The position numbers and the translations under genes are program-made. Shown here one piece after another: positions 1-64,000 of a stretch of 64,000 bases of DNA (position 1 is the stretch's first letter; each line of letters starts with the position of its first letter). The notes below the pieces were generated by a model. That model ran no database searches and was not told the DNA's origin. It saw only the letters and a list, made by a program, of their open reading frames with translations. Location: contig JAFUBO010000003.1 in NCBI GenBank assembly GCA_017460175.1, positions 17,150 to 81,149 of the forward strand. The letters are read 5' to 3'. Source of the DNA: Bacilli bacterium (GTDB lineage: Bacteria; Bacillota_I; Bacilli_A; RF39; UBA660).

Positions 1-70
1 TTATGTTGTATCTACTAATAGTGAAGACTTTATTTATGATATCAGTGTAAGGGTAAAATAGGAGAGTTGT

Positions 71-664
71 ATGAAAAAAGAAAAAAGTGGTAATGGTTTT
101 TTTGTAGTGATGCTTATAATTTGTGCTGTTTTAATAACACTTATAGTATTTGGTTTCATAGTTTTTATTAACCGTGAAGAAGAAGTTATTGAAAAAGAAG
201 AAAATGGCGCAAGTATTGTGTTAAATTATACTAGTAATATTAGTGGATTAAGAATAAAGGAAGCAACTCCAACGACAGATGAAGTTGGGGAAAAAAATTT
301 AAATGAGGAAGAATATTTTGATTTTTCAGTAGAAGTTTCATTGGATAATGCTTCTGCAGTTGAATATGAAATATCTTTAGTAAAAAATCAAGTAAATTCA
401 AATATTTCAAATGATGATATAAAAATATATTTAGAAAAAGAAAAAAGTGGAACTTATACAAAAGTATTTGGACCAGATAAGTTTACTCCATTAAAGAAAA
501 ATACAAAATTAGGTAGTAAAAAAGGTAGTATGAGTTTATTAAGTGTACGAAAAACAAATTCTACAGCAGATAATTATAGACTTAGAGTATGGTTATCAGA
601 TAAATCAACTTTAGATAAAGGTGATTATGAAGTAGATGTAGAAGTAAATGGTATTGCTAAGTAA
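71..664 (+). CDS. hypothetical membrane-anchored protein (N-terminal TM helix, Lys/Glu-rich extracytoplasmic part)
   Basis: Complete ORF preceded by RBS-like 'aggagag'. N-terminal hydrophobic segment FFVVMLIICAVLITLIVFGFIVF. No recognisable catalytic motif. Confidence 0.4.
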   Translation: MKKEKSGNGFFVVMLIICAVLITLIVFGFIVFINREEEVIEKEENGASIVLNYTSNISGLRIKEATPTTDEVGEKNLNEEEYFDFSVEVSLDNASAVEYEISLVKNQVNSNISNDDIKIYLEKEKSGTYTKVFGPDKFTPLKKNTKLGSKKGSMSLLSVRKTNSTADNYRLRVWLSDKSTLDKGDYEVDVEVNGIAK

Positions 665-746
665 TGTCAAATTACTTCTTTTTTTTTTCTAAATTATAGT
701 TTTTTTATTATCTAAGTATTATAATGAATTATAGTAGGAGATAATT

Positions 747-1352
747 ATGAAGAATAAAACAAGTAAAAAGAAAACTTCTAAATTCAAATATTTAGTTTAT
801 TTTATATTTCGTTCTTTTTTAATAGCAGTGTTATGTTTATTATTAACATTTGGTTTTGTTTTGCTTGTTTATTTAGGAGATTTACTAATTAATAACAGAT
901 CTAGTGTTAAGATGCCGTTATTTAGTACATATATTATTGTATCTCCTAGTATGGTTCCAACAATAAAAGTAAACGATGCTATTGTTATTAAAAGAATAGA
1001 TAATGATAATTATAAAGTTGGTGATATAGTTACTTTTTTGTCAAAAGAAGGTAAGTATAAGGGTTCAACGATAACTCATAGAATAATAGACAAACAAAAA
1101 TTAAATAAAAAAGAATCTGTATATACTACAAAAGGTGATAATAATAGAGTAATAGATCCTGTTAGTGTAACTACTGATTCTATTTATGGAAAAGTGTTAT
1201 TTAAAATACCAAAAGTTGGTTATATTAGTACTTTCTTTTCTAAACCAATTAACTATTTTTTATGTTTATTAATACCTTCAACAATATTTCTTTTTTATGA
1301 TATAACTAGAATTTTTAAAGAGATGAATAAAAAGAAAAGAAATTCATATTAA
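747..1352 (+). CDS. sipW: signal peptidase I, SipW/archaeal-eukaryal (S26B) type
   Basis: N-terminal TM segment. Motif 'VSPSMVPTI' (S26 catalytic Ser box), conserved His in 'ITHRII', 'TKGDNN' box, and a C-terminal TM segment. Length 201 aa is typical for SipW. Confidence 0.6.
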   Translation: MKNKTSKKKTSKFKYLVYFIFRSFLIAVLCLLLTFGFVLLVYLGDLLINNRSSVKMPLFSTYIIVSPSMVPTIKVNDAIVIKRIDNDNYKVGDIVTFLSKEGKYKGSTITHRIIDKQKLNKKESVYTTKGDNNRVIDPVSVTTDSIYGKVLFKIPKVGYISTFFSKPINYFLCLLIPSTIFLFYDITRIFKEMNKKKRNSY

Positions 1353-1403
1353 TTCTTTCTTTTTTTATATTAATAATTTATAATATGACTTGTTGGTGAT
1401 AAT

Positions 1404-2204
1404 ATGGAAAAATATGATGTTAAATTTAAAAAGAAATTTGGACAAAATTTTTTGAAAGATATTAATATAGTTAAGAGAATTGTAGATGTAAGTGGTGTAA
1501 GTAATGATTCTTTGGTTATTGAAGTAGGTCCAGGAGGAGCTATAATGACTAAAGAATTAGCAATGCGAGCTAAAAATGTGTTAGCTTATGAAATAGATGA
1601 TGATTTATTAGATGAATTATCTAAAAAATTAGAAGGATTTGATAATGTAGATATATTATTTCAGGATTTTTTATTAGCAAATCTTGAAGAAGATGTTAAA
1701 AATTATAATTATAATTCATTATATTTTACAAGTAATGTTCCATATTATATTACGACACCAATATTATTAAAAATAATTTCATCAGGATTAAAGTTTAATA
1801 AAGTAGTAATGATGGTCCAAAAAGAAGTAGGTGATAGATTTACTACAAAACCTGGAAATAGAGAATATGGTTCAATTACTGTCTTATTAAATTATTTTTA
1901 TAATGTAAAAAAAGAGTTTTATGTTTCAAAAAAACAGTTTATTCCTGAACCTAATGTAGATAGTGTAGTAGTGTCATTTACTGAAAAGGAAGATAAATTA
2001 GAATTAAAAGATTTTAATTTTTTTGAAAAGATACTACGAGATAGTTTTCAATTTAAAAGAAAAAACATAAAAAACAATTTAAAAAATTATGATTTAAAAA
2101 TAGTGGAAGATATTTTAAATAAACATGGATTTGATTTAAATTCTAGGGCAGAAATGCTTGGAGTAGAGGTGTTTGTTGATCTTGCTAATTCATTAATAAA
2201 ATAG
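1404..2204 (+). CDS. rsmA: 16S rRNA (adenine1518/1519-N6)-dimethyltransferase KsgA/RsmA
   Basis: 'FGQNFLKD' N-terminal motif, 'IEVGPGGA' SAM-binding motif, 'NVPYYITTPIL' motif. Collinear with B. subtilis KsgA, and sits in the ksgA-yabG-veg context. Confidence 0.8.
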   Translation: MEKYDVKFKKKFGQNFLKDINIVKRIVDVSGVSNDSLVIEVGPGGAIMTKELAMRAKNVLAYEIDDDLLDELSKKLEGFDNVDILFQDFLLANLEEDVKNYNYNSLYFTSNVPYYITTPILLKIISSGLKFNKVVMMVQKEVGDRFTTKPGNREYGSITVLLNYFYNVKKEFYVSKKQFIPEPNVDSVVVSFTEKEDKLELKDFNFFEKILRDSFQFKRKNIKNNLKNYDLKIVEDILNKHGFDLNSRAEMLGVEVFVDLANSLIK

Positions 2205-2252
2205 TTTAGTCTATTTTATTTTTTTTTGCATATTATTTACTGGTGATGAAAT

Positions 2253-3029
2253 ATTTTTAAAATAGGAGATTTTGTAACTAGAAATTCACATAATAATGAT
2301 ATAGTTTTTAAAATTGTAGCTATTAATAATAATATAGTTTTATTACAAGGACTTAATGTTAGATTATCGGCAGATGCTCAAATAAGTGATTTAGTTATAG
2401 CTAAAGAAGAAAAAGAAGATGACAAAGATATAATAGAAAGAAATATAAAAGATATAGATTTTGATCGTAGTAATTATTTTTATTTACCTGGTAAAGTTCT
2501 TCATATAGATGGTGATGAAGATTATTTAGATCGTTGTATGAATTTTTATAAAAATATGAAAATAAAGGCAAATGGTTTATGTTTGAATGAAGATGAAATT
2601 GCATCTAAAATAAGTGATTTAATAAAAGAATATAGGCCTGATATTATAGTTATCACGGGACATGATGCATATTATTCTAAAAAAAATGATATAAATGATA
2701 TTAATAATTATCAGAATACTATTAATTTTGTAAAAGCGATAAAAGAAGCTAGAAAATATGAAAAAAATCAGGATAAATTAATAATAATTGCGGGAGCTTG
2801 TCAATCTAATTATGAAGAATTAATTAAAGCAGGAGCTAATTTTGCGTCTAGTCCAAAAAGAATTAATATTCATGCATTAGATCCTGCTATAATAGCGTCA
2901 TCAATTGCTTTGTCATTAAAAAATCAAAATATTGATTTAATAAAATTAATTGAAAAAACTAAGTATGGTAGTGATGGAATTGGTGGAATTATTACGAATG
3001 GTACTATGTATGTGGGGTATCCAAGATGA
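2253..3029 (+). CDS. yabG: sporulation-specific protease YabG (full-length homology; no canonical start codon; ATG-initiated ORF begins only at 2538)
   Basis: C-terminal half has YabG signature 'IVITGHDAY', 'IIAGACQS', 'LIKAGANFASSPKRINIHALDP'. In-frame upstream translation 'NIFKIGDFVTRNSH...YFYLPGKVLHIDGDEDYL' matches the YabG N-terminus (B. subtilis 'QFQIGDMVARKSY...HMPGKVLHLDGDEAYL'). The frame is open from 2250 after a TGA at 2247, with ATT at 2253. Confidence 0.55.
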   Translation: MFKIGDFVTRNSHNNDIVFKIVAINNNIVLLQGLNVRLSADAQISDLVIAKEEKEDDKDIIERNIKDIDFDRSNYFYLPGKVLHIDGDEDYLDRCMNFYKNMKIKANGLCLNEDEIASKISDLIKEYRPDIIVITGHDAYYSKKNDINDINNYQNTINFVKAIKEARKYEKNQDKLIIIAGACQSNYEELIKAGANFASSPKRINIHALDPAIIASSIALSLKNQNIDLIKLIEKTKYGSDGIGGIITNGTMYVGYPR

Positions 3030-3238
3030 ATTTAGATTATGCAAAAAATAAGGTGATGGAACAAATTGGAGTTAATCATAAATTTATGTATAAGGGATGT
3101 AGAAATCAAACAGATGAATTTGAAGGTAAGGTAATTAAATGTTTCCCATCTATATTTTTAATTCAAACTGATAATAATATTATAAAATCTTTTACATATA
3201 GTGATTTTATAATAAAAAACATTCGAATATTATCATAA
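3026..3238 (+). CDS. veg: Veg (biofilm/sporulation-associated small protein)
   Basis: 70 aa. 'CFPSIFLIQTDNN...SFTYSDFI' aligns with B. subtilis Veg '...TYPSVFVIQLDQDEN..SFERVSYSYADIL'. Position after yabG matches the conserved order. Confidence 0.6.
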   Translation: MNLDYAKNKVMEQIGVNHKFMYKGCRNQTDEFEGKVIKCFPSIFLIQTDNNIIKSFTYSDFIIKNIRILS

Positions 3239-3320
3239 ATAATTATATTGCTTTTTCTTTTATATTATTATAAAATATAGTTATAAAGTGATTTATGCTT
3301 TAAGAGGGAGGAGTATTCTT

Positions 3321-3599
3321 ATGAAGATTACATCAGTTAATGTACGTAAAATTGAAAAGGAAGGTTCTCGTATGAAGGGAATTGCATCTATTTTATTAGA
3401 TGATAGTTTTGCAGTACATGATATTAGAATTATAGAAGGAGACAACGGTCTATTTATAGCAATGCCTAGCCGAAAGACAGCTACAGGTGGATATCGTGAT
3501 ATTGCTCATCCAATTAATCCAGAAGTACGTGCAATGTTTGAAGAAGCAATTTTAAAAGCTTACGATGAAGCTGAAGACGTAAAATCTGAAGAAGAGTAA
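3321..3599 (+). CDS. spoVG: septation/sporulation regulator SpoVG
   Basis: 'MKITSVNVRKIEKEGSRMKGIASILLDDSFAVHDIRIIEGDNGLFIAMPSRKTATGGYRDIAHPIN' is near-identical in pattern to SpoVG. RBS 'gggagg' lies 8 nt upstream of ATG 3321; the longer ORF from 3288 lacks an RBS. Confidence 0.85.
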   Translation: MKITSVNVRKIEKEGSRMKGIASILLDDSFAVHDIRIIEGDNGLFIAMPSRKTATGGYRDIAHPINPEVRAMFEEAILKAYDEAEDVKSEEE

Positions 3600-3632
3600 T
3601 TAAAATTAAAGAAGCTTATGCTTCTTTTTTTT
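3600..3632 (+). terminator. intrinsic terminator after spoVG
   Basis: Hairpin 'aagaagc-ttat-gcttctt' followed by a T8 tract. Confidence 0.55.
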
Positions 3633-3677
3633 GTTCTATATTTTTTTATTATGCATATTATTTATTAGGAGGATAAT

Positions 3678-3971
3678 ATGGATAAAGATAACAATAATAT
3701 AAGTAGTTATAATCATAGTATTAATTTATTAGAAAGAAAGACATTAGTTATTACAGGAGTTAAAAAAATAGATAATTTTGATAATAATCATTTTCTATTA
3801 GATACAAGTATGGGGTATATGATAATAAAAGGAGAAAATTTGGAGTTAATAAAGTTAGATACTTTAGCTGGACATGTTACTATTAAAGGTACTATTAATT
3901 CTATTGAATATATTTTAGAAAATAATAAAAAAAATAAAGAAGATAGTGTTTTCAGTAGGTTATTTAAATAA
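3678..3971 (+). CDS. yabP: sporulation protein YabP
   Basis: 97 aa. 'KTLVITGVKKIDNFDNNHFLLDTSMGYMIIKGENLEL..LD...G.V.I.G' matches the YabP family pattern. Followed by yabQ and divIC as in Bacilli/Clostridia. Confidence 0.6.
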   Translation: MDKDNNNISSYNHSINLLERKTLVITGVKKIDNFDNNHFLLDTSMGYMIIKGENLELIKLDTLAGHVTIKGTINSIEYILENNKKNKEDSVFSRLFK

Positions 3972-4240
3972 TGGATTTAAAAATTCAAATTATTAGTTTA
4001 TTATTTTCTTTCTTATATGGTATTTTTCTTTTTATATTATTTAGAATTCAATATAAGTGTTTTGTATTAAAAAAAGAAAAATGGAAAATAATATTTAATG
4101 GAATTTATTGTATAGTGTTTTCTCTTCTTTATTTTTTTCTATTATTATTTATAAATGATGGTACATTACATTTTTATTTTTTATTGTTAATATCTTTTGG
4201 ATTTTTATTAACACATCATTTGTCGAAAAAAATAGTGTAA
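3971..4240 (+). CDS. yabQ: spore cortex biosynthesis membrane protein YabQ-like
   Basis: 89-aa polytopic hydrophobic protein translationally coupled to yabP (ATGA overlap). Position conserved. Confidence 0.45.
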   Translation: MDLKIQIISLLFSFLYGIFLFILFRIQYKCFVLKKEKWKIIFNGIYCIVFSLLYFFLLLFINDGTLHFYFLLLISFGFLLTHHLSKKIV

Positions 4241-4312
4241 ACTCTTTGTAAATTCTTTTTATTTTACATCATCTACTATAATTATGTAGTATAATATAAG
4301 TTGAATAGGTAG

Positions 4313-4621
4313 GTGAATGGGATGGCTAAAAGTATTAGTAGAAAAAAAGCTAAGAGAAGAATGCTTTTATTAGGATTTTCTTCTATTTTAATTATTTTTG
4401 TTATGACATTCACTATAGGTAAATATTGGATAGAAATCTATGAAAAGTATCAAGAAAAGAAAGAATTAGAGAAGGAATTAACTAGCTTAAAAGAAAAAGA
4501 AGAAGAATTAAAGGTAGATGCAAATAAATTGCAAAATCCTGATTATATCGCGAGATATGCAAGAGAAAAGTATTTATATTCAAAAGATGGTGAATTTATT
4601 TTACAAATTCCTGAAGAATAG
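4313..4621 (+). CDS. divIC: septum formation initiator DivIC/FtsB family
   Basis: Short basic cytoplasmic tail, single TM, then coiled-coil 'KKELEKELTSLKEKEEELKVDANKLQNPDYIARYAREKYLY', which is the DivIC/FtsL_B signature. Confidence 0.55.
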   Translation: MNGMAKSISRKKAKRRMLLLGFSSILIIFVMTFTIGKYWIEIYEKYQEKKELEKELTSLKEKEEELKVDANKLQNPDYIARYAREKYLYSKDGEFILQIPEE

Positions 4622-4675
4622 ATAACTATTTTTCTTTTTTTCTGTTATAATATTAGTTGTTTCTGTGGAGGAATT

Positions 4676-5998
4676 ATGATTAATATTGAAAAAAACTTTA
4701 AATTTAATATGAATGACAGAATAGTTATAGGATGTTCTTGCGGACCTGATTCTATGGCTCTTTTAGATATGTTATTAAAAATAAGAAATAAATATAATTT
4801 AGATATTATAGTTGCTCATGTTAATCATAATGTTAGAAAAGAAAGTTATGAAGAAGCAGAGTTCTTAAAAAAATATTGTGATGAAAAATCTTTAATATTT
4901 GAATCAATGATAATAGAAAATTATGGTGATGATAATTTTCATAATGAAGCTAGAAATATTAGATATAATTTTTTTGAAGATATAGTTCATAAATATGATG
5001 CGAAATATTTAATGACAGCACATCATGGTGATGATTTGATTGAGACAATTTTAATGAGAATAGTCAGAGGATCAAATTTAAATGGTTATAGTGGTTTTAA
5101 GACTGTAGTTGATATGGATGGATATTATATAGTTAGACCATTAATTTATTATACTAAAGCTGAATTAGAAGAATATGATAAGGAAAACAATGTTAAATAT
5201 TATATTGATAGTTCTAATCTTAAAGATAAATATACTAGAAATAGATATCGTAAATATATACTTCCTTTTTTGAAAGAAGAAGAAAAAGATGTACATTTAA
5301 AATTTTATAAATTTAGTAATACATTATTAGAAGCTAGTAAATTTATTGATAAGGCTAGAAATGAAGCATTAAATAGGGTAGTTCAAAATGATAAAATATT
5401 GGTGGATAAATTTTTATTAGAAGATTCTTATATTCAAAGAGATATTTTATATTATTTATTGAGTGAGTTTTATCAAGATGATTTAATATTACTTAATGAT
5501 AAACATATAGATATAATCTTAAACTTAATTAATAGTGATAGAGCTAATAGTTATATTAATTTACCTAATGAAGTAATCGCTAGAAAAAATTATAATAATT
5601 TTGAGTTTATTAAAGAAGTGAATGAAATTTCTAATTATGAAATTGAATTTGATAAGATAGCATTACTTCCAAATAATCATAAAATAGAAATGATTAATGA
5701 TACAGATGATAATAGTAATAATATATGTAGATTAAATAGTAATGAAATTACATTGCCATTAATAGTACGTACTAGAAAAATAGGTGATAAAATAGCTGTT
5801 AAAGGATTAAATGGTACTAAAAAAGTAAAAGATATATTTATAGATAAGAAGATATCATTAGCTAATAGAGATATTTGGCCAATAGTGGTAGATTCCTTAG
5901 GAAAAGTTGTTTGGATACCAGGAATTAAAAAATCAAAGTTTGACAAAAAGAAAATAGATAGTTATGATATAATATTGAAGTACAGTGAGGAGGAATAA
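4676..5998 (+). CDS. tilS: tRNA(Ile)-lysidine synthetase TilS
   Basis: PP-loop 'IVIGCSCGPDSMALL'. 440 aa, upstream of ftsH as in Firmicutes. Confidence 0.8.
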   Translation: MINIEKNFKFNMNDRIVIGCSCGPDSMALLDMLLKIRNKYNLDIIVAHVNHNVRKESYEEAEFLKKYCDEKSLIFESMIIENYGDDNFHNEARNIRYNFFEDIVHKYDAKYLMTAHHGDDLIETILMRIVRGSNLNGYSGFKTVVDMDGYYIVRPLIYYTKAELEEYDKENNVKYYIDSSNLKDKYTRNRYRKYILPFLKEEEKDVHLKFYKFSNTLLEASKFIDKARNEALNRVVQNDKILVDKFLLEDSYIQRDILYYLLSEFYQDDLILLNDKHIDIILNLINSDRANSYINLPNEVIARKNYNNFEFIKEVNEISNYEIEFDKIALLPNNHKIEMINDTDDNSNNICRLNSNEITLPLIVRTRKIGDKIAVKGLNGTKKVKDIFIDKKISLANRDIWPIVVDSLGKVVWIPGIKKSKFDKKKIDSYDIILKYSEEE

Positions 5999-5999
5999 T

Positions 6000-7976
6000 A
6001 TGAATAACAAGTTAGATAAAAAGACTGTAAAAAAAGGTATATTACCATATTTATTTCTAGGAATTATAATTCTTGGAGTATTTTATGTTTTTAATGTTTT
6101 AAATAAAGATGTACATAAGTTCACATATGATGAATTTATTGAAAAATTAGATAATGGAAAAATTAAAGAAGTTCTTATAGTACCTAGAGGTGGAGGATAT
6201 GTATATGATATTGTTGGTACATTAGAAGGATATAAGAAAAATGAAAGCTTTGAAGCAACTTTACCACTTTCTGAAGAAGTAATGAAAAAAATAGTTACAG
6301 CAAGTGATGAACAAAGTTTTAAAGTTAAAGTTAAACCTGATCCTGATGCTTCTAGTTTATTACTAATAGTTGCTAATGTATTGCCTTTTGTAATATTTAT
6401 TGGTGTAGCTTTTTGGTTCTTTAGTAAACAAATGGCTGGCAATAAGAGTAGTTTAGATTTTGGTAAGAGTAGAGCTAAATTAAATAGTGATAAAAATAAG
6501 ATTACATTTAAGGATGTAGCGGGATTAAAAGAAGAAAAAGAAGAAGTTAAAGAGTTAATTGATTTCTTAAAAAATCCTAAAAAATTTCAAAAACTAGGAG
6601 CTAGAATTCCTAAAGGGGTTTTATTAATGGGGCCTCCTGGTACAGGTAAAACATTACTTGCTAAGGCTGTTGCTGGTGAAGCTAATGTTCCATTCTATTT
6701 TATAAGTGGATCTGACTTTGTAGAATTATTTGTAGGAGTTGGTGCAAGTAGAGTTAGAGATATGTTTCAACAAGCTAAGAGAAATGCACCATGTTTAATA
6801 TTTATTGATGAAATAGATGCAGTAGGAAGACAACGTGGTACTGGTTTAGGTGGAGGACATGATGAAAGAGAACAAACTTTAAATCAATTACTTACTGAAA
6901 TGGATGGTTTTGGAGAAAATGAAGGAATAATTATTATTGCCGCTACAAATAGACCTGATGTATTAGATCCAGCATTATTAAGACCAGGAAGATTTGATAG
7001 ACAAGTAACAGTAAATTTACCTGATGTTAGAGGTCGTGAAGAAATTCTTGCTGTACATGCTAAAAATAAGATTATTGCTGATGGTATTACATTAAAAAAT
7101 TTAGCTAAACGTACTCCAGGATTTAGCGGAGCTGATCTTGAAAATTTATTAAATGAAGCTGCACTTCTTGCAGTTCGTCGTGATAAGAATGAAATCACTA
7201 TGAGTGAAATAGATGAGGCTACAGATAGAGTGCTTATGGGACCTGCGAAAGTTAGTCATAAATACTCTGAAAATGATAGAAAATTAGTAGCTTATCATGA
7301 AGCTGGTCATGCTGTTATTGGATTAAAATTGAAAAATGCTAGTGATGTTCAAAAAGTTACTATTATTCCTCGTGGTTCTGCAGGTGGATATAATATGATG
7401 GTTCCTAGTGAAGAAAAATTATGTTCAACTAAAACTGATTTATTAGAAGAAATTACAGGACTTTTAGGTGGACGTACAGCTGAAGAAATTATTTTTGGAG
7501 AAATTACAACAGGTGCTCATAATGACTTTGAAAAAGCTACTAAAATAGCTCGTGCAATGGTTACTGAATATGGTATGAGTGATTTAGGACCTCTTCAATT
7601 TGAACAACAATCAGGTAGTGTATTCTTAGGACGTGATTATAATAAACCACAACATTTCTCAAATGAGGTGGCAAATGAAATTGATATGGAAATGAGAAAG
7701 ATAATTGATGAATGCCATAAAAAGGCTACTGATATTATTAAAAAGAATAAATCTTTATTAAAACTTATAGCAGATGCTTTGTTGGAATATGAAACATTAA
7801 CTAAAGAACAAATTGATTATTTAGTTGAAAATGGTAAAATGCCAGAAGAGGATGAAGAAAACTTAGAAAGTCTTTCTATTACTAAATTAAGAAAGATTGC
7901 TTCAGAAAAAGGTATTAAAGATATAGATAAGAAGAATAAAGCAGAATTATTAAAAGAGTTAGATAAAACAATCTAA
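6000..7976 (+). CDS. ftsH: ATP-dependent zinc metalloprotease FtsH
   Basis: Two N-terminal TMs, Walker A 'GPPGTGKT', SRH '[20 protein letters not shown]', and HEXXH 'HEAGHAV'. ATG 6000 is preceded by 'gaggagg'; the ORF from 5985 contains that RBS. Confidence 0.9.
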
Positions 7977-8036
7977 TTCTTTTTTCTTGAAAAATTTTTA
8001 AAATATATTATAATATGTTTAAAAGGAGAGGAAAAT

Positions 8037-8465
8037 ATGGATAAAAAAGAGAAGTTAAATAAGATAAAAGGTAAAGGAAAAGGTTTTTTTGGAGAATTTA
8101 AAGATTTTATATTACGTGGTAATGTAATGGATATGGCTATCGGTGTTATTATTGGTGGTGCATTTCAAGGAATCGTTACAGCATTAACTGCTGATTTTAT
8201 TAATCCATTAATCAACGGTATTGGTGGTGCTGAAGTTGGTGGTACTTTCAAAATTTATGGTGGACAAGTAATAAAATATGGTGATTTTATAACTGCAGTT
8301 ATTAATTTCTTAATTATGGCATTAGTATTATTTATACTATTAAAGGTAGTAAATGGTATTATGAGTGCTGGTAAAAAGAAAACAGAAGAAACACCTGCAG
8401 TAGTTAAATCAGACGAAACAATCTTATTAGAAGAAATTAGAGATTTATTAAAAAAGAAAAAGTAA
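8037..8465 (+). CDS. mscL: large-conductance mechanosensitive channel MscL
   Basis: 'FKDFILRGNVMDMAIGVIIGGAFQGIV' is the MscL TM1 signature. 142 aa. Confidence 0.8.
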   Translation: MDKKEKLNKIKGKGKGFFGEFKDFILRGNVMDMAIGVIIGGAFQGIVTALTADFINPLINGIGGAEVGGTFKIYGGQVIKYGDFITAVINFLIMALVLFILLKVVNGIMSAGKKKTEETPAVVKSDETILLEEIRDLLKKKK

Positions 8466-8500
8466 TTGATAAAAATGATTCTTATGAATCTTTTTTTATT
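8466..8500 (+). terminator. intrinsic terminator after mscL
   Basis: Hairpin 'gattc-ttat-gaatc' followed by a T-tract. Confidence 0.4.
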
Positions 8501-8553
8501 GTTTTAATTTATTTTTTATTATATAATATGCATGTTAAAGAAAAGGGATTATT

Positions 8554-9540
8554 ATGGAATGGAATATAGGAAATGTTAAAATTAAGAATCAGGTTGTCTT
8601 AGCTCCTATGGCGGGAGTGTGTAATTCGGCATATAGAAGAATATGTAAGGAAATGGGTTGTGGATTAATTTATGCTGAAATGGTTAGTGATAAAGCAATA
8701 ACTTTCAATAATAAAAAAACTATTGATATGCTTTATATGACTGAGGAAGAAAGACCACTTACACAACAAATATTTGGTAGTGATAAAGATTCTTTTGTAG
8801 AAGCTGCTAAATATATTTATTCCAATATGAAACCAGATATTATAGATATAAACATGGGGTGTCCTGTTCCTAAGGTAGCAGTAAGGGCGCAAGCTGGTAG
8901 TGCTTTACTTAAGGATGTTGATAAAATATATGATATTGTAAAAGCAGTTGTAGAAGCTGTTCCTATTCCTGTTACAGTTAAAATAAGAAGTGGTTGGGAT
9001 AATAAACATATTAATGCAGTAGAAGTTGCAAAAGTAATAGAAAAAGCTGGAGCTAGTGCAATATGCGTTCATCCTAGAACTAGAAGTCAAGGATATAGTG
9101 GTAAGGCAGATTGGAATATAATAAAAGAAGTAAAAGAAAATGTTTCAATTCCTGTTATTGGTAATGGTGATGTTAAAACTCCAATGGATGCTAAACGTAT
9201 GCTTGATGAAACTGGGTGTGATGCAGTTATGATAGGTCGAGGTGTTTTAGGTAATCCATGGCTTATTAAAAATACTATTAATTATTTAGAAGGAAAAGAA
9301 TTGATGGATGTTAGTGTTGAAGATAAAATCGATATGTGTCTAAAACATTTAAAATATTTAGAAGAATTAAAAAATGAAAAATTAGCTTGTTTAGAAATAA
9401 GAAATCATATAGGTTGGTATTTAAAAGGTATCAAATGTGCTAATGAATTAAAAAATAAGGTATATAAAACTACTAATATTCATGATATAATTTGTATGTT
9501 GAAGGAATTTAAGGAGGAAAAGTTATGGCTAAAGAACTAA
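8554..9540 (+). CDS. dusB: tRNA-dihydrouridine synthase (DusB-like)
   Basis: 'VVLAPMAGVCNSAYRRICKEMGCGLIYAEMVS' is the Dus FMN-binding N-terminus. Upstream of lysS as in B. subtilis. Confidence 0.8.
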   Translation: MEWNIGNVKIKNQVVLAPMAGVCNSAYRRICKEMGCGLIYAEMVSDKAITFNNKKTIDMLYMTEEERPLTQQIFGSDKDSFVEAAKYIYSNMKPDIIDINMGCPVPKVAVRAQAGSALLKDVDKIYDIVKAVVEAVPIPVTVKIRSGWDNKHINAVEVAKVIEKAGASAICVHPRTRSQGYSGKADWNIIKEVKENVSIPVIGNGDVKTPMDAKRMLDETGCDAVMIGRGVLGNPWLIKNTINYLEGKELMDVSVEDKIDMCLKHLKYLEELKNEKLACLEIRNHIGWYLKGIKCANELKNKVYKTTNIHDIICMLKEFKEEKLWLKN

Positions 9541-10124
9541 AAAAAGCATCTTTTATTAAAAGACTTTGTGCATATGCAATAGATTTTTTAATAATATTAA
9601 TGGCTACTAGTATATTATCAATTCCATTTACTGATAGTGAAAAGGTTTTAGAAATACAAAAAGAGACTAATACTGTATTACAACAATATCAAGCTGGAGA
9701 AATTATGCCTAATGAATATTTATCAAGAGTTTCAGATGTTTATTATAGATTAGGTAGAGAAAGTGGAATTAATACTTTCATTGAGATAATATTAGGAATA
9801 TTATATTATGTAGTTTTCCAATTATATAATAAAGGACAAACTATTGGTAAGAAAATAATGGGTATTAAGATAGTATCTGATACTGGTGATTTAAGTATGA
9901 ATCAAATGATATTTAGAGCATTTATATCTAATACAATATTGTTAAATATTATTAATTTTGGATTTGTTACTTTTGCTGGTAGAATGGTATATACTGGCGT
10001 ATTATCGACATTCACTATGTTGCAATATGTTATTACATTTATTTCAATTCTATTAGCAACAACAACTGAAGGTAGAACTATTCACGATAGAATAGCACAT
10101 ACTAGAGTAGTAAGTATAAAATAG
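9525..10124 (+). CDS. RDD-family membrane protein
   Basis: 'RLCAYAIDFLIIL' RDD-type motif. Three or four TM segments. 199 aa. Confidence 0.4.
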   Translation: MAKELKKASFIKRLCAYAIDFLIILMATSILSIPFTDSEKVLEIQKETNTVLQQYQAGEIMPNEYLSRVSDVYYRLGRESGINTFIEIILGILYYVVFQLYNKGQTIGKKIMGIKIVSDTGDLSMNQMIFRAFISNTILLNIINFGFVTFAGRMVYTGVLSTFTMLQYVITFISILLATTTEGRTIHDRIAHTRVVSIK

Positions 10125-10133
10125 GAGGTTTTT

Positions 10134-11627
10134 ATGAGAGAATTTAGTGAACAAGAATTAGTTAGAAGAGAAAAGAAAGATAAATTAATTGAACTTGGTT
10201 TAGATGCTTTTGGTCAAAGATATGACAGAGAAGATTATGCTTTAGATATTAAAGAAAAATATAAAGATGTTGATCATGATGCATTTGAAAATATGAATGA
10301 TACTGCTAAGGTAGCAGGAAGAATTATGTTTATTAGAAAAATGGGTAAAGCATCATTCTTTAGTATTCAAGATAAAACGGGATCTATTCAAATATATATA
10401 TCAATTAATGATATTGGTGAGGAGTCTTATGAATTATTTAAATCAGCTGACATTGGAGATATAGTTGGTGTTTATGGTAAAGTAATGAAGACTAAGACTG
10501 GTGAAGTTACTATTAAATGTTTAGAGTATACTCATTTAGTTAAAGCTTTAAGACCACTACCTGAAAAATTTCATGGATTAGTTGATAAAGAAGAAAGATA
10601 TAGAAGACGATATGTTGATTTGATGGTTAATGAGGATTCAAGAAAGGTTGCTTTTATGAGACCTAGAATTATTCGAGCTATTCAAAGATTTTTAGATGAT
10701 AGAGGATTTGTAGAAGTTGAAACTCCTATTTTGACAACATTATTAACAGGAGCAAGTGCTCGTCCATTTGTTACTCATCACAATGCACAAGATATAGATA
10801 TGTATTTAAGAATAGCTTTAGAGTTAAATTTAAAGAGATTATTAGTAGGTGGAATGGAAAGAGTTTATGAGATAGGAAGAACATTTAGAAATGAAGGAAT
10901 GGATTCACAACATAATCCTGAATTTACTTTAATGGAGTTATATCAAGCATATAGTGATTTAGATGGAATGATGGAATTAACAGAATCTATGTATAAATAT
11001 ATTGCAAAAGAAGTATGTGGAAAAACTACTTTCCATTATTTAGGTCATGATATTGATCTTTCTGGTGAATGGAAAAGAATTTCTATGACTGATGCAATTA
11101 AAGAAAAAACAGGAATTGATTTTAAAGCAATTGATTCTTTAGATGAGTGTTTAAAACTTGCTAATGAACATAATATAGAATTAGAAGAACATGAAAAACA
11201 ATATGGTCATATTATTAATAAATTCTTTGAAAAATATGTGGAAGAAACTTTAATTCAACCTACATTCTTATATGGGCATCCAATTGAAATTAGTCCTTTA
11301 ACTAAGAAAGATAAGGATGATCCTAGATTTACTCAAAGATTTGAATTGTTTATTTCAGGACATGAGTGTGCAAATGCTTATACTGAGTTAAATGATCCAG
11401 ATGATCAATTAGAAAGATTTGAAGCACAATTAAAGGAAAAAGAATTAGGTAATGCAGAAGCAAATGATATAGATATGGACTTCATAGAAGCATTAGAATA
11501 TGGTATGCCACCTGCTGGTGGAATTGGTTATGGAATTGATAGATTAGTTATGCTATTTACTGAACAAGAGTCAATTAGAGATGTATTATTATTTCCAACA
11601 ATGAAAGAAAGAAAGAAAGAGGATTAA
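10134..11627 (+). CDS. lysS: lysyl-tRNA synthetase (class II)
   Basis: OB-fold N-terminal domain, class II motifs ('FRNEG', 'GGIGYGIDRLVMLFT'). 497 aa. Confidence 0.9.
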   Translation: MREFSEQELVRREKKDKLIELGLDAFGQRYDREDYALDIKEKYKDVDHDAFENMNDTAKVAGRIMFIRKMGKASFFSIQDKTGSIQIYISINDIGEESYELFKSADIGDIVGVYGKVMKTKTGEVTIKCLEYTHLVKALRPLPEKFHGLVDKEERYRRRYVDLMVNEDSRKVAFMRPRIIRAIQRFLDDRGFVEVETPILTTLLTGASARPFVTHHNAQDIDMYLRIALELNLKRLLVGGMERVYEIGRTFRNEGMDSQHNPEFTLMELYQAYSDLDGMMELTESMYKYIAKEVCGKTTFHYLGHDIDLSGEWKRISMTDAIKEKTGIDFKAIDSLDECLKLANEHNIELEEHEKQYGHIINKFFEKYVEETLIQPTFLYGHPIEISPLTKKDKDDPRFTQRFELFISGHECANAYTELNDPDDQLERFEAQLKEKELGNAEANDIDMDFIEALEYGMPPAGGIGYGIDRLVMLFTEQESIRDVLLFPTMKERKKED

Positions 11628-11718
11628 ACCTCTTTTTTTATTAAAAAAATTAACAAAAAAGGTGTAAATACTTGTAAAAAAATATTGAAAATAATATAAT
11701 TATTATGGGAGGTTAATT

Positions 11719-13251
11719 ATGAAGAAACATAATACAAGTAAAGTCGTTCTTATTACTATGCTAGTGTTCTTATTATTATCTTGGATATTACCTGCTGCTT
11801 ATTATTCAGGACAATATGTAGATCAAGGACGCGTTCAAATGGGATTATTTGATTTATTCAATTATCCATTAACTGCATTTAGTTATTTTGGATATATTGC
11901 ATTATTCTTAATCCTAGTTGGAGGATTTTATGGAATTTTATATAAGATTCCTGCATATCGTACATTCTTAGAGAGGATTGTAAAATTATTTGAAGGAAAG
12001 GAAAAAATAGCTTTATCTATTATGGTTGCTTTAATAGCATTAATAGTATCAGTATGTGGAATGCAATTTGGAATAGCTTTATTTATTCCATTTATAGTAG
12101 CATTAATCTTATTAATGGGATATGATAAAATTGTTGCTGCATTAGTTACAGTTGGATCAATTATAGCTGGTTTAATAGGTACTACTACTGCAACTAATAA
12201 TACAAGTCTATTAACAACTACATTAGGACTTGATTCTAATTATCAAATAGGTGTTAGATGGATTATCTTATTAGTAGGTATTATTTTAGTTATTTTTAAT
12301 ACTTTAATGTATATTAAGGCTAATAGTAAAATCAAAGAAACTAAAAAAGCAGAAAAGAAAGCAGAAAAGAAAGAAGAAGTAAAGAAAGTTGTAGTTAAAA
12401 AAACACCAGCTAAAAAAGCTACTGCTAAGAAAACAACTAAATCTTCAAAAACTCGTAAGAGTTCTAATAAGGCAGCATTAATTGATGAAGATGTAATTAT
12501 TGTACCTGCTGAAGTTAGTGGAAATCATAAAATATGGCCATTTGTTTTAACATTTAGTTTATTGTTTGTACTATTTGTTTTAGCATTTATTTCTTGGGGA
12601 GCTCTTAAGATTGATGCATTTGATAAGGCAACTCAAGCAGTTCAAGAATTTGAATTATTTAAATTCCCAATATTTGCTAAATTATTAGGTACTATTAATT
12701 CATTTGGAAATTGGACAATAACAGATTTATTCTTACCAATGGCATTAACTATTTTAATTCTAGTATTAATTTATAGAATTAAATTAGATGATATATTTGA
12801 TGGATTTATTGAAGGAGCTAAAAAAGCTTTAGCACCAGCAGCACTTGTTATTTTACTATATTCAATTTTAGTATTAGTAACATATCATCCATTCCAATTA
12901 GTAATTTATAAAGCAATTTTAGGAATAACTAAGAAATTTAATATTGTAACTACTGTATTAGTAGCAATGCTATCAGGATTATTTAATTCAGATATAGCAT
13001 ATAGTTATCAAGCAGTTGTTCCTTATTTCACAAGCGTAGTAACAAAATCAACTGATTATTCTTTAGCAGCTATTATTTTCCAAACAATATATGGATTAAC
13101 TATGTTAGTTGCTCCTACAAGTTTAGTATTAATGGGAATTTTAGCATACTTAAAGATTACTTATAAAGAATGGTTAAAGAATATTTGGAAATTATTATTA
13201 GAGTTCTTTGTAATTCTATTAATTATATTCATAATACTAGCTTTAATATAA
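11719..13251 (+). CDS. YfcC/DUF1063-family polytopic membrane transporter-like protein with Lys/Ala-rich insertion
   Basis: 510 aa, at least 10 TM segments. N-terminal region resembles the YfcC (C4-dicarboxylate anaerobic carrier-like) family. Internal 45-aa basic low-complexity segment 'KKAEKKAEKKEEVKKVVVKKTPAKKATAKK...'. Own promoter TTGTAA-17-TATAAT at 11674-11702. Confidence 0.4.
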   Translation: MKKHNTSKVVLITMLVFLLLSWILPAAYYSGQYVDQGRVQMGLFDLFNYPLTAFSYFGYIALFLILVGGFYGILYKIPAYRTFLERIVKLFEGKEKIALSIMVALIALIVSVCGMQFGIALFIPFIVALILLMGYDKIVAALVTVGSIIAGLIGTTTATNNTSLLTTTLGLDSNYQIGVRWIILLVGIILVIFNTLMYIKANSKIKETKKAEKKAEKKEEVKKVVVKKTPAKKATAKKTTKSSKTRKSSNKAALIDEDVIIVPAEVSGNHKIWPFVLTFSLLFVLFVLAFISWGALKIDAFDKATQAVQEFELFKFPIFAKLLGTINSFGNWTITDLFLPMALTILILVLIYRIKLDDIFDGFIEGAKKALAPAALVILLYSILVLVTYHPFQLVIYKAILGITKKFNIVTTVLVAMLSGLFNSDIAYSYQAVVPYFTSVVTKSTDYSLAAIIFQTIYGLTMLVAPTSLVLMGILAYLKITYKEWLKNIWKLLLEFFVILLIIFIILALI

Positions 13252-13284
13252 AATAAAAGAAGCCTTTGGGCTTCTTTTTTTGTC
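13252..13284 (+). terminator. intrinsic terminator
   Basis: Hairpin 'aagaagcc-tttg-ggcttctt' followed by a T-tract. Confidence 0.5.
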
Positions 13285-13351
13285 TAAATTTAGGGTATGA
13301 ATTTAATTGAATCATATATATTATATATATAAAATAAATTTAGGTGATTAT

Positions 13352-15343
13352 ATGAATTTATTTTTTGATGAAATGAGCCAAAAATTGATTATAAATGCTA
13401 AAAAGGAAATGTATGAATTAAAACATCCATATGTTGGGAGTGAACATTTATTATTAGCTATACTTCATGAAAATTTAGATATTACTAAAACATTGAATAA
13501 TTTTAATGTTACATATGATAAGTTTAAACAGGAGTTAGTTAATACTGTAGGTATAGGTTCAAAAGAAAACACTTGGTTTTTATTTACTCCTTTACTTAGA
13601 AGAATTATTAATAATGCTACATATTATTCTAGAGATAATAATAAGATGGTTACTCCTTACAATTTACTTGTTTCTATTTTACAAGAAGGTGATGGAGTAG
13701 CAAATAGAATATTATTAGGAATGAATATAGAAATGAATAAATTATGTGAGAAGTTTTTATCTAATGAATACATGCAGTCAAGTAATAATAAAAAAACTAT
13801 ACTTGATGAACTAGGTGTAAATATGAATGAATGTGCTAGATTAGGTAAATATGATCCGGTAATTGGTAGAGAAAATGAAATAAATAGAGTTATTCAAATA
13901 TTATTAAGAAAAAATAAGAATAATCCTTTATTAATAGGTGAAGCAGGAGTTGGTAAAACAGCTATTGTCGAGGAATTAGCTAAAAAAATTAATATAGGTG
14001 ATGTTCCTTATAAATTAAAAGATAAAATTATTTATAGTATTTCAATGTCTGTTTTAGTGGCAGGTACTAAATATAGAGGTGAATTTGAAGAAAAAATTAA
14101 TAGGTTATTGGATGAAGTAAAAAATAATTCAAATATAATTTTATTTATAGATGAAGTTCATACTTTAATGGGAGCTGGTGGTGCTGAAGGAGCTATTGAT
14201 GCATCTAATATAGTCAAACCATTTTTAGCTAGGGGTGATATAAAGGTAATTGGTGCTACTACATTAGAAGAATATTTTAAATTTATAGATAAGGATAAAG
14301 CATTAGATAGGCGTTTTCAAAAAATTTATATAAAAGAACCTGGAAAAGAGTCAGTTAAAAATATTTTATATAAATTAAAAGATGTATATGAAAATTATCA
14401 TAATGTTATATTAAAAAAGAGAATTTTAAATAAAATAGTTGATTATTCTTTTGATTCAATATTTAATGGAAGACAACCTGACAAAGCAATAGATTTATTA
14501 GATGAGGTATGTTCTTATGCAGCTATCGCTAATAGTGTTAATCAAAAATTAGTTAATTATGAAATTAAAATTAATGAAATAGAAGAAAAGAAGAATCATG
14601 AAATAAAATTACATAATTTTAAAAAAGCTTTAATGTTGAAAAATAGAGAAATGAATTTACGTAGTGAATATAATAATTATTTACTTAATTTCTCTAATAA
14701 TGAGAAAGTGGTAATAACTAATGAAATAATTAAAGATGTTATATATAATAAAAATAGAATAATAAAAAGAAATGAATATTTAGAAAGAATAAATACTGCT
14801 AAAAAGGATTGTACATGTTCCAAATTAGATTTGTTATTTGATGTTTTAGAAAAATATGAATATATTGAAAATAATAAGCCTTTTACTATTCTTTTAATTT
14901 CAAAAAATGTATCTAAAGAACTATTATTGGTAGATAAAGTAATTAAAAATATTTTTGATGGTTCTAATTATATAAATATAGATATGAATGAATTTAAAGA
15001 TTATTCATCAATAAGTAGATTGATTGGTGGTGCTTCTGGATATATTGGATCTTTAGATAATTATGTATTTCAAAGTATAAAAGAAAATCCCTTTACTATC
15101 TTATTTTTTAAAAATATAGATAAAGCACATCCTAGAATAATTAAATTATTATTTAATGGAATAAGTAATGGATATATAGAAAATTCTAAAAATGATAAAA
15201 TATATATTTCAAAGTGTATTATTTTTATGAGTATTAGTAATATGAATAGTGAAATAGGATTTAATGATATAAAAAATGATAATAATATTTTTAGTAAAGT
15301 TTTATATACTATTGATTTTGATTTAACTGGTACTAAAAATTAG
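13352..15343 (+). CDS. ClpC-like AAA+ protein with Clp_N repeats, intact D1 ATPase, degenerate D2
   Basis: Clp_N '[14 protein letters not shown]'. D1 Walker A '[15 protein letters not shown]', Walker B 'ILFIDEVH'. C-terminal half aligns to D2 but lacks a GxxGxGKT Walker A. 'aggtga' RBS precedes ATG 13352. Genomic position equals the clpC slot upstream of cysS. Confidence 0.55.
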
Positions 15344-15393
15344 TCTATATTTTTAAATATTCTTTTGATATAATAACGTTGGTAGGTGGTTTT

Positions 15394-16782
15394 ATGAAGT
15401 TATATAATACTTTAACTAGAAAAATAGAAGATTTTGTTCCTAATGAAGAAAATAAAGTAAAGATGTATACATGTGGACCTACTGTATATCATTATGCTCA
15501 TATTGGAAATATTAGAAATTATATAGGACATGATATTTTAGATAAGACTTTAAGGTACTTAGGCTATGATGTTACTCGTGCTATGAACATTACTGATGTA
15601 GGACATCTTGCTAATGATTCAGATGATGGTGAAGATAAGATGGAAATAGCTAGAAAAAGAGAAGGTAAAACTTCTATGGAAATAGCTAAATACTATACAG
15701 ATGCTTTTTTTCAAGATTTTGATAAAGTAAATTGTAAAAAACCAGAAATTATATCTCCAGCTACTGAAAACATAGATATGTATATTAAGATAATTACTAA
15801 ACTATTAGATGATGGATATGCATATTCTTCAGGTGGAAATATATATTTTGATATTAGTAAGTTAAATGATTATTATGTTTTAACTAATCACCAAGAAGAT
15901 GATTTAGTAGTAGGTGCTAGAGAAGGGGTAGAAGAGGATAAATCAAAAAGAAATCAGGCAGATTTTACTTTATGGTTTACTACTAGCAAATTTGAAAACC
16001 ATGAACTTCTTTGGGATTCGCCATGGGGTAGAGGTTATCCAGGTTGGCATATAGAATGTTCAGGAATATCTATTAGATATTTAGGAGAATATTTGGATAT
16101 TCATGGTGGTGGTGTTGATAATATATTTCCTCATCATACTAATGAGATTGCTCAAAGTGAAGCTTATTTAGGACATAAATGGTGTAATTATTGGTTTCAT
16201 AATGAACATTTATTAGATGAAAGTGGTAAAATGTCTAAATCAAATGGAGCAATACTTACCGTATCATTACTTGAAAAAAATGGTTATGATCCTATTGCTT
16301 TTAGATTTATGTGTTTAAATTCACATTACAGAAAACAATTAGTGTTTTCATATGATGCTTTAGATCAAGCTACTACTACACTTCAAAAATTAAAGAAAAG
16401 AATATTTTCATTAGGTAATGAAGGTGAGATATCCCAAGAAAAGTTTAATATATATAAATCAAAATTTAGTGAAGAATTATCTAATGATTTAAATACATCT
16501 AACACAATTACTATTATTTATGATTTATTAAAAGATGATAGTGTTAATGATGTTACTAAAAGAAGTTTAATAGAAGATTTTGATAGGGTATTATCATTAG
16601 ATTTATTAAAAGAAAAAGATAAAGTTGAATTAGATTCAGAAATTCTTTCTAAAATTGAAGAAAGAAATGAAGCAAAGAAAAATAGAGATTTTACTAAAGC
16701 AGATGCCATTCGTGATGAATTATTATCTAAAGGTATTAAATTGATAGATTCTAGAGAAGGAACTACATATGAATTAATATAG
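15394..16782 (+). CDS. cysS: cysteinyl-tRNA synthetase
   Basis: HIGH motif 'HIGN', KMSKS 'KMSKS', Zn ligands. 463 aa from ATG 15394; the upstream TTG at 15379 is less likely. Confidence 0.85.
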   Translation: MKLYNTLTRKIEDFVPNEENKVKMYTCGPTVYHYAHIGNIRNYIGHDILDKTLRYLGYDVTRAMNITDVGHLANDSDDGEDKMEIARKREGKTSMEIAKYYTDAFFQDFDKVNCKKPEIISPATENIDMYIKIITKLLDDGYAYSSGGNIYFDISKLNDYYVLTNHQEDDLVVGAREGVEEDKSKRNQADFTLWFTTSKFENHELLWDSPWGRGYPGWHIECSGISIRYLGEYLDIHGGGVDNIFPHHTNEIAQSEAYLGHKWCNYWFHNEHLLDESGKMSKSNGAILTVSLLEKNGYDPIAFRFMCLNSHYRKQLVFSYDALDQATTTLQKLKKRIFSLGNEGEISQEKFNIYKSKFSEELSNDLNTSNTITIIYDLLKDDSVNDVTKRSLIEDFDRVLSLDLLKEKDKVELDSEILSKIEERNEAKKNRDFTKADAIRDELLSKGIKLIDSREGTTYELI

Positions 16783-16817
16783 TTCCTTTTTTATGCTATA
16801 ATAAAGTTGGTGATTTT

Positions 16818-17189
16818 ATGAACTTATTAGAAGTTAATGTATTAGTTCTTGCATATATGGGTGATACAGTATATGAAAATTATGTTAGAAAATATTTAAT
16901 TGAAAAGGGTATAGGAAATGTTAATGATTTGCAAACTAGTTCTTTGAATTATGTTAGTGCTAAGAGTCAAGCAAAATATTTAACTGAGATGATTGATAAA
17001 GAATATCTTACTAGTGATGAATTAGATATAGTTAAGAGAGCTAGAAATTATAAAACAACTTCACACCCTAAAAGTTGTGATATTATAACCTATAAATATG
17101 CAACAGGATTAGAGGCTTTAATTGGTTATTTATATTTAAATAATAATAAGGAAAGGATAGATGAAATTATGAATTTCATCTTAAGGTGA
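16818..17189 (+). CDS. mrnC: Mini-ribonuclease III (MrnC)
   Basis: 'LAYMGDTVYENYVRKYL' RNase III-like signature. 123 aa, located after cysS as in B. subtilis. Confidence 0.65.
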   Translation: MNLLEVNVLVLAYMGDTVYENYVRKYLIEKGIGNVNDLQTSSLNYVSAKSQAKYLTEMIDKEYLTSDELDIVKRARNYKTTSHPKSCDIITYKYATGLEALIGYLYLNNNKERIDEIMNFILR

Positions 17190-17193
17190 GATT

Positions 17194-17892
17194 ATGTTAG
17201 TAATGGGGAGAAATGTTGCGAGAGATTTACTTAAAAAAAATAAAAAAATTAAAAAAATAATAATTCAAGATAATTTTGATGATAAAGAAATTATTTCACT
17301 TATAGAAAAAAGTAATTTTGTTTGTGAAACTAAATCAAAACGTGAAATTGACAATTTGTGTCCGGGAGTTAATCAAGGTATAATTTTAGATATTCCGGAT
17401 TACAAGTATATGGAGTTAAATGATTTTTTAAGTAGTAATGATGATTTTGTAGTATTATTAGATCATTTAGAAGATCCTCATAATTTAGGAGCTATTATTA
17501 GAACTTGTGAAGCAGCAGGTGTTAAAAGTATAATTTTACCTCGTGATAGACAAGTACAAGTTAATGCTACTGTTATGAAGACTAGTGTTGGTACATTAGA
17601 TAATGTTAATATTGTTTCTGTTAGTAATTTAGTTAATACTATCGAAAGATTAAAAGAAAATGGTTTTTGGATAGTAGGAACTGCACTAGAAAATAGCGTT
17701 GATTATAGGGAAATTGATTATACTGGTAAAATTGCCTTAGTAATAGGTAATGAAGGTAAAGGTATTAGTGATTTGGTAAAAAAGAAGTGTGATTTTTTAG
17801 CTAAGATACCAATGTATGGTGAAACTAATAGTTTAAATGCTAGTGTAGCTGCAGGTATAATGATATATGAAGTAATCCGAAATAGAAAGTAG
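17194..17892 (+). CDS. rlmB: 23S rRNA 2'-O-methyltransferase, SpoU/TrmH family (RlmB/YacO-like)
   Basis: 'HLEDPHNLGAIIRTCEAAGV', 'LVIGNEGKGIS', 'LNASVAAGI' are the SPOUT motifs. Confidence 0.7.
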   Translation: MLVMGRNVARDLLKKNKKIKKIIIQDNFDDKEIISLIEKSNFVCETKSKREIDNLCPGVNQGIILDIPDYKYMELNDFLSSNDDFVVLLDHLEDPHNLGAIIRTCEAAGVKSIILPRDRQVQVNATVMKTSVGTLDNVNIVSVSNLVNTIERLKENGFWIVGTALENSVDYREIDYTGKIALVIGNEGKGISDLVKKKCDFLAKIPMYGETNSLNASVAAGIMIYEVIRNRK

Positions 17893-17897
17893 GTTAC

Positions 17898-18491
17898 ATG
17901 GATTATAAAAAGTACAATGATTATGAATTAGTTTATATGGTTAAAGAAGAAAATGAATATTATAGGGATATTTTGTTTAGAAAGTATCAGCCTATTATAT
18001 TAAAAATTTCTAATAAGTATTATAAGCAATATAAATATTATGGTTATGATTATGAAGATTTTTATCAAGAGGCTTTAGTATCATTTTATAAAGCAATTGA
18101 TAATTATGATAATACTAAAAATGTATTACTTTATACTTTTATTGTTGTGTGTATTAATAGAGGATTACTTTCTTTTGTTAGAGGAATTACTAATAAATGT
18201 ATTGATCTAAATAGTTCTTATCTTGATATTGATGAAAATGAGTTTTGTATACAAGATCCTACTAAAGATACAAATACAATAATTGATTATAATGAACTAG
18301 GAGAAGTAATAAAAAAAGTAATATTTTCTTTACCTATGGAATCTGGGGCAATACTTGAATTAAAATTAAATGGTTTTACTTATAGAGAAATAGGAACTTT
18401 ATTGGATATACCTACTAGTTCTGTTGAGTTTAAAAGTAGGAATGCTAGGAATATATTAAGAAAGAAAGTTAAAGCATATTATTGTAAATAG
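17898..18491 (+). CDS. sigH: sigma-70 family sigma factor, SigH-like
   Basis: Region 2 'DYEDFYQEALVSFYKAIDNYD' and region 4 HTH 'TYREIGTLLDIPTSSVEFKSRNARNILRK'. Occupies the sigH slot between rlmB and secE. Confidence 0.55.
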   Translation: MDYKKYNDYELVYMVKEENEYYRDILFRKYQPIILKISNKYYKQYKYYGYDYEDFYQEALVSFYKAIDNYDNTKNVLLYTFIVVCINRGLLSFVRGITNKCIDLNSSYLDIDENEFCIQDPTKDTNTIIDYNELGEVIKKVIFSLPMESGAILELKLNGFTYREIGTLLDIPTSSVEFKSRNARNILRKKVKAYYCK

Positions 18492-18547
18492 ACAAATTTA
18501 TAAATTGTCTTTTTTTTATTTTTGTTGTAGAATTATTTTAAGATAGG

Positions 18548-19237
18548 GTGATGTGCATGAAAAACAATTCAGTTACTTTATCAGAATGGGTTAAACTTCA
18601 TTCATCTGTGGATGAAAAACAATCTGTTTTTTTGAATATGGATAGAGCTCTTAAATATATTCATGAACATGGTTATTGTATAGAAGTATTTCATCCATCA
18701 GAAATTTATGTTTTGAATAATGAAGATAAGTATATACAGTTTAAAAAGTTAATAGAATTATCTAAAGATCCAATTATAAGTAAAAATATGATTAAAGAAG
18801 ATATACTTAATTCAGCATTAATTCAATTAGCTATATATAGTAATATATCGATTAGTTATATAAATATTGATTTTATAAAAGAACAATTTGATTCATTTAT
18901 ATTATTTCTTCCAAATACTGATGTTCCTTATTATAGAGGAGTAATTCAAAGAGGAGCTTCTGTGTATTTTTGTGAGTTTACTGCAGAAAGACGAAAAAGG
19001 GAAATAGAAGAAATGGAAAAAGAACTTGGAGATGATAAAAACATCTTAAAAGAAAATATAAATACTAATATTAGTGAAGCGGAAATGACTAATAAAAAAG
19101 TAAATGACTTAATATATAGGCAAATTAATGGAATGAATGATTCTGCTTTTGTAAGTATGTTAATTATTCCAATAGCTTTATTATTAATAACTTCTATTAT
19201 TATAATAACAACTATTATACTTAATTTTATAGGTTAA
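18548..19237 (+). CDS. hypothetical tail-anchored membrane protein
   Basis: 229 aa. Cytoplasmic N-domain, acidic/coiled segment 'ERRKREIEEMEKELGDD', single C-terminal TM 'LIIPIALLLITSIIIITTIILNFIG'. No known motif. Confidence 0.3.
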   Translation: MMCMKNNSVTLSEWVKLHSSVDEKQSVFLNMDRALKYIHEHGYCIEVFHPSEIYVLNNEDKYIQFKKLIELSKDPIISKNMIKEDILNSALIQLAIYSNISISYINIDFIKEQFDSFILFLPNTDVPYYRGVIQRGASVYFCEFTAERRKREIEEMEKELGDDKNILKENINTNISEAEMTNKKVNDLIYRQINGMNDSAFVSMLIIPIALLLITSIIIITTIILNFIG

Positions 19238-19301
19238 AATGTTGACATTTCTTTGTGATTATGCTATTTTATAGATGTAAGCACTTGGAAGTGTTTTTAT
19301 T

Positions 19302-19649
19302 TTGAAAAAATATAGGAATGGTGAAAATATGGCTGAAGTAAGAAAAAGAGTTTTAGAAGATAAGTATAATACAAAAAGTATTAAAACTACTAAAACTAAA
19401 AAGGAAACTAAAAAAGTTAAAACGACTACTGTAAAAAAGAAAGAAACTAAGAAAATAGAAAAAAAAGGAATTTTTACAAAATTTAGAATATTCTGTCATG
19501 GAGTAGCAAGTGAATTTAAGAAAGTTCATTGGCCTAATAAGAAAGATATGGTTAAATATTCAATTGCGACAATTATATTTATAATATTTTGTGGATTATT
19601 CTTTTATGCAATAGATGTAATATTTGCATTGATAAGGACATTAGTATAA
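19302..19649 (+). CDS. secE: preprotein translocase subunit SecE with Lys-rich N-terminal extension
   Basis: C-terminal 60 aa 'FCHGVASEFKKVHWPNKKDMVKYSIATIIFIIFCGLFFYAIDVIFALIRTLV' matches Bacillus SecE. Immediately upstream of nusG. The N-terminal 55 aa are K/T-rich; the exact start is uncertain (alternative ATG at 19329). Confidence 0.6.
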   Translation: MKKYRNGENMAEVRKRVLEDKYNTKSIKTTKTKKETKKVKTTTVKKKETKKIEKKGIFTKFRIFCHGVASEFKKVHWPNKKDMVKYSIATIIFIIFCGLFFYAIDVIFALIRTLV

Positions 19650-19656
19650 GGGAGTT

Positions 19657-20196
19657 GTGAATATGGATAAACAATGGTATGTAGTTAATACTTATTCTGG
19701 ACATGAGAATAAAGTAAAAGAAAAGTTAGAGATGAGAGCTGAATCTATGGATATGCAAGATTATATCTATAGAGTAGTAATTCCAGAAGAAAAAGTAGTT
19801 GAAGTAAAAGATGGTGTAACTAAAGAAAAAGTAAAGAAAATGTTCCCAGGTTACATTTTAGTAGAAATGGTTATGACAGATGAAGCTTGGTATGTAGTAC
19901 GTAATACTCCGGGTGTTACTGGATTTATTGGATCATCTGGTAAAGGTGCTAAACCAACACCATTACAACCATATGAAGTAGATAAAATCTTAGGAAATAT
20001 GGGTATTAGTAGAATGGATGTTGATACTGAATTATCTGTTGGTACTAAGGTAAAAATTATTGCTGGACCTTTCCAAGGAATGTATGGTACAGTTGATTCT
20101 GTTGACTTACCAAATAGTAAAGTTAACTTACTTGTAGATCTATTTGGACAAGAAACTTCAGTTGAAGTTGAACTTTCACAAATAGAAAATGCATAA
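19657..20196 (+). CDS. nusG: transcription termination/antitermination factor NusG
   Basis: NGN domain 'WYVVNTYSGHENKV', KOW domain 'GTKVKIIAGPFQGMYGTV'. Confidence 0.9.
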   Translation: MNMDKQWYVVNTYSGHENKVKEKLEMRAESMDMQDYIYRVVIPEEKVVEVKDGVTKEKVKKMFPGYILVEMVMTDEAWYVVRNTPGVTGFIGSSGKGAKPTPLQPYEVDKILGNMGISRMDVDTELSVGTKVKIIAGPFQGMYGTVDSVDLPNSKVNLLVDLFGQETSVEVELSQIENA

Positions 20197-20349
20197 ATAC
20201 TTGCATAAAAAAAGTTTTTATGTTATTATTTAATGGCTATATTTATTTTTATATATAGATTTAGTGGGAAGCATGGTTTGCATTTATAAAAGCGGGAATC
20301 AAGCTATTTGTACCACTCGCGAAAACTAATATTATAGGAGGTGTTTTTC
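20197..20349 (+). promoter_or_regulatory. rplK-rplA leader region (candidate L1-binding autoregulatory element)
   Basis: 150-nt untranslated region with GC-richer segment 'gggaagcatggtttgcatttataaaagcgggaatcaagc'. The position is where L1 autoregulation sites occur in Firmicutes. Structure not verified. Confidence 0.3.
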
Positions 20350-20781
20350 GTGGCAAAGGAAGCAGTTAAGAAAATAAAATTACAAATTGAAGCAGGAAAA
20401 GCTAATCCAGCTCCACCAGTTGGTACTGTTTTAGGACCTGCAGGAATTAATCTTCAAGATTTTTGTACTAAGTATAATGATGCAACTAGAGATAAAATGG
20501 GAGATGTATTACCAGTAGAAATTTCAATTTATGAAGATAGAAGTTTTGATTTCGTAATCAAGACTCCACCTACAGCATTTTTATTAAAGAAATATGCTAA
20601 GGTAAAAAAAGGATCTGTTAAAGGATCTAAAGAAACAGTTGCTACTATTTCAAAGGCTACTTTAAAAGAAATTGCAGAAATCAAATTACCTGATTTAAAT
20701 GCATATGATGTAGAAGAAGCTATGAAAATAGTTGCTGGAACTGCAAAAAACATGGGTATTGCTATTGAAGGTGAAGAGTAA
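20350..20781 (+). CDS. rplK: 50S ribosomal protein L11
   Basis: 'KIKLQIEAGKANPAPPVGTVLGPAGIN'. GTG 20350 is spaced 9 nt from 'aggag'. Confidence 0.9.
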   Translation: MAKEAVKKIKLQIEAGKANPAPPVGTVLGPAGINLQDFCTKYNDATRDKMGDVLPVEISIYEDRSFDFVIKTPPTAFLLKKYAKVKKGSVKGSKETVATISKATLKEIAEIKLPDLNAYDVEEAMKIVAGTAKNMGIAIEGEE

Positions 20782-20855
20782 TATCTAAGTATTCTATAGG
20801 TTTTAACCTAGTGGAAGGAAAATAATCCGCTTTTACCACATAAGGAGGAAATAAA

Positions 20856-21551
20856 ATGAAAAAGAGAAGTAAGAAATATACTGAAGCTATTTCTAAAATA
20901 GAAAAAGGTAAAGTATATACAAAAGAAGAAGCAGTTAAATTAGTTAAAGAAACTTCAACTAGTTCATTTGATGGATCAATTGAAATAGCTATGAGATTAA
21001 ATCTTGATACTAAAAAAGCTGATCAACAATTAAGAGGAGCTATAGTTCTACCTAAAGGAACTGGTAAAACAAATAGAGTTTTAGTAGTTGCTAGAGGACC
21101 TAAAGCTACAGAAGCTAAAGAAGCAGGAGCAGATTTTGTTGGAGATACTGATATCTTAGAAAAGATTGAAAAAGAAAATTGGTTTGAATTTGATACAATG
21201 ATAGCTACTCCAGATATGATGCCATTACTTGGTAAATTAGGTAAGGTTTTAGGACCTAAAGGATTAATGCCAAATCCTAAAACTGGTACAGTTACAATGG
21301 ATATTAAAAAAGCAGTAGAAGAAGTTAAAGCAGGACGTGTTGAATACAGAACTGATACATTTGGTAATATTCATGGTGTAATTGGTAAGGCTTCATTTAA
21401 AGAAGAAGATTTATTAGCTAACTTAGATGCCTTTGTTGCACAAATTATAAGAATTAAACCAGCAACAGTAAAAGGTGACTATATTAAAAATATTTCTATA
21501 TCTTCAACTATGGGTCCTGGAATCAAAATTGAAAATAATTTTGACAAATAG
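20856..21551 (+). CDS. rplA: 50S ribosomal protein L1
   Basis: 231 aa. 'RLNLDTKKADQQLRGAIVLPKGTGK'. Confidence 0.9.
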   Translation: MKKRSKKYTEAISKIEKGKVYTKEEAVKLVKETSTSSFDGSIEIAMRLNLDTKKADQQLRGAIVLPKGTGKTNRVLVVARGPKATEAKEAGADFVGDTDILEKIEKENWFEFDTMIATPDMMPLLGKLGKVLGPKGLMPNPKTGTVTMDIKKAVEEVKAGRVEYRTDTFGNIHGVIGKASFKEEDLLANLDAFVAQIIRIKPATVKGDYIKNISISSTMGPGIKIENNFDK

Positions 21552-21708
21552 GATTATATAGTATATAATAAAGACAATTTGTTGGTGCCATAGACAGTAG
21601 GTATAAAAATAAATCCTACCGAGGACTTAAAATGAGTAATAAAAAGTTCCGGGCGTCTATGTTTAGGAACTTTTTTATGGCATCCCTAAAAATAAAAGGA
21701 GGTGTATT
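21552..21708 (+). promoter_or_regulatory. rplJ leader (candidate L10(L12)4-binding autoregulatory leader)
   Basis: 157-nt structured UTR between rplA and rplJ ('...ccgaggacttaaaatgagtaataaaaagttccgggcgtctatgtttaggaac...'). A leader at this position is established in Firmicutes. Fold not verified. Confidence 0.35.
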
Positions 21709-22203
21709 ATGGCAAGTAAAGCAATCTTAGAGCAAAAGCAAGCTGTAATTGATGAAATTAAAGACAAGACAAGTAATGCTAAAACTATTGTTTTATTCGA
21801 TTATCGAGGATTAACTGATAGTGAAATTAAAGAATTACGTGTTAAGTTAAGAGAATCAAAATCAGATTATAAAGTATATAAAAATACTTTAATGGCTAGA
21901 GCTTTTAATGATTTAGGTATAGATCTTAATGAGGCTTTAAGTGGACCTAGTGCATTTGCATATAGTGAAGATCAAATAGCACCAATTAAGATTTTATCAG
22001 AGTTTGCTAAATCACACCCAGCATTATCTTTAAAAGTAGGGATTGTAGATGGAGAAAAGGCTGATCAAGCAAAATTAGCAGAATATGCTACATTACCATC
22101 AAGAGAACAATTACTTACTATGCTTGCTGGTGGTATGATTGGTATCGTAAGAGACTTATCAATATGTTTAGACTTATACAGTCAACAAAAAGAAGAAAAT
22201 TAA
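21709..22203 (+). CDS. rplJ: 50S ribosomal protein L10
   Basis: 164 aa. 'TIVLFDYRGLTDSEIKELR'. Confidence 0.85.
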   Translation: MASKAILEQKQAVIDEIKDKTSNAKTIVLFDYRGLTDSEIKELRVKLRESKSDYKVYKNTLMARAFNDLGIDLNEALSGPSAFAYSEDQIAPIKILSEFAKSHPALSLKVGIVDGEKADQAKLAEYATLPSREQLLTMLAGGMIGIVRDLSICLDLYSQQKEEN

Positions 22204-22234
22204 TTTAAAAAATAAAAAATAGGAGGATTTAAAA

Positions 22235-22606
22235 ATGGCTAAATTAACAAAAGAAGATTTTATCAGTAGTTTAAAAGAAATGAATTTATTAGAAATTAAG
22301 GAATTAGTAGATGCAATGAAGGAAGAATTTGGTGTAGATCCAAGTGCTGTTGCTGTAGCTGCTCCTGCAGCTGGAGCTGGTGCTAGTGATGCTGCTCCAA
22401 GTACAGTTACAGTATCAATCGCTGATGCTGGAGCTGCTAAAGTTGCTGTTATCAAAGTAGTTAAAGATATTACTGGTTTAGGATTAAAAGAAGCTAAAGA
22501 TATCGTTGATGCAAACGGTGTTGTAAAAGAAAATATCCCAACTGCTGAAGCTGATGAAATCAAAGCTAAGCTTGAAGAAGCTGGAGCTACTGTAGAAGTT
22601 AAGTAA
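22235..22606 (+). CDS. rplL: 50S ribosomal protein L7/L12
   Basis: Ala-rich hinge, 'KEAKDIVD...' C-terminal domain. 123 aa. Confidence 0.9.
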
Positions 22607-22621
22607 TTAACTTCTTTTTTC
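22595..22621 (+). terminator. intrinsic terminator of rplKAJL operon
   Basis: 'gaagttaa-gtaa-ttaacttc' 8-bp stem followed by T6. Confidence 0.6.
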
Positions 22622-22649
22622 TTGACATTATAAATTTATTTGATATAAT
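22622..22649 (+). promoter_or_regulatory. consensus sigma-A promoter with extended -10 (orphan)
   Basis: TTGACA (22622-22627), 16-nt spacer, then TGaTATAAT (22642-22649). Confidence 0.6.
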
Positions 22650-22656
22650 TAAATCA

Positions 22657-22853
22657 ACATAGGAATGCGTTATGCAGTTAATTATCAATTATTGATTTTT
22701 AACAATGTCTATGAATTAAAGTCACTAGACTCTATGTTAATTGTAATTTTTTGGAGAAAGAAAACTCTAATGATAAGTGTAATTTATTTATAATTTACTG
22801 ATAATAAATTATAAATGATTATTAAACTCGCTACCTTCGGGTAGTTTTTTTTG
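22657..22853 (+). ncRNA. candidate small RNA or leader transcript of about 200 nt (promoter-to-terminator unit)
   Basis: Lies between the perfect promoter above and hairpin 'ctacc-ttcg-ggtag' plus U8 (22829-22853). Contains only 7-codon ORFs (MQLIINY; MISVIYL, the latter with 'ggagaaag' RBS). No downstream gene for 480 nt. Confidence 0.35.
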
Positions 22854-23239
22854 TTTTGTTCTTGATTTTTTTGAATATTTATATTAGAATTAGTTTAACA
22901 ATAGTATTTTTTAGTAAGCGATTATGCTATTTAATTAGTAAATAATAACTTAAGTATTTAATTATTTTATTTTTTAATCGGATTTAAATATTTAAGTTTT
23001 TACTAATTGAATAGTAATAATGATTATTACTTAAATCTTATCATTGCTATTGTAAATTACAATTTTGTTTGAAGAAGGATACTTCGAAAATAGTGGCGCT
23101 ATCAAAGTTGTTAATGAAAGCAATTCTATCTTAGCGGGTAGACTGGTAGTATCATATTAAACCAAATCTTTAATTGTTTATCAGACAATTAAAAATTAAA
23201 AAGATATTTTTAAATTGAAGTTGATTTATTTATATTTTT

Positions 23240-23275
23240 TTGAATCATAGGGTTTTCATTACCTATGTTTTTTTT
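23240..23275 (+). terminator. possible intrinsic terminator in rplL-ybxB spacer
   Basis: 'catagg-gttttcatta-cctatg' followed by T8. Confidence 0.3.
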
Positions 23276-23332
23276 GTTGTTTTTTTATATTAATATTGTT
23301 ATAATTAATCTAGATTATATAATAAAGGGGTA

Positions 23333-23713
23333 ATGTTTATGGGAAAATATAATTTAGGAAAGTCTAATATTGTAGTACAAAATAAAGTTAATAAAGAAGA
23401 ATTATTTGTAAATGAAGTTAAGGCAGACGTAATAGTAAAAGATATTAATAGACAATTAGATGGTATAAGTAATTCTTTACATAAAATAAATAATATTTTA
23501 AATCGTACTGTAAAAATAGAATTAGTAAAAGGATCTAAGGCTAATACATTTAAATCTTGGGCAAAAAAAGCTAAAAGTCAGTCAGATAATTCAATTAAAT
23601 TGAAAGAAAAATTTAATAGTAAGTATGAACAAGATGTTAAAGATTATCCTATTAAACTATTAGATGAGAGAATTGCAGAATTAGAAAGAAAAATTGCAAA
23701 TATGAGTAATTAG
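23333..23713 (+). CDS. hypothetical small alpha-helical/coiled-coil protein
   Basis: 126 aa. Hydrophilic, heptad-like 'LLDERIAELERKIANMSN' C-terminus. Translationally coupled to the next ORF. Confidence 0.3.
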   Translation: MFMGKYNLGKSNIVVQNKVNKEELFVNEVKADVIVKDINRQLDGISNSLHKINNILNRTVKIELVKGSKANTFKSWAKKAKSQSDNSIKLKEKFNSKYEQDVKDYPIKLLDERIAELERKIANMSN

Positions 23714-23724
23714 AGGTGATAAAT

Positions 23725-23991
23725 ATGGTTAAAAAGATTAAGTATAGTGAAGAAGAAGCAAAGACATTATCATTAGAATTACAAACTGAAATATTAAAAC
23801 TTAAAAATTCATTAAATAAATTAGAAACTGATGTTGCAATATTGCAAACAGGTGATATTAATGGAGCTTTTTGGAATGGTGTAAATGCATATGAATTTTA
23901 TAAAGCAAGTTTAGGACATATTGAACATGATAGAACTTTATTAAAACATTTAGAAAAGTGTTCAGAAAGTTTAGAATTATTAGTTAAATAA
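23725..23991 (+). CDS. WXG100 (ESAT-6-like) family small protein, putative
   Basis: 88 aa. Helix - 'GAFWNGVNAYEFY' (W-x-G motif at the centre) - helix. Size and architecture are typical of WXG100. RBS 'agaggtga' precedes ATG 23725. Confidence 0.3.
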   Translation: MVKKIKYSEEEAKTLSLELQTEILKLKNSLNKLETDVAILQTGDINGAFWNGVNAYEFYKASLGHIEHDRTLLKHLEKCSESLELLVK

Positions 23992-24129
23992 AAGTATTAA
24001 TTTTTAATACTTTTTTTAATTTTTTGTTGACTTTATTGATTATTTGTTATATCATATGTTTCGAAAGGAAGAAAAATAGGTATTTTATGCGCAATTTTTC
24101 TTCTTCTTTTTTGTTCTAAGGTGATAAAA

Positions 24130-24717
24130 ATGGGGCAATATTTTGATAATCAAAAATTACCAAGTAAAATGGTAAAATATGACGCTTTTGTCTTAGGTAA
24201 AAAGTTTGTTTTTTATACTGATAATGGCGTATTTTCAAAGGACGGTTTGGACTTTGGCAGTAGACTTCTTCTTGAATCAATCCCGCTTGAAGAAGTTGGA
24301 GGCAAAGTTCTTGATATGGGTTGTGGTTATGGGGTACTTGGAATAGTACTTAATAGTATTACTTTGTGTGAAGTAGATATGGTTGATGTTAATTTAAGAG
24401 CTATGCACTTAGCTGAAATTAACTCAAAAGAAAATCATTGTACTGGAGTCAGTATATTTGAAAGTAATTGTTATGAAAAAGTTAATTCCAAATACTCATG
24501 TATTATTACCAATCCTCCGATTAGGGCTGGTAAAAATGTAGTCTATAATATAGTGATGAATGCTCGTGATTATTTAGAAGAGAATGGTCATCTTTTCTTA
24601 GTGATTCGTAAGGAGCAAGGTGCTAAATCGTTAATTATCGACTTAGAAAAACTTTATACTGTAGAAGTATTAAATAAGAAAAAAGGATTTTTTATTCTTA
24701 AATGTACTTCTAAATAA
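24130..24717 (+). CDS. ybxB: class I SAM-dependent rRNA methyltransferase (YbxB/RsmC small-domain type)
   Basis: 'VLDMGCGYGVLG' motif I, 'IITNPPIRAGK' (NPPxR(A)G substrate motif). Sits between rplL and rpoB as ybxB does in B. subtilis. Confidence 0.6.
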   Translation: MGQYFDNQKLPSKMVKYDAFVLGKKFVFYTDNGVFSKDGLDFGSRLLLESIPLEEVGGKVLDMGCGYGVLGIVLNSITLCEVDMVDVNLRAMHLAEINSKENHCTGVSIFESNCYEKVNSKYSCIITNPPIRAGKNVVYNIVMNARDYLEENGHLFLVIRKEQGAKSLIIDLEKLYTVEVLNKKKGFFILKCTSK

Positions 24718-24742
24718 AAAATATTATGTGGGGTGAAATTTA

Positions 24743-27700
24743 GTGTCATATAAGATTGTTAAAAGTGGCAATTTTAGAGAAAGAAGAAATTTCTCTAGTA
24801 TTCGTAATACCTATGAATTAAAAGATTTATTAGAGATTCAAAAGAAATCTTATAAATGGTTTATTGATGAAGGTATTAAAGAAGTATTCGAGGATTTATT
24901 TCCAGTAGAAAATTTTTCTGGAACATTATCACTTGAATTTGGTGATTATCATTTTGATGAACCTAAATATTCTATTAAAGAAAGTAAAGACCGTGAATCT
25001 ACTTATTCTGCACCATTAAGAGTAGAGGTTAGATTATTTAATAGAGAAACAGGAGAAGTAAAAGAACAAGAAATATTTATGGGTGATATGCCTATAATGA
25101 CTGATTCAGGTACATTTGTTATTAATGGTGCTGAACGTGTTATTGTTTCACAATTAGTTCGTTCTCCTAGTGTTTATTTTAACCATGAAATAGATAAAAA
25201 TGGTAGAGAGTTAATTACAAATCAAATTATACCAAATCGTGGTACATGGTTAGAATTTGAAACTGATGCGAGAGATGTATTATATGTAAGAATTGATAGA
25301 ACAAGAAAAGTTCCAATTACTACATTATTGAGAGCTTTCGGATTAAGTTCAGATGAAGAAATTCTAAAGATGTTTGGAGAAGATGAATATCTTAAGAATA
25401 CTATAGCTAAAGATTCTACTAAGAATACTGATGAAGCTTTAATTGAAATTTATGAAAAATTAAGACCAGGTGAACCAGCTACACTTGATTCATCTAAAAA
25501 CCAAATTATTACTAGATTCTTTGATGAATTTAGATATGATTTATCAAAAGTAGGTCGTTATAAATTTAATCGTAAATTAAATGTTAGTGATCGTTTATTA
25601 AATCAAACTTTAGCTGAAGATGTTACTAATGGTAAGAAAGTAGTACTTGAAAAGGGTACAGTTATTACAAAAAGTAATATCAATGAATTAAATGAAGCTT
25701 TAAAAAATGGATTTGGTGTAGTTGATTCTAAAATCAATGAAGAATTAGATTCATTTGGAAAAGTACAAATAGTTAAAATTTGTGATCCATCTGATAAGAA
25801 GAAAAAATTATTAGTTATTGGAAATGATCAAAATATTGATATTAAAAGATTAACTATAAGTGATGTTTATGCTGCTGTTTCATATTATTTAAACCTTTTA
25901 CATGGTGTAGGTAATTTTGATGAAATCGATCATTTAGGAAACAGACGTATTCGTCAAGTTGGTGAATTATTACAAAACCAATTTAGAATTGGTGTATCTC
26001 GTATGGAAAGAGTAATTCGTGAAAGAATGACTACTCAAGAAATGGAAGAAGTTACTCCTAAAACTTTAATTAATATTAGACCAGTAACTGCTGCTATGAA
26101 AGAGTTCTTTGGTAGTTCACAATTATCTCAATTCATGGATCAAACAAACCCAATTGCTGAGTTAACTAATAAGCGTCGTTTAAGTGCTTTAGGACCAGGT
26201 GGATTATCAAGAGATAGAGCTGGTGTTGAAGTACGTGATGTTAATACTTCTCACTATGGTAGAATTTGTCCAATTGAGTCTCCAGAAGGACCAAATATCG
26301 GACTTATTACATCTTTAGCTTCATATGCTAAAGTTGATGAATATGGATTTATAATGACTCCATATAGAAAAGTAGTTAATAGCCAAATTACTGATGAAGT
26401 ATGTTATTTAACTGCAGATGAAGAATTAGATTATATTATTTCTCAATCTACAGTAGGTACTGATAAATCTAATAAGATTATAGATGAAGAAGTAAATGCT
26501 CGTTTTAGAGGAGAAAATATTTTAGCTAAACCTGAAGATGTTGATTATATAGATGTTAGTCCACAACAAGTTGTATCTGTTACAACAAGTTGTATTCCAT
26601 TTTTGGAACACGATGATGCTACTCGTGCATTGATGGGTGCTAACATGCAACGTCAAGCAATGCCTTTAATTAAAACAGAAGCTCCATTAGTTGGAACTGG
26701 TGTTGAATATATCGCAGCAAAAGATTCTGGTGTAGAAGTAATTGCTAAGAATGATGGTGTTGTTGAATATGTTGATGCAAAAAGAATAGTTGTTAAGACT
26801 AAAGAAGGAAAAGATGAATATAAATTAGCTAACTTTGAACTTGCAAACTCTAGTATTTGTTCACATCAAAGACCAATAGTTCAAGTTGGAGATAAAGTTA
26901 AAGCAGGAGATACAGTATTAGCTGATGGTAACTCTACAGATAAAGGTGAGTTAGCTCTTGGTAAAAACATGACAGTTGCATTCATGACATTTAATGGATA
27001 TAACTATGAAGATGCTGTTATCTTAAATGAAAACTTAGTTAAAGATGATAAGTATACATCACTTCATCTTGAAGATTATGAGATGCAATGTAGAGAAACT
27101 AAATTAGGACCTGAAGAAATTACAAGAGATATTCCTAATGTTAGTGAAGAAGCAAGAAGAAATCTTGATGAAAATGGTATTGTAACAATTGGTACTGAAG
27201 TTAAAGAAGGAGATATCCTTGTTGGTAAAGTTACTCCTAAGGGAATGGCTGAATTAACTTCAGAAGAAAAATTATTACATGCAATATTTGGAGAAAAGAC
27301 TCGTGAAGTTAGAGATACATCACTACGTGTTCCACATGGTGGAGATGGTATCGTTCATGATATTAAGATTTATTCAAGAAAAGATAACGATGAATTACCT
27401 GCAGGTGTTTCTAAAGTAATTCGTGTTTATATAATTCAAAAACGTAAGATTCAAGTTGGAGATAAAATGAGTGGGCGTCATGGTAATAAAGGTGTTATTT
27501 CACTTATTCTTCCACAAGAAGATATGCCATACTTACCAGATGGTACTCCAGTTGATATTATGTTAAATCCACAAGGTGTTCCTTCTCGTATGAACTTCGG
27601 ACAAATTCTTGAAATCCATATGGGTATGGCTTGTAAGAAACTAGGAGTTCATGTTGCTACTCCAGTATTTGATGGAGCTCATATCAGTGATATTCAAGCT

Positions 27701-28372
27701 ATGATGAAAGAGGCTGGAATGGATGAAGATGGTAAAACTGTTTTATATGATGGTAGAACTGGTGAGCCATTCGATCATAGAATATCAGTTGGTGTAATGT
27801 ATATGATTAAACTTCATCACATGGTTGATGATAAACTTCATGCACGTGCTACTGGACCATATTCTTTAGTTACACAACAACCTCTTGGTGGTAAAGCTCA
27901 ATTCGGTGGACAAAGATTTGGTGAAATGGAAGTTTGGGCACTATATGCTTATGGAGCAGCTCATACATTACAAGAAATCTTAACTGTTAAATCAGATGAT
28001 GTATTAGGACGTGTTAAGGTTTACGAATCTATTATTAAAGGTCAAGAAATTAATCAAGCTGGTGTTCCAGAATCATTCAGAGTATTGATGAAAGAATTCC
28101 AAGCATTAGGATTAGATGTTTCAATCATTAATGATGAAGGTGAAACATTACAATTAAAAGAAATAGAAGATGCTGAAGATAAAGAAGATAATAATACTAA
28201 TATTGAAGAAGTTGAATCTCCAGCAACTGAAATAGTAGAAACTCCAGTTTCAGAAGAAAATTCTGAAGAAGATTTTGAAGATGAAGAAGATGAATTCGAT
28301 GAAATTGAAGATGAATTTGAGAAGTTTTCAGAATTTGGGGGATTAGATGATGAGGAAGGAGCTGATATTTAA
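24743..28372 (+). CDS. rpoB: DNA-directed RNA polymerase subunit beta, with about 70-aa acidic C-terminal tail
   Basis: Full-length RpoB homology ('[15 protein letters not shown]', rifampicin cluster region). The C-terminus '[51 protein letters not shown]...' is an unusual extension. Confidence 0.95.
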
Positions 28373-31300
28373 TGATAGATGTTAATAAATTTGAAGCATT
28401 AAAAATCGGAATTGCTTCTCCTGATAAAATAAGAGAATGGTCTTATGGTGAGGTTAAAAAACCAGAAACAATTAACTATCGTACTTTAAGACCAGAACGT
28501 GATGGACTTTTCTGTGAAAAAATATTTGGACCTACTAAGGATTTCGAATGTGCATGTGGAAAGTACAAAAGAGTTAGATATAAAAATATAGTTTGTGATA
28601 GATGTGGAGTTGAAGTTACTCGTTCTAAAGTACGTCGTGAAAGAATGGGACATATTGAACTTGCTACTCCAGTATCACATATTTGGTTCTTTAAAGGTGT
28701 ACCTTCAAGAATGGGATTAGTTCTTGATATGAGTCCAAGAGATTTGGAAGAAGTACTATATTTTGTAAGTTATGTAGTTATAGATAAAGGTAAAGCCCCA
28801 CTTGAAAATAAGCAAACATTATCAGAAAAAGAATACAGAGCTTATTATGAAAAATATGGAACTTCATTCAAAGTTGGAATGGGTGCTGAAGCCATTAAGG
28901 AATTATTAAAGAATGTTGATTTAAAGAAAGAAATTGATGAAATAGAAAAAGAATTAGAAGGTGCTCAAGGACAAAAGAGAACAAGACTTTTAAAGAGATT
29001 AGATGTACTTGATGCTTTCTATAAATCAGGAAATAAACCTGAATGGATGATTATGGATTGTATTCCAGTTATACCTCCTGAATTAAGACCAATGATTCAA
29101 TTAGATGGTGGTAGATTTGCTACATCAGATTTAAATGATTTATATAGACGTGTTATTAACCGTAATAATCGTTTAAAGAAATTAATTGATTTAGGAGCTC
29201 CTGGAATAATCATTCAAAATGAAAAACGTATGCTTCAAGAAGCAGTAGATGCATTATTTGATAATGGTCGTCGTGGAAGAAGTGTAACAGGTGCTGGAAA
29301 CAGACCTCTAAAATCAATTTCATCTATGCTAAAAGGTAAACAAGGTCGTTTCCGTCAAAACTTATTAGGAAAACGTGTTGACTATTCAGGTCGTTCAGTT
29401 ATCGTTGTTGGTCCATCATTAAAGATGTATCAATGTGGTATTCCAAAAGAAATGGCTCTAGAATTATTTAAACCACACGTTATTCATGGATTAGTAAGTA
29501 AAGATATTGCTCATAATATCAAAGCTGCTAAGAGATTAATAGATAATCAAGATCCTGTTGTTTGGGATATAGTAGAAGAAGTTATTAAAGAACATCCAGT
29601 TATGTTAAACCGTGCTCCAACACTACATAGACTTGGTATTCAAGCATTTGAACCAATCTTAGTTGGTGGTAAGGCAATTCGTTTACATCCACTTGTTTGT
29701 CCTGCATTTAACGCTGACTTCGATGGTGACCAAATGGCAGTACATGTTCCACTTTCTGAAGAAGCTCAAGCTGAAGCTAGATTGTTAATGTTAGGTTCTA
29801 ACAACATCCTACATCCAAAAAGTGGAGATCCTATTGTAACTCCTTCACAAGACATGGTTTTAGGTAATTACTATATAACTATGGAAAAAGCTGGTGAAGA
29901 AGGAGAAGGTAGAGTATTTAAAAATAGTAATGAAGCTTTAATGGCTTATGAAAGAAGAGAAATTACTCTTCATACTAGAATTGCTATTCCTGTAAATAGT
30001 TTTAAATATAAATTATTTACTGAACAACAAAAAGGTAAATATTTAGTTACTACTGTTGGTAAAATTAAATTTAATGAAATATTACCTGATACATTTGCAT
30101 ATGTTAATGAACCAACAGATGAAAATATTTCTAATATTACACCTAATAAATATTTCTTAGATATGGGAACTAATATTCCTGAAGCTATTAAAGAAATGCC
30201 TTTAGTTAAAGCTTTTGCTAAGGGAACTCTAGAAAAAATTATTGCTCAAGTATTTAAACGTTATAAAACTACAGAGACATCTACAATGCTTGATGCATTA
30301 AAAGATTTAGGATTTAAGTATTCAACTATAGCTGGTATTACAGTTAGTATGGCTGATGTTGAGATAAGTCAAAAGAAACCTCAAATAGTAGCTGAAGCTC
30401 AAAAGATAGTTGATAATATTAATAAGCAATATAAACGTGGTTTAATTACTGAAGAAGAAAGATTTAATAAAGTAATTGATACATGGAATAATGCTACTGA
30501 CCAAGTTAAAGAAGAACTTGAGGAAGTTTCTAAGAAAGATATTGATAACCCAATCTTTATCATGATGAACTCTAAAGCTCGTGGTAATATTTCAAACTTC
30601 ACACAAGTTGCTGGTATGCGTGGTATTATGGCTAAACCAGATGGTACTCCAGTTGAAATTCCAATTCTTTCAAACTTTATTGAAGGATTATCTGTTGCAG
30701 AATTCTTCTTATCTACACATGGTGCTCGTAAAGGTTCAGCAGATACTGCCTTAAAGACAGCAGATTCTGGATACTTAACAAGACGTTTAGTAGATGTATC
30801 TCAAGATATGATTGTAAGAGAAGATGATTGTGGTACTGATCAAGGTGTAGTTGTAAGAGACTTTGTTAATGAAAAAACTGGTGCAATTATTGAAAGTTTA
30901 AAAGATCGTATTATTGGTAGATTTGCTAATAAGAAAATTATTAATCCTGAAACTAAAGAAGTAATTGTTGAAAGACTTCAAATGATTACTGAAACTTTAG
31001 CAGAGAAAATAATTGCTGCTGGAATTACTGAAGTAGAAATACGTACTATTCTTACATGTAATACAGCTAATGGTGTATGTCAAAAATGTTATGGTAGAAA
31101 CTTAGCTACAGGTAACTTAGTAGAAATTGGTGAAGCTGTCGGAGTTATGGCTGCTCAATCAATTGGTGAACCTGGTACTCAGCTTACAATGCGTACATTC
31201 CACTCAGGTGGAGTTGCTCATGGTGGTGATGCTGACATCACTCAAGGTCTTCCTCGTGTTCAAGAATTATTTGAAGCACGTAACCCTAAAGCTAAAGCTA

Positions 31301-32010
31301 CAATAGCTGAAATTGATGGAGAAATTACTAAGATTAAAGAAGATCATGGTAAGTATAAAATTTCAATTACAAATAAACTTGAAACTAAAGAACATGTTAC
31401 TAACTATGGATCTAAATTATGTGTAGAAAAAGGTGACAAAGTTCACTGTGGAGATAAATTAACTGAAGGAGCTATTTCTCCTAAGGAATTACTTGCAGTA
31501 ACTGATCCAATTACTACACAAGAATATATCTTAAAAGAAGTTCAATATACTTATCGTTCTCAAGGTGTTGATATTTCAGATAAACATATTGAAATTATTG
31601 CTCGTAGAATGATTAGTAAAATTAGAATTGTTGATGGTGGAGAAACTAAATTCTTACCAGGTAGTCTTGTTAATTTCCGTGAGTTTACTGATGGAAATAA
31701 AGAAGCTATTATTAATGGTAAAAAACCTGCTGTTGGAAAACCAATCTTACTTGGTATTACTAAGGCAGCATTAGAGACTGACTCATTCTTATCTGCAGCT
31801 TCATTCCAAGAAACAACTCGTATCTTAACAGATGCTGCTATCAAAGGTAAGGTAGATCCATTATCAGGATTAAAAGAAAATGTTATCATTGGTAAATTGA
31901 TCCCTGCTGGTACTGGAAGTAAAGCTTATCGTGATGTAGACTATGAATTAAAGAGTGAATTTATTGATGAAGAACCATTAGAACAATTAGAAGATCAATT
32001 CATGGAATAA
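28372..32010 (+). CDS. rpoC: DNA-directed RNA polymerase subunit beta'
   Basis: '[14 protein letters not shown]' catalytic motif, N-terminal Zn-binding cysteines. 1212 aa. Confidence 0.95.
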
Positions 32011-32041
32011 AAAAAAGACTTAGTTGACTAAGTCTTTTTTC
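32011..32041 (+). terminator. intrinsic terminator after rpoC
   Basis: 'aaaaaagacttagt-tga-ctaagtctttttt', a perfect 13-bp stem followed by a T-tract. Confidence 0.65.
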
Positions 32042-32086
32042 TTTACTTTTTTTTAAAATCTTGTATAATTTATATAGGTGAAATAT

Positions 32087-32203
32087 ATGAGAAAGATTAA
32101 TAATAAGGGTTGGGGAATGGATAGTATGATTGCGATAATGATTGCTTTTGCAGTTGTTTTAATCATATTAGTTATTTTAACTTATGCAATTAAGTTAGTT
32201 TGA
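32087..32203 (+). CDS. 38-aa hydrophobic small membrane peptide (MRKINNKGWGMDSMIAIMIAFAVVLIILVILTYAIKLV)
   Basis: Below the ORF-track cutoff, found by eye. Extended -10 'TGTATAAT' at 32062-32069 and RBS 'aggtga' 6 nt upstream of ATG 32087. Single TM helix. Confidence 0.3.
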   Translation: MRKINNKGWGMDSMIAIMIAFAVVLIILVILTYAIKLV

Positions 32204-32348
32204 TAAAATTATTAAAAAAATATGTTGACTTTAAAAGGTAGTAGTGTTATATTATTAGTGCTGATTAAATATCTTTGCTATAAGCAAAGTTTTATTTAAA
32301 GAGAAAAATGATACACCTGGATATGTGTAAAGAAAGGAGATTGATTTA

Positions 32349-32759
32349 ATGCCTACAATTAACCAATTAGTTCGTAAAAATCGTAAGGATAAAGTTAGAA
32401 AAAGTAAAGCACCAGTACTTGGTGTAGGGTTAAACACTATAAAGAAGAAAACTACAGATACTAACTCTCCTCAAAAACGTGGAGTTTGTACTCGTGTTGG
32501 TACTAAAACACCTAAAAAACCTAACTCAGCTTTACGTAAGTATGCGCGTGTTCGTTTATCAAATGGAAAAGAAGTTGATACTTATATTCCAGGAATTGGA
32601 CACAACTTACAAGAACACAGTGTTGTATTAATTCGTGGAGGACGTGTTAAAGACCTTATCGGAGTTCGTTATCACATCATTCGTGGAACACTTGATACAG
32701 CTGGTGTTAAAGATCGTAAGCAAGGACGTAGTAAATACGGAGCAAAAAAAGGTAAATAA
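32349..32759 (+). CDS. rpsL: 30S ribosomal protein S12
   Basis: '[10 protein letters not shown]...', 136 aa. Confidence 0.95.
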
Positions 32760-32789
32760 AATTAGAAATTTTGAAGGGAGGATTTTATA

Positions 32790-33257
32790 ATGCGTAAGAG
32801 ACGTGCAGTAAAAAGAGATGTTCTACCAGATCCAATATATAAGTCAAAAGTAGTTGCAAAACTAATTAATACTATTATGTTAGATGGTAAAAAAGGAACA
32901 GCTCAAACAATAGTTTATGAAGCATTTGATACTGTTAAAAATAAAACTGGAAAAGATCCAATTGAAGTATTTAATGAAGCAATGGAAAACATTAAACCAC
33001 AATTAGAAGTTAAGAGCCGTCGTGTTGGTGGTTCTAACTATCAAGTACCAGTAGAAGTAACACCTGCTAGAGGATTAGCATTAGCCCTAAGATGGTTAAC
33101 TAAATATTCTCGTGAACGTGGTGGAAAAGGAATGGCTGATAATTTAGCTAATGAAATTATAGATGCATCTAATGGAACAGGTGCAGCTGTTAAAAAACGT
33201 GAAGATACTCATAGAATGGCTGAAGCTAATAAAGCTTTCGCTCATTATAGATGGTAA
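32790..33257 (+). CDS. rpsG: 30S ribosomal protein S7
   Basis: 155 aa, '[16 protein letters not shown]'. Confidence 0.95.
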
Positions 33258-33271
33258 GAAAGGAATAGAAT

Positions 33272-35341
33272 ATGGCAAGAGATACGTCATTAGAGAAAAC
33301 AAGAAATATTGGAATAATGGCTCATATCGATGCAGGTAAAACTACTTGTACTGAAAGAATCTTATTCCATACAGGGGTTACTCATAAAATAGGTGAAACT
33401 CATGATGGTGAGTCTCAAATGGACTGGATGGCTCAAGAACAAGAACGTGGTATTACTATCACTTCTGCAGCTACTACAGCTCATTGGAAAGGACATCGTT
33501 TAAATATAATCGATACTCCAGGACATGTAGACTTTACTATTGAAGTTTCTCGTTCACTTCGTGTATTAGATGGAGCAGTTGCTTTAATTGATGCACAAGC
33601 TGGTGTTGAACCTCAAACTGAAACAGTTTGGAGACAAGCATCAGAATTTAAAGTACCTAGAATTATTTTTGCAAATAAAATGGATAAAATGGGTGCTAAC
33701 TTTGAATATAGTTTAAAAACTATCAAAGATCGTTTAGGAGTTAATGCTAAACCAATTGAATGGCCAATCGGTTCTGAAGCAGATTTTGATGGTGTAATTG
33801 ATTTAGTTACTATGAAAGCATATCATTATGATGGAGCTCAAGCTGAAGAAGCTCAAGAAATTGAAATTCCAGCTGACTTAAAAGATATTGCTGAAACAAA
33901 ACGTGCAGAATTAATTGATGCAGTTGCTGAATATGATGATGAAATGATGATGACATACTTAGATGGTGGAGAAGTTACAATCGATATGATTAAAACAGCT
34001 ATTCGTAAGGGATGTTTAGCTGCTGAATTCTTCCCAGTTATGTGTGGAACAGCATTAGGAAATAAGGGTATTAAATTACTACTTGATGCAGTAATTGATT
34101 ATTTACCAAGTCCACTTGATATTCCATCAATTAAAGGAACTACATTAGATGGTGCTGAAGCAGAAAGACATCCAAGTGATAATGAACCATTTGCTTCATT
34201 AGCATTTAAGGTTATGACTGATCCATTTGTTGGACGTTTAACATTCTTTAGAGTTTATTCAGGACACTTAAGTAGTGGTTCATATGTATTAAACTCTACA
34301 AAAGATTCAAAAGAAAGAATTGGTAGAATTCTTCAAATGCATGCTAATAACCGTAAGGAAATTAGTGATGTATATACTGGAGATATTGCTGCTGCAGTAG
34401 GATTAAAAAATACTACTACAGGAGATACATTATGTGATGAAAAGAAACCAATAATCTTAGAGAGCTTAGTAGTTCCAGAACCAGTTATTCAATTAGCTGT
34501 TGAACCAAAATCAAAAGCAGATCAAGATAAAATGGCTTTAGCATTACAAAAACTTGCTGAAGAAGATCCAACATTTAAAGTTCATACTGATCATGAAACA
34601 GGACAAACTGTTATCGCTGGTATGGGTGAATTACACCTTGATGTATTAGTAGATCGTATGAAACGTGAATTCAATGTTGAAGCTAATGTTGGTGCTCCAC
34701 AAGTTGCTTACCGTGAAACAATTAAGCAAGCTGCTGATTGTGAAGGTAAATATATTAAACAATCTGGTGGACGTGGACAATATGGACACGTATGGGTTAA
34801 ATTTGAGCCAAATCCAGATAAAGGTTACGAATTTGTTGACCAAATCGTTGGTGGTGTTGTTCCAAGAGAATACATCCCAGTTGTAGATAAAGGATTACAA
34901 GAAGCTTTACAAACAGGTGTACTTGCTGGATATCCTATGATAGATGTTAAGTGTACATTATTTGATGGTTCATACCATGATGTAGACTCTAACGAAATGG
35001 CATTCAAAATTGCTGCTAGTTTTGCATTAAAAGAAGCTAAGAATAAATGTAAGCCAGTATTACTTGAACCAATCATGAAAGTAGATGTTACTACTCCAGA
35101 TGAATACTTCGGTAACGTTATGGGAGATTTAACTTCTCGTCGTGGTAAACCATTAGGTCAAGAATCTCAAGGAAATGCTGTTAAACTTAGTGCAATGGTT
35201 CCACTTTCAGAAATGTTTGGATATGCTACTAACCTTCGTAGTAATACACAAGGAAGAGCTACATTCGTAATGTTCTTTGATCATTATGAAGAAGTTCCAA
35301 AAAATATTGCTGATGAAATCATAAAAAAGAGTGGAAATTAA
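33272..35341 (+). CDS. fusA: elongation factor G
   Basis: '[14 protein letters not shown]' G1 motif. 689 aa. Confidence 0.95.
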
Positions 35342-35423
35342 TAAATTAGTATCAAAATAGTTGAAAATATTTCAATTATTAGATAAAATATATGTTGTAA
35401 ATAAATAAGGAGGAAATTGTTTT

Positions 35424-36608
35424 ATGGCAAAAGAAAAATTTGATCGTTCAAAACCACACGTTAACGTTGGTACAATTGGACACGTAGATCATGGTAAAAC
35501 TACTTTAACTGCTGCTATTTCTAAATGTTTAGCTGGTAAATACGGTAACCAAGCTGTTGATTTCGCTAACATTGATAAAGCACCAGAAGAAAGAGAACGT
35601 GGTATTACAATTAATACTGCACACATTGAGTATAGTACTGAAAAAAGACACTACGCTCACGTTGACTGTCCAGGACATGCTGATTATGTTAAAAACATGA
35701 TTACTGGTGCAGCTCAAATGGATGGAGCAATCTTAGTTATTGCTGCTACTGATGGACCTATGGCACAAACTCGTGAACATATCTTACTTGCTCGTCAAGT
35801 TGGAGTACCTAAAATGGTAGTATTCATGAATAAATGTGATATGGTAGATGATCCAGAATTATTAGACTTAGTAGAAATGGAAATTCGTGACTTATTAAAC
35901 GAATACGATTATGATGGAGATAACACTCCAATCATTCGTGGTTCTGCTTTAAAAGCTCTTGAAGGTGATCCAGCTTGGACTCCAAAAATTGATGAATTAA
36001 TGGAAGCTGTTGATACTTGGATCCCAACTCCAGAAAGAGATAATGATAAACCATTCTTAATGAGTATCGAAGACGTATTCACAATCACAGGTCGTGGTAC
36101 AGTTGTTACTGGACGTGTTGAACGTGGACAATTAAAATTAAATGATGAAGTTGAAATCGTTGGTATTAAACCAACTAAGAAAACAGTTGTTACAGGAATT
36201 GAAATGTTCCGTAAACAATTAGACTTTGCTGAAGCAGGAGACAATGCCGGAGTATTATTACGTGGTATCGCTCGTGAAGAAGTTGAAAGAGGACAAGTTC
36301 TTGCTAAACCAGGAAGTGTTACTCCACATCATCAATTCAAAGCTGCAGTATATGTTTTAAGTAAAGAAGAAGGTGGACGTCATACTCCATTCTTCAACAA
36401 CTATCGTCCACAATTCTATTTCAGAACTACTGATGTAACAGGAGTTATCACTTTACCAGAAGGAACTGAAATGGTAATGCCTGGAGATAACGTTGATATG
36501 ACTGTTGAATTAATCCATTCAATAGCTCTAGAACAAGGTACTAAATTCTCTATCCGTGAAGGTGGAAGAACAGTTGGTGCTGGAAACGTTACTGAAATTA
36601 TTAAATAA
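35424..36608 (+). CDS. tuf: elongation factor Tu
   Basis: '[19 protein letters not shown]'. 394 aa. Confidence 0.95.
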
Positions 36609-36619
36609 TTAAAGTAAAT

Positions 36620-36646
36620 AAAAGATGCTTTGGCATCTTTTTTTAT
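36620..36646. terminator. bidirectional intrinsic terminator (tuf / convergent femAB)
   Basis: 'aaaagatgc-tttg-gcatctttt' flanked by A- and T-tracts on both sides. Confidence 0.6.
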
Positions 36647-36661
36647 TAAAAAAAAGAACAA

Positions 36662-37903
36662 TTATTTGTTCTTTTTTGATCTTACATACCAGTTATACAT
36701 AAGATTGTTTAATATTATATCAAATTCTCCTACATATTCAGTTATTATAGTATTAAATCCAAGTTTTGATTCATTTAAACCACTATATTCATTTTGATTC
36801 TCAAAATCTCCTACAATACCATTTAGATTTATATATTTAAATCCTTGCTCGTTATAGTCATTAATTAATTGCCATTTTATTAATGTGTTGGCATTTAAAT
36901 AGCCATATTCTTCATCAATTCCTTCAGTAAATATATATGCAGCATTATCATATCTTATAATAAGGGTACCTGCAATTACTATACCATCAGGATTTGATTT
37001 TAATAATTCAGTAGCTTTTAATAAACTATTTTTATATGCAGTTATTAATTTGTCTGATTCCATTTTTTTATTAAGATATGATTCTCTTTCACTATTATTT
37101 AGACTCATATCTTGAACTTTAGCAGCTAATGTATCATTATATTCTAATTCTTTTTCATAACTTTTTCTACTATTAACTAAGAATGTTTCAGTATTAATTT
37201 TTGCATAATATATATCTACACTACCACTAAAAGAATTACATATTGTTTTGTAATAATTTAGTGGTTTATTTTCTTTTTTAGCAATAAATGTATATAACTT
37301 ATTAATATCATTATTTTGGTCTTTATATACTTCTACACCACTATTAGTAGCTCTTCTAATTTTATTTCTAACTCTTTTGTCTATTTTAGAAGATATTTCT
37401 CTAATATCTTTTTGTAATAATACTAAGGCTTCCCATCTAGGTTTTTCTGTTTCAAAATATAATGTTTTTCCTTTATATTTAAAACCGGATTTTATTAAAT
37501 TATCAATAACAGTATTTCCTTGATTATTAAAGTTCATAATATTTCCTTCATAATCTCTTATTGTGAGTGGTACATATGGATCTATTCTTAATAAAATAAA
37601 TCCTTGTTTACCTAAAACTTTTTTAAGAATTTGTGTCACTTCTTTAACATTATCAAAATTTTCATAATCAAATAATATACCGTGAGGTGCATAGGCTATC
37701 TTAGTACCCATAAATACATCTTTGTATATAAGTAAAGTAGCACCAATGATTTTATCTTCGTCATTACTAATACCTAGAAATTGGGCATGATAACCAAATT
37801 TCACCATTATGTTAGCATATTGTGATGTTTGATAAAAGTTTCTAAATCTATGAGTTGAAGAATATTTATCAAATTGAGCTGCGCTTAATTTAACTATTTT
37901 CAT
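36662..37903 (-). CDS. FemAB-family peptidoglycan interpeptide-bridge aminoacyltransferase
   Basis: About 413 aa. N-terminal 'MKIVKLSAAQFDKY..FYQTSQYANI', central coiled-coil insertion, C-terminal 'ITEYVGEFD' (FemA 'IEYVGDF'). RBS 'ggaagtggg'. Divergent from murD. Confidence 0.6.
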   Translation of the reverse strand: MKIVKLSAAQFDKYSSTHRFRNFYQTSQYANIMVKFGYHAQFLGISNDEDKIIGATLLIYKDVFMGTKIAYAPHGILFDYENFDNVKEVTQILKKVLGKQGFILLRIDPYVPLTIRDYEGNIMNFNNQGNTVIDNLIKSGFKYKGKTLYFETEKPRWEALVLLQKDIREISSKIDKRVRNKIRRATNSGVEVYKDQNNDINKLYTFIAKKENKPLNYYKTICNSFSGSVDIYYAKINTETFLVNSRKSYEKELEYNDTLAAKVQDMSLNNSERESYLNKKMESDKLITAYKNSLLKATELLKSNPDGIVIAGTLIIRYDNAAYIFTEGIDEEYGYLNANTLIKWQLINDYNEQGFKYINLNGIVGDFENQNEYSGLNESKLGFNTIITEYVGEFDIILNNLMYNWYVRSKKNK

Positions 37904-38019
37904 CTGCCCACTTCCTATCCTTTTATTATTATAACATATCAATTAATTTTCTTTCAATATCAAAGAATTAAATTGTAGCCAAAAAAAGATAGATATAGTA
38001 TACTATTATTGGTGATAAT

Positions 38020-39372
38020 ATGTTTAAAGATAATAAAATATTAATATTAGGTATGGCAAGAAGTGGGTATCAAGCAGCTAAATTACTAATTAGTAGGGGA
38101 AATGATGTTTACTTAAATGAGGCAAAAAGTGAAGATAAAATGGATGAAGTACAAGTAAAGGAATTAAGAGATTTAGGTGTTCATTTAATTTTTGGATCTC
38201 ATCCTGATGATTTATTTGATTCATCATTTGATTATTTAATAAAGAATCCTGGGGTACCAATAGATCATAAATATGTTTTAAAAGCAAGAGAATTAGGTAT
38301 AGAAGTAATTAATGAAGTAGAGATGGCTTATAGATTATTACCAGATGATGTTAGTTTAATAGGGATTACTGGTACTAATGGTAAAACTACAACTACGACA
38401 TTAATATATGAAATTATGTATAGAGCTTATGGTGAAAAAGTACATTTGGCAGGTAATATAGGTTATCCACTATCAAGTATTTTAAATGATGTTAAAAGTG
38501 GAGATATCATAGTAATAGAATGTTCGTGTCAACAAGGTGAAAACTTTATTGATTTTCATCCTCATGTAGGTGTAATAACTAATTTTTCAGAAGCACATAT
38601 TGATTTTATGAAAACATATGATCATTATAAAGAAGTTAAATCTAGAATGTTTTATAATCAAAGTAATGATGATGTTGCGATTATAAATTATGATAATCAA
38701 GATGTAATGGAAAAACTAGAAAATATTCCATCTATAAAAAGATATTTTTCTAGTAAGCAGCATATTGAAGGATGTTACTTAGAAAATAAAAATATTTATT
38801 ATTATGATGAATTTATTATTAATACAGATGATATAAAAATAAAAGGTATTCATAATATTGAAAACTGTATGGCAGCAATAAGTGCAGTTAAAGAATATGG
38901 TGTATCTAATGAAATAATTAAAGAGGTTATAAGTAATTTTAAAGGTGTAGAACATAGATTAGAGTATGTTGATACAGTTAATGGAGTAGAATATTATAAT
39001 GATACAGAGGCTACTAATATAAAGTGTTGCCAGATAGCTTTGTCTTCTTTTGATAAGCCTATTGTATTATTCTTAGGTGGATTAGAAAGAGGACAAGATT
39101 TTAATGAACTTACACCATATATGGATAATGTATATGCTGTTATTGCGATAGGTGAATGTCGTGAAAGAGTAGCAGAATATGCAAAAAGTATTGGTAAAAA
39201 AGTATATGTTTATGAATATTTATCTGAAGGATTTGATAAGGTAAGTGAATTTGTAAAACCTGGAGATATAGTTTTATTATCACCAGCTAGTGCTAGTTGG
39301 GATCAATATAAAGAGTGTGAGATAAGAGGAGCAGAATTTAAGAAAAAAGTAAATGATTTAAAAGGTGATTAG
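38020..39372 (+). CDS. murD: UDP-N-acetylmuramoylalanine--D-glutamate ligase
   Basis: 'ILGMARSGYQAAKLL' N-terminal Rossmann, 'GITGTNGKTTTT' P-loop. 450 aa. Confidence 0.8.
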   Translation: MFKDNKILILGMARSGYQAAKLLISRGNDVYLNEAKSEDKMDEVQVKELRDLGVHLIFGSHPDDLFDSSFDYLIKNPGVPIDHKYVLKARELGIEVINEVEMAYRLLPDDVSLIGITGTNGKTTTTTLIYEIMYRAYGEKVHLAGNIGYPLSSILNDVKSGDIIVIECSCQQGENFIDFHPHVGVITNFSEAHIDFMKTYDHYKEVKSRMFYNQSNDDVAIINYDNQDVMEKLENIPSIKRYFSSKQHIEGCYLENKNIYYYDEFIINTDDIKIKGIHNIENCMAAISAVKEYGVSNEIIKEVISNFKGVEHRLEYVDTVNGVEYYNDTEATNIKCCQIALSSFDKPIVLFLGGLERGQDFNELTPYMDNVYAVIAIGECRERVAEYAKSIGKKVYVYEYLSEGFDKVSEFVKPGDIVLLSPASASWDQYKECEIRGAEFKKKVNDLKGD

Positions 39373-40119
39373 ATGAATAAAAAGATAGGTATATTTGATT
39401 CAGGACTAGGTGGATTATCTATTTTAAAAGAATTAGTAAAGTTATTACCAAACGAAGATTATTTATTTTATGAAGATAGTATAAATAATCCATATGGTGA
39501 AAAAAGTGATGAGGAATTATTAGAAATTACTTCTAAAATAGTGGACTATTTATTAAAAGAAAATTGTAAAATAATAGTTATTGCATGTAATACTGCGACT
39601 ACTTCATGTATTGAAAAATTAAGAAATAAATATCCTAATACTATATTTGTAGGAACAGTACCAGCTATTAAAGTGGCTTATGATAATAATTATAAAAATA
39701 CTATTATTCTTTCAACAACTTATACAAGAAATTCTAAAAGGGTTAATGAACTTATAAGTGAGTATCATAATACTTTTCAAAATATAATTAATATATCTGG
39801 TGAAAATTTAGCTAATTTAATAGAAGAAAATAAAATGGATGAGGTAAATAACTTATTGGAAAGATTATTAACACCTTATAAAAATTGTGATTCTGTAGTA
39901 CTTGGTTGTACTCATTATTCTCTTATTAAAGATGAAATAAAAAGAGTACTTCCTAATGCTACTTTGATAGACGGTAATATTGGAGTTGCTAAAGAAGTTA
40001 AACATCAATTAGAGATAAATTCATCTATCTCAAATTCTAAAAATAGTGGTGAAATTACATTTATAAATACAAAAGACAGTAAACTAATAGAAAGAAGTTT
40101 TGAATTATTAAGAAAATAA
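39373..40119 (+). CDS. murI: glutamate racemase
   Basis: 'IGIFDSGLGGLS', 'IVIACNTAT', 'VLGCTHY' are the racemase Cys motifs. Confidence 0.8.
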   Translation: MNKKIGIFDSGLGGLSILKELVKLLPNEDYLFYEDSINNPYGEKSDEELLEITSKIVDYLLKENCKIIVIACNTATTSCIEKLRNKYPNTIFVGTVPAIKVAYDNNYKNTIILSTTYTRNSKRVNELISEYHNTFQNIINISGENLANLIEENKMDEVNNLLERLLTPYKNCDSVVLGCTHYSLIKDEIKRVLPNATLIDGNIGVAKEVKHQLEINSSISNSKNSGEITFINTKDSKLIERSFELLRK

Positions 40120-40127
40120 TATAATAA

Positions 40128-41369
40128 ATGGAGGTTAATATGAAAATAAAAAATGTAATAGGAAGAGAAATATTAGATTCAAGGGGTAATCCTACTGTAG
40201 AAGTAGATGTAATACTTGAAAATGGAATATTAGGGCGTGCTGCGGTACCAAGTGGGGCTTCTACTGGAGAAAGAGAGGCTTTAGAATTAAGAGATGGTGA
40301 TAAATCAAGATATTTAGGTAAAGGTGTTTTAAAGGCAGTAGAAAATGTTAATGGACCCCTTCGTGATTTAGTTGTTGGAATGGATGCGGAAAATCAAAAG
40401 GAATTAGATTATGCAATGATAAACTTAGATGGAACTGAAACTAAATCTAAATTTGGGGCTAATGCGATATTAGGTATTAGTATGGCTGCATTAAAAGCAA
40501 GTGCAATTAATGCTGGTAAAGAATTATATGAGTATATTGGTGATGGAAAAACTTTACCTCGTCCAATGATGAATATAATTAATGGTGGTGCACATGCTGA
40601 TAATAAATTAGATTTCCAAGAATTTATGATTATTCCTATGAGAGATACAATTCGTGAGAGATTAAGAGTTGGGGCTGAGGTATTCCATAATTTAAAGAAA
40701 GTGTTGAATGAAAAGAATCTTGCGACAGGTGTAGGTGATGAAGGTGGATTTGCACCTGATCTACAAAGTAATTCTGAAGGATTTGATTTAATAATAGAGG
40801 CGATAAAAAAAGCAGGATATACTCCTGGTGTTGATGTTTGTTTAGGAATAGATGTTGCGGCTTCAGAATTTTATAAAGATGGTATATATAATTTAGTAGG
40901 TGAAAATAGAAGTTTAACTACAGACGAATTAATTGATTTTTATACTGAATTAGTTGATAAATATCCTATTATATCTATTGAAGATCCAGTTGATGAAAAT
41001 GATTGGGATGGATTTAGAAAAATAACTGAGAAATTAGGGGATAGAATTCAATTAGTTGGAGATGACTTATTTGTTACTAATAAGAAATGTCTACAAATGG
41101 GTATTGATAATCATGCAGGTAATGCAATTTTATTAAAAGTAAATCAAATAGGTACAATTACTGAGACACTTGAAACAATAGATCTTGCGAGAAATAATGG
41201 TTATGCTACTATTATATCTCATAGAAGTGGAGAAACAGAAGATACAACTATTGCAGATTTAGCTGTAGGACTTAATTTAGGACAAATCAAAACAGGATCA
41301 ATGTCTAGAACTGATAGAATTTGTAAATATAATCAATTACTTAGAATAGAAGAAAAACTATCTAAATAG
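40128..41369 (+). CDS. eno: enolase
   Basis: '[14 protein letters not shown]', 'SHRSGETED'. 413 aa. Confidence 0.9.
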
Positions 41370-41423
41370 TTTGCAAAATAAGATAAATTATGATAATATA
41401 TTTACTGTTATGGAGGGATTAAT

Positions 41424-41639
41424 ATGCAAATAGCATTAGTAGTTATATCAATTTTATTAATTATCCTTGTGTTACTTCAAAGCGCTAAAGCAGATGGAGG
41501 ACCTCAAATTATATCTGGTGGACAAAGTGAATTATTCGCAAATCGCAAAGAAAGAGGATCAGAATTAGTTATTACTAGAATTACAGCTTTACTAGGTTTT
41601 GCTTTTTTTGTAATTTGTATAGTTTCAATGTTTATATAA
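41424..41639 (+). CDS. secG: preprotein translocase subunit SecG
   Basis: 71 aa. 'VISILLIILVLLQSAKADGG' is the SecG signature. The secG-rnr-smpB-ssrA order is conserved. Confidence 0.7.
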   Translation: MQIALVVISILLIILVLLQSAKADGGPQIISGGQSELFANRKERGSELVITRITALLGFAFFVICIVSMFI

Positions 41640-41668
41640 TTTAAAGGACTTCGGTCCTTTTCTTTTGT
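41640..41668 (+). terminator. intrinsic terminator after secG
   Basis: 'aaaggac-ttcg-gtccttt' followed by a T-rich tract. Confidence 0.5.
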
Positions 41669-41697
41669 TTTAAAATAAAGTATAATAAAAATAGAGG

Positions 41698-43815
41698 GTG
41701 ATACTTGTGAGAGATAATATTATAAATGTTCTAAAAAATTCAACTAAAGCTATTGATATTTATGAACTACAAGATTTACTTAATATTAAGAGTATTGAAG
41801 AAACTAAAATATTAAGTGAAGAACTTAGAAAATTAGAAGATGAAGTAATTATATATAGATCAAATAAAAATAAGTATATGATGCTTGAAGATAGTCATTT
41901 AAAAAAAGGAATAATGAGAGTTAATAAAAAGGGATTTGGTTTTGTAGAAGTAGATAGTTTAGATGACGATATATATATATCTTCTGATAATATGAATGGA
42001 GCTATACATGATGATATTGTTCTTGTAGAAATTACAAGTAAAATGAATTTAGATAGATTAGAAGGAAGAGTACTTAAAATAATAGAAAGAAGAATACAAA
42101 GATATATAGGACTTATTAATTTTGATAAAAAAGGTATAGGACATATTACTTTGGATGATAATAAGATTAAACTAGATATTGAAGTAAACAAAGATAATAG
42201 TTTAAATTCTGTAGATGGACATAAAGTAGTTGTTGAACTTATAAAAAAAATAAACAATAATGGTAAATATGAAGGTAAAGTAGTAGAAATATTAGGACAT
42301 GTTAATGATCCAGGAGTAGATATTTTATCTATTATTTATAAATATAATATTAATATTGATTTTCCAGATGATGTTAAAGAAGAAGTATCTAAAATACCAA
42401 TGGAAGTTAGAGATGTTGATTTAAAAGGTAGAAGAGATCTTAGAGATATATGTATTTTTACTATAGATGGTGATGATACTAAAGATATAGATGATGCTAT
42501 TTCAATAGAAAAACTTCCTAATGGTAATTATAAATTAGGTGTACACATTGCAGATGTTTCTTATTATGTTAAAGAAGGAAGTCCATTAGATAATGAAGCA
42601 ATGGATAGAGGAACTAGTGTATATCTAGTAGATAGAGTTATTCCAATGCTTCCACATGAACTTTCTAATGGAATATGTTCATTGAATCCTAATGTAGATA
42701 GATTAGCTATTTCATGTGTAATGGAATTTAATGATAAAGGTAAACAATTAAATTATGAGATATTTCCAAGTATAATTAAATCTCGTATACAAATGACCTA
42801 TAAAAATGTTAATAAAATATTAGAAAAAAATGAAAAAGTAGAAGGTTATGAAGAATTTGTTGATGACTTAAAACTAATGGAAGAACTTGCGAAAATATTA
42901 AGAAAAGCTAAAATAAATAGAGGATATATTGATTTTGGAATAGATGAAGCAAAAATATTAGTTGATGAAAAGTGTGTTCCTTATGATGTAGTACTAAGAG
43001 ATAGAGGAGTAGGAGAAAATTTAATAGAAGATTTTATGATTGCAGCTAATGAATGTGTTGCGACTCATATTTATTTTATGAATTTACCATTTATTTATAG
43101 AATTCATGAGTATCCAAAAGAAGAAAAAATTAGAAGTTTTTTAGGATTTGTTTCTAATTTAGGTTATCATATTACAGGTAATATAAATGATATGAAACCT
43201 ACCACAATACAAAGAATACTTAAACAATTAGAAGATAAACCTGAATATAAGATACTTTCTTCCTTATTACTTAGAAGTATGCAAAAAGCTATTTATAGTC
43301 CTGAAAATTTAGGACATTATGGATTAGCTAGTAGTTGTTATACACATTTTACATCACCAATAAGAAGATATCCAGATACAACAGTACATAGATTACTAAG
43401 GACATATTTATTTGATTCTAAAATAGATATGCAAACAATTCATAAATGGGAAGAAAAACTAGTATATATTTCTGAACATTCTTCAGAAAAAGAAAGAAAT
43501 TCAGTTGATTGTGAAAGAGAAGTAGATGATATGAAGATGGCAGAATATATGGAAAAACATATAGGTGAAGAATTTGAAGGTATGATATCATCTGTTACTT
43601 CATTTGGTATGTTTGTAGAATTACCTAATTTAATAGAAGGTTTAGTTCCAATTAAAGATATGCCTGATTTTTTCCATTTTGATGAAGAAAGAATGACTTT
43701 AACTGGAGAAAGAACTCATGTAAGATATTCAATAGGTGATAAGGTAGTAATAAAAGTAATTAGAGCTTCAAAAGAGGATAAAACAATAGATTTTGAGATA
43801 GTAAAGAAGGTGTAG
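41698..43815 (+). CDS. rnr: ribonuclease R
   Basis: RNB catalytic region ('IDGDDTKDIDDAISIE', 'HIADVSYYV', 'TSPIRRYPD') and C-terminal S1 domain. 705 aa. Confidence 0.8.
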   Translation: MILVRDNIINVLKNSTKAIDIYELQDLLNIKSIEETKILSEELRKLEDEVIIYRSNKNKYMMLEDSHLKKGIMRVNKKGFGFVEVDSLDDDIYISSDNMNGAIHDDIVLVEITSKMNLDRLEGRVLKIIERRIQRYIGLINFDKKGIGHITLDDNKIKLDIEVNKDNSLNSVDGHKVVVELIKKINNNGKYEGKVVEILGHVNDPGVDILSIIYKYNINIDFPDDVKEEVSKIPMEVRDVDLKGRRDLRDICIFTIDGDDTKDIDDAISIEKLPNGNYKLGVHIADVSYYVKEGSPLDNEAMDRGTSVYLVDRVIPMLPHELSNGICSLNPNVDRLAISCVMEFNDKGKQLNYEIFPSIIKSRIQMTYKNVNKILEKNEKVEGYEEFVDDLKLMEELAKILRKAKINRGYIDFGIDEAKILVDEKCVPYDVVLRDRGVGENLIEDFMIAANECVATHIYFMNLPFIYRIHEYPKEEKIRSFLGFVSNLGYHITGNINDMKPTTIQRILKQLEDKPEYKILSSLLLRSMQKAIYSPENLGHYGLASSCYTHFTSPIRRYPDTTVHRLLRTYLFDSKIDMQTIHKWEEKLVYISEHSSEKERNSVDCEREVDDMKMAEYMEKHIGEEFEGMISSVTSFGMFVELPNLIEGLVPIKDMPDFFHFDEERMTLTGERTHVRYSIGDKVVIKVIRASKEDKTIDFEIVKKV

Positions 43816-43816
43816 T

Positions 43817-45001
43817 ATGGGAAAAAAGAAGGTTAAATTAAAGAAAAAAATTAGGTTAATAGTAATAGTTTTACTAATTATTGTGTTAGGTATTTTTGCA
43901 CTAGATTATTTTGATGTATCTTCATATTTTACTAAGAAAGAAGAAGAAAAAAAGAAAAAAGTAGAAGTAAAAGTACCACAAGAATATGAAGCAAGTTTAT
44001 TTATGGTAGGAGATGCCTTGATTCACAGTTGTGTATATAATGATGCAAAGACTAGTGATGGTGGATATGATTTTAAACCTCAAATAGAGTTAATTAAACC
44101 AATAGCTTCTAAGTATGATTTAGCATATTATAATCAAGAAACTGTGTTGGGTGGTACAGAACTTGGACTTTCTAATTATCCGAGATTTAATTCACCATAT
44201 GAAGTAGGAGATGCATTTATAGATGCAGGGTTTAATTTAGTTTCTTTAGCTACTAACCATACTATGGATAAAGGAGAAGCTGGAGTTACTAATTCAGTTA
44301 ACTATTGGAAAAAACAAAAAAACGTTGTTACTTCAGGACAATGGTTAAGTGAAGATGAAAGAGAAGAAAGTGTAACTAAGATTCATGAAATAAATGGAAT
44401 TACATATGCATTTTTATCATATACTACGTGGACTAATGGATTAGAAACTCCATATGGAAAAAGTTATTTAAATAATGTTTATTCAGATGAAAAAGCAAAA
44501 GCTGATATTGAAAAAATTAAAGATAAAGTAGATATTATTATAGCTGCAATGCATTGGGGAACTGAATATTATTTAGGTGTAGATAGTGATCAAACACGAA
44601 TTGCTAATTTCTTAGCTAGTCAAGGGGTTCAATTAATTATTGGTGCTCATCCACATGTTGTAGAACCAGTTGAATATATTAATGATGGTAAGACATTTGT
44701 TATTTATTCATTAGGTAATATAATTTCAGATCAAGAAGGTAATGAAAGACTTACAGGACTTATGATGGGACTTGATATAAAGAAAAAGGTTGATGTAGAT
44801 GATTCAGTTACTATAAGTATTGAGAATCCAAGAGCTGAACTTTCTTATACTAAGTCTGGTTATTGTAAAAACTTTAAAGTATATCCTTATTCACAATTAA
44901 ATACAAGTATTCTTTATAATTATGAATCATTAAGAGATAAATACCAAGGAATTGTAAGTCAAAGATATCCTGACTTAAAATGGGGACTTGCAGGTGAATA
45001 A
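43817..45001 (+). CDS. CapA/PgsA-family metallophosphoesterase (poly-gamma-glutamate capsule synthesis protein-like), membrane-anchored
   Basis: N-terminal TM. 'AMHWGTEYY', 'IIGAHPHVVEP' are the CapA (PGA_cap) motifs. Inserted between rnr and smpB. Confidence 0.55.
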   Translation: MGKKKVKLKKKIRLIVIVLLIIVLGIFALDYFDVSSYFTKKEEEKKKKVEVKVPQEYEASLFMVGDALIHSCVYNDAKTSDGGYDFKPQIELIKPIASKYDLAYYNQETVLGGTELGLSNYPRFNSPYEVGDAFIDAGFNLVSLATNHTMDKGEAGVTNSVNYWKKQKNVVTSGQWLSEDEREESVTKIHEINGITYAFLSYTTWTNGLETPYGKSYLNNVYSDEKAKADIEKIKDKVDIIIAAMHWGTEYYLGVDSDQTRIANFLASQGVQLIIGAHPHVVEPVEYINDGKTFVIYSLGNIISDQEGNERLTGLMMGLDIKKKVDVDDSVTISIENPRAELSYTKSGYCKNFKVYPYSQLNTSILYNYESLRDKYQGIVSQRYPDLKWGLAGE

Positions 45002-45002
45002 T

Positions 45003-45440
45003 ATGGAAATATTAAACAAAAGAGCTAAATTCGATTATTTTATAGAAGAAGAATATGAAGCTGGAATAGAACTTACTGGTACAGAAGTTAAGTCAATAAG
45101 AGAAGGTAAATGCAATATTAAAGATTCTTATGGAATAGTAAGAAACGGGGAAGTATTTCTTCTTAATATGTATATCGCAGAATATAAAGAAGGTAATATA
45201 TTTAATCATGAAGAGTCTCGCAGTAGAAAATTATTATTACATAAAAAAGAAATAAAAAAAATAAATGATGCTATTACTTTGAATGGTTTAACTTTAGTTC
45301 CTTTAAAAGGTTATTTTAAAAATAATAAATTTAAAATACTATTAGGAATATGTCGTGGTAAAAAGAATTATGATAAGAGAGAGACTATAAAAGAAAGAGA
45401 TATTAATAGAGAAGTAAAAAAGAACTTAAAGAATTATTAA
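45003..45440 (+). CDS. smpB: SsrA-binding protein SmpB
   Basis: 'NKRAKFDYFIEEEYEAGIELTGTEVKSIR'. RBS 'aggtga' precedes ATG 45003. Confidence 0.85.
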   Translation: MEILNKRAKFDYFIEEEYEAGIELTGTEVKSIREGKCNIKDSYGIVRNGEVFLLNMYIAEYKEGNIFNHEESRSRKLLLHKKEIKKINDAITLNGLTLVPLKGYFKNNKFKILLGICRGKKNYDKRETIKERDINREVKKNLKNY

Positions 45441-45508
45441 GTTCTTTTCTCTTTATTTTTAAGTAAAAATATGATATAATGTATGCACATGGAATACCAT
45501 GGGTATAT

Positions 45509-45887
45509 GGGGCTGACTTGGTTTCGACGGGAATAATAGAGCATAGATGGCAAGTCGAATGTCCACGTCACGGGCACAAAAAAATAAATGCTAAAAGTAT
45601 TAAAAACGTTGTAGCTAATATGTTTGGTACTCGCCAAGCTGTAGCTTTTGCCTAATAATAATATAAAGGCCAACACTTCTTATAATCTTACCTAGGGATT
45701 ATTAAGAGGTTCATTTTATAGGTTATATCTATTTATTGTCTAGTAAATAGAAAGAATATTTAGACTGGTATATCTACTTGGTCGTTAATTACTTGGTAGG
45801 TATATAAGAACAATTAGTTAACTAAACTTGTAGAGGTTTATGTAGCTTTATTTTCGGACAGGAGTTCAATTCTCCTCAGCTCCACCA
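45509..45887 (+). ncRNA. ssrA: tmRNA (ssrA)
   Basis: 5' 'ggggctgacttggtttcgacggg'. 3' tRNA-like end 'ggacaggagttcaattctcctcagctccacca'. Internal tag ORF '...AKSIKNVVANMFGTRQAVAFA**' (gct aaa agt ... gcc taa taa). Directly downstream of smpB. Confidence 0.8.
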
Positions 45888-45900
45888 TAATGAAATTATT

Positions 45901-45925
45901 CGAACTAAGTTAGTTCGTTTTTTTA
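45901..45925 (+). terminator. intrinsic terminator after ssrA
   Basis: 'cgaactaa-g-ttagttcg' followed by T7. Confidence 0.6.
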
Positions 45926-45960
45926 TTTTATGGTATTATATATATGAATGGAGGAATATA

Positions 45961-46770
45961 ATGATTACTACAAAGAAAGATACCCAAATAGCTTTAGAAT
46001 TTTTAAATGGTAATCATTCTAAATACATTGGAGATAATTATAATTATATTTATAATTCTACTAATGAAAATTTAGATTCATATTATAAATATTTTCCTAT
46101 TAAAGATAAAAATATTTTAACTATTGCGAGTAGTGGAGATCATATATTAGAAGCAATATTAAATAGTTCTAAAGAAATAGTATGTTTTGATAAGAATATT
46201 TTTTCGTTATATATGTCAAAGTTAAAAATAGAATCTTTAAAAGTATTAAATTACGATGAATTTATTAATTTTTTTTATTCATCAAATTTTTTTAATAAAA
46301 AAGATTATTCTAAAATAAGAGAATGTTTAGATGAAAATATTAAATATTTTTGGGATAAATTGTATATAAAAGGTAATTTAGAAAATAATATAGGTAGACT
46401 ATTTTTAACTAATAGTTATGAATACTATGGAATTTATTGTGATGAAGATAAATTTGGTAAAATTAAAGAAAATAGTAATATTCCTATTACTTATAAACAT
46501 ACTAATTTTTTTGATTTACATAAAGTATTAAAATCGAGTGATAAGTTTTCATCAATTTTTTTATCTAATATACCAGATTGGTTAGATACTAAGAGTAGAA
46601 ATATTTATTACTATAATTACATTAAAAATGTTTTATCAAAATATTTAGATGATGATGGTATGATTGCGATTTATGCAGGAGTACAAGGTTCCAGACAATT
46701 AGAATTAGAAGAAAAAAGTAGTCAAATTATAGATGCAAATGAAAAAACAAAAGTATATGTTTATAGATAA
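45961..46770 (+). CDS. hypothetical protein, DUF3419/BtaA-like SAM-binding fold (putative)
   Basis: 269 aa. 'ILTIASSGDHILEAILNSSKEIVCFDKNIFSLYMSKLKIESLKVLNYDEFINFF' resembles the DUF3419 motif block (SaGdN.L..L..p..v.avD.N..Q.aLLeLK..a...L.y.ef...F). Confidence 0.3.
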   Translation: MITTKKDTQIALEFLNGNHSKYIGDNYNYIYNSTNENLDSYYKYFPIKDKNILTIASSGDHILEAILNSSKEIVCFDKNIFSLYMSKLKIESLKVLNYDEFINFFYSSNFFNKKDYSKIRECLDENIKYFWDKLYIKGNLENNIGRLFLTNSYEYYGIYCDEDKFGKIKENSNIPITYKHTNFFDLHKVLKSSDKFSSIFLSNIPDWLDTKSRNIYYYNYIKNVLSKYLDDDGMIAIYAGVQGSRQLELEEKSSQIIDANEKTKVYVYR

Positions 46771-46802
46771 TAAAAAAATCTGCAAACTAGACAATTATAT
46801 TC

Positions 46803-46830
46803 TTGACAAAGAAAATAAATAAAGTATAAT
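46803..46830 (+). promoter_or_regulatory. consensus sigma-A promoter of TasA-like subunit gene
   Basis: TTGACA-16 nt-TATAAT, followed by very strong RBS 'aggaggagg' 8 nt before ATG 46855. Confidence 0.55.
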
Positions 46831-46854
46831 TTATAATAGGAGGAGGAAAGAAAG

Positions 46855-47451
46855 ATGAAAAACGAAAAACAAAAGAATATAGTGTTAGCTGTATTATTAG
46901 TAGCAGTTGTTACATTAACTATTGCTTATGCATTATTAAGTGCAACATTAACTATTAATGCACAAGCTACAGTTAAAGGAGCTAATTGGGATGTTCATTT
47001 CCAAGAAAAAAGTGATCAATCTGCAATCTGTGTAGCATCTTCAAAAACTGGAGCTGCAACAACTACTGCAGAAGTTAAAACACAACCAACTGTTAGTAAT
47101 ACAAGTTTTACTGGTTTAGCAGCTGATCTTAAATTACCTGGTGATAAAGTAGTTTGTACATGGCAAGTAACTAATGCAGGTTCAATCGATGCTAAATTAG
47201 CTACTTATACTGCACCAGCTTTAACTTACGCTGGAGATAGTGCTGACGTTACTAAAGTAACAGGTAAAATTAACACTACTTTAACTGTTGATGGTGCTAC
47301 ACCAGCAAATGGTGATGTATTACCAGCAACTACTGGTAACACTAAAGATGTAGTATTAACTATCGAATTTGATCCAAATGCTACAGAATTACCATCTCAA
47401 GATGTAACAGTAACAGTAGCAAGTGAAACATTTGTATACGAACAAAATTAA
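46855..47451 (+). CDS. TasA/camelysin (peptidase M73)-family secreted fibre-subunit-like protein with SipW-cognate-type signal peptide
   Basis: Signal peptide 'KNIVLAVLLVAVVTLTIAYALLSATLTINA'. Motifs 'SNTSFTGLAADL' (compare camelysin 'SNNTFAAGTLDL') and 'LKLPGDKVVCTWQVTNAGSIDAKL' (compare TasA 'LKPGDKLTKDFQFENNGSLAIKEV', CalY 'LKPGDSVKKEFLLQNSGSLTIKDV'). T/A/G/V-rich, translationally optimal codons. Confidence 0.5.
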   Translation: MKNEKQKNIVLAVLLVAVVTLTIAYALLSATLTINAQATVKGANWDVHFQEKSDQSAICVASSKTGAATTTAEVKTQPTVSNTSFTGLAADLKLPGDKVVCTWQVTNAGSIDAKLATYTAPALTYAGDSADVTKVTGKINTTLTVDGATPANGDVLPATTGNTKDVVLTIEFDPNATELPSQDVTVTVASETFVYEQN

Positions 47452-47470
47452 TTTAAAAAGAATATGTTAA

Positions 47471-47500
47471 TCCAGGATGCTTAGCATACTGGATTTTCTT
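47471..47500 (+). terminator. imperfect hairpin plus T-rich tract between subunit gene and peptidase gene (possible attenuator / partial terminator)
   Basis: 'ccaggatgcttagcatactgg' near-palindrome followed by 'attttctt'. Confidence 0.3.
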
Positions 47501-47518
47501 GGTAAAGGGAGTGAAAAA

Positions 47519-48646
47519 GTGAAAACTAGTCATAAAAAGGCACTAGCTATACTTATGTTTATAGCTTTAGTTAGTATTGTTAACTTTTTCTTTCCCTTTA
47601 TACTTGATAGTAATAGGCATTTAATATTACTTGGGTTAGTCCTTGTTATATTATATTTATTACTAGGTATTGATATTAAGGGAAAGTCTAATAATAGACT
47701 TATAATAAGAGATATTCTTATTTATATAACTTTTTATTACCTATTAATATATTTATTAGGATTATTAACAGGATTTGTAAGAACAATTTATAGTTATACA
47801 ATATCAAATCTAGTAATAAATATAATTCCAAGTATATTGACAATATTTGGAGTTGAGTTAATTCGTAATCAATTAATTAATAAAACTAATAAGAAAAAAA
47901 TTATAGTAGTATTATCTTGTATAGTATTTATATTATTTGAAATAAGTATTAATTTTCAATATTATAATCTTACTATAAAAGATGAAATATATTTATTTAT
48001 AGGATTACTTGTAGCTTCAAGTATATCTAAAAATATACTAATGACAGTAATAGCTATGAAAACAGATTATTTACCTGCGGTAGTATATAGGCTATTAATT
48101 GAAACATTAGATTTTGTAGTATTAATTCAACCTGATTTGGGTCCATATTTAAATTCAGTAGTAGCAATAATGTTACCAATATTAACTGCGATAATGCTTA
48201 TAAATATGGGCAAGAAAGTTAAAGATACACCTGAGAAAGTAAAGAAAGGTAGTAAATTTTATATAGTTTTAGTTATTATTTTATCTATATTAGTTTTACT
48301 TAATTCAGGATTGTTAAAATTTCAAACTTTAGTAATAGGTTCACAATCAATGCTTCCTATGATAGATAAAGGTGATGTGGTTTTGATTGAAAGATTAAAT
48401 AAAGAAGAGAAAGATAAAGTAAAATTAGGAGAAATTCTAGTATATAGATATGATAATAAGATAATTTGTCATAGGGTAGTTAAAGTATCAAAACGAGATA
48501 ATGGTACTTTCTATAAGACAAAAGGTGATAATAATGACCAAGATGATAAAATTGTTCTTTCTAGGAAAGAAGTTATGGGGAAGGTAATATATAGAATTAA
48601 ATATATTGGTCTACCAAGTGTATGGTTAAATGAATTATTTAATTAG
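47519..48646 (+). CDS. polytopic membrane domain fused to C-terminal SipW-type signal peptidase I domain
   Basis: Likely GTG start at 47519 after RBS 'agggag' (the ORF track's ATG 47477 lacks an RBS). About 280 aa with 8 or more TM segments, then 'LVIGSQSMLPMIDKGDVVLIERL' (Ser box), 'ICHRVVKV' (His), 'KTKGDNNDQDD' box. This is the same motif set as the SipW at 747-1352. Confidence 0.55.
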   Translation: MKTSHKKALAILMFIALVSIVNFFFPFILDSNRHLILLGLVLVILYLLLGIDIKGKSNNRLIIRDILIYITFYYLLIYLLGLLTGFVRTIYSYTISNLVINIIPSILTIFGVELIRNQLINKTNKKKIIVVLSCIVFILFEISINFQYYNLTIKDEIYLFIGLLVASSISKNILMTVIAMKTDYLPAVVYRLLIETLDFVVLIQPDLGPYLNSVVAIMLPILTAIMLINMGKKVKDTPEKVKKGSKFYIVLVIILSILVLLNSGLLKFQTLVIGSQSMLPMIDKGDVVLIERLNKEEKDKVKLGEILVYRYDNKIICHRVVKVSKRDNGTFYKTKGDNNDQDDKIVLSRKEVMGKVIYRIKYIGLPSVWLNELFN

Positions 48647-48658
48647 AGGTGATATAAA

Positions 48659-49663
48659 ATGAAATTGAAAAAGAAAGAGTTAATATTATTAATAGCAACT
48701 ATAGTATTTACAGTAGCAGGATTGGTGTTTTACTATGAATCTAAAAATATAGTAACTACATCGTTAATACCATATGATGAACAAGGAACAGCTAACTATA
48801 AAGTTCATTTAAGTGATAATACATATTATAATAAAGATTACTTAGATGAAGGAATGCAATATATATCTAGTATTATTGATTATGTTGATTTGGATTTTAG
48901 ATATATTGCTAATTACCAAGGTATAAAGAATTATAAGGTAGATAAAAATATAGTTGCTAATATAAAAATTACTGATTTAGATGATAATAATAAAGTAATT
49001 TATACAAAGACAGAGACATTAAAAGAAGAACATGCTGATTTAGATAAATTATCAATTAATGATTCTATAAAGATTGATTATGTTAAGTATAATGACTTAG
49101 TAAATGAAATAAAAAGTAAATATGCAATAAGTGCTAAATCTACTTTAAGTGTTTCATATAATATTATTTATTCTTCTGAAGAAGAAGGTTTAAGTACAGC
49201 TAAAAAGATGGTTGTAGATATACCTTTATCTGAGCAAATGATTAATATTACTAAGGAAAATATTGCTAGAAATAGTGATGTTTATGTTGGCAAATCTACA
49301 AATTCACCAATAAATGGTATTATGTCATTACTTATGATATTAATGTTTATATTTGCACTTGCTAGTTTAATATTCTTTATTATGAGAGTAAAAGATAGAA
49401 TTAGTAAAGAAAGTAAATATGATAGATTTATTAATAAAGTATTAAGAGAGTATGATTCTTATATTACTGAAACTAAAGAAGATAATTATATTACTGGAAA
49501 ATCTGTAATAGAAATAGGTAGTTTTAAGGAATTATTAGATGTAAGAAACAATATTGATAAGACTATTGTTTATACAAAAATTGATGATAATACAAGTAAA
49601 TTTCAAATTATTGATGAAGAAGTTTATGAGTATGTAGCTAAAAGAGAAGAAATGGATAAATAA
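48659..49663 (+). CDS. bitopic membrane protein (N-in signal anchor, about 190-aa extracytoplasmic domain, second TM, cytoplasmic tail)
   Basis: TM1 'LILLIATIVFTVAGLVFYY', TM2 'IMSLLMILMFIFALASLIFFIM'. Translationally coupled to the peptidase fusion. No known motif. Possible TapA-like accessory or anchor. Confidence 0.3.
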   Translation: MKLKKKELILLIATIVFTVAGLVFYYESKNIVTTSLIPYDEQGTANYKVHLSDNTYYNKDYLDEGMQYISSIIDYVDLDFRYIANYQGIKNYKVDKNIVANIKITDLDDNNKVIYTKTETLKEEHADLDKLSINDSIKIDYVKYNDLVNEIKSKYAISAKSTLSVSYNIIYSSEEEGLSTAKKMVVDIPLSEQMINITKENIARNSDVYVGKSTNSPINGIMSLLMILMFIFALASLIFFIMRVKDRISKESKYDRFINKVLREYDSYITETKEDNYITGKSVIEIGSFKELLDVRNNIDKTIVYTKIDDNTSKFQIIDEEVYEYVAKREEMDK

Positions 49664-49788
49664 TTCATTTCTTTTATTGATAATTATTAAAAATATAAAG
49701 ATAATCTTTATATTTTTATTATGTTTTAATACGTAATAAATTGGTTAGAATAATATTATAAATAAAATTAAAAAAAACAAGTAAAAAC

Positions 49789-49817
49789 ATTGAAAAAAAA
49801 GTCGAAATTTGGTATCA
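49789..49817 (+). promoter_or_regulatory. sigma-A promoter with extended -10 upstream of giant surface protein gene
   Basis: TTGAAA-17 nt-TGgTATCAT, followed by RBS 'gaaggaggtg' 7 nt before ATG 49857. Confidence 0.45.
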
Positions 49818-49856
49818 TTAATAATAGGGTAGTGTCATAGAAGGAGGTGCTAGAAA

Positions 49857-52800
49857 ATGCGTAAAAAAATATTGTTATTACTTAGCATGTTTTTAATTAT
49901 GATTACAACATATGCATATTCAGCACTATCAACTTCTTTGGCAATAACTTCGGAGGTAAATATTAGACCATTAGCTGATATAAGAGTTAATGGAATAGCA
50001 TTAGATAGTACTCATGATTCTACTGTTAAATATGAAAGTACTTATTCAAGAAGTATAATATCTAGTGGTTTTGTATTACCAAATGCAGGATCAAGCATTA
50101 GTTATAGAGTTCATATAGATAATACAGGTGATGTGGATTACTGTATTTATGGTATTTCTACAAATACTACTAGTACAGGTTTAAATGTAGATACAGGAAG
50201 TTATAACTTACAAGATATAATACCTGCTAAAAGTTCTTTAGATTTAATAATAACTTATACTACATCTAATCCAAGTAGTGAACCAATAAATGTAATGAAT
50301 CAATTTGATTTTAGAAAAGTATTCCATGTAAGTTATAACACTGGAACTTCTCAAACAATACCTGAACAAATTAAATACGAAAGAGTGGATTTAACTTTAA
50401 CAAATACAAAACCTACTAAGCCTGGTAATACATTTAGTAGATGGAATACTAAGAGTGATGGAACAGGAGTTAATTATAATAGCGGAGCTACTTATACAGT
50501 GGATGAAGATGTAATATTATATGCACAATATACATTACAAACTTATAATATCACTTATGTGCTTGATGGTGGAACTAATAGTTCTAATAACCCAAGTACT
50601 TATACAACAAATTCAAATGATATTATATTAGATGATGCTAGTAAGACAGGATATGATTTTCAAGGATGGACTGGTAATGGTACTACGACACCAACAAAAA
50701 ATTTAGTATTACCAACTGGTTCTACAGGAGATAAGACATTTACTGCACACTTTAGTGATGTTACAGATCCAACAGTTACTGTAAAAGATCAAACAGGTAC
50801 TATAGATTATTTAACAACTGCTTATAATGTAGATGCAGCATGGGATGCTACTAGTGCAACTCCTACTGTATATATTAATGCAGAAGATACAGGTAGTGGT
50901 GTTAAGAAAATAGAATATGTATATAGTAATAGCACTACAGTACCTACAACTGGATGGACTGAAACAACTAATGGAGCTTTAAGTCAAGTAAAAGAACGTG
51001 GTAGTTATTATTTACATGTAAGAGTAACAGATAATGAAGATAATGTAACTACAGTAACAACTAAACCAATAACAGTAAGATTTAGAGTAGCTTATTATGA
51101 CGATTATAGTAAGAGTACAACTATATCAGAAAATCAATATTATACAGGAACAGCACTAACTTCTAGAACACCAACAGCAGTTACTGGTTATACATTTGAT
51201 GGTTGGTATAGTGATACAGCATTAACTCATAAAGTTGTTAATGCCAACACAAGTTATACACCAACTGCTTCAACAAAATTATATGGTAAATGGACATCTA
51301 CAAATTACACAATAAGTTATGCAATGAATAATGGACAAAATAATGAAAATAATCCAACAAATTATAATAGTGAAAGTGAAGCAATAACATTACAAGCACC
51401 AACTAAGACATTGATATTTAAAGGAAATTATAATGCAACAAGTGGAGCAAATGCTTCAAGCGGTAGTGGTGTAGCTATTGGATCTAATACAACAGCAAAT
51501 CAAACATTTACAGGTTGGACAGGAAGCAATGGAAATACTCCACAAACTACTGTAACAATACCAGCAGGTTCAACTGGAGATAAAGAATATACAGCACATT
51601 GGAGTGCAGTTGCACCTAATAAGTTACCAAAGGTAGAGAGAACAGGATATAGATGTGGATGGAATACAAGTAATAGTGGAACAACAATAGAGTATGCAAG
51701 TGAAGCTACAAATTATCCAACAAGTGCAATAAGTGAAGGTCAATCATCAACAGTTAATTTATATGCGGTATGTATACCAAACACATATAATATTTCATAT
51801 ACAATGAATGGTGGAACTAATCCAAGTACAAAACCAACAACTGCAACATATGATAGTGATGTTAATATAAGTAATCCAACAAAGATATTTACAGTTAATT
51901 TAGATGCAAATAATCAAGAGGCTGATATTAAAATTCAAGGTGGATATGATGTAATAAGTGTAAGTCAATCACAAACATTTGCAGGATGGAGTAGTACTAC
52001 AATAGGAAGTAATGCTAAGAGTGGTACAAGTACTAAACCAAGTGGAGCTTGGGATGGTAGTGCTACTACTAATAGTCATTTTATGAATTTAGTAGAATCT
52101 GGAACAGTAACAATGCTAGCAAACTGGACACCAGTAGATATTACTTTACCAAATGTTACTAAGACAGGATATTCATGTAAATTTAATACAAGTTCTAATG
52201 GAACAGGTACAGATTATGCAAGTGGAGCAACATATTCACCAAGTGCTACAGCAAATAGTGATACATTATATGCAATTTGTAGTCCAAATTCTTATACAGT
52301 AACTGCAAATGCAAATGGTGGAGATATACCTTCTACATCAGGTTGGACAGGAACAGGTGGAAGTTCTACTAAGTCAATAGTATTTGATACAAATTACGGG
52401 ACACTTCCAACTCCGACTAAAACTAGTTATACATTTGATGGTTGGTATAGAAATATAGTAAAAGCAGTAGATTTTAAAGATGCTACAGGTATTAATTCCG
52501 ATACAGGTGAACCAATTCATGCATCAAATTATTTTGCAACACCTAACTTAGTACCTATAAAATCTGGAATTACATTATATTCTAATTTAGAAATATGTGG
52601 AATATATTCATATGATTCAAATGGTGACTTTATAAAGAGAGAATCTAATTATTCTACAACTCATTCAATTTCAGCTAATGCTGCTTATATAAGAATTGAA
52701 GTTAAAAAGCAAGAAGGAGATATGAATTATTACTTAAATAATTTAGTAATAAGTGAATATCAAAATGCAGCTGATATAACTGATATAAGTAGTCAATTAA

Positions 52801-55800
52801 CAAGTTCAACAGTTTTAAAAATAGCTGTTGATCATAGTATTTTTGCTAAGTGGAGTATTAATAATATATCAACACCAGCAATAAGTGGTGGAACTACTAA
52901 AATATATGGTTCAAGTGATACAACTTTAACTTGTTCAGAAAATACAAGCTATGGACAAGGTATAACTAAATATTATTCATTTGGTTACGCTACAACTAAT
53001 GATGGTACACCAAGTAATTGGACTGAACCATCTACTTCAAATACATTTACTGTTGCAGAAAATGAATATGTAGGACAAAGATGGTATTCATGTAGAGTAT
53101 ATGCAACTGATGGTGTACAAACTACTTCAATAGTAGCAAGTTCACCATCAGCAGATACAGAACTAACAATAAATAATGCAAAAATTGTTTATAATCCTAA
53201 TGATTGTGGAACAATAAGTGGAACAAATCCTGCTTATGTTAAGAAAGGATCAACTGGAGTATACACTGGTATAAGAAATACTACAGCAGGAACAATAGCA
53301 ACTGCAACTCAAAGCGGATATACATTTACAGGATGGTATGATGGAACAACAAAAGTAATTAATGCAGATGGAACGATAGTTCCAAGTGCAGGTAATTGGA
53401 CAGATTCTTCTAGAAATTGGTTAATTACTGAAGATAAAACATTAGCTGCTCATTGCAGCGGTAATTCATTTACTATTGATTATGCAATGAACAATGGTCA
53501 AAATAATGCAAGTAATCCAACAAATTATAATATTACTGATACACCTATAACTTTAGGTCAACCAACAAAGACATTAACATTTATTGGACATACTAATTCA
53601 ACTAGTGGTGCTTATGGTACTGGAGTAACTATTGGATCTAATACAACAGCAAATCAAACATTTACAGGTTGGACAGGAAGTAATGGAAACACTCCACAAA
53701 CTAGTGTTACAATTACTGAGGAAACAGCTGGTAATAAGAATTATACAGCTCACTGGAGTGCAGTAGCTCCTGATACATTACCAACAGTAACAAGAAAGGG
53801 TTATACTTGCGGATGGAGTACAAGTAATAGTGGAACTACTATTGAATATGCAAGTGGTGCTACAAATTATCCAACGTCTTTGATTACAGAAGATATGAGT
53901 GCTACAGTTAACTTATATGCTGTATGTACTCCAAATATCTATTCAATAACATTAGATAATCAAGGTGCTGATACACCAGGAACTACAAAAGTTTATTATC
54001 AATATAATCAAACAAAAACTATTGATGGTACTAAGTGTTATTATTATTTAGATAGAGAATTAACTCAGTGTTTAAGAGGTGGATATTATATTGATAAACC
54101 TGCAAAAACAGGAAATACATTTGGAGGATATTATTCAAAAGTAAATGGTGCAGGAACAAGATATGTTACAACTTCTGCTGGATTTACTAATAGTATTTAT
54201 CAAAAAGCTCCTATTGATATAGATAGTAGTTATACAGATACAGATAATATTCCTTTATATGCTAAATGGACTCCTTATGCGTATAATATTTCTTATACGT
54301 TGAATGGTGGAAATGATCCAAGTCCAAAACCAACAAAAGGAAATTATGGTAGTGATGTAGTTATTGGTAATCCAACAAAGACATTTACAATTAACATTAA
54401 TGCAAATAGTCAAGGTGCAACAATAAGTTCAAATACTGTTACAAAGTCAATAACATTTGCAGGATGGAATAGTACAACTATTTCTGATACAGCAAAAACT
54501 GGTACAAGTGCTGATCCAACTACAACATGGGATGGTAGTGCTACTACTAATACATACTTTAAAAATTTAAGAAATACAAATGGAGCAACTGCTACAATGA
54601 TTGCTAATTGGGCACCTACGGATATAACATTACCAACTATTGAAAAAACTGGTTATACATGTGGATTTGCTACAAGTAGTAGTGGATCAATAGCATATGA
54701 AAGTGGTGGTACATATACATCTACAAGTGCATCAAGTGTAACTTTATATGCAAAATGTACTAAGGAAAATTATACAATTACTTATAGTATGAATAATGGT
54801 ACAAATAATAGTAATCCAACTAGTTATAATGTTGAAAGTAGTGCTATTACATTAGCAGCACCAACTAAGACATTAACATTTGTAGGACATTCTAATTCAA
54901 CAAGTGGAGCTGAAGGAACTGCTGTATCTATTGGATCTAATACAACACAGGATCAAACATTTGCAGGTTGGACAGGAAGTAATGGAAATACTCCACAAAC
55001 TGCTGTAACAATAGCGACAGGTTCAACTGGAAATAAAGAATATACTGCTCACTGGACAGGAGTAGCGGCAACACTTCCTACTGTAACTAAAAAAGGATAT
55101 ACATGTGGATGGAGTACAAGTAGTAGTGGAACTACTATCGAATATGAAAGCGGTGGAACATTCCCAGTAAGTGCTATTACTGAGGATATGTCTACTACAG
55201 TAAATTTATATGCTGTATGTACAAGAAATAAGATAAAATTAACATTAGATCATGATGGTGGTACATCATCAACACAATACATGTGGTATTATTATGGTAT
55301 TAATACATTCTATTCAGATGAGACATGTACAAATATAATAACTTCTGTACCAGTACCAATTAAAACAGGTTATTCATTCTCTAGGTATGTAGCTGATGGT
55401 ACTAGTGGTGGATCTTCAGGAGAACGTTATATTTATAGTGATGGTACTTTTGCATCCGATTTATCTAGTGATATATGGAAGGATGCGACATTAACTGCAG
55501 AATGGAGTGCTAGATCTTATAGTATTTCATACACAATGAATGGTGGAGTTAATCCAGATCCTAGACCAACTAGTGCTACATATGATAATGCTGTAGAAAT
55601 TGGTACAACAGCACAAACAACAAAAACATTTACAGTTAATATTAATGCAAATAGCCAAGGAGCAACATTAAGTGATACTAGTTCAAGTGCAGCATTAACA
55701 TTTACAGGATGGAATAGTTCTACACTTGGTTCTACTGCATTAACTAGTAGTGATGGAACTACATATACAGCTTGGGATGGTACTTTAACGACAAATAAAT

Positions 55801-57626
55801 ACTTTAAGAATTTAAGAGAATCTGGAACAGCAACATTGATTGCTAACTGGACAGGTTCTGTACCATTACCAACTATTGAAAAAACTGGATATGTATGTAA
55901 ATTTAATACAAATTCACATGGTACTGGAACTGATTATGAAAGTGGAGGAATTTATACTCCAACTAATGGAACAGCTACAAGTACTACATTGTATGCTATT
56001 TGTAGTAAAGATGTTTATACAATTAGTTATGCAATGAATAATGGACAAAATAATCCTAATAATCCAACAACTTATAGTGTTGATGATAGTGATATTACAT
56101 TACAAGCACCAACTAAAACACTAATATTTAAAGGAAACTATAATGCAACAAGTGGGGCCAATGGTACATCTACTTATATAAACAGTATAGGTACTGATAC
56201 AACAGCAGATCAAACATTTGCTGGATGGACAGGAAGTAATGGAAATACTCCACAAACTAGTGTTACAATACTAACAGGTTCAACTGGAAATAAAGAATAT
56301 ACAGCACACTGGACAGGAGTAGCTGGAACAGTACCAACAATAACTCCAAAGACTAATTATATTTGTGGATGGAGTACAAGTAATAGTGGAACTACAATTG
56401 AGATAGCAAGTGGTGGAAGTTATGATGTTAGTAGAATAACTGAAGACATGAGTTCAACAGTTAACTTATATGCCGTATGTAGAAAAAAAGCATATAGTAT
56501 TAAATTTAATGCTAACGGTGGAACTGGAACTATGACAAATCAATCAATGACATTTGGAACTGTTGCTACATTAAAACAAAATGCATTCACAAGGTCAGGT
56601 TATGAATTTGTAGGATGGACTCGTAATAGTGATGGTACTGGAGTTATTTACACTGATTTTAATGGTAGAGCAGCAGCTTATTATGATCAAGAACAAATAA
56701 TGAGGGATTTGACTGAAACAGATGGTGATATAGTTAACTTATATGCACAGTGGAGAAAAACTAGTGGAGAAATTATATATAATGCTAATGGTGGAGCAGG
56801 AACAATGGCAAATCAAACAATCCCATTAGATGGATCATCTATTAATTTAACAGGAAATGCTTATTCTACTTCTCCAGGATATATATTTAATAAATGGAAC
56901 ACTAAAAGTGATGGAACAGGTTACAGTTATTCTAACGGTGCTTCTATGACAATTATGCCTAATATGTTTATAAATACTTCTAATCCATCATTACCAACTT
57001 CTACAATTTCTTATGCTTTAGCTGGTCAATGGGGTAAAACTTCAGATGAGCTTACTCCGTCATTAATATCAGTAAATAATAGCGGATTGCCTGTTAATAA
57101 AGCTTTTGTAATACCTCAAAATACAACTTCTAAACCATATTATTTATACTTAAATTATATGCTTACAGAAGTTGAGGAATATTATATTATAAGTATATAT
57201 GCGAAAGGTTCTGGTAATTTAATAATTAAAGCTGAAGCAGAGGGAAGTAGTACTAATGGTAAAACAAGTAGTTTTACATTGACAAATGATTGGCAAAGGT
57301 ATGAAATGAAGATTTATCCTACAAGGAGTATTAGAACGTCGGATAATGATGATGATGTATATGTTAATATCCATAAACAATTTAATGTTTACTTTGGTAC
57401 AGAATCTGGAAATGGTGAAGTTCAAATAGCAGGAGCTAAAATGGAAAAAGGATCTACTCATGCAACTGAATATATTGATTCTAATGCACAAATAAACTTA
57501 TATGCTCAATGGAGTAGAGTAATGGCTGAAAATATTTATTATGAACCTAAGTATGCTCCAAGTACTTGCCATGATGTTCAATGTACATTAGATTATATAG
57601 ATAGTATACTTAATGGTAATAGTTAA
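49857..57626 (+). CDS. giant (2589 aa) secreted surface protein: TasA-like N-terminal domain, at least 20 Listeria-Bacteroides (Flg_new) repeats, C-terminal beta-sandwich (CBM-like) domain, no LPXTG
   Basis: Signal/donor-like N-terminus 'ILLLLSMFLIMITTYAYSALSTSLAITS'. 'VLPNAGSSISYRVHIDNTGDVDY' is a TasA-like motif. Recurrent 'Y.I.Y..NGG....(GY.F.GW).....LYA.W' repeat units (for example 'YSIKFNANGGTGTMTNQ...SGYEFVGWTRNSDGTG...VNLYAQW'). Confidence 0.7.
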   Translation: MRKKILLLLSMFLIMITTYAYSALSTSLAITSEVNIRPLADIRVNGIALDSTHDSTVKYESTYSRSIISSGFVLPNAGSSISYRVHIDNTGDVDYCIYGISTNTTSTGLNVDTGSYNLQDIIPAKSSLDLIITYTTSNPSSEPINVMNQFDFRKVFHVSYNTGTSQTIPEQIKYERVDLTLTNTKPTKPGNTFSRWNTKSDGTGVNYNSGATYTVDEDVILYAQYTLQTYNITYVLDGGTNSSNNPSTYTTNSNDIILDDASKTGYDFQGWTGNGTTTPTKNLVLPTGSTGDKTFTAHFSDVTDPTVTVKDQTGTIDYLTTAYNVDAAWDATSATPTVYINAEDTGSGVKKIEYVYSNSTTVPTTGWTETTNGALSQVKERGSYYLHVRVTDNEDNVTTVTTKPITVRFRVAYYDDYSKSTTISENQYYTGTALTSRTPTAVTGYTFDGWYSDTALTHKVVNANTSYTPTASTKLYGKWTSTNYTISYAMNNGQNNENNPTNYNSESEAITLQAPTKTLIFKGNYNATSGANASSGSGVAIGSNTTANQTFTGWTGSNGNTPQTTVTIPAGSTGDKEYTAHWSAVAPNKLPKVERTGYRCGWNTSNSGTTIEYASEATNYPTSAISEGQSSTVNLYAVCIPNTYNISYTMNGGTNPSTKPTTATYDSDVNISNPTKIFTVNLDANNQEADIKIQGGYDVISVSQSQTFAGWSSTTIGSNAKSGTSTKPSGAWDGSATTNSHFMNLVESGTVTMLANWTPVDITLPNVTKTGYSCKFNTSSNGTGTDYASGATYSPSATANSDTLYAICSPNSYTVTANANGGDIPSTSGWTGTGGSSTKSIVFDTNYGTLPTPTKTSYTFDGWYRNIVKAVDFKDATGINSDTGEPIHASNYFATPNLVPIKSGITLYSNLEICGIYSYDSNGDFIKRESNYSTTHSISANAAYIRIEVKKQEGDMNYYLNNLVISEYQNAADITDISSQLTSSTVLKIAVDHSIFAKWSINNISTPAISGGTTKIYGSSDTTLTCSENTSYGQGITKYYSFGYATTNDGTPSNWTEPSTSNTFTVAENEYVGQRWYSCRVYATDGVQTTSIVASSPSADTELTINNAKIVYNPNDCGTISGTNPAYVKKGSTGVYTGIRNTTAGTIATATQSGYTFTGWYDGTTKVINADGTIVPSAGNWTDSSRNWLITEDKTLAAHCSGNSFTIDYAMNNGQNNASNPTNYNITDTPITLGQPTKTLTFIGHTNSTSGAYGTGVTIGSNTTANQTFTGWTGSNGNTPQTSVTITEETAGNKNYTAHWSAVAPDTLPTVTRKGYTCGWSTSNSGTTIEYASGATNYPTSLITEDMSATVNLYAVCTPNIYSITLDNQGADTPGTTKVYYQYNQTKTIDGTKCYYYLDRELTQCLRGGYYIDKPAKTGNTFGGYYSKVNGAGTRYVTTSAGFTNSIYQKAPIDIDSSYTDTDNIPLYAKWTPYAYNISYTLNGGNDPSPKPTKGNYGSDVVIGNPTKTFTININANSQGATISSNTVTKSITFAGWNSTTISDTAKTGTSADPTTTWDGSATTNTYFKNLRNTNGATATMIANWAPTDITLPTIEKTGYTCGFATSSSGSIAYESGGTYTSTSASSVTLYAKCTKENYTITYSMNNGTNNSNPTSYNVESSAITLAAPTKTLTFVGHSNSTSGAEGTAVSIGSNTTQDQTFAGWTGSNGNTPQTAVTIATGSTGNKEYTAHWTGVAATLPTVTKKGYTCGWSTSSSGTTIEYESGGTFPVSAITEDMSTTVNLYAVCTRNKIKLTLDHDGGTSSTQYMWYYYGINTFYSDETCTNIITSVPVPIKTGYSFSRYVADGTSGGSSGERYIYSDGTFASDLSSDIWKDATLTAEWSARSYSISYTMNGGVNPDPRPTSATYDNAVEIGTTAQTTKTFTVNINANSQGATLSDTSSSAALTFTGWNSSTLGSTALTSSDGTTYTAWDGTLTTNKYFKNLRESGTATLIANWTGSVPLPTIEKTGYVCKFNTNSHGTGTDYESGGIYTPTNGTATSTTLYAICSKDVYTISYAMNNGQNNPNNPTTYSVDDSDITLQAPTKTLIFKGNYNATSGANGTSTYINSIGTDTTADQTFAGWTGSNGNTPQTSVTILTGSTGNKEYTAHWTGVAGTVPTITPKTNYICGWSTSNSGTTIEIASGGSYDVSRITEDMSSTVNLYAVCRKKAYSIKFNANGGTGTMTNQSMTFGTVATLKQNAFTRSGYEFVGWTRNSDGTGVIYTDFNGRAAAYYDQEQIMRDLTETDGDIVNLYAQWRKTSGEIIYNANGGAGTMANQTIPLDGSSINLTGNAYSTSPGYIFNKWNTKSDGTGYSYSNGASMTIMPNMFINTSNPSLPTSTISYALAGQWGKTSDELTPSLISVNNSGLPVNKAFVIPQNTTSKPYYLYLNYMLTEVEEYYIISIYAKGSGNLIIKAEAEGSSTNGKTSSFTLTNDWQRYEMKIYPTRSIRTSDNDDDVYVNIHKQFNVYFGTESGNGEVQIAGAKMEKGSTHATEYIDSNAQINLYAQWSRVMAENIYYEPKYAPSTCHDVQCTLDYIDSILNGNS
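51305..51780 (+). repeat. intragenic about 480-nt repeat, family A copy 1 (other copies at about 53470-53940, 54770-55220, 56015-56480)
   Basis: Long identical runs shared between copies, for example 'caaacatttacaggttggacaggaag.aatggaaa.actccacaaact' and 'agttatgcaatgaataatggacaaaataat'. Confidence 0.6.
51785..52280 (+). repeat. intragenic about 500-nt repeat, family B copy 1 (other copies at about 54285-54780 and 55515-56010)
   Basis: Encodes 'Y.ISYTMNGG.NP...PT...Y...V.IGNPTK.FT.N..AN.Q.A......FAGW.S.T......T.....W.G..TTN..F.NL......T...ANW.P.DITLP...KTGY.C.F.T...G'. Shared DNA strings between copies. Confidence 0.55.
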
Positions 57627-57645
57627 TCTATATGAATAAGATATA

Positions 57646-57674
57646 AAAACAGCATAATATATGCTGTTTTTATT
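57646..57674 (+). terminator. intrinsic terminator of giant gene
   Basis: 'aaaacagcat-aatat-atgctgtttt' followed by 'tatt'. Confidence 0.55.
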
Positions 57675-57699
57675 GTGTTTGTGTTTTATTAATACAAAA

Positions 57700-57725
57700 T
57701 AAAATCAGTCTTGAGACTGATTTAT
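57700..57725 (-). terminator. intrinsic terminator for minus-strand paralog cluster
   Basis: 'aatcagtc-ttga-gactgatt', which is followed by a T-rich tract on the minus strand. Confidence 0.45.
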
Positions 57726-57749
57726 TATAGTTATTCATTTAATTTAATT

Positions 57750-58385
57750 TTATTTTATTTTCATTGCATATAAACGACCTGTTGTTCCAATTGCACTTCC
57801 ACTGTTTTGATAAGCACATAGATAAATTGTTCCACTAGTGTCTGCTATATCATATGGATAACTAGTAAATCCAATACGTGTATTTTGTCCGTTTACTGCA
57901 GGAACAATAGTATGAGCTGCTGCACTAAATTCAGTATCTGGACAAGAACTAGAATATGCTAGATATACTCTTCTATGACCTGTTGCGTTTGATGTAAAAT
58001 TCGCATTACCATTAATAATCCATCTACCTGGAGTTAATGTAATTTGAGCAATTCTAGTTTTAGTATCATTTGCTACTGAAACTTCATTTGGTTCTGCTGC
58101 TATACGTTCTCCTAGACTATTATATGCATTTACATAATTAATTATATCTTGTTGAAATTTAGTAGATACTTCAAGAGCATCTAACGCTGATTCTACTTCT
58201 TCAAATGGCAATTGAGAATTAGTATTATCATAACTAACCTTGTCACTATTAAAGTATATTGTAGCAGCGTATCCTATAGAAATGGAACCTATTATCATAC
58301 CTACAATGGAAAATAATATAGGTTGTATACTGTTACGTATAATTTCTTTTAATTTTATTTTCTTTTCATTATTTATTATTTTCAT
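57750..58385 (-). CDS. small secreted protein, paralog 1 of TasA-motif family (N-terminal signal anchor, C-terminal beta-rich domain ending GRLYAMKIK)
   Basis: 211 aa. 'IGSISIGYAATIYFNSDKVSYDNTNSQL' N-terminus, 'LTPGRWIINGNANFTSNATGHRRV' motif, 'YLCAYQNSG...GRLYAMKIK' C-terminus. Paralogous to the next two ORFs. Confidence 0.45.
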   Translation of the reverse strand: MKIINNEKKIKLKEIIRNSIQPILFSIVGMIIGSISIGYAATIYFNSDKVSYDNTNSQLPFEEVESALDALEVSTKFQQDIINYVNAYNSLGERIAAEPNEVSVANDTKTRIAQITLTPGRWIINGNANFTSNATGHRRVYLAYSSSCPDTEFSAAAHTIVPAVNGQNTRIGFTSYPYDIADTSGTIYLCAYQNSGSAIGTTGRLYAMKIK

Positions 58386-58393
58386 ATTATCAC

Positions 58394-59035
58394 CTATTTT
58401 ACATTAATTGCATATAAACGACCAAGAGTCGATAAAGCATTTGGACTAGTTTGATATCCACATAAATAATAAGTACTTGAAGCAGTAGAAACATAAGGTG
58501 CATTAAAAGAAAGATATGTATAGGTACCATTTACTGCGTTTTCTATAACAAACCACGAGTTACCAAGAATACCATCACAGTCACTATTTCTTGATATCCA
58601 TATTTCTCTATAACCTGTTGCGTTTGAATTGTATCTTGCAGCACCATTAATCATCCATTTACCTGCAGGTAGTGTAACACTGGCAAGTTGAGTAGCTGTA
58701 CCAGAAGGTACTGAAACAGCTGCTGGTTCAATAGATCTTAGTTGACCTTTAGGTGTATAAGCAGTTTCTAATGCAGCAGCATTATTCGTAATATCAACAT
58801 CATCACATAATTCATCTATTGCACTTTGTACATCAGTTGATGATAATGAACTATTAGTATTGTCATAGCCTACATTAATAGAATCATAATCATAAAGTGT
58901 AGCATATCCAACTGTAGTTGATCCTATTACTGCTCCTAAAATTCCTAATATCATTAGTGTTAAATTTCTTATTATAAAATTTTTTGATTTTTTTCTTTTC
59001 CATCTATTAATTTTATAATTTTTAAACATATTCAT
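58394..59035 (-). CDS. small secreted protein, paralog 2 (ends GRLYAINVK)
   Basis: 213 aa. 'VGYATLYDYDSINVGYDNTNSSLSSTDVQSAIDEL', 'LPAGKWMINGAARYNSNATGYREI', 'YLCGYQTSPN...GRLYAINVK'. Confidence 0.45.
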   Translation of the reverse strand: MNMFKNYKINRWKRKKSKNFIIRNLTLMILGILGAVIGSTTVGYATLYDYDSINVGYDNTNSSLSSTDVQSAIDELCDDVDITNNAAALETAYTPKGQLRSIEPAAVSVPSGTATQLASVTLPAGKWMINGAARYNSNATGYREIWISRNSDCDGILGNSWFVIENAVNGTYTYLSFNAPYVSTASSTYYLCGYQTSPNALSTLGRLYAINVK

Positions 59036-59054
59036 ATTATCACCTTTTTATAAT

Positions 59055-59576
59055 TTATTTTATTCTTATAGCATACATACGACCACCAGTTTCTAAAGTT
59101 GTTCCACTGTTTTGAAAACCACATAAATAATATGTTGTGGTTGTTACAGGTGTTTGGAAACCAGAAAATGAAATATTTGTATCTGTTAATGCAGCATTAC
59201 TATTTTTATAGAAAGCTGCTCCGTATGGTGAAGAACAAGTTGAATTACGCGATAGGAATATTTGTCTATAACCTGTTTGGTTGAATTCAAAATTTGCTGC
59301 TCCTTCAATAAACCATGTTCCACTTGGAACTTCAATACTCGCAAGTTTAGTAGATGTATTAGAAGATAATGAAATTGGATCTGCTAAATTACGTACCATA
59401 TCTCCAAAGTCATTATCATAATGATCTTTATAAGTATTATAAATAACAACATCTTCTCCATGATTCTCAATGAAACAATTACTAGATGAAGCACTATAAC
59501 CTAATCTTAATGCTCCGCCTATTATTGTGCATATTAATACAACAATTATATATTTTATATTTTTCTTAAATTTCAT
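59055..59576 (-). CDS. small secreted protein, paralog 3 (ends GRMYAIRIK)
   Basis: 173 aa. 'VPSGTWFIEGAANFEFNQTGYRQI', 'YYLCGFQNSG...GRMYAIRIK'. Shorter N-terminal region. Confidence 0.45.
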   Translation of the reverse strand: MKFKKNIKYIIVVLICTIIGGALRLGYSASSSNCFIENHGEDVVIYNTYKDHYDNDFGDMVRNLADPISLSSNTSTKLASIEVPSGTWFIEGAANFEFNQTGYRQIFLSRNSTCSSPYGAAFYKNSNAALTDTNISFSGFQTPVTTTTYYLCGFQNSGTTLETGGRMYAIRIK

Positions 59577-59793
59577 ATAATCACCTATATTATTTTACTA
59601 TTATAATTATATAATTTTTTTTGTTAAATTTCAATATTTTACTATATATTATTTAAATAGTTTTTTTTATTTTAAGTTACTATTTATGAATTATCTATAC
59701 ATAAATATTAATTTAAATAAGTTATTTTTTTCTATAATTATTATTTTCGTTGGAATAAGTAGTTTTGTTTGATAAAATATTGGTGGTGATATT

Positions 59794-60621
59794 ATGGATA
59801 AATATAAGGAAATAGAGAGAAGTATAATAAAGAAGTATCGTAAAGATATATGGAGTAAATTTGTAAAAGCGGTTATTGATTATGAACTTATTAATGAAAA
59901 TGATAAGATTATGGTTTGTATTAGTGGTGGAAAAGATTCTTTTTTATTAGCTAAATGTATGGAGGAGATTAAAAGACATGGTAAAGTTAATTTTGACTTA
60001 TGTTTTGTATGTATGAATCCTGGTTATAATGAAAGAAATAAGAATCTTATTTTGAAGAATGCTAAGAAGTTAAATATTGATTTGAAAATGTTTGATTCTG
60101 ATATATTTGATGTCGTTAGTAATGTTGAAAAAAGTCCATGTTATTTATGTGCTAGAATGCGAAGAGGTTGTTTATATAATAAAGCTCGTGAATTAGGTTG
60201 TAATAAAATAGCTCTTGGTCATCACTTTGATGATGTTATTGAAACAACGCTATTATCTATGTTTTATGGAGCTGAAATTAAAACGATGATGCCAAAACTT
60301 TGGAGCGAGAATTTTGAAGGATTACAACTAATTAGACCATTATATTTAGTTAAAGAAAGTGATATTATTGCTTGGGCTAAGTTTAATGAGTTATCTTTTT
60401 TAAACTGTGCTTGTAGGTTTACTGAAGAGATATCTGAAAAGGATGATAATTTAAGTAAAAGATTGGAAATGAAAAAATTAATAAGTGAATTAAAAAAGAA
60501 TAATCCTAATATAGATTATAATATATTTAAGTCATTAGATAATATTAATATGAATTGTGTATTAGGATGGAAAGATGATAAGAAAAAACATACTTTTTTA
60601 GATAATTATGATAATAAGTAA
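59794..60621 (+). CDS. ttcA: PP-loop ATPase, tRNA 2-thiocytidine synthetase TtcA-like
   Basis: 'IMVCISGGKDS' PP-loop, 'CYLCARMRRG' and 'CACRF' cysteine motifs. 275 aa. Confidence 0.6.
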   Translation: MDKYKEIERSIIKKYRKDIWSKFVKAVIDYELINENDKIMVCISGGKDSFLLAKCMEEIKRHGKVNFDLCFVCMNPGYNERNKNLILKNAKKLNIDLKMFDSDIFDVVSNVEKSPCYLCARMRRGCLYNKARELGCNKIALGHHFDDVIETTLLSMFYGAEIKTMMPKLWSENFEGLQLIRPLYLVKESDIIAWAKFNELSFLNCACRFTEEISEKDDNLSKRLEMKKLISELKKNNPNIDYNIFKSLDNINMNCVLGWKDDKKKHTFLDNYDNK

Positions 60622-60678
60622 TTAAAATGATGTATAAAAGAGATATATAATTATCTCTTTTTTCATATTATATTATAG

Positions 60679-61515
60679 GTGAATAATATGAATGAAGTGT
60701 ATGTAGTTAAACGTGGTGATACATTATGGGGTATTAGTAATCAATATGGGGTTAATGTTAGTGAACTTGCGAGTTTAAATAATGTTACTGCAGAAACGCT
60801 ACAAGTAGGACAACAATTATTAATACCTAGTAAAAGTGGTACTAATCCAGATAATATGTTTATGTATACAGTTAAAAAGGGTGATAGTTTATATTCTATA
60901 GCAAGGGTTTATAATACTTCAGTTTCTGAAATTAAAAGGATAAATAATTTAGTAAATAATAATTTGTATATAGGACAAGTTTTAAGAATACCTGAAATGT
61001 ATACAAAACCTAGTGATATGAATGATCCAAATTATGTTAATTATACTGTTAAAAGTGGAGATAGTTTATATAGTATAGCTAAGAAATATGGGGTTAGTGT
61101 TGATACTATAATTCAGGATAATGCATTAAAGAATAATATTTTAAGCATAGGACAAAATCTTAAAATAAGAAGTAGTAGTACTATTGTAGAAGAGTGTTTT
61201 GGAGAAGATTATGAGATTCCTAGTGCTAGTTATAGTAATTATATAGTTAAAAAAGGAGATAGTTTATATGCTATAGCTAAGAAGTTTAATATTAGTGTTA
61301 GTGAAATAATAAAAGTTAATAATCTTACTACTAATAATTTAAGCATCGGACAAGTTTTAAAAATACCTAGTAATAGTGATAATACTTATACAGTTGTAAA
61401 AGGAGATAGTTTATATTCTATAGCTAAAAAGTTTAATACTACTGTGGATTCTATCAAGAGTAAGAATAATCTTACTAGTAATAATTTAAGTGTAGGACAA
61501 ATATTAAAAATATAG
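60679..61515 (+). CDS. LysM-repeat protein (5 LysM domains, no catalytic domain)
   Basis: Five repeats of 'Y.VK.GDSLY.IA..Y.VSV..I...N.L.NN.L.IGQ.LKIP'. No signal peptide. Confidence 0.7.
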   Translation: MNNMNEVYVVKRGDTLWGISNQYGVNVSELASLNNVTAETLQVGQQLLIPSKSGTNPDNMFMYTVKKGDSLYSIARVYNTSVSEIKRINNLVNNNLYIGQVLRIPEMYTKPSDMNDPNYVNYTVKSGDSLYSIAKKYGVSVDTIIQDNALKNNILSIGQNLKIRSSSTIVEECFGEDYEIPSASYSNYIVKKGDSLYAIAKKFNISVSEIIKVNNLTTNNLSIGQVLKIPSNSDNTYTVVKGDSLYSIAKKFNTTVDSIKSKNNLTSNNLSVGQILKI

Positions 61516-61523
61516 GAGGATTT

Positions 61524-61910
61524 ATGAATATAAATGAATTTATGAAAACTAATGAATATCCTGATTTTATAAAGGAAAATTCAGGAAATGGCAAGTTGAA
61601 AATTAGAGCTTATGCAGCTAGTGAAGCATTACCTGTAGATGGATTAAATATTATTGTTAGTAGTGTGATTAATAATGAAGAGGTAGTATTTTTCAAAGGT
61701 GTTACTGATACTAGTGGTATGATTCCTACTATTAGTTTACCAGCTCCTAAAAATGAACTTAGTAATTTGATAATACCTAAAACTATTACTTATAAAATTA
61801 AGGCTTATAAGAATATAAATAATGCGAGTAGTTTTACTATTAATATGTATGATGGTATATGTGTAGTACAAAATATCAATTTTGTGCCAGGTGAAGAATA
61901 TGGCAGTTAG
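61524..61910 (+). CDS. N-terminal (prepeptide-like) fragment of SleC-like spore cortex-lytic enzyme; frame continues in 61882-63231 after a 1-nt shift
   Basis: Ends at TAG 61908-61910 within the start of the next ORF, with no intergenic gap. The T4 tract at 61880-61883 is the likely indel site. Removing one T gives '...NINLCQVKNMAVRYPVVPEN...' continuous with the downstream domain. Confidence 0.4.
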   Translation: MNINEFMKTNEYPDFIKENSGNGKLKIRAYAASEALPVDGLNIIVSSVINNEEVVFFKGVTDTSGMIPTISLPAPKNELSNLIIPKTITYKIKAYKNINNASSFTINMYDGICVVQNINFVPGEEYGS

Positions 61911-63231
61911 ATATCCTGTAGTACCTGAAAACATAATAGTTCATTTAGGAAAGCCAAATGAAGATGCTAAGAATGTTACAGTTAGTTTTATTGATTATAT
62001 ATCTAATGTAGCTGCTTCGGAAATATATCCTACATGGCCTAGAGAAAGTTTAATTGCTAATATTTATGCGATTATATCTTTTACAATGAATAGAATATAT
62101 AATGAGTGGTATCGTAGTAAAGGATATAGTTTTGATATTACTAGTTCACCTCTTTATGATCAAGCTTTTGTTCCTAATAGATCTACATATGAAAATATTA
62201 ATAATATAGTTGAGGAAATATTTAATAATTATGTAGTTAAGGGAAATCAGGTACAGCCTTATTTTACAAAGTATTGTGATGGTAGAAATACTACATGTGA
62301 TGGTCTTTCTCAATGGGGAAGTGTTAGTTTAGCTAATCAAGGTAAAAATTATTTAGAAATACTTAGGTATTATTATGGAAATGATATTAATATAAAGAAG
62401 GATGCTCCTGTAGGAGATGTTATTGGTTATCCAGGATATGTAGTTAGTTTTGGTAGTGCGGGGAATCCTGTTTTAGCTATACAACGTGATTTAAGAAGAA
62501 TTAGAAAAAATTATCCAGCAATACCTGATATTTTTAATACTGTTGGGATATATGATCAAGAGACAGTTGATGCGGTTAAAAAGTTTCAAGAAATATTTAG
62601 TTTACCAGTAACAGGATCTGTGGATAAAGCTACTTGGTATAAAATAAAGTATGTTTATACTAGTGTTAAAAAACTTAGTGATTTATATTCAGAAGGTTTA
62701 ACTGAAAAAGAAACTACTTTTCTTTATGAAGATGAACTTAATTATGGAGATACTGGTATAGAAGTAGAACATATTCATTATTTTTTAGATGCTATTGCAT
62801 TTTTAGATCCTGATATTCCAAGATTAAAGACTAATTCTATTTATAATGACAATAGTATTACGATGGTTAAGGCTTTTCAAAAGAAATATAATTTACCAGT
62901 AACAGGGATTTTCACTTATAGTGATTGGAAAGTTTTAAAAGATGTTTATGATAATATCTTAAAGTCATTGGACAATGATTATGTTGATGAATTATATCCA
63001 GATTATTTTTTAGTTAGGGGTACTACTGGAAATGATGTGATACGTTTTCAAAAATTTTTATTATCTATATGTCAATATGATCATTCTATACCTGGTGTTA
63101 GGGTTAATGGTATATTTGATGAATTAACTGAAAAATCTGTTTTAAAACTTCAAAAGGATTATGGTTTTTCAGAAAATGGTATTGTTGGACCTCTTTTATG
63201 GAGAAAAGTAGTGGAACTTTCAAAAAGATGA
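61882..63231 (+). CDS. sleC: SleC-like spore cortex-lytic enzyme core with three C-terminal PG_binding_1 repeats (N-terminus displaced by frameshift)
   Basis: 'VVPENIIVHLG', 'EIYPTWPRESLIANIYAIISFTMNRIYNEWYRSKGYSFDITSS', 'YCDG....C.G.SQWGS' as remembered for clostridial SleC. Three peptidoglycan-binding repeats ('GNPVLAIQRDLRRI...', 'GDTGIEVEHIHYFL...', 'GTTGNDVIRFQKFL...'). Confidence 0.5.
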   Translation: MCQVKNMAVRYPVVPENIIVHLGKPNEDAKNVTVSFIDYISNVAASEIYPTWPRESLIANIYAIISFTMNRIYNEWYRSKGYSFDITSSPLYDQAFVPNRSTYENINNIVEEIFNNYVVKGNQVQPYFTKYCDGRNTTCDGLSQWGSVSLANQGKNYLEILRYYYGNDINIKKDAPVGDVIGYPGYVVSFGSAGNPVLAIQRDLRRIRKNYPAIPDIFNTVGIYDQETVDAVKKFQEIFSLPVTGSVDKATWYKIKYVYTSVKKLSDLYSEGLTEKETTFLYEDELNYGDTGIEVEHIHYFLDAIAFLDPDIPRLKTNSIYNDNSITMVKAFQKKYNLPVTGIFTYSDWKVLKDVYDNILKSLDNDYVDELYPDYFLVRGTTGNDVIRFQKFLLSICQYDHSIPGVRVNGIFDELTEKSVLKLQKDYGFSENGIVGPLLWRKVVELSKR

Positions 63232-63351
63232 AAAAATGTGTATAAAAATAAAGTTTTATTATCATAACTTTATTGAAATGAAAATAGCTATATTTGACAT
63301 TGTTTTTTAAATATAGTAGAATAATTTTCATTCGGGAGGAAAATTATACAT

Positions 63352-64000
63352 ATGAAAAATATCGAATTACCCTCGAAGATAAGGTTTTTATCTTTGATGA
63401 TGTTGTCATTATTAATTATGTTTAGTTGCTACACATATCATAATTATTATACTTATAAAAATATTAAGGTAGTTGTTAAAAATAATGCAGCTGTACCTTA
63501 TGGTAGTGCTAATTATAATTTAAATGACTTTATTAAAAAAGTAGATGGGGAAATAGTATCAGTTAAAAATGATATTGATACTAATGTAATAGGTAAACAG
63601 GAAGTTTTAGTAGAAGTTAAGAAGGAAAATATTATAAAAGAAGTTCCAATAGTAGTATCTGTTGTGGATACTTTGGGACCTACAATTAATATTAAAGATG
63701 AAAGATTTGTTATTACTGAAGGTGATGAATATGATCTTAATAGTAATATAGAATCTGTAGTTGATGATGTAGATGGAGATATTCCATTTAATAGTGATAT
63801 TAATGAAGAAAGTGTTTTTTATTATAATATTTCATACAATGGTGATGAAATTAATAATATAGGAGAACATGAAGTAAAAGTTATAGCAAAAGATAAGACT
63901 GGTAACTATTCAGAAAAAACATTTATTTTTGAAGTAGAAGAAAAAAAATATTATGTTCCTTATAATTATAGTTATAATGCAGCTGATAGCATTCATGGTA
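63352..64000 (+). CDS. partial CDS (runs off window): secreted/lipoprotein-like protein with Ig-like (DUF5011-type) domains
   Basis: RBS 'gggagga' precedes ATG 63352. Signal peptide 'LSLMMLSLLIMFSC'. 'VVDTLGPTINIKDERFVITEGDEYDL...VDDVDGDI' is typical of DUF5011 Ig-like repeats. Open to the window end. Confidence 0.4.
   Translation, partial: MKNIELPSKIRFLSLMMLSLLIMFSCYTYHNYYTYKNIKVVVKNNAAVPYGSANYNLNDFIKKVDGEIVSVKNDIDTNVIGKQEVLVEVKKENIIKEVPIVVSVVDTLGPTINIKDERFVITEGDEYDLNSNIESVVDDVDGDIPFNSDINEESVFYYNISYNGDEINNIGEHEVKVIAKDKTGNYSEKTFIFEVEEKKYYVPYNYSYNAADSIHG

Follow-up and report, generated by a model that had tools for sequence, protein, structure and literature searches.

In Bacillus subtilis, the tapA-sipW-tasA operon encodes an archaeal-type signal peptidase together with its fibre-subunit substrates, and TasA fibres assemble by donor-strand exchange (PMC9674648). 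Haloarchaeal Tat-fimbriae (Tafi) combine subunits (TafA/C/E) with a multi-TM signal peptidase I (TafD), the DUF5305 protein TafG and a putative adhesin; in Haloarcula, TafD was required experimentally for TafA processing and fibre formation, and TafG is encoded in the same cluster (PMC11821415, PMC12337348). AbpX-type loci (Pyrodictium abyssi AbpX and its bacterial and archaeal homologues) contain a ten-TM signal peptidase I (SPase I) and a DUF5305 gene, and an aromatic-2/acidic-4 signature of AbpX mediates Ca-dependent strand exchange (bioRxiv 10.64898/2026.01.04.697558). In the anaerobic Firmicute Clostridium perfringens, sipW-bsaA is reported to pair a SipW-type peptidase with a TasA-like polymerizing matrix protein (PMC7395162).

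Here we describe a related locus from an uncultured low-GC Bacilli genome, located in a stretch of 64,000 nucleotides that was analysed as a whole (the window; Table 1). Positions 46803-57626 probably constitute one operon for a chaperone-free TasA-superfamily surface fibre, closest to AbpX-type loci. Profile, fold and conserved gene order support both the pairing of an archaeal-type peptidase with TasA-superfamily subunits and the presence of their N-terminal module in a giant Flg_new protein. An earlier note on this DNA had proposed a TasA-like system with a dedicated peptidase. Every ORF that it listed was recovered where it had been placed, and its subunit, peptidase, membrane protein (here assigned to DUF5305) and giant repeat protein stand, but its additional paralogous subunits, horizontal acquisition and distinctness from known systems do not. 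The landmarks were also as it had described, with tmRNA on the left and ttcA, LysM and SleC-like ORFs on the right; a terminator-like hairpin (45901-45917) comes after the tmRNA. The ttcA-like product scored 215.7 bits with NF007972, under the 272-bit cut-off, and 67.8 bits with the PP-loop model PF01171.

Table 1. Features of the locus and its landmarks (positions in the window).
Feature	Position	Strand	Remarks
tmRNA (ssrA)	45509..45887	+	ARAGORN; left landmark, outside system
DUF3419-like ORF, 269 aa	45961..46770	+	Pfam DUF3419, 62 bits; outside system
Sigma-70-type promoter match, TTGACA-16-TATAAT, 12/12	46803..46830	+	Consensus match only
Probable major fibre subunit, 198 aa, TasA superfamily	46855..47451	+	
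Terminator-like hairpin, then UUUUCUU	47469..47495	+	Between subunit and peptidase genes
Signal peptidase I, probably dedicated; polytopic N-domain and catalytic C-domain	47519..48646	+	
DUF5305 bitopic membrane protein	48659..49663	+	PF17231, 57.3 bits vs 29
Giant, 2,589 aa, putative fibre-associated adhesin	49857..57626	+	Flg_new repeats
Two bidirectional terminator-like hairpins	57643-57673, 57702-57723	both	Between convergent transcription units
Three tandem paralogs, 211, 213 and 173 aa	57750..59576	-	Adjoin the operon; not a conserved system component
ttcA-like PP-loop ATPase	59794..60621	+	NF007972, PF01171; right landmark, outside system

The subunit begins with a signal anchor that terminates I-A-Y-A26, and cleavage is predicted after A26. 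The motif at this site, [AG][YF]A, was present in 33/33 family members, and a wider form, [AGST][YF][AS], in 115 of 120 HMM hits; Lachnospiraceae homologues read GTGYA|YWTD at this point. Cleavage would generate the mature N-terminus LLSATLTINAQATV, a putative donor strand, and the most conserved stretch of the family, xLSxTLTINxxA, lies immediately after the predicted site. The best PDB match to the subunit family profile was AbpX (E 7.4e-4), with TasA weaker. An AF2 model of the subunit (pLDDT 87) has, like TasA, a jelly-roll fold and the PGD...N-G-s-ld motif; its low-confidence part is the N-terminal segment with the xLSxTLTINxxA strand. A Foldseek search with this model returned the TasA fibre 8aur at the top, and a second fold search returned the 0406 thread, Tafi, AbpA and chaperone-usher pilins, with the Tafi pilin 9p0a ranking second in both. 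These profile and fold matches to AbpX and TasA agree with the earlier description of the protein as TasA/camelysin-like, but the curated models for such proteins were not reached: unlike its Bacillus counterpart, the subunit falls under the Pfam threshold for Peptidase_M73, which matched only 4/33 family members (best E 0.0055), and the SipW-substrate model TIGR04089 scored 16 bits (cut-off 60). Unlike AbpX, the predicted mature N-terminus (L-L-S-A...) was found to lack the aromatic-2/acidic-4 signature, and acidic content (10.5%, pI 4.4) is below that of reported AbpX homologues. Tafi subunits have Tat signals and an archaeal host, whereas the subunit described here has no twin-arginine motif and its host is bacterial.

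The missing AbpX donor-strand signature and the unmatched curated TasA models would also fit a different and, in our judgement, unlikely explanation, that the TasA-like proteins are processed by the dedicated peptidase and do not polymerize, remaining monomeric secreted or surface proteins of a camelysin-like or spore-associated kind, with the giant an adhesin that shares their export signal. TasA was first described as spore-associated, and the present organism is spore-forming, with SleC and LysM genes adjoining. The best structural matches of the subunit, however, are all filament-forming donor-strand subunits, and its most conserved strand both directly follows the cleavage site and has low confidence in the monomer. 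Relatives carry up to seven tandem subunit paralogs (L068, L036), an arrangement typical of major/minor pilins, and a subunit-like module is found at the N-terminus of diverse adhesins; both observations likewise argue against a non-polymerizing protein.

The peptidase consists of nine predicted TM followed by a C-terminal archaeal/ER-type catalytic domain; the count is from a crude hydropathy method and compares with ten in AbpX SPase I. Its GTG start at 47519 is supported by an AAGGGAG RBS and by homologues that begin at an equivalent MKTSHKK, and the ORF is also open from an ATG at 47477. TIGR02228 scored 82.2 bits (cut-off 51.85), confirming the proposed signal-peptidase domain, and the nearest solved relatives in the PDB are SEC11A/C (E about 1e-14). 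Across 82 species, S291, M292, H332, R333, TKGDNN348-353 and D357 of the catalytic domain were 100% conserved, so that Ser291, His332 and Asp351/357 of this Ser/His/Asp-type domain are invariant. Conservation extended to the membrane domain (R130 and P219, 100%; E127, 97%; N115, 95%). SipW is a small, two-TM protein, in contrast to the fused peptidase, which scored only 54 bits with the SipW equivalog model (cut-off 190), and TafD has 4 TM with its catalytic domain at the N-terminus instead of the C-terminus. To our knowledge, the Bacillus tapA-sipW-tasA operon has no DUF5305 gene and the present locus no TapA homologue, and we know of no DUF5305, polytopic fusion or giant Flg_new partner reported for C. 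perfringens sipW-bsaA. In the locus described here, the predicted TMs of the DUF5305 protein (8-26 and 224-242), together with a PF17231 score above the cut-off, confirm the earlier description of a bitopic membrane protein. Its gene lies 3' of the peptidase gene in 65+ loci, and the protein is a putative accessory subunit of the peptidase, a role that the authors of the Tafi and AbpX studies also suggest (PMC11821415, PMC12337348, bioRxiv 10.64898/2026.01.04.697558).

In the giant, the signal terminates Y-A-Y-S24 and is followed by a donor-strand-like segment, ALSTSLAITSEV, and by a TasA-like N-domain that reaches about residue 160. Downstream are Flg_new repeat super-modules (112 bits with Flg_new) and, close to the C-terminus, a weak CBM_4_9-like region (E 0.009, which misses the cut-off). 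Comparison of the mature N-domain, without the signal peptide, with the subunit family by hhalign gave a probability of 94.6% (E 6.9e-8), and another run of N-domain against subunit gave 81%. A relationship between the 198-aa protein and the N-domain of the giant, and of both with the TasA superfamily, is confirmed, and the description of a Flg_new protein with a TasA-like N-domain proved correct. AbpX loci likewise have additional subunit-like genes as well as a 'tip' protein whose C-terminal part varies; the protein at the tip position here, unlike theirs, is the Flg_new giant. In 28/62 loci, the gene that follows DUF5305 shows this signal and strand signature joined to a variety of adhesin modules; genes of other species in the equivalent place combine the same N-module with DUF285/LRR, fn3, glycine-rich or Flg_new regions. 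A search of the block for a cell-wall anchor (LPXTG, SLH, sortase) found none; the block also differs from AbpX loci in having no c-di-GMP or two-component regulator.

Upstream of the subunit gene, the perfect promoter match and an RBS, AGGAGGAGG, at 46838-46846, 8 nt ahead of the ATG, are the consensus promoter and good RBS reported earlier, and this promoter would serve the cassette operon. The region of the hairpin that follows the subunit gene (47452-47510) had a predicted folding energy of -15.2 kcal/mol (z = -3.0). The same hairpin occurs in L002, and another hairpin with a U-run is found in L007; the one in L006 was indistinguishable from shuffles (z = -0.8). The hairpin is possibly an attenuator giving an excess of subunit.

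We propose that the strong sigma-70-type promoter drives the subunit gene and that the hairpin probably passes part of the transcripts into the assembly genes. The subunit and the giant would be exported via their N-terminal signal anchors and cut after a common [AG]-Y-[AS] motif by the dedicated peptidase, with the DUF5305 protein as its presumed accessory subunit. Cleavage would bare the conserved amphipathic strand xLSxTLTINxxA, which, by homology to TasA, AbpX, Tafi and the 0406 thread, may enter the open jelly roll of the next subunit and form a fibre by donor-strand complementation; assembly as in TasA fibres is expected. Because this strand and the TasA-like domain recur at the N-terminus of the giant, that protein would be incorporated into the fibre, most likely as its tip or another terminal subunit, and may present for adhesion some 2,400 residues of Flg_new repeats together with the CBM-like module.

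The order subunit(s)-peptidase-DUF5305 recurred in 65 fetched loci from other genomes, with Bacilli/Mollicutes-like MAGs, Clostridia and Chloroflexi as hosts, and relatives of the peptidase are encoded in at least 380 species genomes. The view of the locus as a distinct, expanded variant was therefore overstated. The architecture is already known: it matches the AbpX-type loci of the 2026 preprint (bioRxiv 10.64898/2026.01.04.697558), in which an SPase I with a large polytopic membrane domain is likewise adjoined by a DUF5305 gene, and both systems occur in Bacillota and Chloroflexota.

The position of the 14-kb block directly 3' of the tmRNA had suggested horizontal acquisition, and it might also be read as a recent island or decayed prophage at ssrA, with the giant and the neighbouring knob proteins (see below) as remnants of phage receptor-binding proteins. 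We regard this origin as very improbable. The slot that separates ssrA from the cassette does vary in gene content among relatives: L002 has a 369-aa ORF with DUF1292, L006 has a Bro-N protein, and the present genome has the DUF3419-like ORF. More distant genomes have the cassette away from ssrA (tmRNA nearby in 1/60), and both Flg_new and the knob domain are known from siphovirus tail proteins (DUF859, phrog_372) and from a phi29-like contig. Against this, the block contains neither an integrase, as stated earlier, nor any other phage gene, and the window has no second copy of the ssrA 3' end, leaving no att repeat. GC and GC skew of the block are inside the range of the backbone, with no compositional break; relatives with 49-71% identical subunits keep the cassette 3' of ssrA; and, in place of a phage tail N-terminus, the giant carries a Sec-type signal with a TasA-like domain. 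Recent acquisition via ssrA is unsupported on these grounds, and the cassette is better seen as a stable lineage feature.

The three convergent paralogs had been thought to share a TasA-like block with the subunit, an assignment that is ruled out by an hhalign probability of 1.5% and by their fold. All three consist of an N-terminal TM that ends in G-Y-[AS], a helical (coiled-coil) stalk and a C-terminal knob with a TNF/C1q-like jelly roll, homologous by sequence to the C-termini of DUF859/phrog_372 phage tail proteins. It is conceivable, though doubtful, that they nevertheless belong to the system, as peptidase substrates recognized through G-Y-[AS] that form trimeric lectin-like surface proteins beside the fibre. 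Their genes adjoin the operon; each of the five proteins exported from the block ends its hydrophobic segment in [AG]-Y-[AS], which none of the remaining N-terminal-TM proteins of the window does; and small homologues elsewhere have [ST]-[YF]-A-A past the TM. However, the wider motif has a background of 14% among other N-TM ORFs, and an A-x-A-like site with an aromatic residue at -2 would also suit the housekeeping SPase I at 747-1352. A knob HMM gave zero matches over 86 other loci, the knob proteins have no donor-strand segment, and the paralogs form their own convergent unit with a promoter-like site and terminators. Their closest known counterparts are the knobs of phage tail fibres and of Bacillus exosporium/appendage proteins (ExsFA, BclA-type tips), and Chlamydia Pgp3. 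Unlike these, the knob paralogs are small host proteins (173-213 aa) with an N-terminal TM or signal and without a collagen-like or tail-attachment region.

Among the main protein scaffolds of biofilms in Gram-positive bacteria and archaea are fibres of the TasA type. The operon in the window, which derives from an uncultured Bacilli MAG of low GC content (~25%), is a further case of a TasA-superfamily fibre system from the AbpX-type branch, which was described recently; the tip position is taken by an Flg_new adhesin of very large size. The genes listed in the earlier note were present, with tmRNA to the left and ttcA, LysM and SleC-like genes to the right, and the consensus promoter described there was confirmed at 12 of 12 positions. 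The GTG start of the peptidase gene, preceded by its own RBS, agrees with the start position in homologues. The stem of the terminator-like hairpin between the subunit and peptidase genes is retained in close relatives despite base changes on both sides (locus L002, 10633-10657), and the equivalent position in L007 (~9949-9974) is taken by a different hairpin. The hairpin may act as an attenuator, giving an excess of subunit over the assembly proteins.

Features of the fibre locus and its surroundings in the window
Feature	Position	Strand	Remark
Conventional signal peptidase I, 201 aa	747-1352
tmRNA (ssrA)	45509-45887		ARAGORN; order upstream: rnr, PGA_cap protein, smpB
DUF3419-like ORF	45961-46770	+	slot between ssrA and cassette
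Promoter match	46803-46830		TTGACA-16-TATAAT
198-aa subunit ORF	46855-47451	+	RBS AGGAGGAGG, 8 nt ahead of ATG 46855
Terminator-like hairpin and U-run	47469-47495		-15.2 kcal/mol, z -3.0
389-aa peptidase ORF	47477-48646	+	probable start GTG 47519, RBS AAGGGAG
Membrane domain of peptidase	47519-48300	+
334-aa DUF5305 ORF	48659-49663	+
2,589-aa giant ORF	49857-57626	+
Two bidirectional hairpins	57643-57723		parting the convergent transcription units
Three paralog ORFs	57750-59576	-	convergent with operon
ttcA, then LysM and SleC-like genes			right of paralogs

A scan of species-representative genomes revealed a relative of the peptidase in at least 380 genomes, from which 80 loci were fetched, and HMMs for the subunit, peptidase, DUF5305 protein and paralogs were run on every ORF of the window and of 86 loci. 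One or more subunits, the peptidase and DUF5305 occurred together in the window and 65 other loci, in nearly constant order; 10 loci carried peptidase and DUF5305 alone, and the remainder were mostly short contigs. The DUF5305 gene followed the peptidase gene in at least 65 loci, and subunit genes numbered from one to seven tandem copies per locus (L068, L036). Hosts were Bacilli, 'Mollicutes/Tenericutes' and Erysipelotrichaceae MAGs, Clostridia (Sedimentibacter, Tissierellia, Oribacterium, Stomatobaculum, Anaeromonas and Sporosalibacterium) and one Chloroflexi genome. AbpX-type loci, which occur in Bacillota, Chloroflexota and archaea, encode an SPase I of their own that spans the membrane about ten times, together with a DUF5305 'accessory' protein, minor subunits and variable tip proteins (bioRxiv 10.64898/2026.01.04.697558). 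The window shares with them the polytopic SPase I, with nine predicted TM segments against about ten, and the DUF5305 protein. The peptidase/DUF5305 pair also has an analogue in the TafD/TafG pair of the Tafi cluster, in which experiments show that subunit processing depends on TafD (PMC11821415). The operon would direct fibre formation, and the membrane domain of its peptidase may have a role of its own. Taken together, the window and the census show that the AbpX-type version, comprising subunits, polytopic signal peptidase and DUF5305, is widespread among uncultured genomes of low-GC Bacilli, Mollicutes-like bacteria and Clostridia.

Two arrangements were seen in individual loci. Four to seven tandem subunit paralogs precede the peptidase gene in L068 (2197-7282), L036 (4969-7676) and L015 (6827-9863), which suggests sets of major and minor subunits or antigenic variation. 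In L001 (7147-9223), genes for a SpaA-type pilin and a sortase lie immediately upstream of the TasA-like cassette; two distinct fibre systems therefore stand side by side.

The subunit is labelled 'hypothetical protein IJ097_00835' at NCBI, and none of its 39 detectable homologues bears a name; the family is annotated in this way because no current Pfam or NCBIfam model captures it. The subunit had no Pfam match, and Peptidase_M73 (PF12389) was not matched by it and was matched weakly by 4 of 33 family members (best E 0.0055). TIGR04089, for SipW-exported proteins, scored 16.2 bits against a cut-off of 60, TIGR04088 gave no match, and PHROGs and PDB profile searches gave none for the subunit, the DUF5305 protein or the giant N-domain. 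The comparison with Peptidase_M73 and TIGR04088 proposed in the earlier note thus left the subunit short of the curated TasA/camelysin and SipW-cognate thresholds, and the subfamily lies outside every curated model. Against solved structures, a profile of 33 homologues aligned with the filament subunit AbpX (9sj2) over 140 positions at E 7.4e-4, and with TasA (5of1 and 8aur) at E 0.2-0.3 only. The predicted structure shares the jelly-roll/Ig-like fold of solved TasA-superfamily members. By both fold and profile the subunit belongs to the TasA superfamily, as had been proposed from the sequence. Conserved features of the family are an N-terminal TM segment with [AG]-[YF]-A at its end, a strongly kept segment xLSATLTINxxATV, a block PGD…N-G-s-i-d-A-k-L and a C-terminal Y-x-Q. 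By analogy with solved relatives, the subunit would polymerise by donor-strand complementation; indirect support comes from the N-terminal strand, which is conserved in the family and has low confidence in the monomer model.

The motif [AG][YF]A closes the hydrophobic segment in all 33 family members, and [AGST][YF][AS] was found in 115 of 120 subunit-HMM matches. Cleavage probably follows I-A-Y-A, a site placed by register that gives the window subunit a predicted mature N-terminus of LLSATLTI, from L27; the family consensus at this point is xLSATLTIN (33/33). AbpX, unlike the window subunit, has residue 2 of its mature N-terminus aromatic and residue 4 acidic. This signature was absent from the predicted mature N-terminus in 33 of 33 members, and the window subunit lacks it because the register places its start at L27. 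Lachnospiraceae homologues read GTGYA followed by YWTD across the cleavage region, so that Y-W-T-D is present. In AbpX, strand exchange is bridged by calcium, and its homologues have a low pI (about 4) and ~15% Asp+Glu (bioRxiv 10.64898/2026.01.04.697558); the mature window subunit has a pI of 4.4 and 10.5% D+E. With the signature missing, calcium-bridged strand exchange may therefore not apply to the window subunit.

Hydropathy predicts nine TM segments in the peptidase, the last of which (residues 262-280 of the 389-aa protein) abuts the catalytic domain. The catalytic domain passes TIGR02228, the archaeal-type SPase I model, at 82.2 bits (cut-off 51.85), and among solved structures the ER enzymes SEC11A/C come closest (E about 1e-14). 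Judged by its residues, which include a GDNN box, the enzyme is an archaeal/ER-type SPase I (S26B) of the Ser/His rather than the Ser/Lys kind. The earlier note's description of a SipW-type signal peptidase fused to a membrane domain is upheld as to the fusion; the Bacillus SipW equivalog NF046067 reached 54.2 bits, below its cut-off of 190, and the peptidase is SipW-like in type but not a SipW ortholog. When 82 near-full-length relatives were aligned, S291-M292, H332-R333, T348-N353 (TKGDNN) and D357 were 100% conserved; because these catalytic residues are invariant, the loss of S26 catalytic residues that had been raised as a possible objection does not arise. The fusion is kept in the same 82 species, in which R130 and P219 of the membrane domain are 100% conserved, E127 97% and N115 95% (numbered from 47477), with E127 and R130 forming an E-x-x-R pair where TM4 ends. 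The membrane domain had no sequence match in Pfam or the PDB; its conserved residues suggest a role beyond anchoring, and the invariant ones are targets for testing chaperone-free fibre assembly. The DUF5305 protein (PF17231, 57.3 bits, cut-off 29) has two TM segments enclosing a predicted outside domain, and its likely part, by analogy, is an accessory one beside the peptidase. Elsewhere the window encodes a second signal peptidase I, of the conventional type and presumably with housekeeping duties, which makes the fused enzyme of the operon an additional, dedicated copy.

The giant protein begins with a signal (residues 1-24) whose last residues are Y-A-Y-S; ALSTSLAITSEV comes next. The mature N-domains of five giant-type proteins, combined in a profile, aligned with the subunit family from the strand to the N-x-G block (hhalign 94.6%, E 6.9e-8), and the N-domain as a single sequence gave 81% probability, bearing out the shared TasA-like module noticed at first reading. 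The remainder consists of super-repeats containing Flg_new, visible as repeat families in the DNA, with a region that weakly resembles CBM_4_9 (E 0.009, under the threshold). In 28 of 62 readable loci the gene after DUF5305 carries the same signal and strand signature or a subunit-HMM match, followed by a variable C-terminal part: DUF285/BspA-type LRR, glycine-rich with a head-fibre domain, fn3 or Flg_new. The giant measures 2,759 and 6,456 aa in close relatives. These features fit a modular tip or terminal adhesin that would be joined to the fibre via its subunit-like module. The subunit module is often joined to swappable adhesin domains (Flg_new, BspA-type LRR, fn3, glycine-rich) in this way, so that the position after DUF5305 offers a simple means of predicting which adhesins are displayed on fibres where the organism has so far resisted cultivation.

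A word-index search with the giant N-domain retrieved truncated fragments and one orphan 134-aa homologue in another context, nothing else. The orphan (P0196; L089, 10001-10405) adjoins genes for a SpoIVB-type peptidase (S55) and sporulation sigma factors, and within 10 kb of it neither a peptidase nor a DUF5305 gene was called. Tip-position proteins of ~790-840 aa in L014 (3608-5977) and L032 (12064-14583) matched the Hint module weakly (E about 0.004, under the threshold), which might mark autoprocessing domains in some tip proteins.

The three paralogs (31-39% pairwise identity) had also been proposed as TasA-like subunits on the strength of a shared block. This reading was rejected: they resemble the subunit family neither in profile (hhalign 1.5%) nor in fold. 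An exhaustive HMMER search returned 2,060 relatives, among which the ~115-residue C-terminal domain of the paralogs, a knob, terminates proteins of 110-5,300 aa; many are tail proteins of siphoviruses (DUF859, phrog_372, in many cases with Flg_new) or tail fibres, and one lies on a phi29-like contig. The knob was likened to Chlamydia Pgp3 (11.0), a TNF-like lectin (10.7), ExsFA (10.1), F-BclA (9.6), and TNF ligands and C1q (about 9-10). The knob HMM matched nothing in any other fetched locus (86 loci), and the paralog alignment found no relative in genome or viral contigs and two short metagenome contigs only, one of them phage-like; a word-index search returned the paralog itself and one weak match. 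The knob proteins are no conserved part of the fibre system. A ~30-residue motif (V-x-Y-D-N-T-N-S-x-L-x-x-x-x-V-Q-S-A-I-D-E-L) precedes the stalk in two of them (57750-59035, residues about 45-75) and is missing from the third (59055-59576); it recurs elsewhere in P0043, P0045 and P0050, with up to 44 copies in very large proteins (P0043, 5,298 aa). Presence of its VQSAIDEL part in the giant C-terminus (…HDVQCTLDYI…) was considered and dropped (hhalign 0.2%).

All three paralogs, and small homologues elsewhere, share G-Y-[AS] after the TM segment; with this site in common, processing by the operon peptidase is possible, and the knob proteins might be its substrates. A broader reading extends this to the whole block: the nine-TM domain would be a fibre assembly platform, free of chaperone and usher, that holds the cleaved subunit and passes the N-terminal strand newly exposed on it to the fibre as it grows; the giant modular adhesin would be loaded first, as tip subunit; and the peptidase would also process the knob proteins at G-Y-[AS]. 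We consider this combination improbable as a whole. If true, it would make the block a combined 'adhesion island' of uncultured Bacilli of the gut/rumen type.

Horizontal acquisition at ssrA, suggested in the earlier note from the position of the block, found no support. GC content of the block is 24-33% against 22-35% elsewhere in the window, so the proposed comparison with the backbone showed no deviation, and GC skew is likewise backbone-like; no integrase (as already remarked) or other mobile-element gene was found among the ORFs examined, and no repeat of the ssrA 3' end within the window. The cassette also lies 3' of ssrA in L002, L003 and L006, which carry a PFL/PFL-activase pair between smpB and ssrA and subunits 49-71% identical to that of the window. 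A recent acquisition of the cassette is therefore unsupported. The slot between ssrA and cassette differs by genome, with the DUF3419-like ORF in the window, Bro-N in L006 (8600-9415) and a 369-aa ORF and DUF1292 in L002 (7645-9007): there is small-scale turnover beside ssrA while the cassette itself is stable. The cassette follows ssrA in these relatives, but tmRNA lies near it in only 1 of 60 more distant loci; the cassette has therefore moved in evolution and is stable within the lineage. The genes and interpretation first put forward thus hold in part, the claim on paralogs having fallen and that on acquisition being unsupported. The tag peptide read by ARAGORN from the tmRNA is unusually long, at 21 residues (AKSIKNVVANMFGTRQAVAFA); that of relatives is AKKIKNVVATMFGGNQAVAFA.

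Follow-up and report, generated by a model that had tools for sequence, protein, structure and literature searches.

The region 46803..57673 of the window, the whole 64-kb stretch of DNA analysed here, is likely to be an operon encoding a TasA-superfamily surface fibre whose subunits are joined by donor-strand complementation, with the archaeal and bacterial AbpX system as its nearest characterised relative. The fibre system at 46855..57626 is a member of this recently described AbpX-type kind and not a new kind. A giant protein (49857..57626) is probably plugged onto the fibre of a 198-aa subunit, given their common predicted cleavage site and "donor strand". The genes are ordered small subunit, signal peptidase I, DUF5305 protein and giant, a layout that matches the published AbpX locus. 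Anchor genes (LPXTG or SLH) are absent from the locus. The features, all on the + strand, are the following.

46803..46830 (+): sigma-70-type promoter TTGACA-16-TATAAT of the small-subunit gene, consensus match 12/12
46838..46846 (+): ribosome-binding site AGGAGGAGG of the same gene, read from the sequence, 8 nt 5' of the ATG
46855..47451 (+): putative major fibre subunit, 198 aa, mature form ~17.8 kDa, TasA superfamily, AbpX-like
46855..46932 (+): its leader, aa 1-26, from hydropathy, with a predicted cut after A26
46933..46974 (+): its predicted donor strand, aa 27-40, LLSATLTINAQATV, which aligns to the AbpX strand QWSETLSLSATI
47128..47199 (+): its block LKLPGDKVVCTWQVTNAGSIDAKL, aa 92-115, the PGD...N.G.. 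strand pair of the superfamily
47469..47501 (+): hairpin and U-tract between the small-subunit and peptidase genes, candidate attenuating terminator (RNA fold -15.2 kcal/mol, z -2.1)
47519..48646 (+): dedicated polytopic signal peptidase I, 375 aa, GTG start at 47519 (TIGR02228, hydropathy)
48659..49663 (+): DUF5305 protein, 334 aa, putative peptidase accessory subunit (PF17231, E 1.9e-15)
49790..49848 (+): promoter-like site of the giant gene itself, TTGAAA-17-TATCAT with an upstream TG, plus the ribosome-binding site GAAGGAGGTG (consensus match only)
49857..57626 (+): giant subunit, 2589 aa, mature form ~275 kDa, with an N-terminal pilin-like module, Flg_new repeats and a C-terminal region
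49857..49922 (+): giant leader, aa 1-22, ending in A20-Y21-S22, with a predicted cut after S22
49923..49964 (+): predicted giant donor strand, aa 23-36, ALSTSLAITSEVNI, with residues common to the small class
49974..50324 (+): giant beta-sandwich domain, aa 40-156, containing VLPNAGSSISYRVHIDNTGDVDY (aa 73-95, nt 50073..50141)
57643..57673 (+): operon-closing bidirectional terminator, 14-bp stem and T run

The first-pass annotation had pointed out that the two subunits begin with similar segments. Both segments are present, LTIAYALLSATLTINAQATV at aa 21-40 of ORF 46855..47451 and ITTYAYSALSTSLAITSEVNI at aa 16-36 of ORF 49857..57626, and the motif is kept in orthologues of both proteins. Directly after the N-terminal membrane helix, AYALLSATLTI of the small protein and AYSALSTSLAI of the giant align ungapped with identities at 7/11 positions. 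A regular-expression search of all six frames of the window found no ORF with the motif beyond these two, and the full motif is absent from the remaining 13 ORFs with a hydrophobic N-terminus; three neighbouring ORFs share the G-Y-[A/S] site alone. In a plain BLASTP comparison the two proteins do not match significantly (E 0.45). Profile-profile comparison of the two families (hhalign) gave E-values of 3.7e-7 to 2e-8 with a probability of 93-95% and paired the N-terminal motif as well as the blocks 'PGDKVVCTWQVTNAGSIDAKL' and 'AGSSISYRVHIDNTGDVDYCI', which the annotation had proposed as a shared TasA-like block. Leader and motif alone reached an E-value of 4e-7, and the body after the motif an E-value of 2.8e-4 (probability 41%), a modest similarity. 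The common N-terminal module is thus homologous.

In the small family, A26, L32 and W45 are invariant and I34, V47 and F49 are at least 90% conserved. Invariant in the giant family are A20, S22, A23, L28, I30, E33, R37, D41, I42 and R43, with A20 and S22 unchanged across 13 homologues. Counted from the predicted cut, L+2, S+3, L+6, I+8, a small residue at +10 and V/A at +12 are common to both classes. E+11, R+15 and D-I-R at +19 to +21 are invariant in the giant class and have no counterpart in the small class, so that, judged by sequence alone, one strand could not simply replace the other.

The motif is in register with the end of the AbpX leader and the donor strand seen by cryo-EM, …LTYA|QWSETLSLSATI, from which we infer that AY[A/S] is a signal-peptidase site and that the remainder is the mature donor strand. 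Comparison of the small family with the AbpX precursor (hhalign, P 2e-5) pairs IAYA|LLSATLTI with LTYA|QWSETLSL. The small-subunit leader consists of a K-rich n-region, a hydrophobic core at 9-23 and the c-region A24-Y25-A26, and its register agrees with the AbpX leader ...LTYA|Q; the giant leader agrees in register with both. Among the 147 best representatives of the small family, 135 carry A/G/V at -3, F/Y at -2 and A at -1, at a median position of 27. Beside the hydrophobic core, the -3/-1 rule fits a single site, after AYA26 in the small protein and AYS22 in the giant. A cut there would leave 'xLSxxLxI...' as the mature N-terminus, so that predicted cleavage keeps the shared segment and does not remove it. 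The earlier proposal of the whole segment as donor strand stands for the strand part, which would be retained; AY[A/S] is the leader c-region and would be lost. A second small-x-small site lies 12 residues downstream (A36-Q37-A38, G-[TS]-A in relatives), and a cut at this position would remove the shared strand. The AbpX cleavage site is itself a PrediSi prediction (Sleutel et al., bioRxiv 10.64898/2026.01.04.697558). According to the same work, the AbpX donor strand in cryo-EM is W2-I12, and monomer predictions show no structure for the N-terminal extension (bioRxiv 10.64898/2026.01.04.697558). The equivalent segments are likewise unstructured in AF2 monomer models of both proteins, ALSTSLAITSEVNI with a pLDDT <50; up to residue 27 the models show one continuous helix. 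In LLSATLTINAQATV, which is strongly conserved in the family, hydrophobic residues alternate at L28, A30, L32, I34, A36, A38 and V40.

Within block LKLPGDKVVCTWQVTNAGSIDAKL, G96, D97, N107, G109 and A113 are invariant in the small family and P95 is at least 90% conserved. The block can be aligned to AbpX 'YPGAE.NVNFTLENVGTIPA' and to TasA. Foldseek searches with the small-subunit model returned the TasA fibre as top match and TasA-superfamily filaments as best fold matches, with chaperone-usher pilins also among the hits. Searched against PDB sequences, the small-family profile matched AbpX best (E 4.4e-4). No significant match to Pfam Peptidase_M73 was obtained (E 0.006 in one relative), and the TIGR04089 score of 16 bits lies below the cut-off of 60. 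The description of the small subunit as TasA/camelysin-like consequently holds at the level of fold, where donor-strand filaments of the TasA superfamily match best, and gives way at the level of family, the closest being AbpX and not TasA or camelysin itself. The mature subunit is acidic (pI 4.4, D+E 10.5%).

The giant carries Flg_new repeats (E 1e-32) and, in its C-terminal region, a weak CBM_4_9 match (E 0.012). Its single hydrophobic segment is N-terminal; scans for a C-terminal LPXTG and a second membrane helix found neither. The model of its N-domain gave generic beta-sandwich fold matches only.

A SipW/archaeal-type signal peptidase lies between the two subunit genes; it passes the cut-off of TIGR02228, archaeal-type signal peptidase I (82 bits, cut-off 51.9). 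It has ~9 membrane segments and a C-terminal extracytoplasmic catalytic domain of the ER/SipW type (SQSM...CHRV...GDNN), and its orthologues begin with VKTSHKK. The DUF5305 protein has two membrane helices (8-26 and 224-242); a peptidase-accessory role of DUF5305 has been proposed in the literature. The small-subunit promoter is the sole 12/12 match in the 13 kb of 45400..58500. Codon usage of the gene resembles that of tuf, fusA, rpsL and rpoC of the same window, with C-ending two-fold codons at 0.26 and ATA/Ile at 0.14, compared with 0.03-0.08 and 0.45-0.62 in neighbouring genes. Together with the AGGAGGAGG site, these sequence features support the high expression predicted earlier. The hairpin at 47469..47501 was not called by a simple terminator scan, and it overlaps a mechanical ATG start at 47477.

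To assess recurrence, the motif was written as a ~40-bit DNA pattern and searched in GTDB species-representative genomes. It was found at 99 loci, where an information-content estimate expects about one chance match. The motif is N-terminal in 104 of 105 matches, nearly always preceded by a hydrophobic segment. The peptidase gene adjoins the motif-bearing genes at 31 of the 99 loci, and DUF5305 accompanies it at 26. Many MAGs of gut Bacilli and Clostridia carry the cassette of small subunit, peptidase, DUF5305 and large protein with differing C-terminal cargo, and with a giant it is conserved in loci L001, L002/L003, L107 and L109. The tip-type protein, of 2589 aa here, reaches 6456 aa in L001. 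The giant-type HMM also matches the N-termini of large proteins encoded in the same loci of more distant MAGs: directly 3' of DUF5305 in L022 and L073, there in truncated form in L086, among small-subunit genes in L085, and in L075 with no peptidase in view. Fusions of the pilin module to different cargo occur as well, e.g. to BspA LRR or a GDSL esterase.

These data suggest the following mechanism. With a consensus promoter, a strong ribosome-binding site and translationally optimal codons, the small protein would be made in large amounts, and the hairpin behind its gene probably reduces read-through. Both proteins would be exported via Sec and held in the membrane by their N-terminal signal-anchors until they are cut behind [A/G]-[Y/F]-[A/S] (A26 and S22) by the ER/SipW-type polytopic peptidase of the operon, probably in concert with the DUF5305 protein. 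The new N-terminus (LLSATLTINAQATV or ALSTSLAITSEVNI) would then slot, as an amphipathic beta-strand, into the groove left open in the beta-sandwich of the following subunit, linking subunits head to tail. The giant may donate its strand to a small subunit, because it has the same cleavage site, the same groove-facing residues and a homologous, smaller sandwich domain; such an attachment would be free of covalent bonds but very stable. Being the rarer protein and lacking any other anchor, the giant would most likely be terminal, at the end of the fibre where a groove is free. For a fibre growing out from the membrane, this would be the first-assembled distal tip and not the base. About 2,400 residues of Flg_new repeats would be on display there, together with an end domain that may bind carbohydrate.

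Alternatively, the shared motif could serve only to let the dedicated peptidase recognise and cut its substrates, as cognate signal peptides do in the SipW class, and the giant could be an independent secreted or surface adhesin that never enters the fibre. Numerous proteins with this N-terminus in many genomes, some with enzyme cargo, would fit this, as would the three neighbouring ORFs that share just G-Y-[A/S], the strand residues specific to the giant class and the generic fold matches of its N-domain. We nevertheless consider it unlikely. Conservation extends at least 14 residues beyond the cut with beta-strand periodicity and matches the AbpX donor strand, which exceeds the needs of a peptidase, and the giant retains the homologous sandwich domain. 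Once cleaved, it would have no LPXTG, membrane helix or wall-binding domain to hold it to the cell, and in published AF3 models of other AbpX loci the tip proteins join the fibre.

The N-termini might also be uncleaved signal anchors of type II surface proteins, the small protein forming an abundant coat, the giant a membrane-rooted adhesin and the motif a membrane-proximal interaction segment. The hydrophobic cores are long (15-19 residues), and the continuous AF2 helix is in line with this. The invariantly small -3/-1 residues and the aromatic -2, as at the AbpX leader end ...LTYA|QW, make it highly improbable, as do the dedicated peptidase between the genes, which co-occurs with the family, and the homologous AbpX and TasA, which work as cleaved, polymerised proteins. 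A similarity that arises by chance, or because Sec signals of an AT-rich genome resemble each other in composition, for which the BLASTP value of 0.45 could speak, has a negligible probability and is refuted by the restriction of the motif to two ORFs of the window, its invariance in the orthologues of both, profile E-values of 1e-7 to 1e-8 and the excess of GTDB loci over chance.

Taking a donor-strand fibre with a co-assembled giant as the preferred reading, we compared it with known systems. Chaperone-usher pili with two-domain tip adhesins (FimH, PapG) similarly use a pilin-type domain to fix an adhesive module at a donor-strand-linked fibre end, and their pilins are among the fold matches, a likeness and not a homology demonstrable by sequence. 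The present locus lacks chaperone and usher and belongs to a Gram-positive-type organism. In the giant the pilin module is N-terminal, the opposite domain order, and FimH and PapG only accept a strand, whereas the giant is proposed to donate one. The archaeal donor-strand filaments compared, Sulfolobus Saci_0406 threads (7PNB), haloarchaeal Tafi (9P0A) and Pyrobaculum AbpA bundling pili (7UEG), differ in their hosts, share a sequence identity of just 10-14%, and none has a giant Flg_new subunit. Tafi loci also contain a dedicated signal peptidase, a DUF5305 protein, minor subunits and a putative adhesin, but Tafi subunits use the Tat pathway.

The TasA/TapA/SipW system of Bacillus subtilis (PDB 8AUR) shares the secreted beta-sandwich subunit, a dedicated ER-type signal peptidase in the operon and an N-terminal donor strand that completes the next subunit, and TasA is the top structural match. 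In this system TapA has an N-terminus that imitates the donor strand of TasA (Böhning et al. 2022, PMC9674648), a direct precedent for the giant. On the other hand, the small subunit falls short of both TasA-type family models (Peptidase_M73, TIGR04089), the peptidase has ~9 membrane segments where SipW has 2, DUF5305 is present, and the accessory protein is a 275-kDa adhesin with its own pilin-like domain, unlike the small TapA.

AbpX fibrils are known from Pyrodictium abyssi, and "AbpX-like" loci occur in archaea, Bacillota and Chloroflexota (Sleutel et al., bioRxiv 10.64898/2026.01.04.697558; PDB 9SJ2, 9RHP); in AbpX-type loci, AF3 predicts tip proteins that co-assemble by donor-strand complementation (bioRxiv 10.64898/2026.01.04.697558). 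AbpX is the best sequence match to the small family among solved structures and shares with it the register Y-A | x-[W/F/L]-S-x-T-L-x-[L/I], an acidic mature subunit and a locus with polytopic signal peptidase I, DUF5305 accessory and a large "tip" protein with pilin-like module, joined by minor subunits in relatives. The window differs in its tip-type protein, a 2589-aa Flg_new repeat adhesin, in having no LPXTG or SLH anchor gene and in its host, an uncultured animal-gut Bacilli MAG and not a hyperthermophile. Its small subunit has Leu instead of an aromatic residue at mature position 2 and Ala instead of an acid at position 4; among the best 147 small-family representatives, ~12% have an aromatic +2 and 7% an acid +4. 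D46, which aligns with the Ca-site Asp, is not conserved in the small family, and D+E amounts to 10.5% compared with ~15%. These differences at positions 2 and 4, at D46 and in acidic content point to the small family as a calcium-independent sister branch of AbpX.

The putative small fibre subunit and the giant Flg_new-repeat protein lie on the same strand, with two further genes between them:

46855..47451, plus strand: small subunit, 198 aa
47477..48646, plus strand: polytopic signal peptidase, 389 aa as mechanically listed
48659..49663, plus strand: DUF5305 gene, 334 aa
49857..57626, plus strand: giant protein, 2589 aa

The first-pass annotation had proposed that the small and giant proteins share a donor-strand N-terminus, and both N-terminal segments that it quoted were found in the sequence. 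In an ungapped alignment, AYALLSATLTI (aa 24-34 of the small protein) and AYSALSTSLAI (aa 20-30 of the giant) are identical at 7 of 11 positions, and in both proteins the motif comes after a K/R-rich start and a hydrophobic core of 15-19 residues. In the six frames of the window the regular expression for the motif matches these two ORFs only, and none of the other ORFs with a hydrophobic N-terminus carries it. Direct BLASTP of small versus giant was not significant (E 0.45), so profiles were required and conservation was taken as the test of the motif. In an alignment of the small protein with 25 homologues (26 sequences, 31-78% identical), A26 and L32 of leader and strand do not vary, and conservation of I34 is at least 90%. 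The same alignment shows an invariant W45 in the segment W45-x-V47-x-F49, with V47 and F49 conserved to at least 90%, as well as invariant G96, D97, N107, G109 and A113 and an at least 90% conserved P95. Word-index searches with the N-domain of the giant yielded only 5 and 13 relatives, mostly fragments; when this domain was aligned with 12 homologues (40-67% identical), A20, S22, A23, L28, I30, E33, R37, D41, I42 and R43 were invariant. Profile-profile comparison of the small and giant families gave E-values of 3.7e-7 and 2e-8 (probability 93-95%) and reproduced the earlier pairing of the N-terminal motif and the 'PGD...N.G..D' blocks. Leader and motif alone reached E 4e-7, and the post-motif body alone E 2.8e-4. 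The similarity between small and giant is therefore real; it is greatest at the N-terminus, yet extends beyond it.

A structurally defined donor strand is available for AbpX, a fibril protein of Pyrodictium abyssi (PDB 9SJ2). In its cryo-EM structure the donor strand is formed by W2-I12 of the mature protein, with W2, L6, L8, A10 and I12 buried in the groove of the next subunit and E4 binding calcium, and monomer predictions leave the first 16 residues unstructured; the precursor, taken from the supplement, reads ...LALTAIGLTYA↓QWSETLSLSATISTGSLDVDI (bioRxiv 10.64898/2026.01.04.697558). Using hhalign, the small family matched this precursor with P 2e-5 over 142 columns, pairing IAYA↓LLSATLTI with LTYA↓QWSETLSL. 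With the giant family and the single AbpX sequence, only the 12-residue motif was aligned (E 0.1).

Leader end, predicted cleavage site (↓) and strand of the three proteins
AbpX: LTYA↓QWSETLSLSATI..LDVDI
Small subunit: IAYA↓LLSATLTINAQATV..WDVHF
Giant: YAYS↓ALSTSLAITSEVNI..ADIRV

Since AbpX, small and giant align in one register, the motif splits into a c-region and a strand. AY[A/S] would be the c-region of the leader, with small residues at -3/-1 and an aromatic residue at -2 (counted from the predicted cleavage site), like the end of the AbpX leader. The rest of the motif would be the beginning of the mature protein, a putative amphipathic strand whose even positions read L/A/L/I/A/A/V in the small subunit and L/T/L/I/S/V/I in the giant. 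Position logos were made from 124 small-class and 17 giant-class sequences. Common to both classes are -3 [A/G], -2 [Y/F], +2 [L/F], +3 S, +6 L, +8 I, +10 [G/S], +12 [A/V] and +14 [V/F]; E+11, R+15 and D-I-R at +19 to +21 are specific to the giant class. As most of the small-class sequences had been gathered by the motif pattern, an unbiased HMM search was used to repeat the count on its best 147 representatives, 135 of which contain a relaxed motif (median position 27), with F or Y at -2 in all 135 and A at -1 in 93% of them.

Removal of the shared segment by signal-peptide cleavage had been named as an observation that would speak against the proposal. At the site next to the membrane core, AY[A/S], the strand is predicted to remain in the mature protein. 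A second small-x-small site, AQA38, lies 12 residues downstream, distant from the membrane core, and has no counterpart at the AbpX N-terminus; cleavage there is a conceivable alternative. The register of the alignment, the periodicity of the residues and the disorder of this stretch in the monomer models fit a donor strand, whose exposure by cleavage and insertion into a neighbour are predicted. That the shared motif acts as a peptidase recognition signal and nothing else is unlikely, although it is the strongest of the competing explanations. Improbable as well is that the N-termini are signal anchors which stay uncleaved: each has the hydrophobic core that such an anchor would need, followed directly by the conserved AY[A/S]. 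A chance similarity, as the BLASTP value might suggest, would have to produce both the conserved motif and the profile-profile scores and can hardly be credited.

The AlphaFold2 model of the small subunit (26-sequence alignment, pLDDT 87) shows residues 4-27 as a helix, residues 28-45 as an unstructured stretch of low confidence and residues 46-198 as a beta-sandwich. In Foldseek searches of the PDB with this model the TasA fibre 8AUR ranked first (E 7e-3). The scores are modest yet coherent, nearly every specific match being a donor-strand filament, and the beta-sandwich/jellyroll core resembles solved filaments of the TasA superfamily. The small-family profile against PDB sequences retrieved AbpX (9SJ2) first, with E 4.4e-4 and 5.9e-3, and TasA with 0.15-0.29. 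Pfam left the small subunit unmatched, PF12389 (Peptidase_M73) appearing in one relative at E 0.006, under the cut-off, and TIGR04089, for the alternate-type signal-peptide class, scored 16.2 bits on it (cut-off 60). Across the small subunit, the giant N-domain and five relatives, Pfam and NCBIfam gave sub-threshold matches only, plus two marginal generic-domain matches in single relatives. Cysteines C59 and C101 of the small subunit are invariant among close homologues; mature recombinant AbpX has been reported to be disulfide-bonded (bioRxiv 10.64898/2026.01.04.697558).

Residues 1-163 of the giant (AlphaFold2, 12 sequences, pLDDT 78.6) have the same layout as the small subunit, with a helix at 2-27, residues 28-38 below pLDDT 50 and an eight-strand sandwich at 42-155. 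The remainder comprises Flg_new repeats (E 1e-32), a weak OmpL47-like segment and, in the C-terminal region, a weak CBM_4_9 match (E 0.012). A C-terminal LPXTG was not found in the giant, nor was a second membrane segment by hydropathy. Orthologues among close relatives measure 2589, 2759 and 6456 aa, and this more than two-fold length range indicates that the array of Flg_new repeats expands and contracts rapidly.

The claim of a strong promoter and ribosomal-protein-like codons for the small-subunit gene held. Its promoter is the sole 12/12 match in 13 kb, and AGGAGGAGG lies 8 nt upstream of its ATG. The gene has a fraction of C-ending two-fold codons of 0.26 and an ATA/Ile fraction of 0.14, like the in-window reference genes tuf, fusA, rpsL and rpoC (0.21-0.45 and 0.04-0.19) and unlike its neighbours (0.03-0.08 and 0.45-0.62, in a window of 28% G+C). 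From size and order, the block at 24.7-36.6 kb would be rpsL-rpsG-fusA-tuf, with rpoB/rpoC also in the window. A hairpin with a U-tract 3′ of the small-subunit gene (-15.2 kcal/mol, z -2.1) might plausibly, on weak evidence, be an attenuator. For the giant gene there is a separate promoter-like site, whose -10 element is extended, and the RBS GAAGGAGG. An NCBI 'Bacilli bacterium' MAG encodes a hypothetical protein with 100% identity to the small protein.

The peptidase gene truly starts at GTG 47519, which is preceded by AAGGGAG. The protein therefore has 375 aa, not 389, because the orthologues in the related loci L001 and L002 begin at the equivalent of this GTG (VKTSHKK) and ATG 47477 sits within the intergenic hairpin. 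In its hydropathy profile about nine hydrophobic segments precede a catalytic domain, which passes TIGR02228 (archaeal/ER-type signal peptidase I) with 82 bits (cut-off 51.9); the motifs of Ser (SQSM) and His (CHRV) replace the bacterial Ser/Lys pair. The locus accordingly contains a dedicated ER/archaeal-type, SipW-like signal peptidase I. The DUF5305 gene (E 1.9e-15) encodes two membrane helices. A polytopic, about ten-helix signal peptidase I together with a DUF5305 gene characterizes the AbpX clade, and this combination is present here. Unusually, the signal peptidases associated with AbpX span the membrane with ten helices, and common components of AbpX loci are an accessory DUF5305 protein, minor subunits resembling AbpX and predicted tip proteins, which in AF3 models join the major subunit via donor-strand complementation (bioRxiv 10.64898/2026.01.04.697558). 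In the haloarchaeal Tafi system, subunits are not processed and fibres do not form once the peptidase of the locus is deleted, and a DUF5305 gene is found there too.

The flanking genes were also inspected. A DUF3419-family gene upstream (45961..46770, E 7e-17) is not kept beside the cassette in relatives, which hold Bro-N or a second small subunit at its position, and it probably has no part in the fibre system. Three paralogous ORFs run convergently to the giant gene:

57750..58385, minus strand: 211 aa
58394..59035, minus strand: 213 aa
59055..59576, minus strand: 173 aa

In these proteins a K-rich start is followed by a membrane helix that ends in G-Y-[A/S] (SIGYA↓ATIYF, TVGYA↓TLYDY, RLGYS↓ASSS), the same -3/-2/-1 pattern as in the fibre subunits and AbpX, without the LS..L.I strand and the PGD block, and they have in common the C-terminal domain 'TGYR...YYLCG[YF]Q.S....GR[LM]YA..[IV]K'. 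No significant Pfam match was found for them, and hhalign against the small family is limited to 10 residues at the cleavage site. The polytopic peptidase may process these proteins as well.

The cassette of small subunit, peptidase, DUF5305 and giant is kept in close relatives, namely in L001 (giant of 6456 aa, 12950..) and in L002/L003 (two small subunits, giant of 2759 aa, 12937..). Look-ups starting from giant-type N-domains led to this arrangement again in L107 and L109. A third one led to a 134-aa remnant of a giant-type N-domain with a Gly-rich tail (P0044, L108, 8001..8405), which occurs on 13 contigs beside sporulation genes, away from any peptidase/DUF5305 cassette; this copy is probably decayed or recombined. 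The more distant relatives L004 and L007 have small subunit(s), peptidase and DUF5305 without a giant. In GTDB representatives, a search built on 9 close sequences found no confirmed relative. A degenerate DNA pattern for [A/G][Y/F]A-x-L-S-x-TLTING detected 99 loci in the GTDB species-representative genomes, where, judging by the information content of the pattern, we would expect about one match by chance. The motif is 5-45 residues from the N-terminus in 104 of 105 matches, nearly all with a hydrophobic segment before it. Within 8 kb per locus, 31 of the 99 contain the polytopic peptidase and 26 also DUF5305. Five of these loci (L022, L073, L075, L085, L086) encode a large protein with an N-terminal match to the giant-type HMM and the conserved pattern [G/A]YSAL..L.IS.E..FR...DIR. 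It lies directly downstream of DUF5305 in L022, L073 and L086 and among small-subunit genes in L085; the L075 locus has no peptidase in view. In L069 and L081 the large protein directly downstream of DUF5305 matches the small-subunit HMM only.

An exhaustive HMM search returned 8,728 cluster representatives (50% identity) with E<=1e-3, of which 5,378 had E<=1e-10. Of the best 147 representatives, about one sixth are 260-1000 aa long, and in nearly all of these the pilin module is N-terminal. Its cargo includes BspA-type LRRs, a GDSL lipase/esterase and a domain of ~230 aa without assignment, present in several MAGs; the fusions comprise P0144, P0147, P0078 (BspA LRR), P0094 (GDSL), L082 4921.. 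and L010/L016/L050. This varied C-terminal cargo suggests that the module is a general display handle and not just a fibre subunit, and because it recurs in this way, the giant appears as one case of a recurrent design of pilin-type plug and cargo. Single MAGs hold many pilin-module paralogues across many contigs, 12 or more in one MAG; examples among loci L008-L106 are those on CASEKZ01 contigs (L021, L025, L031, L032, L037, L044, L050, L059, L080), MGBC119771 and HGM10829. Some matches are in MAGs labelled Muribaculaceae, Prevotellaceae, Saccharibacteria and Paratractidigestivibacter, which could reflect mis-binning or transfer.

Building on the observed module homology, motif conservation, register with a structurally defined donor strand, peptidase/DUF5305 context, cassette recurrence and expression signals, we infer that cleavage would occur after A26 in the small subunit and after S22 in the giant. 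The small subunit would polymerise by donor-strand complementation, and the giant would donate its strand to a small subunit. In TasA and AbpX the strand of subunit n goes to subunit n+1 (PMC9674648; bioRxiv 10.64898/2026.01.04.697558), which puts a strand-donating protein at the groove end of the chain. By analogy, if new subunits are added at the membrane, the groove end would be the distal tip and the giant would be located there. The N-terminus of TapA mimics the TasA strand and is thought to supply the first strand (PMC9674648).

More tentatively, the module of leader, strand and sandwich could be a general plug that grafts interchangeable cargo onto one abundant fibre by cleavage and insertion, forming a widespread third Gram-positive pilus pathway. 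The cargo would include giant Flg_new adhesins, BspA leucine-rich repeats and GDSL esterases, and the hosts would be gut Firmicutes. A complex of polytopic peptidase and DUF5305 might drive the cleave-and-insert cycle at the membrane, with the newest, still uncleaved subunit as anchor. On cleavage, the strand of this subunit would be handed to the next incoming one, and a cargo subunit loaded first would end up at the distal tip. If true, this pathway would stand besides sortase pili and type IV pili, with thousands of 50%-identity clusters in gut microbiomes that are absent from Pfam/NCBIfam.

Should donor-strand assembly of small and giant hold, a very large uncurated family (8,728 representatives, many paralogues per gut MAG) would be a chaperone-free and sortase-free pilus system whose fibre tips carry modular adhesins or enzymes. 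It would provide a concrete mechanism by which giant repeat adhesins without a known anchor attach in uncultured gut Bacilli and Clostridia, and the TasA/AbpX donor-strand paradigm would reach from biofilm matrix to adhesin presentation. For annotation, [A/G]-[Y/F]-[A/S]↓x-[L/F/M]-S-x-x-L-x-I is a usable rule, and the small-subunit (pilin-module) family merits a Pfam/NCBIfam model.

Among known surface structures, a sortase pilus does not fit, with C-terminal LPXTG and C-terminal membrane helix absent in small and giant and no sortase among the ORFs listed for 40000..64000. Type IV pilins have a class III signal of the G↓FTLIE type, which is lacking here, the cleavage motif coming after the hydrophobic core and not before it. 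The curated thresholds of the TasA/camelysin family proper (PF12389; TIGR04088-04090) are not reached. With the TasA/TapA/SipW system of Bacillus subtilis the likeness is one in the way of working: a giant N-terminus that mimics the strand of the major subunit matches the TapA trait, a functional likeness and not one of membership. The system is closest to AbpX in sequence (by PDB profile search and hhalign, ahead of TasA, AbpA and CanA), in leader/strand register and in locus content. It differs from AbpX in lacking the hallmark aromatic +2 and acid +4 of the Ca-dependent clamp (L28 and A30 in the small subunit, L24 and T26 in the giant). Most family members outside the window, among the best 147 representatives, are likewise without this F/D hallmark, whereas one paralogue group elsewhere keeps it (GYA↓LFSDTLTING). 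AbpX proteins have a pI of about 4 and about 15% Asp+Glu, compared to pI 4.4 and 10.5% in the small subunit of the window. D18 of AbpX, at the calcium site, aligns with D46 of the small subunit, a position that varies between D, N, K, S and E within the small family. AbpX-like Bacillota loci in which polytopic peptidases and DUF5305 occur together with predicted tip proteins were already described in January 2026 (bioRxiv 10.64898/2026.01.04.697558), so this locus belongs to an already known kind. New here are the giant Flg_new tip-type subunit together with the motif conserved in its subclass, the size of the gut-bacterial family and its wealth of paralogues, and the absence of this family from curated libraries. 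Because the +2/+4 hallmarks are missing and the calcium ligands are not conserved, the system is best described as a putatively calcium-independent, AbpX-like branch of the TasA superfamily.

Follow-up and report, generated by a model that had tools for sequence, protein, structure and literature searches.

Prokaryotic type I signal peptidases (SPase I) are usually viewed as stand-alone, promiscuous enzymes. In S. aureus, the degenerate CAAX homologue SpbR, whose motif 2 reads FIYLD, binds the transmembrane (TM) helix and the ectodomain of the signal peptidase SpsB in a 1:1 complex, where cleavage is modulated and is inhibited in vivo as well as in vitro (PMC12260438). SpdC of the same organism scaffolds SagB by means of TM3 and the TM3-TM4 loop, with nine TM helices in the complex (10.1101/2020.05.21.109470). 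In haloarchaea, TafD is a dedicated SPase needed for the processing of a fibre subunit, and is encoded with a DUF5305 partner (PMC11821415). DUF5305 has been proposed as an accessory subunit of SPase I (PMC11821415; 10.64898/2026.01.04.697558) and is an extracellular beta-sandwich according to a January 2026 preprint, which also describes the SPase I at AbpX loci as "structurally distinct, possessing ten TM helices" (10.64898/2026.01.04.697558). AbpX itself is a solved fibril subunit (PDB 9sj2) and a member of the TasA superfamily. The preprint's text uses none of the terms CPBP, CAAX and Rce1 and does not identify the fold (10.64898/2026.01.04.697558). Here, we analyze a 64,000-nucleotide stretch of DNA from a Bacilli bacterium (the window), in which a signal peptidase of this kind is joined in one chain to a membrane domain with a predicted CPBP/CAAX-protease fold.

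The fusion gene spans 47519..48646 on the plus strand and is one open reading frame (ORF) of 375 aa with a GTG start. The frame itself is open without interruption over 47477..48646 (plus strand, 389 aa). GTG 47519 is the start in public gene calls and in more than 100 homologues, giving an N-terminus of the form MK(T)S.KK, and a ribosome-binding site, AGGGAG (47506..47511, plus strand), lies 7 nt 5′ of this codon, where the homologues all start. Upstream of ATG 47477, a properly spaced site was looked for in the sequence and not found. The initial annotation had chosen the same start on the same grounds, and its view that the protein is a fusion, rather than a peptidase preceded by a separate N-terminal gene, is borne out by 63/63 loci in which a single ORF encodes both domains. 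Two genes, or a second protein made from an internal start, can be ruled out, as the ORF is continuous in all of these loci and inspection of the sequence at Met232 revealed no SD sequence.

Hydropathy and the positive-inside rule predict nine TM helices, eight plus the peptidase anchor, with the N-terminus inside and the peptidase domain outside; this topology is our own Kyte-Doolittle calculation rather than the output of a dedicated predictor such as DeepTMHMM. The loops rich in Lys and Arg (54-60, 116-127 and 229-247) are on the inside, the last of them being a Lys-rich cytoplasmic linker between TM8 and TM9 (aa 229-247, 48203..48259, plus strand) with 7 K/R and low pLDDT. It is followed by TM9 (aa 248-266, 48260..48316, plus strand), assigned by the same two rules as the peptidase's own N-in/C-out anchor, which aligns with the N-terminal TM helix of the canonical SipW encoded at 747-1352. 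The rest of the chain (aa 267-375 plus the stop codon, 48317..48646, plus strand) forms an extracytoplasmic catalytic domain of the ER/archaeal S26 (Sec11/SipW-like) type. With a TIGR02228 match of 82.2 bits, where the cutoff is 51.85, over aa 261-383 (389-aa ORF numbering), this domain is, as judged from its sequence, an ER/archaeal-type signal peptidase I (TIGR02228; MEROPS S26B).

The catalytic residues of this domain, all on the plus strand, are Ser277 (48347-48349), His318 (48470-48472), Asp337 (48527-48529) and Asp343 (48545-48547), and all four are invariant among 234 homologues (109 + 125 family members). Human SEC11C (7p2q_A) is matched at 2.8e-12 and SEC11A (7p2p_A) at 2e-11, in an alignment where SQS277M corresponds to SGSM, CH318R to VHR, and TKGD337NN..D343 to TKGDNN..D. 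The second Ser of the box is assigned as the nucleophile because Ala replaces it in the mutant chain 9rjb, while the general base that aligns is His318, not Lys. On the SipW equivalog NF046067, the fusion scores 54.2 bits, under the cutoff of 190, and it departs from the two-TM SipW architecture with a C-terminal anchor: by hydropathy there is no C-terminal TM helix, the protein ending instead in an amphipathic helix, whereas the SipW at 747-1352 has one. Within the fusion family, such a helix is found only in the two archaeal members. Several proposals of the initial annotation are upheld by these results. Its count of at least eight TM helices ahead of the peptidase motifs fits the nine predicted here, with the catalytic domain C-terminal; its Ser/His set agrees with the alignments to SEC11A/C and to the SipW at 747-1352; its missing C-terminal TM helix is indeed missing; and the extracytoplasmic location of the peptidase domain, which it had singled out as a check, is what hydropathy and the positive-inside rule give.

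The N-domain (aa 1-228, 47519..48202, plus strand) consists of eight TM helices in a degenerate CPBP/CAAX-protease (Rce1/SpdC-like) fold. It has no sequence match in Pfam, NCBIfam or the PDB; its profile gave 0 matches at E <= 10 against PDB sequences, and when 125 family members were scanned with Pfam, neither PF02517 (CPBP) nor any other TM family came up. To this extent, the initial annotation was right to see no recognizable family signature, a statement that does not extend to structure, where the CPBP/CAAX-protease fold can be discerned. The domain has the eight TM helices of the Rce1-type fold, and an hhalign comparison with seven bona fide PF02517 proteins gave an E value of 6.2e-5 and a probability of 64.8% over 176 columns, in an alignment that ends before motif 3. 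The Rce1 match found by Foldseek is weak (rank 39, E 0.74). In the hhalign register, E113 (47855-47857, plus strand) takes the place of the second Glu of motif 1, R116 (47864-47866, plus strand) that of its Arg, F137 that of the motif 2 Phe, and E141 that of the motif 2 His. E113 and R116 are conserved at 99%, and D/E141, N172, R191 and E195 are strongly conserved; the conserved residues of the N-domain beyond E113 and R116 are F137xxxE141, N172, Y190-R191xxxE195, P202, P205 and P220. An exosortase/archaeosortase-like N-domain was considered separately and ruled out, there being no conserved Cys or His and no match to such a fold.

The catalytic motifs of CPBP proteases, EExxxR, FxxxH and HxxxN/D, are not carried by the N-domain. 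Position 112, the first Glu of EExxxR, is variable, which reduces motif 1 to x-E113-x-x-R116. Motif 2 becomes F137xxx(D/E)141 instead of FxxxH, with D or E at position 141 in 87% of members, and TM7 bears R191xxxE195 where HxxxN would be, an equivalence with motif 3 that is drawn solely from helix order. No conserved His is present in the N-domain among family members. Given that both catalytic His and the first Glu are not conserved, the N-domain ought not to be classed among the active CPBP proteases; the motifs point to a CPBP fold that has lost these residues and most likely cuts nothing. The conservation of E113, R116, D/E141, N172, R191 and E195 nevertheless exceeds what a passive scaffold would seem to need, leaving room for ligand binding or unconventional catalysis. 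The latter would make the N-domain a still-active intramembrane protease with a non-canonical site (E113, D/E141, R191, E195) that makes a second cut, either trimming the subunit or, for example, clearing the cleaved signal peptide from the membrane, in which case signal peptidase and signal-peptide peptidase would be combined in one chain. Near-invariant E113 and R116, acidic or polar residues kept at all three CPBP motif positions, and the 1:1 stoichiometry with the first protease that a fusion guarantees all speak for such an enzyme, as do the active proteases known among bacterial CPBP proteins, for instance MroQ (cited in PMC12260438) and myxosortase (PMC11980579). We consider it quite unlikely, however, because other residues stand in place of both His in the Glu/His/His/Asn site and EExxxR lacks a conserved first Glu, because no member of the 125 scanned matches PF02517, and because degeneration of the same kind, including the FxxxD of SpbR, is seen in SpdC, LnsB and SpbR, which experiments have shown to be non-catalytic (PMC12260438).

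The N-domain profile matches 1,582 representatives (clusters at 50% identity), with members in Bacillota, Chloroflexota, Actinomycetota, CPR and Thermoproteota. Among the best 150 of the 1,582, every complete match inspected also carries the peptidase domain, and all 54 matches of a second profile search are fused proteins or fragments of them, such that a stand-alone N-domain homologue was found neither in these best 150 nor in the second search. Short matches look incomplete, for example ending inside a TM helix or lying on contigs of 1-3 kb. The proteins of this family carry only the annotation "signal peptidase I", and neither Pfam nor NCBIfam offers a model of the N-domain.

The fusion gene sits in what appears to be a single operon, containing a complete four-gene cassette. 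Directly 5′ of the operon is a sigma-70-type promoter-like site, TTGACA-16-TATAAT (46803..46830, plus strand), with 12/12 consensus matches; it is the sole perfect match in the region, and is a match to a consensus, not evidence of transcription. The first gene (46855..47451, plus strand) encodes the 198-aa precursor of a predicted AbpX-like (TasA-superfamily) fibre subunit, with a predicted signal peptide (aa 1-26, 46855-46932, plus strand) cleaved at AYA↓LLSATLTINAQ. The single sequence gave no significant match against the PDB, and the fold is proposed from the family profile (A5), which matches AbpX (9sj2_C) at E 4.3e-11 in an alignment that begins at mature residue 2, and TasA at 0.011; the window subunit scores 128 bits against a profile built without it (leave-one-out). 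The subunit adjoins the fusion gene and has, in addition to the signal peptide, an amphipathic N-terminal donor strand. In Ca-mediated donor-strand complementation, mature position 2 is aromatic and position 4 acidic, as is the case for 40/66 and 25/66 of the subunit family, respectively; in the window subunit these positions are L2 and A4, and Ca coordination is not universal in AbpX-type fibres (10.64898/2026.01.04.697558).

Downstream, 12 nt 3′ of the fusion gene, is a gene for a 334-aa DUF5305 protein (48659..49663, plus strand; PF17231 at 1.9e-15), and then one for a giant surface protein of 2589 aa (49857..57626, plus strand), which is a candidate for the tip or adhesin and whose signal peptide would be cleaved at AYS↓ALSTSLAITSE. 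The giant protein begins with an AbpX-like domain (aa 1-158, 49857-50330, plus strand; i-Evalue 5.8e-11 with the subunit-family profile over aa 2-158), which is followed by Flg_new (Listeria-Bacteroides) repeats (1.2e-32). A terminator-like hairpin with a 14-bp stem (57643..57673, plus strand) lies 3′ of this gene and is the first such site 3′ of 46855 in the stretches scanned, on either side of 50000-57400. Three paralogues encoded on the minus strand have no match in PHROGs or NCBIfam. The cassette of AbpX-like subunit, fusion, DUF5305 protein and large AbpX-domain protein is kept in 56-59 of 62 loci, across phyla, with the large protein at the same position in most. In the window, the polytopic SPase I, DUF5305 and the candidate tip protein share one cluster, as in an AbpX-type locus. 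DUF5305 adjoins the fusion gene in 56/62 loci and an unfused SipW in 0/19, and is thus linked specifically to the fused form of the peptidase. Both the subunit and the giant protein carry the family cleavage motif G/A-Y/F-A↓x-[LFWY]-S-x-x-L-x-I, the -1 Ala at the subunit cleavage site being conserved in at least 90% of the family. The initial annotation had suggested a dedicated processing platform for the adjacent TasA-like substrates, and the subunit profile, the shared cleavage motif and the conserved cassette all support this. A myxosortase-style C-terminal sorting tag on the substrates was ruled out, as the C-termini of the subunits are soluble, finish with a conserved Y-x-Q and lack a TM helix.

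No sortase/LPXTG, SLH or TapA-like anchor is encoded in the Bacilli operon, which raises the question of whether the N-domain is an anchor or assembly platform independent of cleavage, holding the base of the growing filament or the tip protein at the membrane while the peptidase is simply tethered nearby. A protein partner could attach to its conserved extracytoplasmic loops, G81-Y91 and P202-Y210. However, the outer loops of the N-domain are very short (~10 residues each), DUF5305, as an extracellular beta-sandwich, is a more plausible platform (10.64898/2026.01.04.697558), and the known partners of CPBP scaffolds are membrane-anchored enzymes rather than fibres (PMC12260438; 10.1101/2020.05.21.109470), all of which makes an anchoring role very improbable.

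We instead favour, as the probable explanation, that the fusion is the dedicated single-chain signal peptidase of an AbpX-type (TasA-superfamily) fibre operon, with its CPBP pseudoprotease domain serving as a scaffold. In this mechanism, the C-terminal Sec11/SipW-type domain, with Ser277, His318 and Asp337/343, would be held outside the membrane on TM9, and its substrates would be the Sec-exported precursors of the 198-aa subunit and the 2589-aa tip/adhesin protein. Cleavage would occur after the conserved G/A-Y/F-A motif, the site being AYA26↓LLS for the subunit and AYS↓ALS for the giant protein, and the new N-terminus would be the amphipathic donor strand by which a subunit of the AbpX/TasA type reaches into its neighbour; because cleavage would free this strand, we infer that it licenses polymerization. 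By analogy, the N-domain probably behaves towards the peptidase as SpdC does towards SagB and SpbR towards SpsB: it would grip the anchor helix of the peptidase, use its conserved TM3-TM4 and TM7-TM8 outer loops to fix the position of the catalytic domain over the membrane, and govern the access of membrane-embedded signal peptides to the active site. A further subunit may be the DUF5305 protein.

Control of this kind could also be chiefly negative, the N-domain acting, as SpbR does for SpsB, as a brake that stops a potentially promiscuous ER-type peptidase from cleaving other membrane or secreted proteins and that is released only for cognate precursors or by a signal relayed through DUF5305. 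The inhibition observed for the SpbR-SpsB complex (PMC12260438) lends weight to this, and the second, canonical SipW-type enzyme encoded separately in the genome at 747-1352 implies that the substrates of the two enzymes need to be partitioned. Yet a permanent, covalent inhibitor would be an odd design, and strict co-inheritance with substrates that share a cleavage motif points to positive substrate selection. A brake is therefore unlikely, although it overlaps with the scaffold explanation, gating and restraint differing in sign alone. A bolder extension of the scaffold explanation, doubtful at present, is that pseudoenzymes of the CAAX-protease fold serve type I signal peptidases in general as receptor or gate subunits, with the fusion as their "Rosetta stone". 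Here, the vestigial, cytoplasm-facing active-site cavity (E113, R116, D/E141, R191, E195) would bind the basic n-region and the h-region of the cognate signal peptide and offer its G-Y-A↓x-Φ-S site to the domain of Sec11 type. If this were true, the fusion and DUF5305 together would match, in prokaryotes, the signal peptidase complex that eukaryotes build from several subunits, and cleavage would be coupled directly to the donor-strand polymerization of a biofilm fibre.

The family described here is a large one, reaching from gut Bacilli to hyperthermophilic archaea, in which a peptidase is welded to a predicted CAAX-protease-fold pseudoenzyme and travels with fixed fibre-subunit substrates and a DUF5305 partner. 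It lends independent evolutionary support to the recently discovered SpbR-SpsB type of regulation, and offers a tractable single-chain model of how CPBP scaffolds position membrane-anchored enzymes. Among gut Bacilli that are uncultured and very low in GC, the locus also marks out a putative, uncharacterized system of TasA/AbpX-like fibre and adhesin.

Compared with known systems, the fusion shares with B. subtilis SipW and with archaeal and eukaryotic Sec11 the Ser-His-Asp set in SxSM, HR and GDN..D boxes, the N-in anchor helix with an outside catalytic domain, and a location beside genes for TasA-superfamily subunits with a bulky hydrophobic P2′ residue at their cleavage sites; a P2′ constraint is reported for LepB-type enzymes (PMC10269814). 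It differs in its eight additional N-terminal TM helices, in the lack of a C-terminal TM helix in bacterial members and, relative to SipW, in its low equivalog score (54 bits, cutoff 190) and its constant DUF5305 partner. The "ten-TM" SPase I of AbpX loci (10.64898/2026.01.04.697558) belongs to the same protein family and has the same neighbours (AbpX-like subunits, tip protein and DUF5305); one of our loci (L057) is from Zestosphaera tikiterensis NZ3, the organism of the preprint's example abpX locus. Bacterial fusions have nine TM helices, the tenth, C-terminal helix being restricted to the two archaeal members. The initial annotation had noted neither this earlier mention of a polytopic SPase I at AbpX loci nor DUF5305 as a constant partner. 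TafD/TafG of the Tat-fimbriae is similar in pairing a dedicated SPase I for a TasA-superfamily subunit with a DUF5305 protein; in contrast, TafD combines four TM helices with a second outer domain, lacks a CPBP bundle, and acts on substrates of the Tat pathway.

Of the residues of the Rce1/CPBP intramembrane glutamic proteases (PF02517), the N-domain retains in register the motif 1 Arg with the Glu at the second position, as well as the motif 2 Phe, but the catalytic first Glu, the motif 2 His and the motif 3 His and Asn are not conserved in the fusion, and 0/125 members match PF02517. The SpdC(LyrA)-SagB complex (PDB 6U0O) is also built from 8 + 1 TM helices, and SpdC is a non-catalytic scaffold acting through TM3 and the TM3-TM4 loop, a loop that is among the best-conserved outer elements of the fusion; SagB, however, is no peptidase but a glucosaminidase, SpdC and SagB are unfused, and sequence identity is 10-11%. 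Closest in arrangement is SpbR-SpsB, where a degenerate CPBP-fold protein likewise pairs 1:1 with a single-pass type I signal peptidase, FxxxD/E replaces FxxxH in both, and contact through the peptidase TM helix and an outer loop controls which substrates are cut. There, the partners are two separate proteins instead of one chain, SpsB is a Ser-Lys (P-type) rather than a Ser-His (ER-type) peptidase, and SpbR, unlike the fusion N-domain, can be detected as CAAX-like by HMM. SpbR inhibits its peptidase; the fused domain may activate, gate or restrain its own.

The protein encoded at 47519-48646 (+) is best supported as a single-chain holoenzyme, in which a Sec11/SipW-type signal peptidase carries a covalently attached CPBP (type II CAAX-protease superfamily) pseudoprotease. 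Its gene lies in very AT-rich DNA (24-33% GC around the locus), apparently part of the chromosome of an uncultured Bacilli bacterium; an identical database entry carries the annotation 'MAG: signal peptidase I [Bacilli bacterium]'. The open reading frame runs without interruption from 47477 to 48646. The initial annotation chose GTG 47519, with an AGGGAG ribosome binding site, as the start, and correctly so: AGGGAG sits 7 nt 5′ of this codon, and public gene calls and more than 100 homologues agree on it, giving the 375-aa product by which residues are numbered here, with the N-terminus MK(T)S.KK. Hydropathy places nine TM segments in the protein (11-29, 35-53, 64-84, 96-115, 128-146, 158-178, 185-203, 210-228, and 248-266), that is, the at least eight helices proposed ahead of the peptidase domain, here exactly eight, plus an anchor helix at 248-266. 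Because loops rich in K/R (54-60, 116-127, and 229-247) alternate with loops containing few or none, the N-terminus is placed inside and the peptidase domain outside, so that by this simple method of hydropathy and loop charge the proposed extracytoplasmic location holds. An AF2 model of the whole protein is confident (pLDDT 87.7, pTM 0.76), and its helices agree with the hydropathy assignment. The outer elements most conserved in the fusion family are the TM3-TM4 loop (G81, G85, F86, Y91) and the TM7-TM8 loop (P202, P205, G208, Y210), each with a short predicted β-strand (86-88 and 203-205).

The peptidase domain matches TIGR02228 at 82.2 bits (cutoff 51.85), while its 54 bits against the Bacillus SipW equivalog fall well below that model's cutoff of 190. 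Sequence comparison also matches it to human SEC11C (2.8e-12) and SEC11A (2e-11), pairing SQS277M with SGSM, CH318R with VHR, and TKGD337NN..D343 with TKGDNN..D. This alignment, together with the invariance of the catalytic residues Ser277, His318, Asp337, and Asp343 across 109 close homologues and 125 more distant ones, bears out the S26B motif set SQSM, CHRVV, and KTKGDNN with its Ser/His pair. A second, unfused signal peptidase locus lies at the left edge of the window, where a canonical two-TM SipW-type enzyme (747-1352; TIGR02228, 100 bits) shares 34% identity with the fused peptidase; alignment of both agrees with the earlier observation that the canonical enzyme possesses a C-terminal TM helix whereas the fused protein lacks one. 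Within the fusion family only the two archaeal members have this helix, giving ten in all; the bacterial proteins have nine and terminate in an amphipathic helix. Upstream of the canonical gene, 71-664 encodes a 197-aa protein that has an N-terminal TM and matches no family, and in three comparison loci (L063, L069, and L070) arrays of ~205-aa proteins lie ahead of a comparable 230-aa peptidase.

The first eight helices (residues 1-228, the N-domain) are an orphan by sequence, with no Pfam or NCBIfam match in this protein or among 125 family members, and no PDB sequence matched by the N-domain profile at E <= 10. The initial reading of 'no recognisable family signature' therefore stands for sequence but not for structure, since the modelled fold is that of a CPBP protease, a family of which APH-1 is reportedly an established relative. 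A separate model of residues 1-245 only, from a different alignment, reached pLDDT 87.3 and pTM 0.83; Foldseek was much weaker (Rce1 at rank 39, E 0.74). Profile-profile comparison adds support: hhalign against PF02517 proteins gave a probability of 64.8% (E 6.2e-5, 176 columns). This bona fide PF02517 set was seeded from a canonical CPBP gene (5532-6605 of L028, a fusion-bearing locus), which has intact EEIIFR, FGLLH, and HCIQN motifs and lies 2.2 kb 5′ of the fused peptidase there. In the hhalign register, E113 aligns with the second Glu and R116 with the Arg of EExxxR, F137 with the Phe of FxxxH and E141 with its His. Across 125 representatives E113 and R116 are 99% conserved, position 141 is D or E (87%), and N172 (86%), Y190 (90%), R191 (73%), and E/D195 (71%) are retained; R191xxxE195 falls on TM7 where HxxxN is expected, an equivalence based on helix order only. 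Position 112, that of the first, catalytic Glu, is variable and no histidine is conserved in the N-domain of these representatives, so the CPBP fold fails the catalytic-motif test, and an unconventional active protease, despite the near-invariant E113 and R116, is quite unlikely. SpdC, LnsB, and SpbR of S. aureus, for which experiments show no catalysis, fail this test likewise, and motif 2 of SpbR is FxxxD, resembling D/E141 (PMC12260438).

A database search for the fusion architecture, suggested at the outset, found it widely. In a full HMMER search of 1.84 billion representatives, the N-domain profile gave 1,582 matches at E <= 1e-3 (1,181 at E <= 1e-10); the best 150 of the 1,582 include 125 proteins of 361-397 aa, 22 shorter ones that look like fragments, and one 812-aa protein that looks chimeric. 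The latter (P0137) has an incomplete peptidase domain followed by ~500 aa of unrelated C-terminal sequence and is probably a frameshift or chimeric call. All 54 matches of a second N-domain profile search are fused proteins or fragments, and Acidaminobacter sp. JC074, a cultured organism, contributes one of them. Across 62 genomic loci, drawn from 61 GTDB species genomes and the window, 63/63 ORFs matching the N-domain also hold the peptidase domain, which, with the uninterrupted frame, argues for a true fusion rather than two separate genes. Hosts include gut Bacilli/'Tenericutes' MAGs, Clostridia, Syntrophomonas, Desulfovirgula, Anaerolineae, Chloroflexia, Acidimicrobiales, and two archaeal Desulfurococcales, one being Zestosphaera tikiterensis; a homologue search adds Candidatus Nomurabacteria.

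Clustering of all ORFs <=7 kb from the fusion gene at the 62 loci yielded exactly two other conserved families. Family A comprises secreted proteins of about 170-230 aa, present in 59/62 loci and often in several copies, with a larger paralogue, A′ (330-1155 aa), usually downstream. The DUF5305-like family occurs in 56/62 loci, always directly downstream of the fusion gene, whereas 19 loci that carry an ordinary unfused SipW-type gene all lack it. Genes generally follow the order A, fusion, DUF5305, large A′. In the window, a family A subunit (46855-47451, +; profile match) precedes the fusion gene, which is followed by DUF5305 (48659-49663, +; PF17231, 1.9e-15) and a gene for a giant 2589-aa protein (49857-57626, +), whose first 158 aa match the A profile (5.8e-11) and whose remainder consists of Flg_new repeats. 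The giant gene is built of long internal repeats of these modules, at 31-33% GC vs ~24% for the three genes upstream. A perfect TTGACA-16-TATAAT (consensus match only) stands at 46803-46830; in a consensus scan outside the giant gene's interior, terminator-like hairpins near the cassette occur only just downstream of that gene, the first at 57643-57673. In one MAG (CAZVUP01; loci L007 and L010) the subunit-fusion-DUF5305 cassette is present in three complete copies, including a tandem pair in L010, and therefore the system can be multi-copy. Directly upstream of the operon is a DUF3419 gene (45961-46770), and four ORFs of the DUF3419 cluster precede the L010 cassette (upstream of 2884); as the cluster is present in only 2/62 loci, this adjacency may be coincidence. 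Further upstream lie smpB (44988-45440), the tmRNA gene (45509-45887; tag peptide AKSIKNVVANMFGTRQAVAFA), and a hairpin terminator (45901-45917).

The adjacent substrates were predicted to be TasA-like, and the family A profile (66 sequences) indeed matches the solved Pyrodictium abyssi AbpX fibril subunit 9sj2_C (4.3e-11) and 9rhp (1.5e-7), with B. subtilis TasA next at 0.011, the giant protein's N-terminus also being A-type. The window subunit scores 128 bits against a profile built without it. Family A signal peptides have a median of 27 aa with an uncharged stretch of 19 aa, and end in the motif G/A(-3) Y/F(-2) A(-1), followed by x [LFWY] S x x L x I x G. The AbpX alignment begins at mature residue 2 (WSETL), and cleavage is therefore predicted after the nearly invariant Ala: between AYA26 and LLSATLTINAQ in the window subunit (mature residues L2 and A4), and between AYS and ALSTSLAITSE in the giant protein. 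LepB-type peptidases are reported to process TasA poorly because of its bulky P2′ residue (PMC10269814). Since the N-terminal segment of AbpX and TasA is the donor strand (10.64898/2026.01.04.697558), cleavage would yield a polymerisation-competent end. A role for the N-domain as fibre anchor at these fibre-subunit loci is very improbable. Converging on the operon terminator are three tandem minus-strand paralogues (57750-58385, 58394-59035, and 59055-59576; 211, 213, and 173 aa) with no match in Pfam, NCBIfam, or PHROGs; each N-terminal TM ends in GYA or GYS, they share the C-terminus GR(L/M)YA(M/I)x(I/V)K, and they could be further substrates of a SipW-type enzyme.

In the proposed holoenzyme, the CPBP pseudoprotease would position the anchor helix and catalytic domain of the peptidase and control substrate access, and the enzyme, with DUF5305, would process AbpX-type fibre subunits and the tip adhesin. 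The existence of a polytopic signal peptidase at AbpX loci is already described in a January 2026 preprint, which calls this dedicated SPase I 'structurally distinct' with ten TM helices, names DUF5305 a putative accessory subunit of the SPase, and takes as an example Zestosphaera tikiterensis NZ3, the source organism of our locus L057 (10.64898/2026.01.04.697558). Because its text nowhere uses the terms CPBP, CAAX, Rce1, or 'intramembrane', and none of 12 papers found on CPBP together with signal peptidase I points to such a fusion in its title or abstract, the fold of the extra helices, the degenerate-motif pattern, and the parallel with SpbR-SpsB and SpdC-SagB may be unreported. In the haloarchaeal Tafi system, genetic evidence shows that the dedicated SPase TafD, paired with TafG (DUF5305), is needed for fibre-subunit processing (PMC11821415). 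The degenerate CAAX-like SpbR binds to SPase I SpsB at its TM helix and ectodomain and modulates cleavage (PMC12260438); that the fused N-domain acts as a pure brake on its peptidase is unlikely, and we favour the positioning and gating scaffold. In the SagB-SpdC structure, a CPBP scaffold holds a single-pass hydrolase via TM3 and the loop between TM3 and TM4, the complex having nine TM helices altogether (10.1101/2020.05.21.109470).

Follow-up and report, generated by a model that had tools for sequence, protein, structure and literature searches.

Composite modules in a giant InlB B-repeat protein gene of an AT-rich Bacilli bacterium, and a shorter form in a near-clonal assembly

Repeat-rich proteins and the giant gene

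Proteins of the Periscope class (Rib/alpha C, SasG/Aap, Sgo_0707 SHIRT and Esp) carry long, highly identical tandem repeats, and it has been proposed that the identity of these repeats at the DNA level drives intragenic recombination (PMC8201768). In a survey of predicted fibrillar adhesin-like proteins, about half lacked any known anchor (PMC8286594). For the TasA-like/Abp/Tafi fibre loci, DUF5305 proteins have been put forward as putative accessories of signal peptidase I, and the tip proteins described there are not multi-thousand-residue Flg_new arrays (PMC11821415; PMC12337348; bioRxiv 10.64898/2026.01.04.697558).

Here we examined a giant gene lying in a window of 64,000 nucleotides, the whole stretch of DNA that was analysed. 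The gene is a single ORF (49857-57626, + strand) of 2,589 aa, which the ORF call together with the PF09479 and TIGR02543 models identifies as an InlB B-repeat (Flg_new) protein; the N-terminus carries a hydrophobic helix. The product of the gene is identical to NCBI MBQ9018843.1 (from a MAG, Bacilli bacterium), which bears the name InlB B-repeat-containing protein, and 3-4 contigs, the longest of 777 kb, carry the exact 2,589-aa sequence. The host, an uncultured bacterium of the gut or rumen, is very AT-rich, with a genome G+C content of about 22-34%. Around the gene we read a promoter-like TTGAAA-17-TATCAT (with TG; 49790-49818, +), a Shine-Dalgarno-like GAAGGAGGTG that ends 7 nt before the ATG (49840..49849, +) and a terminator-like hairpin 3' of the stop codon (57643..57673, +), each of them a consensus match only.

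The N-terminal part (49857..50366, +), delimited from the AF2 model, a motif list and an alignment, comprises a helix (aa 2-27), the conserved motif AYSALSTSLAITSEV and a domain that AF2 models as a beta-sandwich (pLDDT 81.8), and it is conserved in 13 orthologues of 1,423-4,457 aa. Pfam and NCBIfam scans of the whole protein and of its C-terminal segments found no recognised wall anchor (LPXTG, SLH and others), and the C-terminus reads ...LDYIDSILNGNS. No recognised adhesive domain exceeded its threshold when Pfam was run on segments, the nearest being CBM_4_9 with E = 0.02 only. The original prediction had spoken of a surface protein and adhesin; the N-terminal hydrophobic helix agrees with it, the lack of a recognised anchor does not, and a surface or adhesive function is putative.

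Set beside the Periscope class, the giant protein is likewise a very long secreted protein consisting largely of repeated globular modules, its orthologues vary widely in length, and two near-clonal assemblies differ in its length exactly at a repeat-repeat junction. It departs from that class in that its repeats are interleaved, not tandem, and 70-78% identical in DNA, in having neither LPXTG nor any other recognised anchor, and in showing no stepwise copy-number series, the one variant known (L002, see below) being possibly an artefact. The resemblance to fibrillar adhesin-like proteins lies in the long, stalk-like repeat array, broken by non-repeat domains with a potential for ligand binding, and also in the missing known anchor, although here no adhesive domain exceeds its threshold. 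As expected of an InlB B-repeat/Listeria-Bacteroides repeat protein, the giant protein scores above the curated cut-offs of PF09479 (112.2 bits in 6 stretches; threshold 27) and TIGR02543 (122.2 bits; threshold 20.95).

Layout, identity and age of the repeated modules

Along the protein the modules follow the order A1-B1-[396 aa outside A/B]-A2-x-B2-A3-x-B3-A4, with the copies of each family interleaved (A/B/x) and 1.2-2.2 kb apart. Module comparison delimits four copies of family A, of 450-468 nt or about 150-156 aa, all on the + strand: A1 (51306..51773; aa 484-639), A2 (53469..53927; aa 1205-1357), A3 (54771..55220; aa 1639-1788) and A4 (56016..56480; aa 2054-2208). The same comparison gives three copies of family B on the + strand, of 477-495 nt or about 159-165 aa: B1 (51786..52280; aa 644-808), B2 (54282..54758; aa 1476-1634) and B3 (55518..56003; aa 1888-2049). 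This number of copies, and their starts to within a few nt inside one ORF, had been correctly predicted. The middle region between B1 and A2 (52281..53468, +; aa 809-1204), defined by Pfam on segments and by eye, contains two Flg_new-like units flanking non-repeat domains (Pfam on segments), and a similar stretch is visible by eye in the orthologue P0004. Spacer x2 (53928..54281, +; 118 aa) matches Flg_new with E = 0.21 as a very divergent unit; spacer x3 (55221..55517, +; 99 aa), placed by Pfam on segments and by comparison with x2, is 24% identical to it (E = 0.007).

Module A appears to consist of a canonical Flg_new unit, interrupted by an insertion of about 27 aa, and a half unit after it. 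When a profile of A was searched against 1.84 billion representatives, most matches covered no more than profile positions 1-35 and 63-99, corresponding to the two halves of the canonical unit; through both halves the profile reaches thousands of InlB B-repeat proteins, and among the proteins listed far fewer have an A module over its full length. Unlike canonical repeats, both A and B are composites in which a unit interrupted by an insertion is joined to a half unit; each falls singly below the PF09479 gathering threshold of 27 bits (18.9 bits for isolated A1 and 13.7 for isolated B1), and neither has a sequence match to any solved structure. The claim that the modules are built from Flg_new repeats is partly borne out, the protein as a whole exceeding the thresholds and an isolated A or B module falling short of them. 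The AF2 model of the A1-B1 pair (mean pLDDT 49, from a 4-sequence alignment) was unusable, and a Flg_new-derived fold of the A-B modules is suggested by sequence only.

Are these modules recent copies, as had been proposed from the DNA? Codon-aligned A copies are 74-78% identical in nucleotides and 69-75% in amino acids, and B copies 70-72% and 57-59%, respectively, so that the description of the 480-500-nt copies as near-identical does not hold, and a DNA identity of just 70-78% marks them as old duplicates rather than fresh repeats. Self-BLASTN of the gene joins the copies with E-values of 1e-57 to 1e-152, and B2-A3 aligns with B3-A4 over 991 nt at 72.6%. Tandem Repeats Finder reported no repeat within the gene, and the reading of a tandem-repeat array was therefore dropped. 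Across the 7.8 kb of the gene there are only nine exact direct repeats that reach 24 nt (52, 33, 30, 29, 29, 25, 25, 25 and 25 nt), the longest being a 52-nt block in A1 (51475..51526, +) that is identical to its partner in A2 (53629..53680, +), both located by exact-repeat search. Both strings that the original prediction had quoted are present. A 48-nt string occurs four times with 0-3 mismatches (94-100% identity in all four A copies; none expected in shuffles), and a 17-mer occurs three times with 0-2 mismatches; the conservation of the 48-nt core, which encodes QTF[T/A]GWTGSNGNTPQT, had been over-generalised to the whole 480-nt unit.

Between copies dS ranges from 0.52 to 0.70 and dN/dS from 0.27 to 0.60. 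Codon identity at identical residues reaches 0.68-0.79, where saturation under the codon bias of the gene would give 0.58-0.60, and the excess of 0.10-0.20 indicates that synonymous sites are not fully saturated. A1 is 78% identical in amino acids to P0003_915 and 70-73% identical to its own paralogues, and B copies are 57-60% identical to one another in this comparison and reach 61% with modules outside the giant protein. Because of these dS values, of a codon identity near saturation and of the equal closeness of other species' modules, recent duplication or ongoing conversion of whole modules, which had been put forward, is unsupported. A2, A3 and A4 group weakly together in an NJ tree, and so do B1-B3, for which reason some of the duplications may be lineage-specific rather than ancient. 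A short conversion tract could explain the 52-nt perfect run amid about 77% identity; conversion at this block was nevertheless set aside as a candidate, its 17 identical codons lying in an invariant peptide and being not clearly above chance after multiple testing (a rough estimate from codon identities).

Taking these results together, we consider with a probability of roughly 0.85 that the repeats are seven old paralogous copies of two composite modules in a secreted Flg_new giant. Well before the split of the present strains, a unit of about 1.25 kb (B-A or A-x-B) and also single modules would have been duplicated, and the copies would since have drifted to their present nucleotide identity under purifying selection (dN/dS 0.3-0.6). 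What likeness remains in the DNA would then mostly reflect protein conservation and an extremely AT-biased codon usage, not homogenisation, with short islands of perfect identity persisting where the peptide is invariant. The competing view, a contingency locus of near-identical recent copies in which RecA drives frequent expansion and contraction, can point to the 48-nt core shared by the four A copies, to the 52-nt block, to one deletion variant (L002) and to a sister species whose orthologous gene truly has intragenic repeats of 1.26-1.37 kb that are 95-98% identical, with a single copy in one close strain. For the gene studied here it is already refuted by the divergence of whole modules and their dS, and the paralogues being no closer to one another than to modules of other species, the empty Tandem Repeats Finder result and the stretch of aa 1275-2589 that is unchanged between two assemblies also speak against it; we regard it as highly improbable. 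Under the preferred reading of old paralogues, the gene is not expected to grow and shrink at the high rates at which genes of the Rib/alpha-C/SasG type are known to do so. Over longer time scales, whole modules are gained, lost and swapped at the orthologous locus.

The feature is overall of an ordinary kind and the original prediction overstated it. For genome scans it carries a caution, as at about 22-34% G+C repeats conserved at the protein level look deceptively alike in DNA, and a conserved core of 48 nt can pass for near-identity of a 480-nt unit.

A shorter form in a near-clonal assembly and the search for further strains

The collections hold two strain-level sequences of the locus only, the form in the window and L002, a 14.7-kb scaffold with a 10-N gap (BioSample SAMN15829986). 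Apart from one N-gap, the flanks of L002 differ from the window by about 6 SNPs in 14.7 kb (about 99.95% identity), counted after the alignment had been re-segmented at the junction so as to avoid a run-through between the paralogous A1 and A2. Absent from L002 is the segment 51527..53680 (+), of 2,154 nt (718 codons), whose boundary can be placed anywhere in the 52-nt block. To the left of the junction 68 of 68 informative sites are of the A1 type and to the right 76 of 76 are of the A2 type, the switch falling inside the block; the hybrid ORF stays in frame and intact to the native stop, encoding a protein of 1,871 aa (P0002). The missing segment includes B1 and the 396-aa middle region outside A and B, and the part A2-x-B2-A3-x-B3-A4 (aa 1275-2589) is identical in both forms. 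Length variation had been foreseen for the adhesin stalk, and the missing segment is not just stalk; between the two assemblies compared we saw no stepwise expansion or contraction of the kind found in true tandem-repeat adhesins.

How the shorter form came about must be inferred, and a real deletion and a misassembly are about equally likely, L002 being a scaffold with an N-gap. The earlier warning of a recombination-prone gene, an assembly hazard, or both is upheld to the extent that A1 is joined to A2 within the 52-nt block and one of the two must have happened. As a real allele, L002 would stem from homologous recombination of A1 with A2 at that block, RecA-type or slipped-strand, for which 52 nt would suffice as a rare event, and would produce a shorter protein with a hybrid A module and without B1 and the middle region. 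The switch is indeed clean, single, in frame and at the longest block of identity, and the reading frame runs unbroken to its stop; gain and loss of modules are evident among orthologues; an assembler seldom produces k-mers that the reads do not contain; and a search of the protein collection with the interior 719 aa found no near-identical separate fragment (best match 40-58%). Recombination drops steeply as sequence divergence rises, and with only about 6 SNPs in 14.7 kb, so rapid an occurrence of a rare event between repeats of 77% identity would need strong selection or luck. The variant is moreover known from one sample only, on a short scaffold whose 10-N gap suggests low coverage, and we place the probability of a real allele just short of even.

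Alternatively, contigs of low coverage broke at the shared 52-mer and were rejoined with the interior dropped, the block being also long enough, as we suppose, to mislead a low-coverage scaffolder; to such an assembly or scaffolding artefact we assign an even chance. L002 is gapped and 14.7 kb long, and the contigs that bear the full-length form measure 87-777 kb. The junction of L002 falls on the longest exact k-mer repeated within the gene, nine of the ten orthologue contigs of known full length end inside the gene, and L006 breaks off where an A module begins. In L007 a perfect repeat of 1,241 nt lies inside one contig (assembly method not given), which shows that the treatment of repeats in these assemblies is not to be taken at face value. 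Against an artefact, a repeat of 52 nt is spanned by reads of 100-150 nt, no interior fragment from the sample of L002 is on record, and the record name is SPIRE-like, which would mean MEGAHIT with default settings, yet the N-gap implies scaffolding. MEGAHIT with default settings is what SPIRE reports (PMC10767986). One 52-nt block of identity can hence yield a clean in-frame 'allele' whose reality is not judgeable from the assembly alone, and for this reason comparing the lengths of giant repeat proteins from MAG to MAG is unsafe without the reads.

Our search for more strains extended over several collections. Since the whole-protein homologue search, which appears to list only proteins of about 0.55-1.75 times the query length, could not see fragments, interior and C-terminal-half queries were added, and these returned no further near-identical proteins. 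Scanning JGI metagenomes for exact 35-mers produced 0 matches, no plasmid match was obtained, GTDB representatives contain only one relative, from a sister species, and the N-domains at JGI loci are at most 66% identical. The 13 orthologues with the common N-terminal motif carry 0-6 A and 0-4 B modules, and the synteny of the locus is conserved among related loci. In rumen and gut Bacilli this giant exoprotein gene is conserved as a locus but hypervariable in architecture.

Upstream neighbours and a possible fibre locus

Three genes stand upstream on the same strand. The first encodes a small exported protein of 198 aa (46855..47451, +), a candidate fibre subunit whose translation has a post-helix motif, IAYALLSATLTINAQ, resembling that of the giant protein. 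The second encodes a signal peptidase I of the archaeal/SipW type (47477..48646, +; TIGR02228, 82.2 bits against a threshold of 51.85, with a Peptidase_S24 match), its catalytic part (aa 261-383) following a long polytopic N-terminal extension. The third encodes a DUF5305 protein (48659..49663, +; PF17231, 57.3 bits against a threshold of 29) and is conserved in L002, L003, L004, L005 and L007; the whole set of signal peptidase I, DUF5305 protein, small exported protein and giant is conserved in the five related loci examined.

The locus thus shares with TasA-like/Abp (AbpX)/Tafi loci an archaeal/SipW-type signal peptidase I, a DUF5305 protein, a small exported protein and a large protein whose N-terminal beta-sandwich has a post-helix motif in common with the small one. 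It differs in that the small protein and the N-domain miss the pilin models: neither matches the TasA, camelysin or DUF1102 models, the 198-aa protein scores weakly with TIGR04089 (16 bits; threshold 60) and has no sequence match in the PDB, and Foldseek of the N-domain against the PDB returned generic sandwiches only (TM-scores of about 0.2-0.3), with no TasA or Abp match. Comparing the giant N-domain with the 198-aa family, hhalign gave a probability of 78% (E = 1.7e-5 over 79 columns), which makes homology between them only suggestive, and BLASTP found nothing.

These neighbours hint at a tip protein of a TasA/Abp-like fibre, a link not described before for Flg_new giants. That the giant forms the tip of an uncharacterised bacterial fibre of this kind, or acts as its adhesin subunit, in rumen and gut Erysipelotrichaceae-like Bacilli, is a tentative reading that we think rather unlikely. 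According to it, cleavage by the dedicated polytopic signal peptidase I and its DUF5305 partner would take place behind the N-terminal helix, the strand bearing the conserved N-terminal motif would insert together with the beta-sandwich domain into a fibre of the co-encoded 198-aa protein, and the A/B cassette with its islands of perfect identity would be shuffled within and between genes, giving strain-specific distal ends. Were the fibre reading true, the deletion in L002 would be genuine and selected, a variant of the part on display.

Repeat layout and similarity among the module copies

A single open reading frame of 2,589 codons on the forward strand (49857-57626), preceded by a strong Shine-Dalgarno sequence and accompanied by a terminator-like hairpin, holds all copies of the two repeated protein modules, A and B. 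Self-comparison placed the starts of the A copies at 51306, 53469, 54771 and 56016 and those of the B copies at 51786, 54282 and 55518, all on the forward strand, in agreement with the two families of the original prediction (BLASTN E-values 1e-57 to 1e-152), and both strings quoted in it are present in the sequence. In the protein the elements follow one another as A1-B1-(396 aa)-A2-x2-B2-A3-x3-B3-A4, where the 396 aa belong to neither module and x2 and x3 are spacers. Because B2-A3 and B3-A4 can be aligned across 991 nt, part of the array arose when a unit of about 1.25 kb was duplicated; the identity between x2 and x3 is only 24%.

The claim that these copies are near-identical did not hold, as their codon-aligned nucleotide identity was 74-78% for A and 70-72% for B, with protein identities of 69-75% and 57-59%, respectively. 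Tandem Repeats Finder reported no repeat within the giant gene, and across its 7.8 kb just nine exact direct repeats are 24 nt or longer, the longest being 52 nt and the other eight not exceeding 33 nt. The 48-nt string taken as an example of identity codes for the invariant peptide QTF[T/A]GWTGSNGNTPQT and is a local island, not representative of the whole repeat unit.

Age and nature of the modules

Comparison between copies using the Nei-Gojobori method yielded dS values of 0.52-0.70 and dN/dS values of 0.27-0.60. The same codon is used at 68-79% of the residues identical between copies, when fully randomised synonymous choice under the codon usage of the giant gene itself predicts 58-60%, in a window with a G+C content of approximately 22-34%. 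These figures indicate that the resemblance at the DNA level is mostly due to protein constraint and AT-biased codons. We built HMMs for A and B, located the modules in the proteins from the homologue search, and found true A/B modules in 13 orthologues (1,423-4,457 aa) with a common N-terminal motif. Each copy in the window matches modules from other organisms as closely as it does its own paralogues, A1 for example being 78% identical to P0003_915, from one of the homologues, and 70-73% identical to A2-A4. Recent duplication and gene conversion in the sense of whole-module homogenisation, the two origins that had been proposed, are therefore excluded. A2, A3 and A4 cluster weakly, as do B1-B3, which leaves room for old lineage-specific duplications. 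The original observation is confirmed in part, and its interpretation is likewise upheld in part. The feature is an ordinary module array of ancient duplication, and the protein that carries it adds a new member to the InlB-B-repeat giant exoproteins.

The whole protein scores above the threshold for Flg_new/TIGR02543, the type to which the modules had been assigned; the A and B modules in isolation fall below it. Searching 1.84 billion representative proteins with the four-copy A profile identified 4,356 proteins, the matches being mostly restricted to profile positions 1-35 and 63-99, which suggests that A consists of one canonical InlB-B-repeat unit, interrupted by an insertion, with a half unit behind it. 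Among the proteins listed, A modules of full length were confined to a much smaller subset. The AF2 model of A1-B1 had a pLDDT of 49, too low for use, and A1-B1 had no sequence match among solved structures. True A and B modules are also present in unrelated giant proteins such as P0022 and P0084. Full-length A modules are thus carried by proteins with a very different N-terminus, which have PF13350 among their precomputed Pfam families, so that the module moves between unrelated gene backbones.

Structural variation in related loci

An orthologue with a genuine long intragenic direct duplication exists in a sister species (rumen Erysipelotrichaceae RUG13398-like). The direct repeat spans 1,260 nt at 95% identity in locus L003 (6784-8043 and 9271-10530) and 1,372 nt at 98% identity in L007 (1784-3155 and 4271-5642), the latter including a perfect run of 1,241 nt, all on one contig. 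Genuinely near-identical repeats are hence present in relatives and absent from the gene in the window. Locus L004 is 99.1% identical to L007, yet holds a single repeat copy, and two further deletions have removed 108 nt flanked by microhomology and, from the Gly-rich 3' part, about 223 nt. L006 breaks at the start of an A module. The contig ends inside the giant gene in nine of the ten other contigs of known full length, which is weak evidence of difficult assembly because such long genes are large targets for contig ends anyway. The locus is architecturally hypervariable and difficult to assemble. An orthologue on a JGI metagenome contig (L017, 10001-10141) is interrupted in frame by a stop at codon 32, which falls within the conserved AYSALSTSLAIS motif; it may be a pseudogene or reflect a sequencing error.

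The homologue search also returned P0002 (1,871 aa), encoded on L002, a near-clonal scaffold from another sample. Re-alignment at the junction left about six SNPs, only one of them in the giant gene, and a single 10-N scaffold gap as the differences from the window over 14.7 kb, and the two proteins are identical in their C-terminal 1,315 aa. The sole "A1" copy of P0002 is a hybrid, with 68 of 68 informative sites on the left of A1 type and 76 of 76 on the right of A2 type, the switch falling within a 52-nt perfect block (51475-51526, equal to 53629-53680). The 2,154 nt absent from L002 correspond to the A1-to-A2 spacing, and the frame is kept. Since the missing segment comprises the A1 tail, B1, the entire middle region and the A2 head, the difference involves more than the stalk length that the original prediction had in view.

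Whether this form is a real allele or an assembly artefact we judge to be about equally probable. The clean junction, the intact reading frame and the failure to find a separately assembled interior fragment in the protein collection argue for a real allele. Recombination declines as sequence divergence grows, and near-clonal assemblies leave little time for rare recombination between repeats of about 77% identity, which points to an artefact, as do the coincidence of the junction with the longest shared k-mer and the visibly unreliable handling of repeats in related assemblies. L002 is moreover short and gapped, suggesting low coverage; the 10-N run (L002 4880-4889, window position about 48208, within the signal-peptidase gene) makes it a gapped scaffold and weakens structural inference from it. 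Of the recombination or assembly hazard originally predicted, one of the two consequences has thus occurred, although the premise of near-identity was wrong. This junction-precise deletion variant and a fibre-type gene neighbourhood are the useful extras of the locus.

Gene neighbourhood

Directly upstream of the giant gene (46855-49663) lie three genes, which encode an exported protein of 198 aa, a signal peptidase I and a DUF5305 protein, a set kept in all five related loci examined (L002, L003, L004, L005 and L007). The signal peptidase (47477-48646) is of the archaeal/SipW type, its catalytic domain (aa 261-383) being preceded by a long polytopic extension, about 260 aa that contain many hydrophobic segments, which is unusual among bacterial type I signal peptidases. 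Its start codon is uncertain: gene calls range from 365 to 389 aa, and in L002 codon 21 of the longest reading frame is a stop. Recent papers on TasA-like, Abp and Tafi fibre loci assign to DUF5305 a putative accessory role for the signal peptidase, and the same loci code for small pilins and for a tip or adhesin protein (PMC11821415; PMC12337348; bioRxiv 10.64898/2026.01.04.697558). The N-terminus of the giant protein was modelled by AF2 as a helix and a beta-sandwich; this domain shares a post-helix motif with the 198-aa family and matches its profile weakly (probability 78%, E = 1.7e-5). No known anchor was found in the giant protein. That it is a fibre tip subunit is a hypothesis that we regard as rather improbable, and family and fold searches brought no confirmation of it.

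Between the giant gene and a PP-loop (ATP_bind_3) gene, three small genes on the minus strand (57750-59576; 211, 213 and 173 aa) gave no family match; L002 retains the trio, and sister-species loci have one 163-aa gene instead. The window is ordinary chromosome with many co-directional reading frames, including, at 24743-32010 and its surroundings, two of about 1,210 aa each, a size that would fit rpoB and rpoC. GC skew on the forward strand is strongly positive, and the giant gene has a slightly higher G+C content (31-33%) and a lower GC skew than its neighbours.
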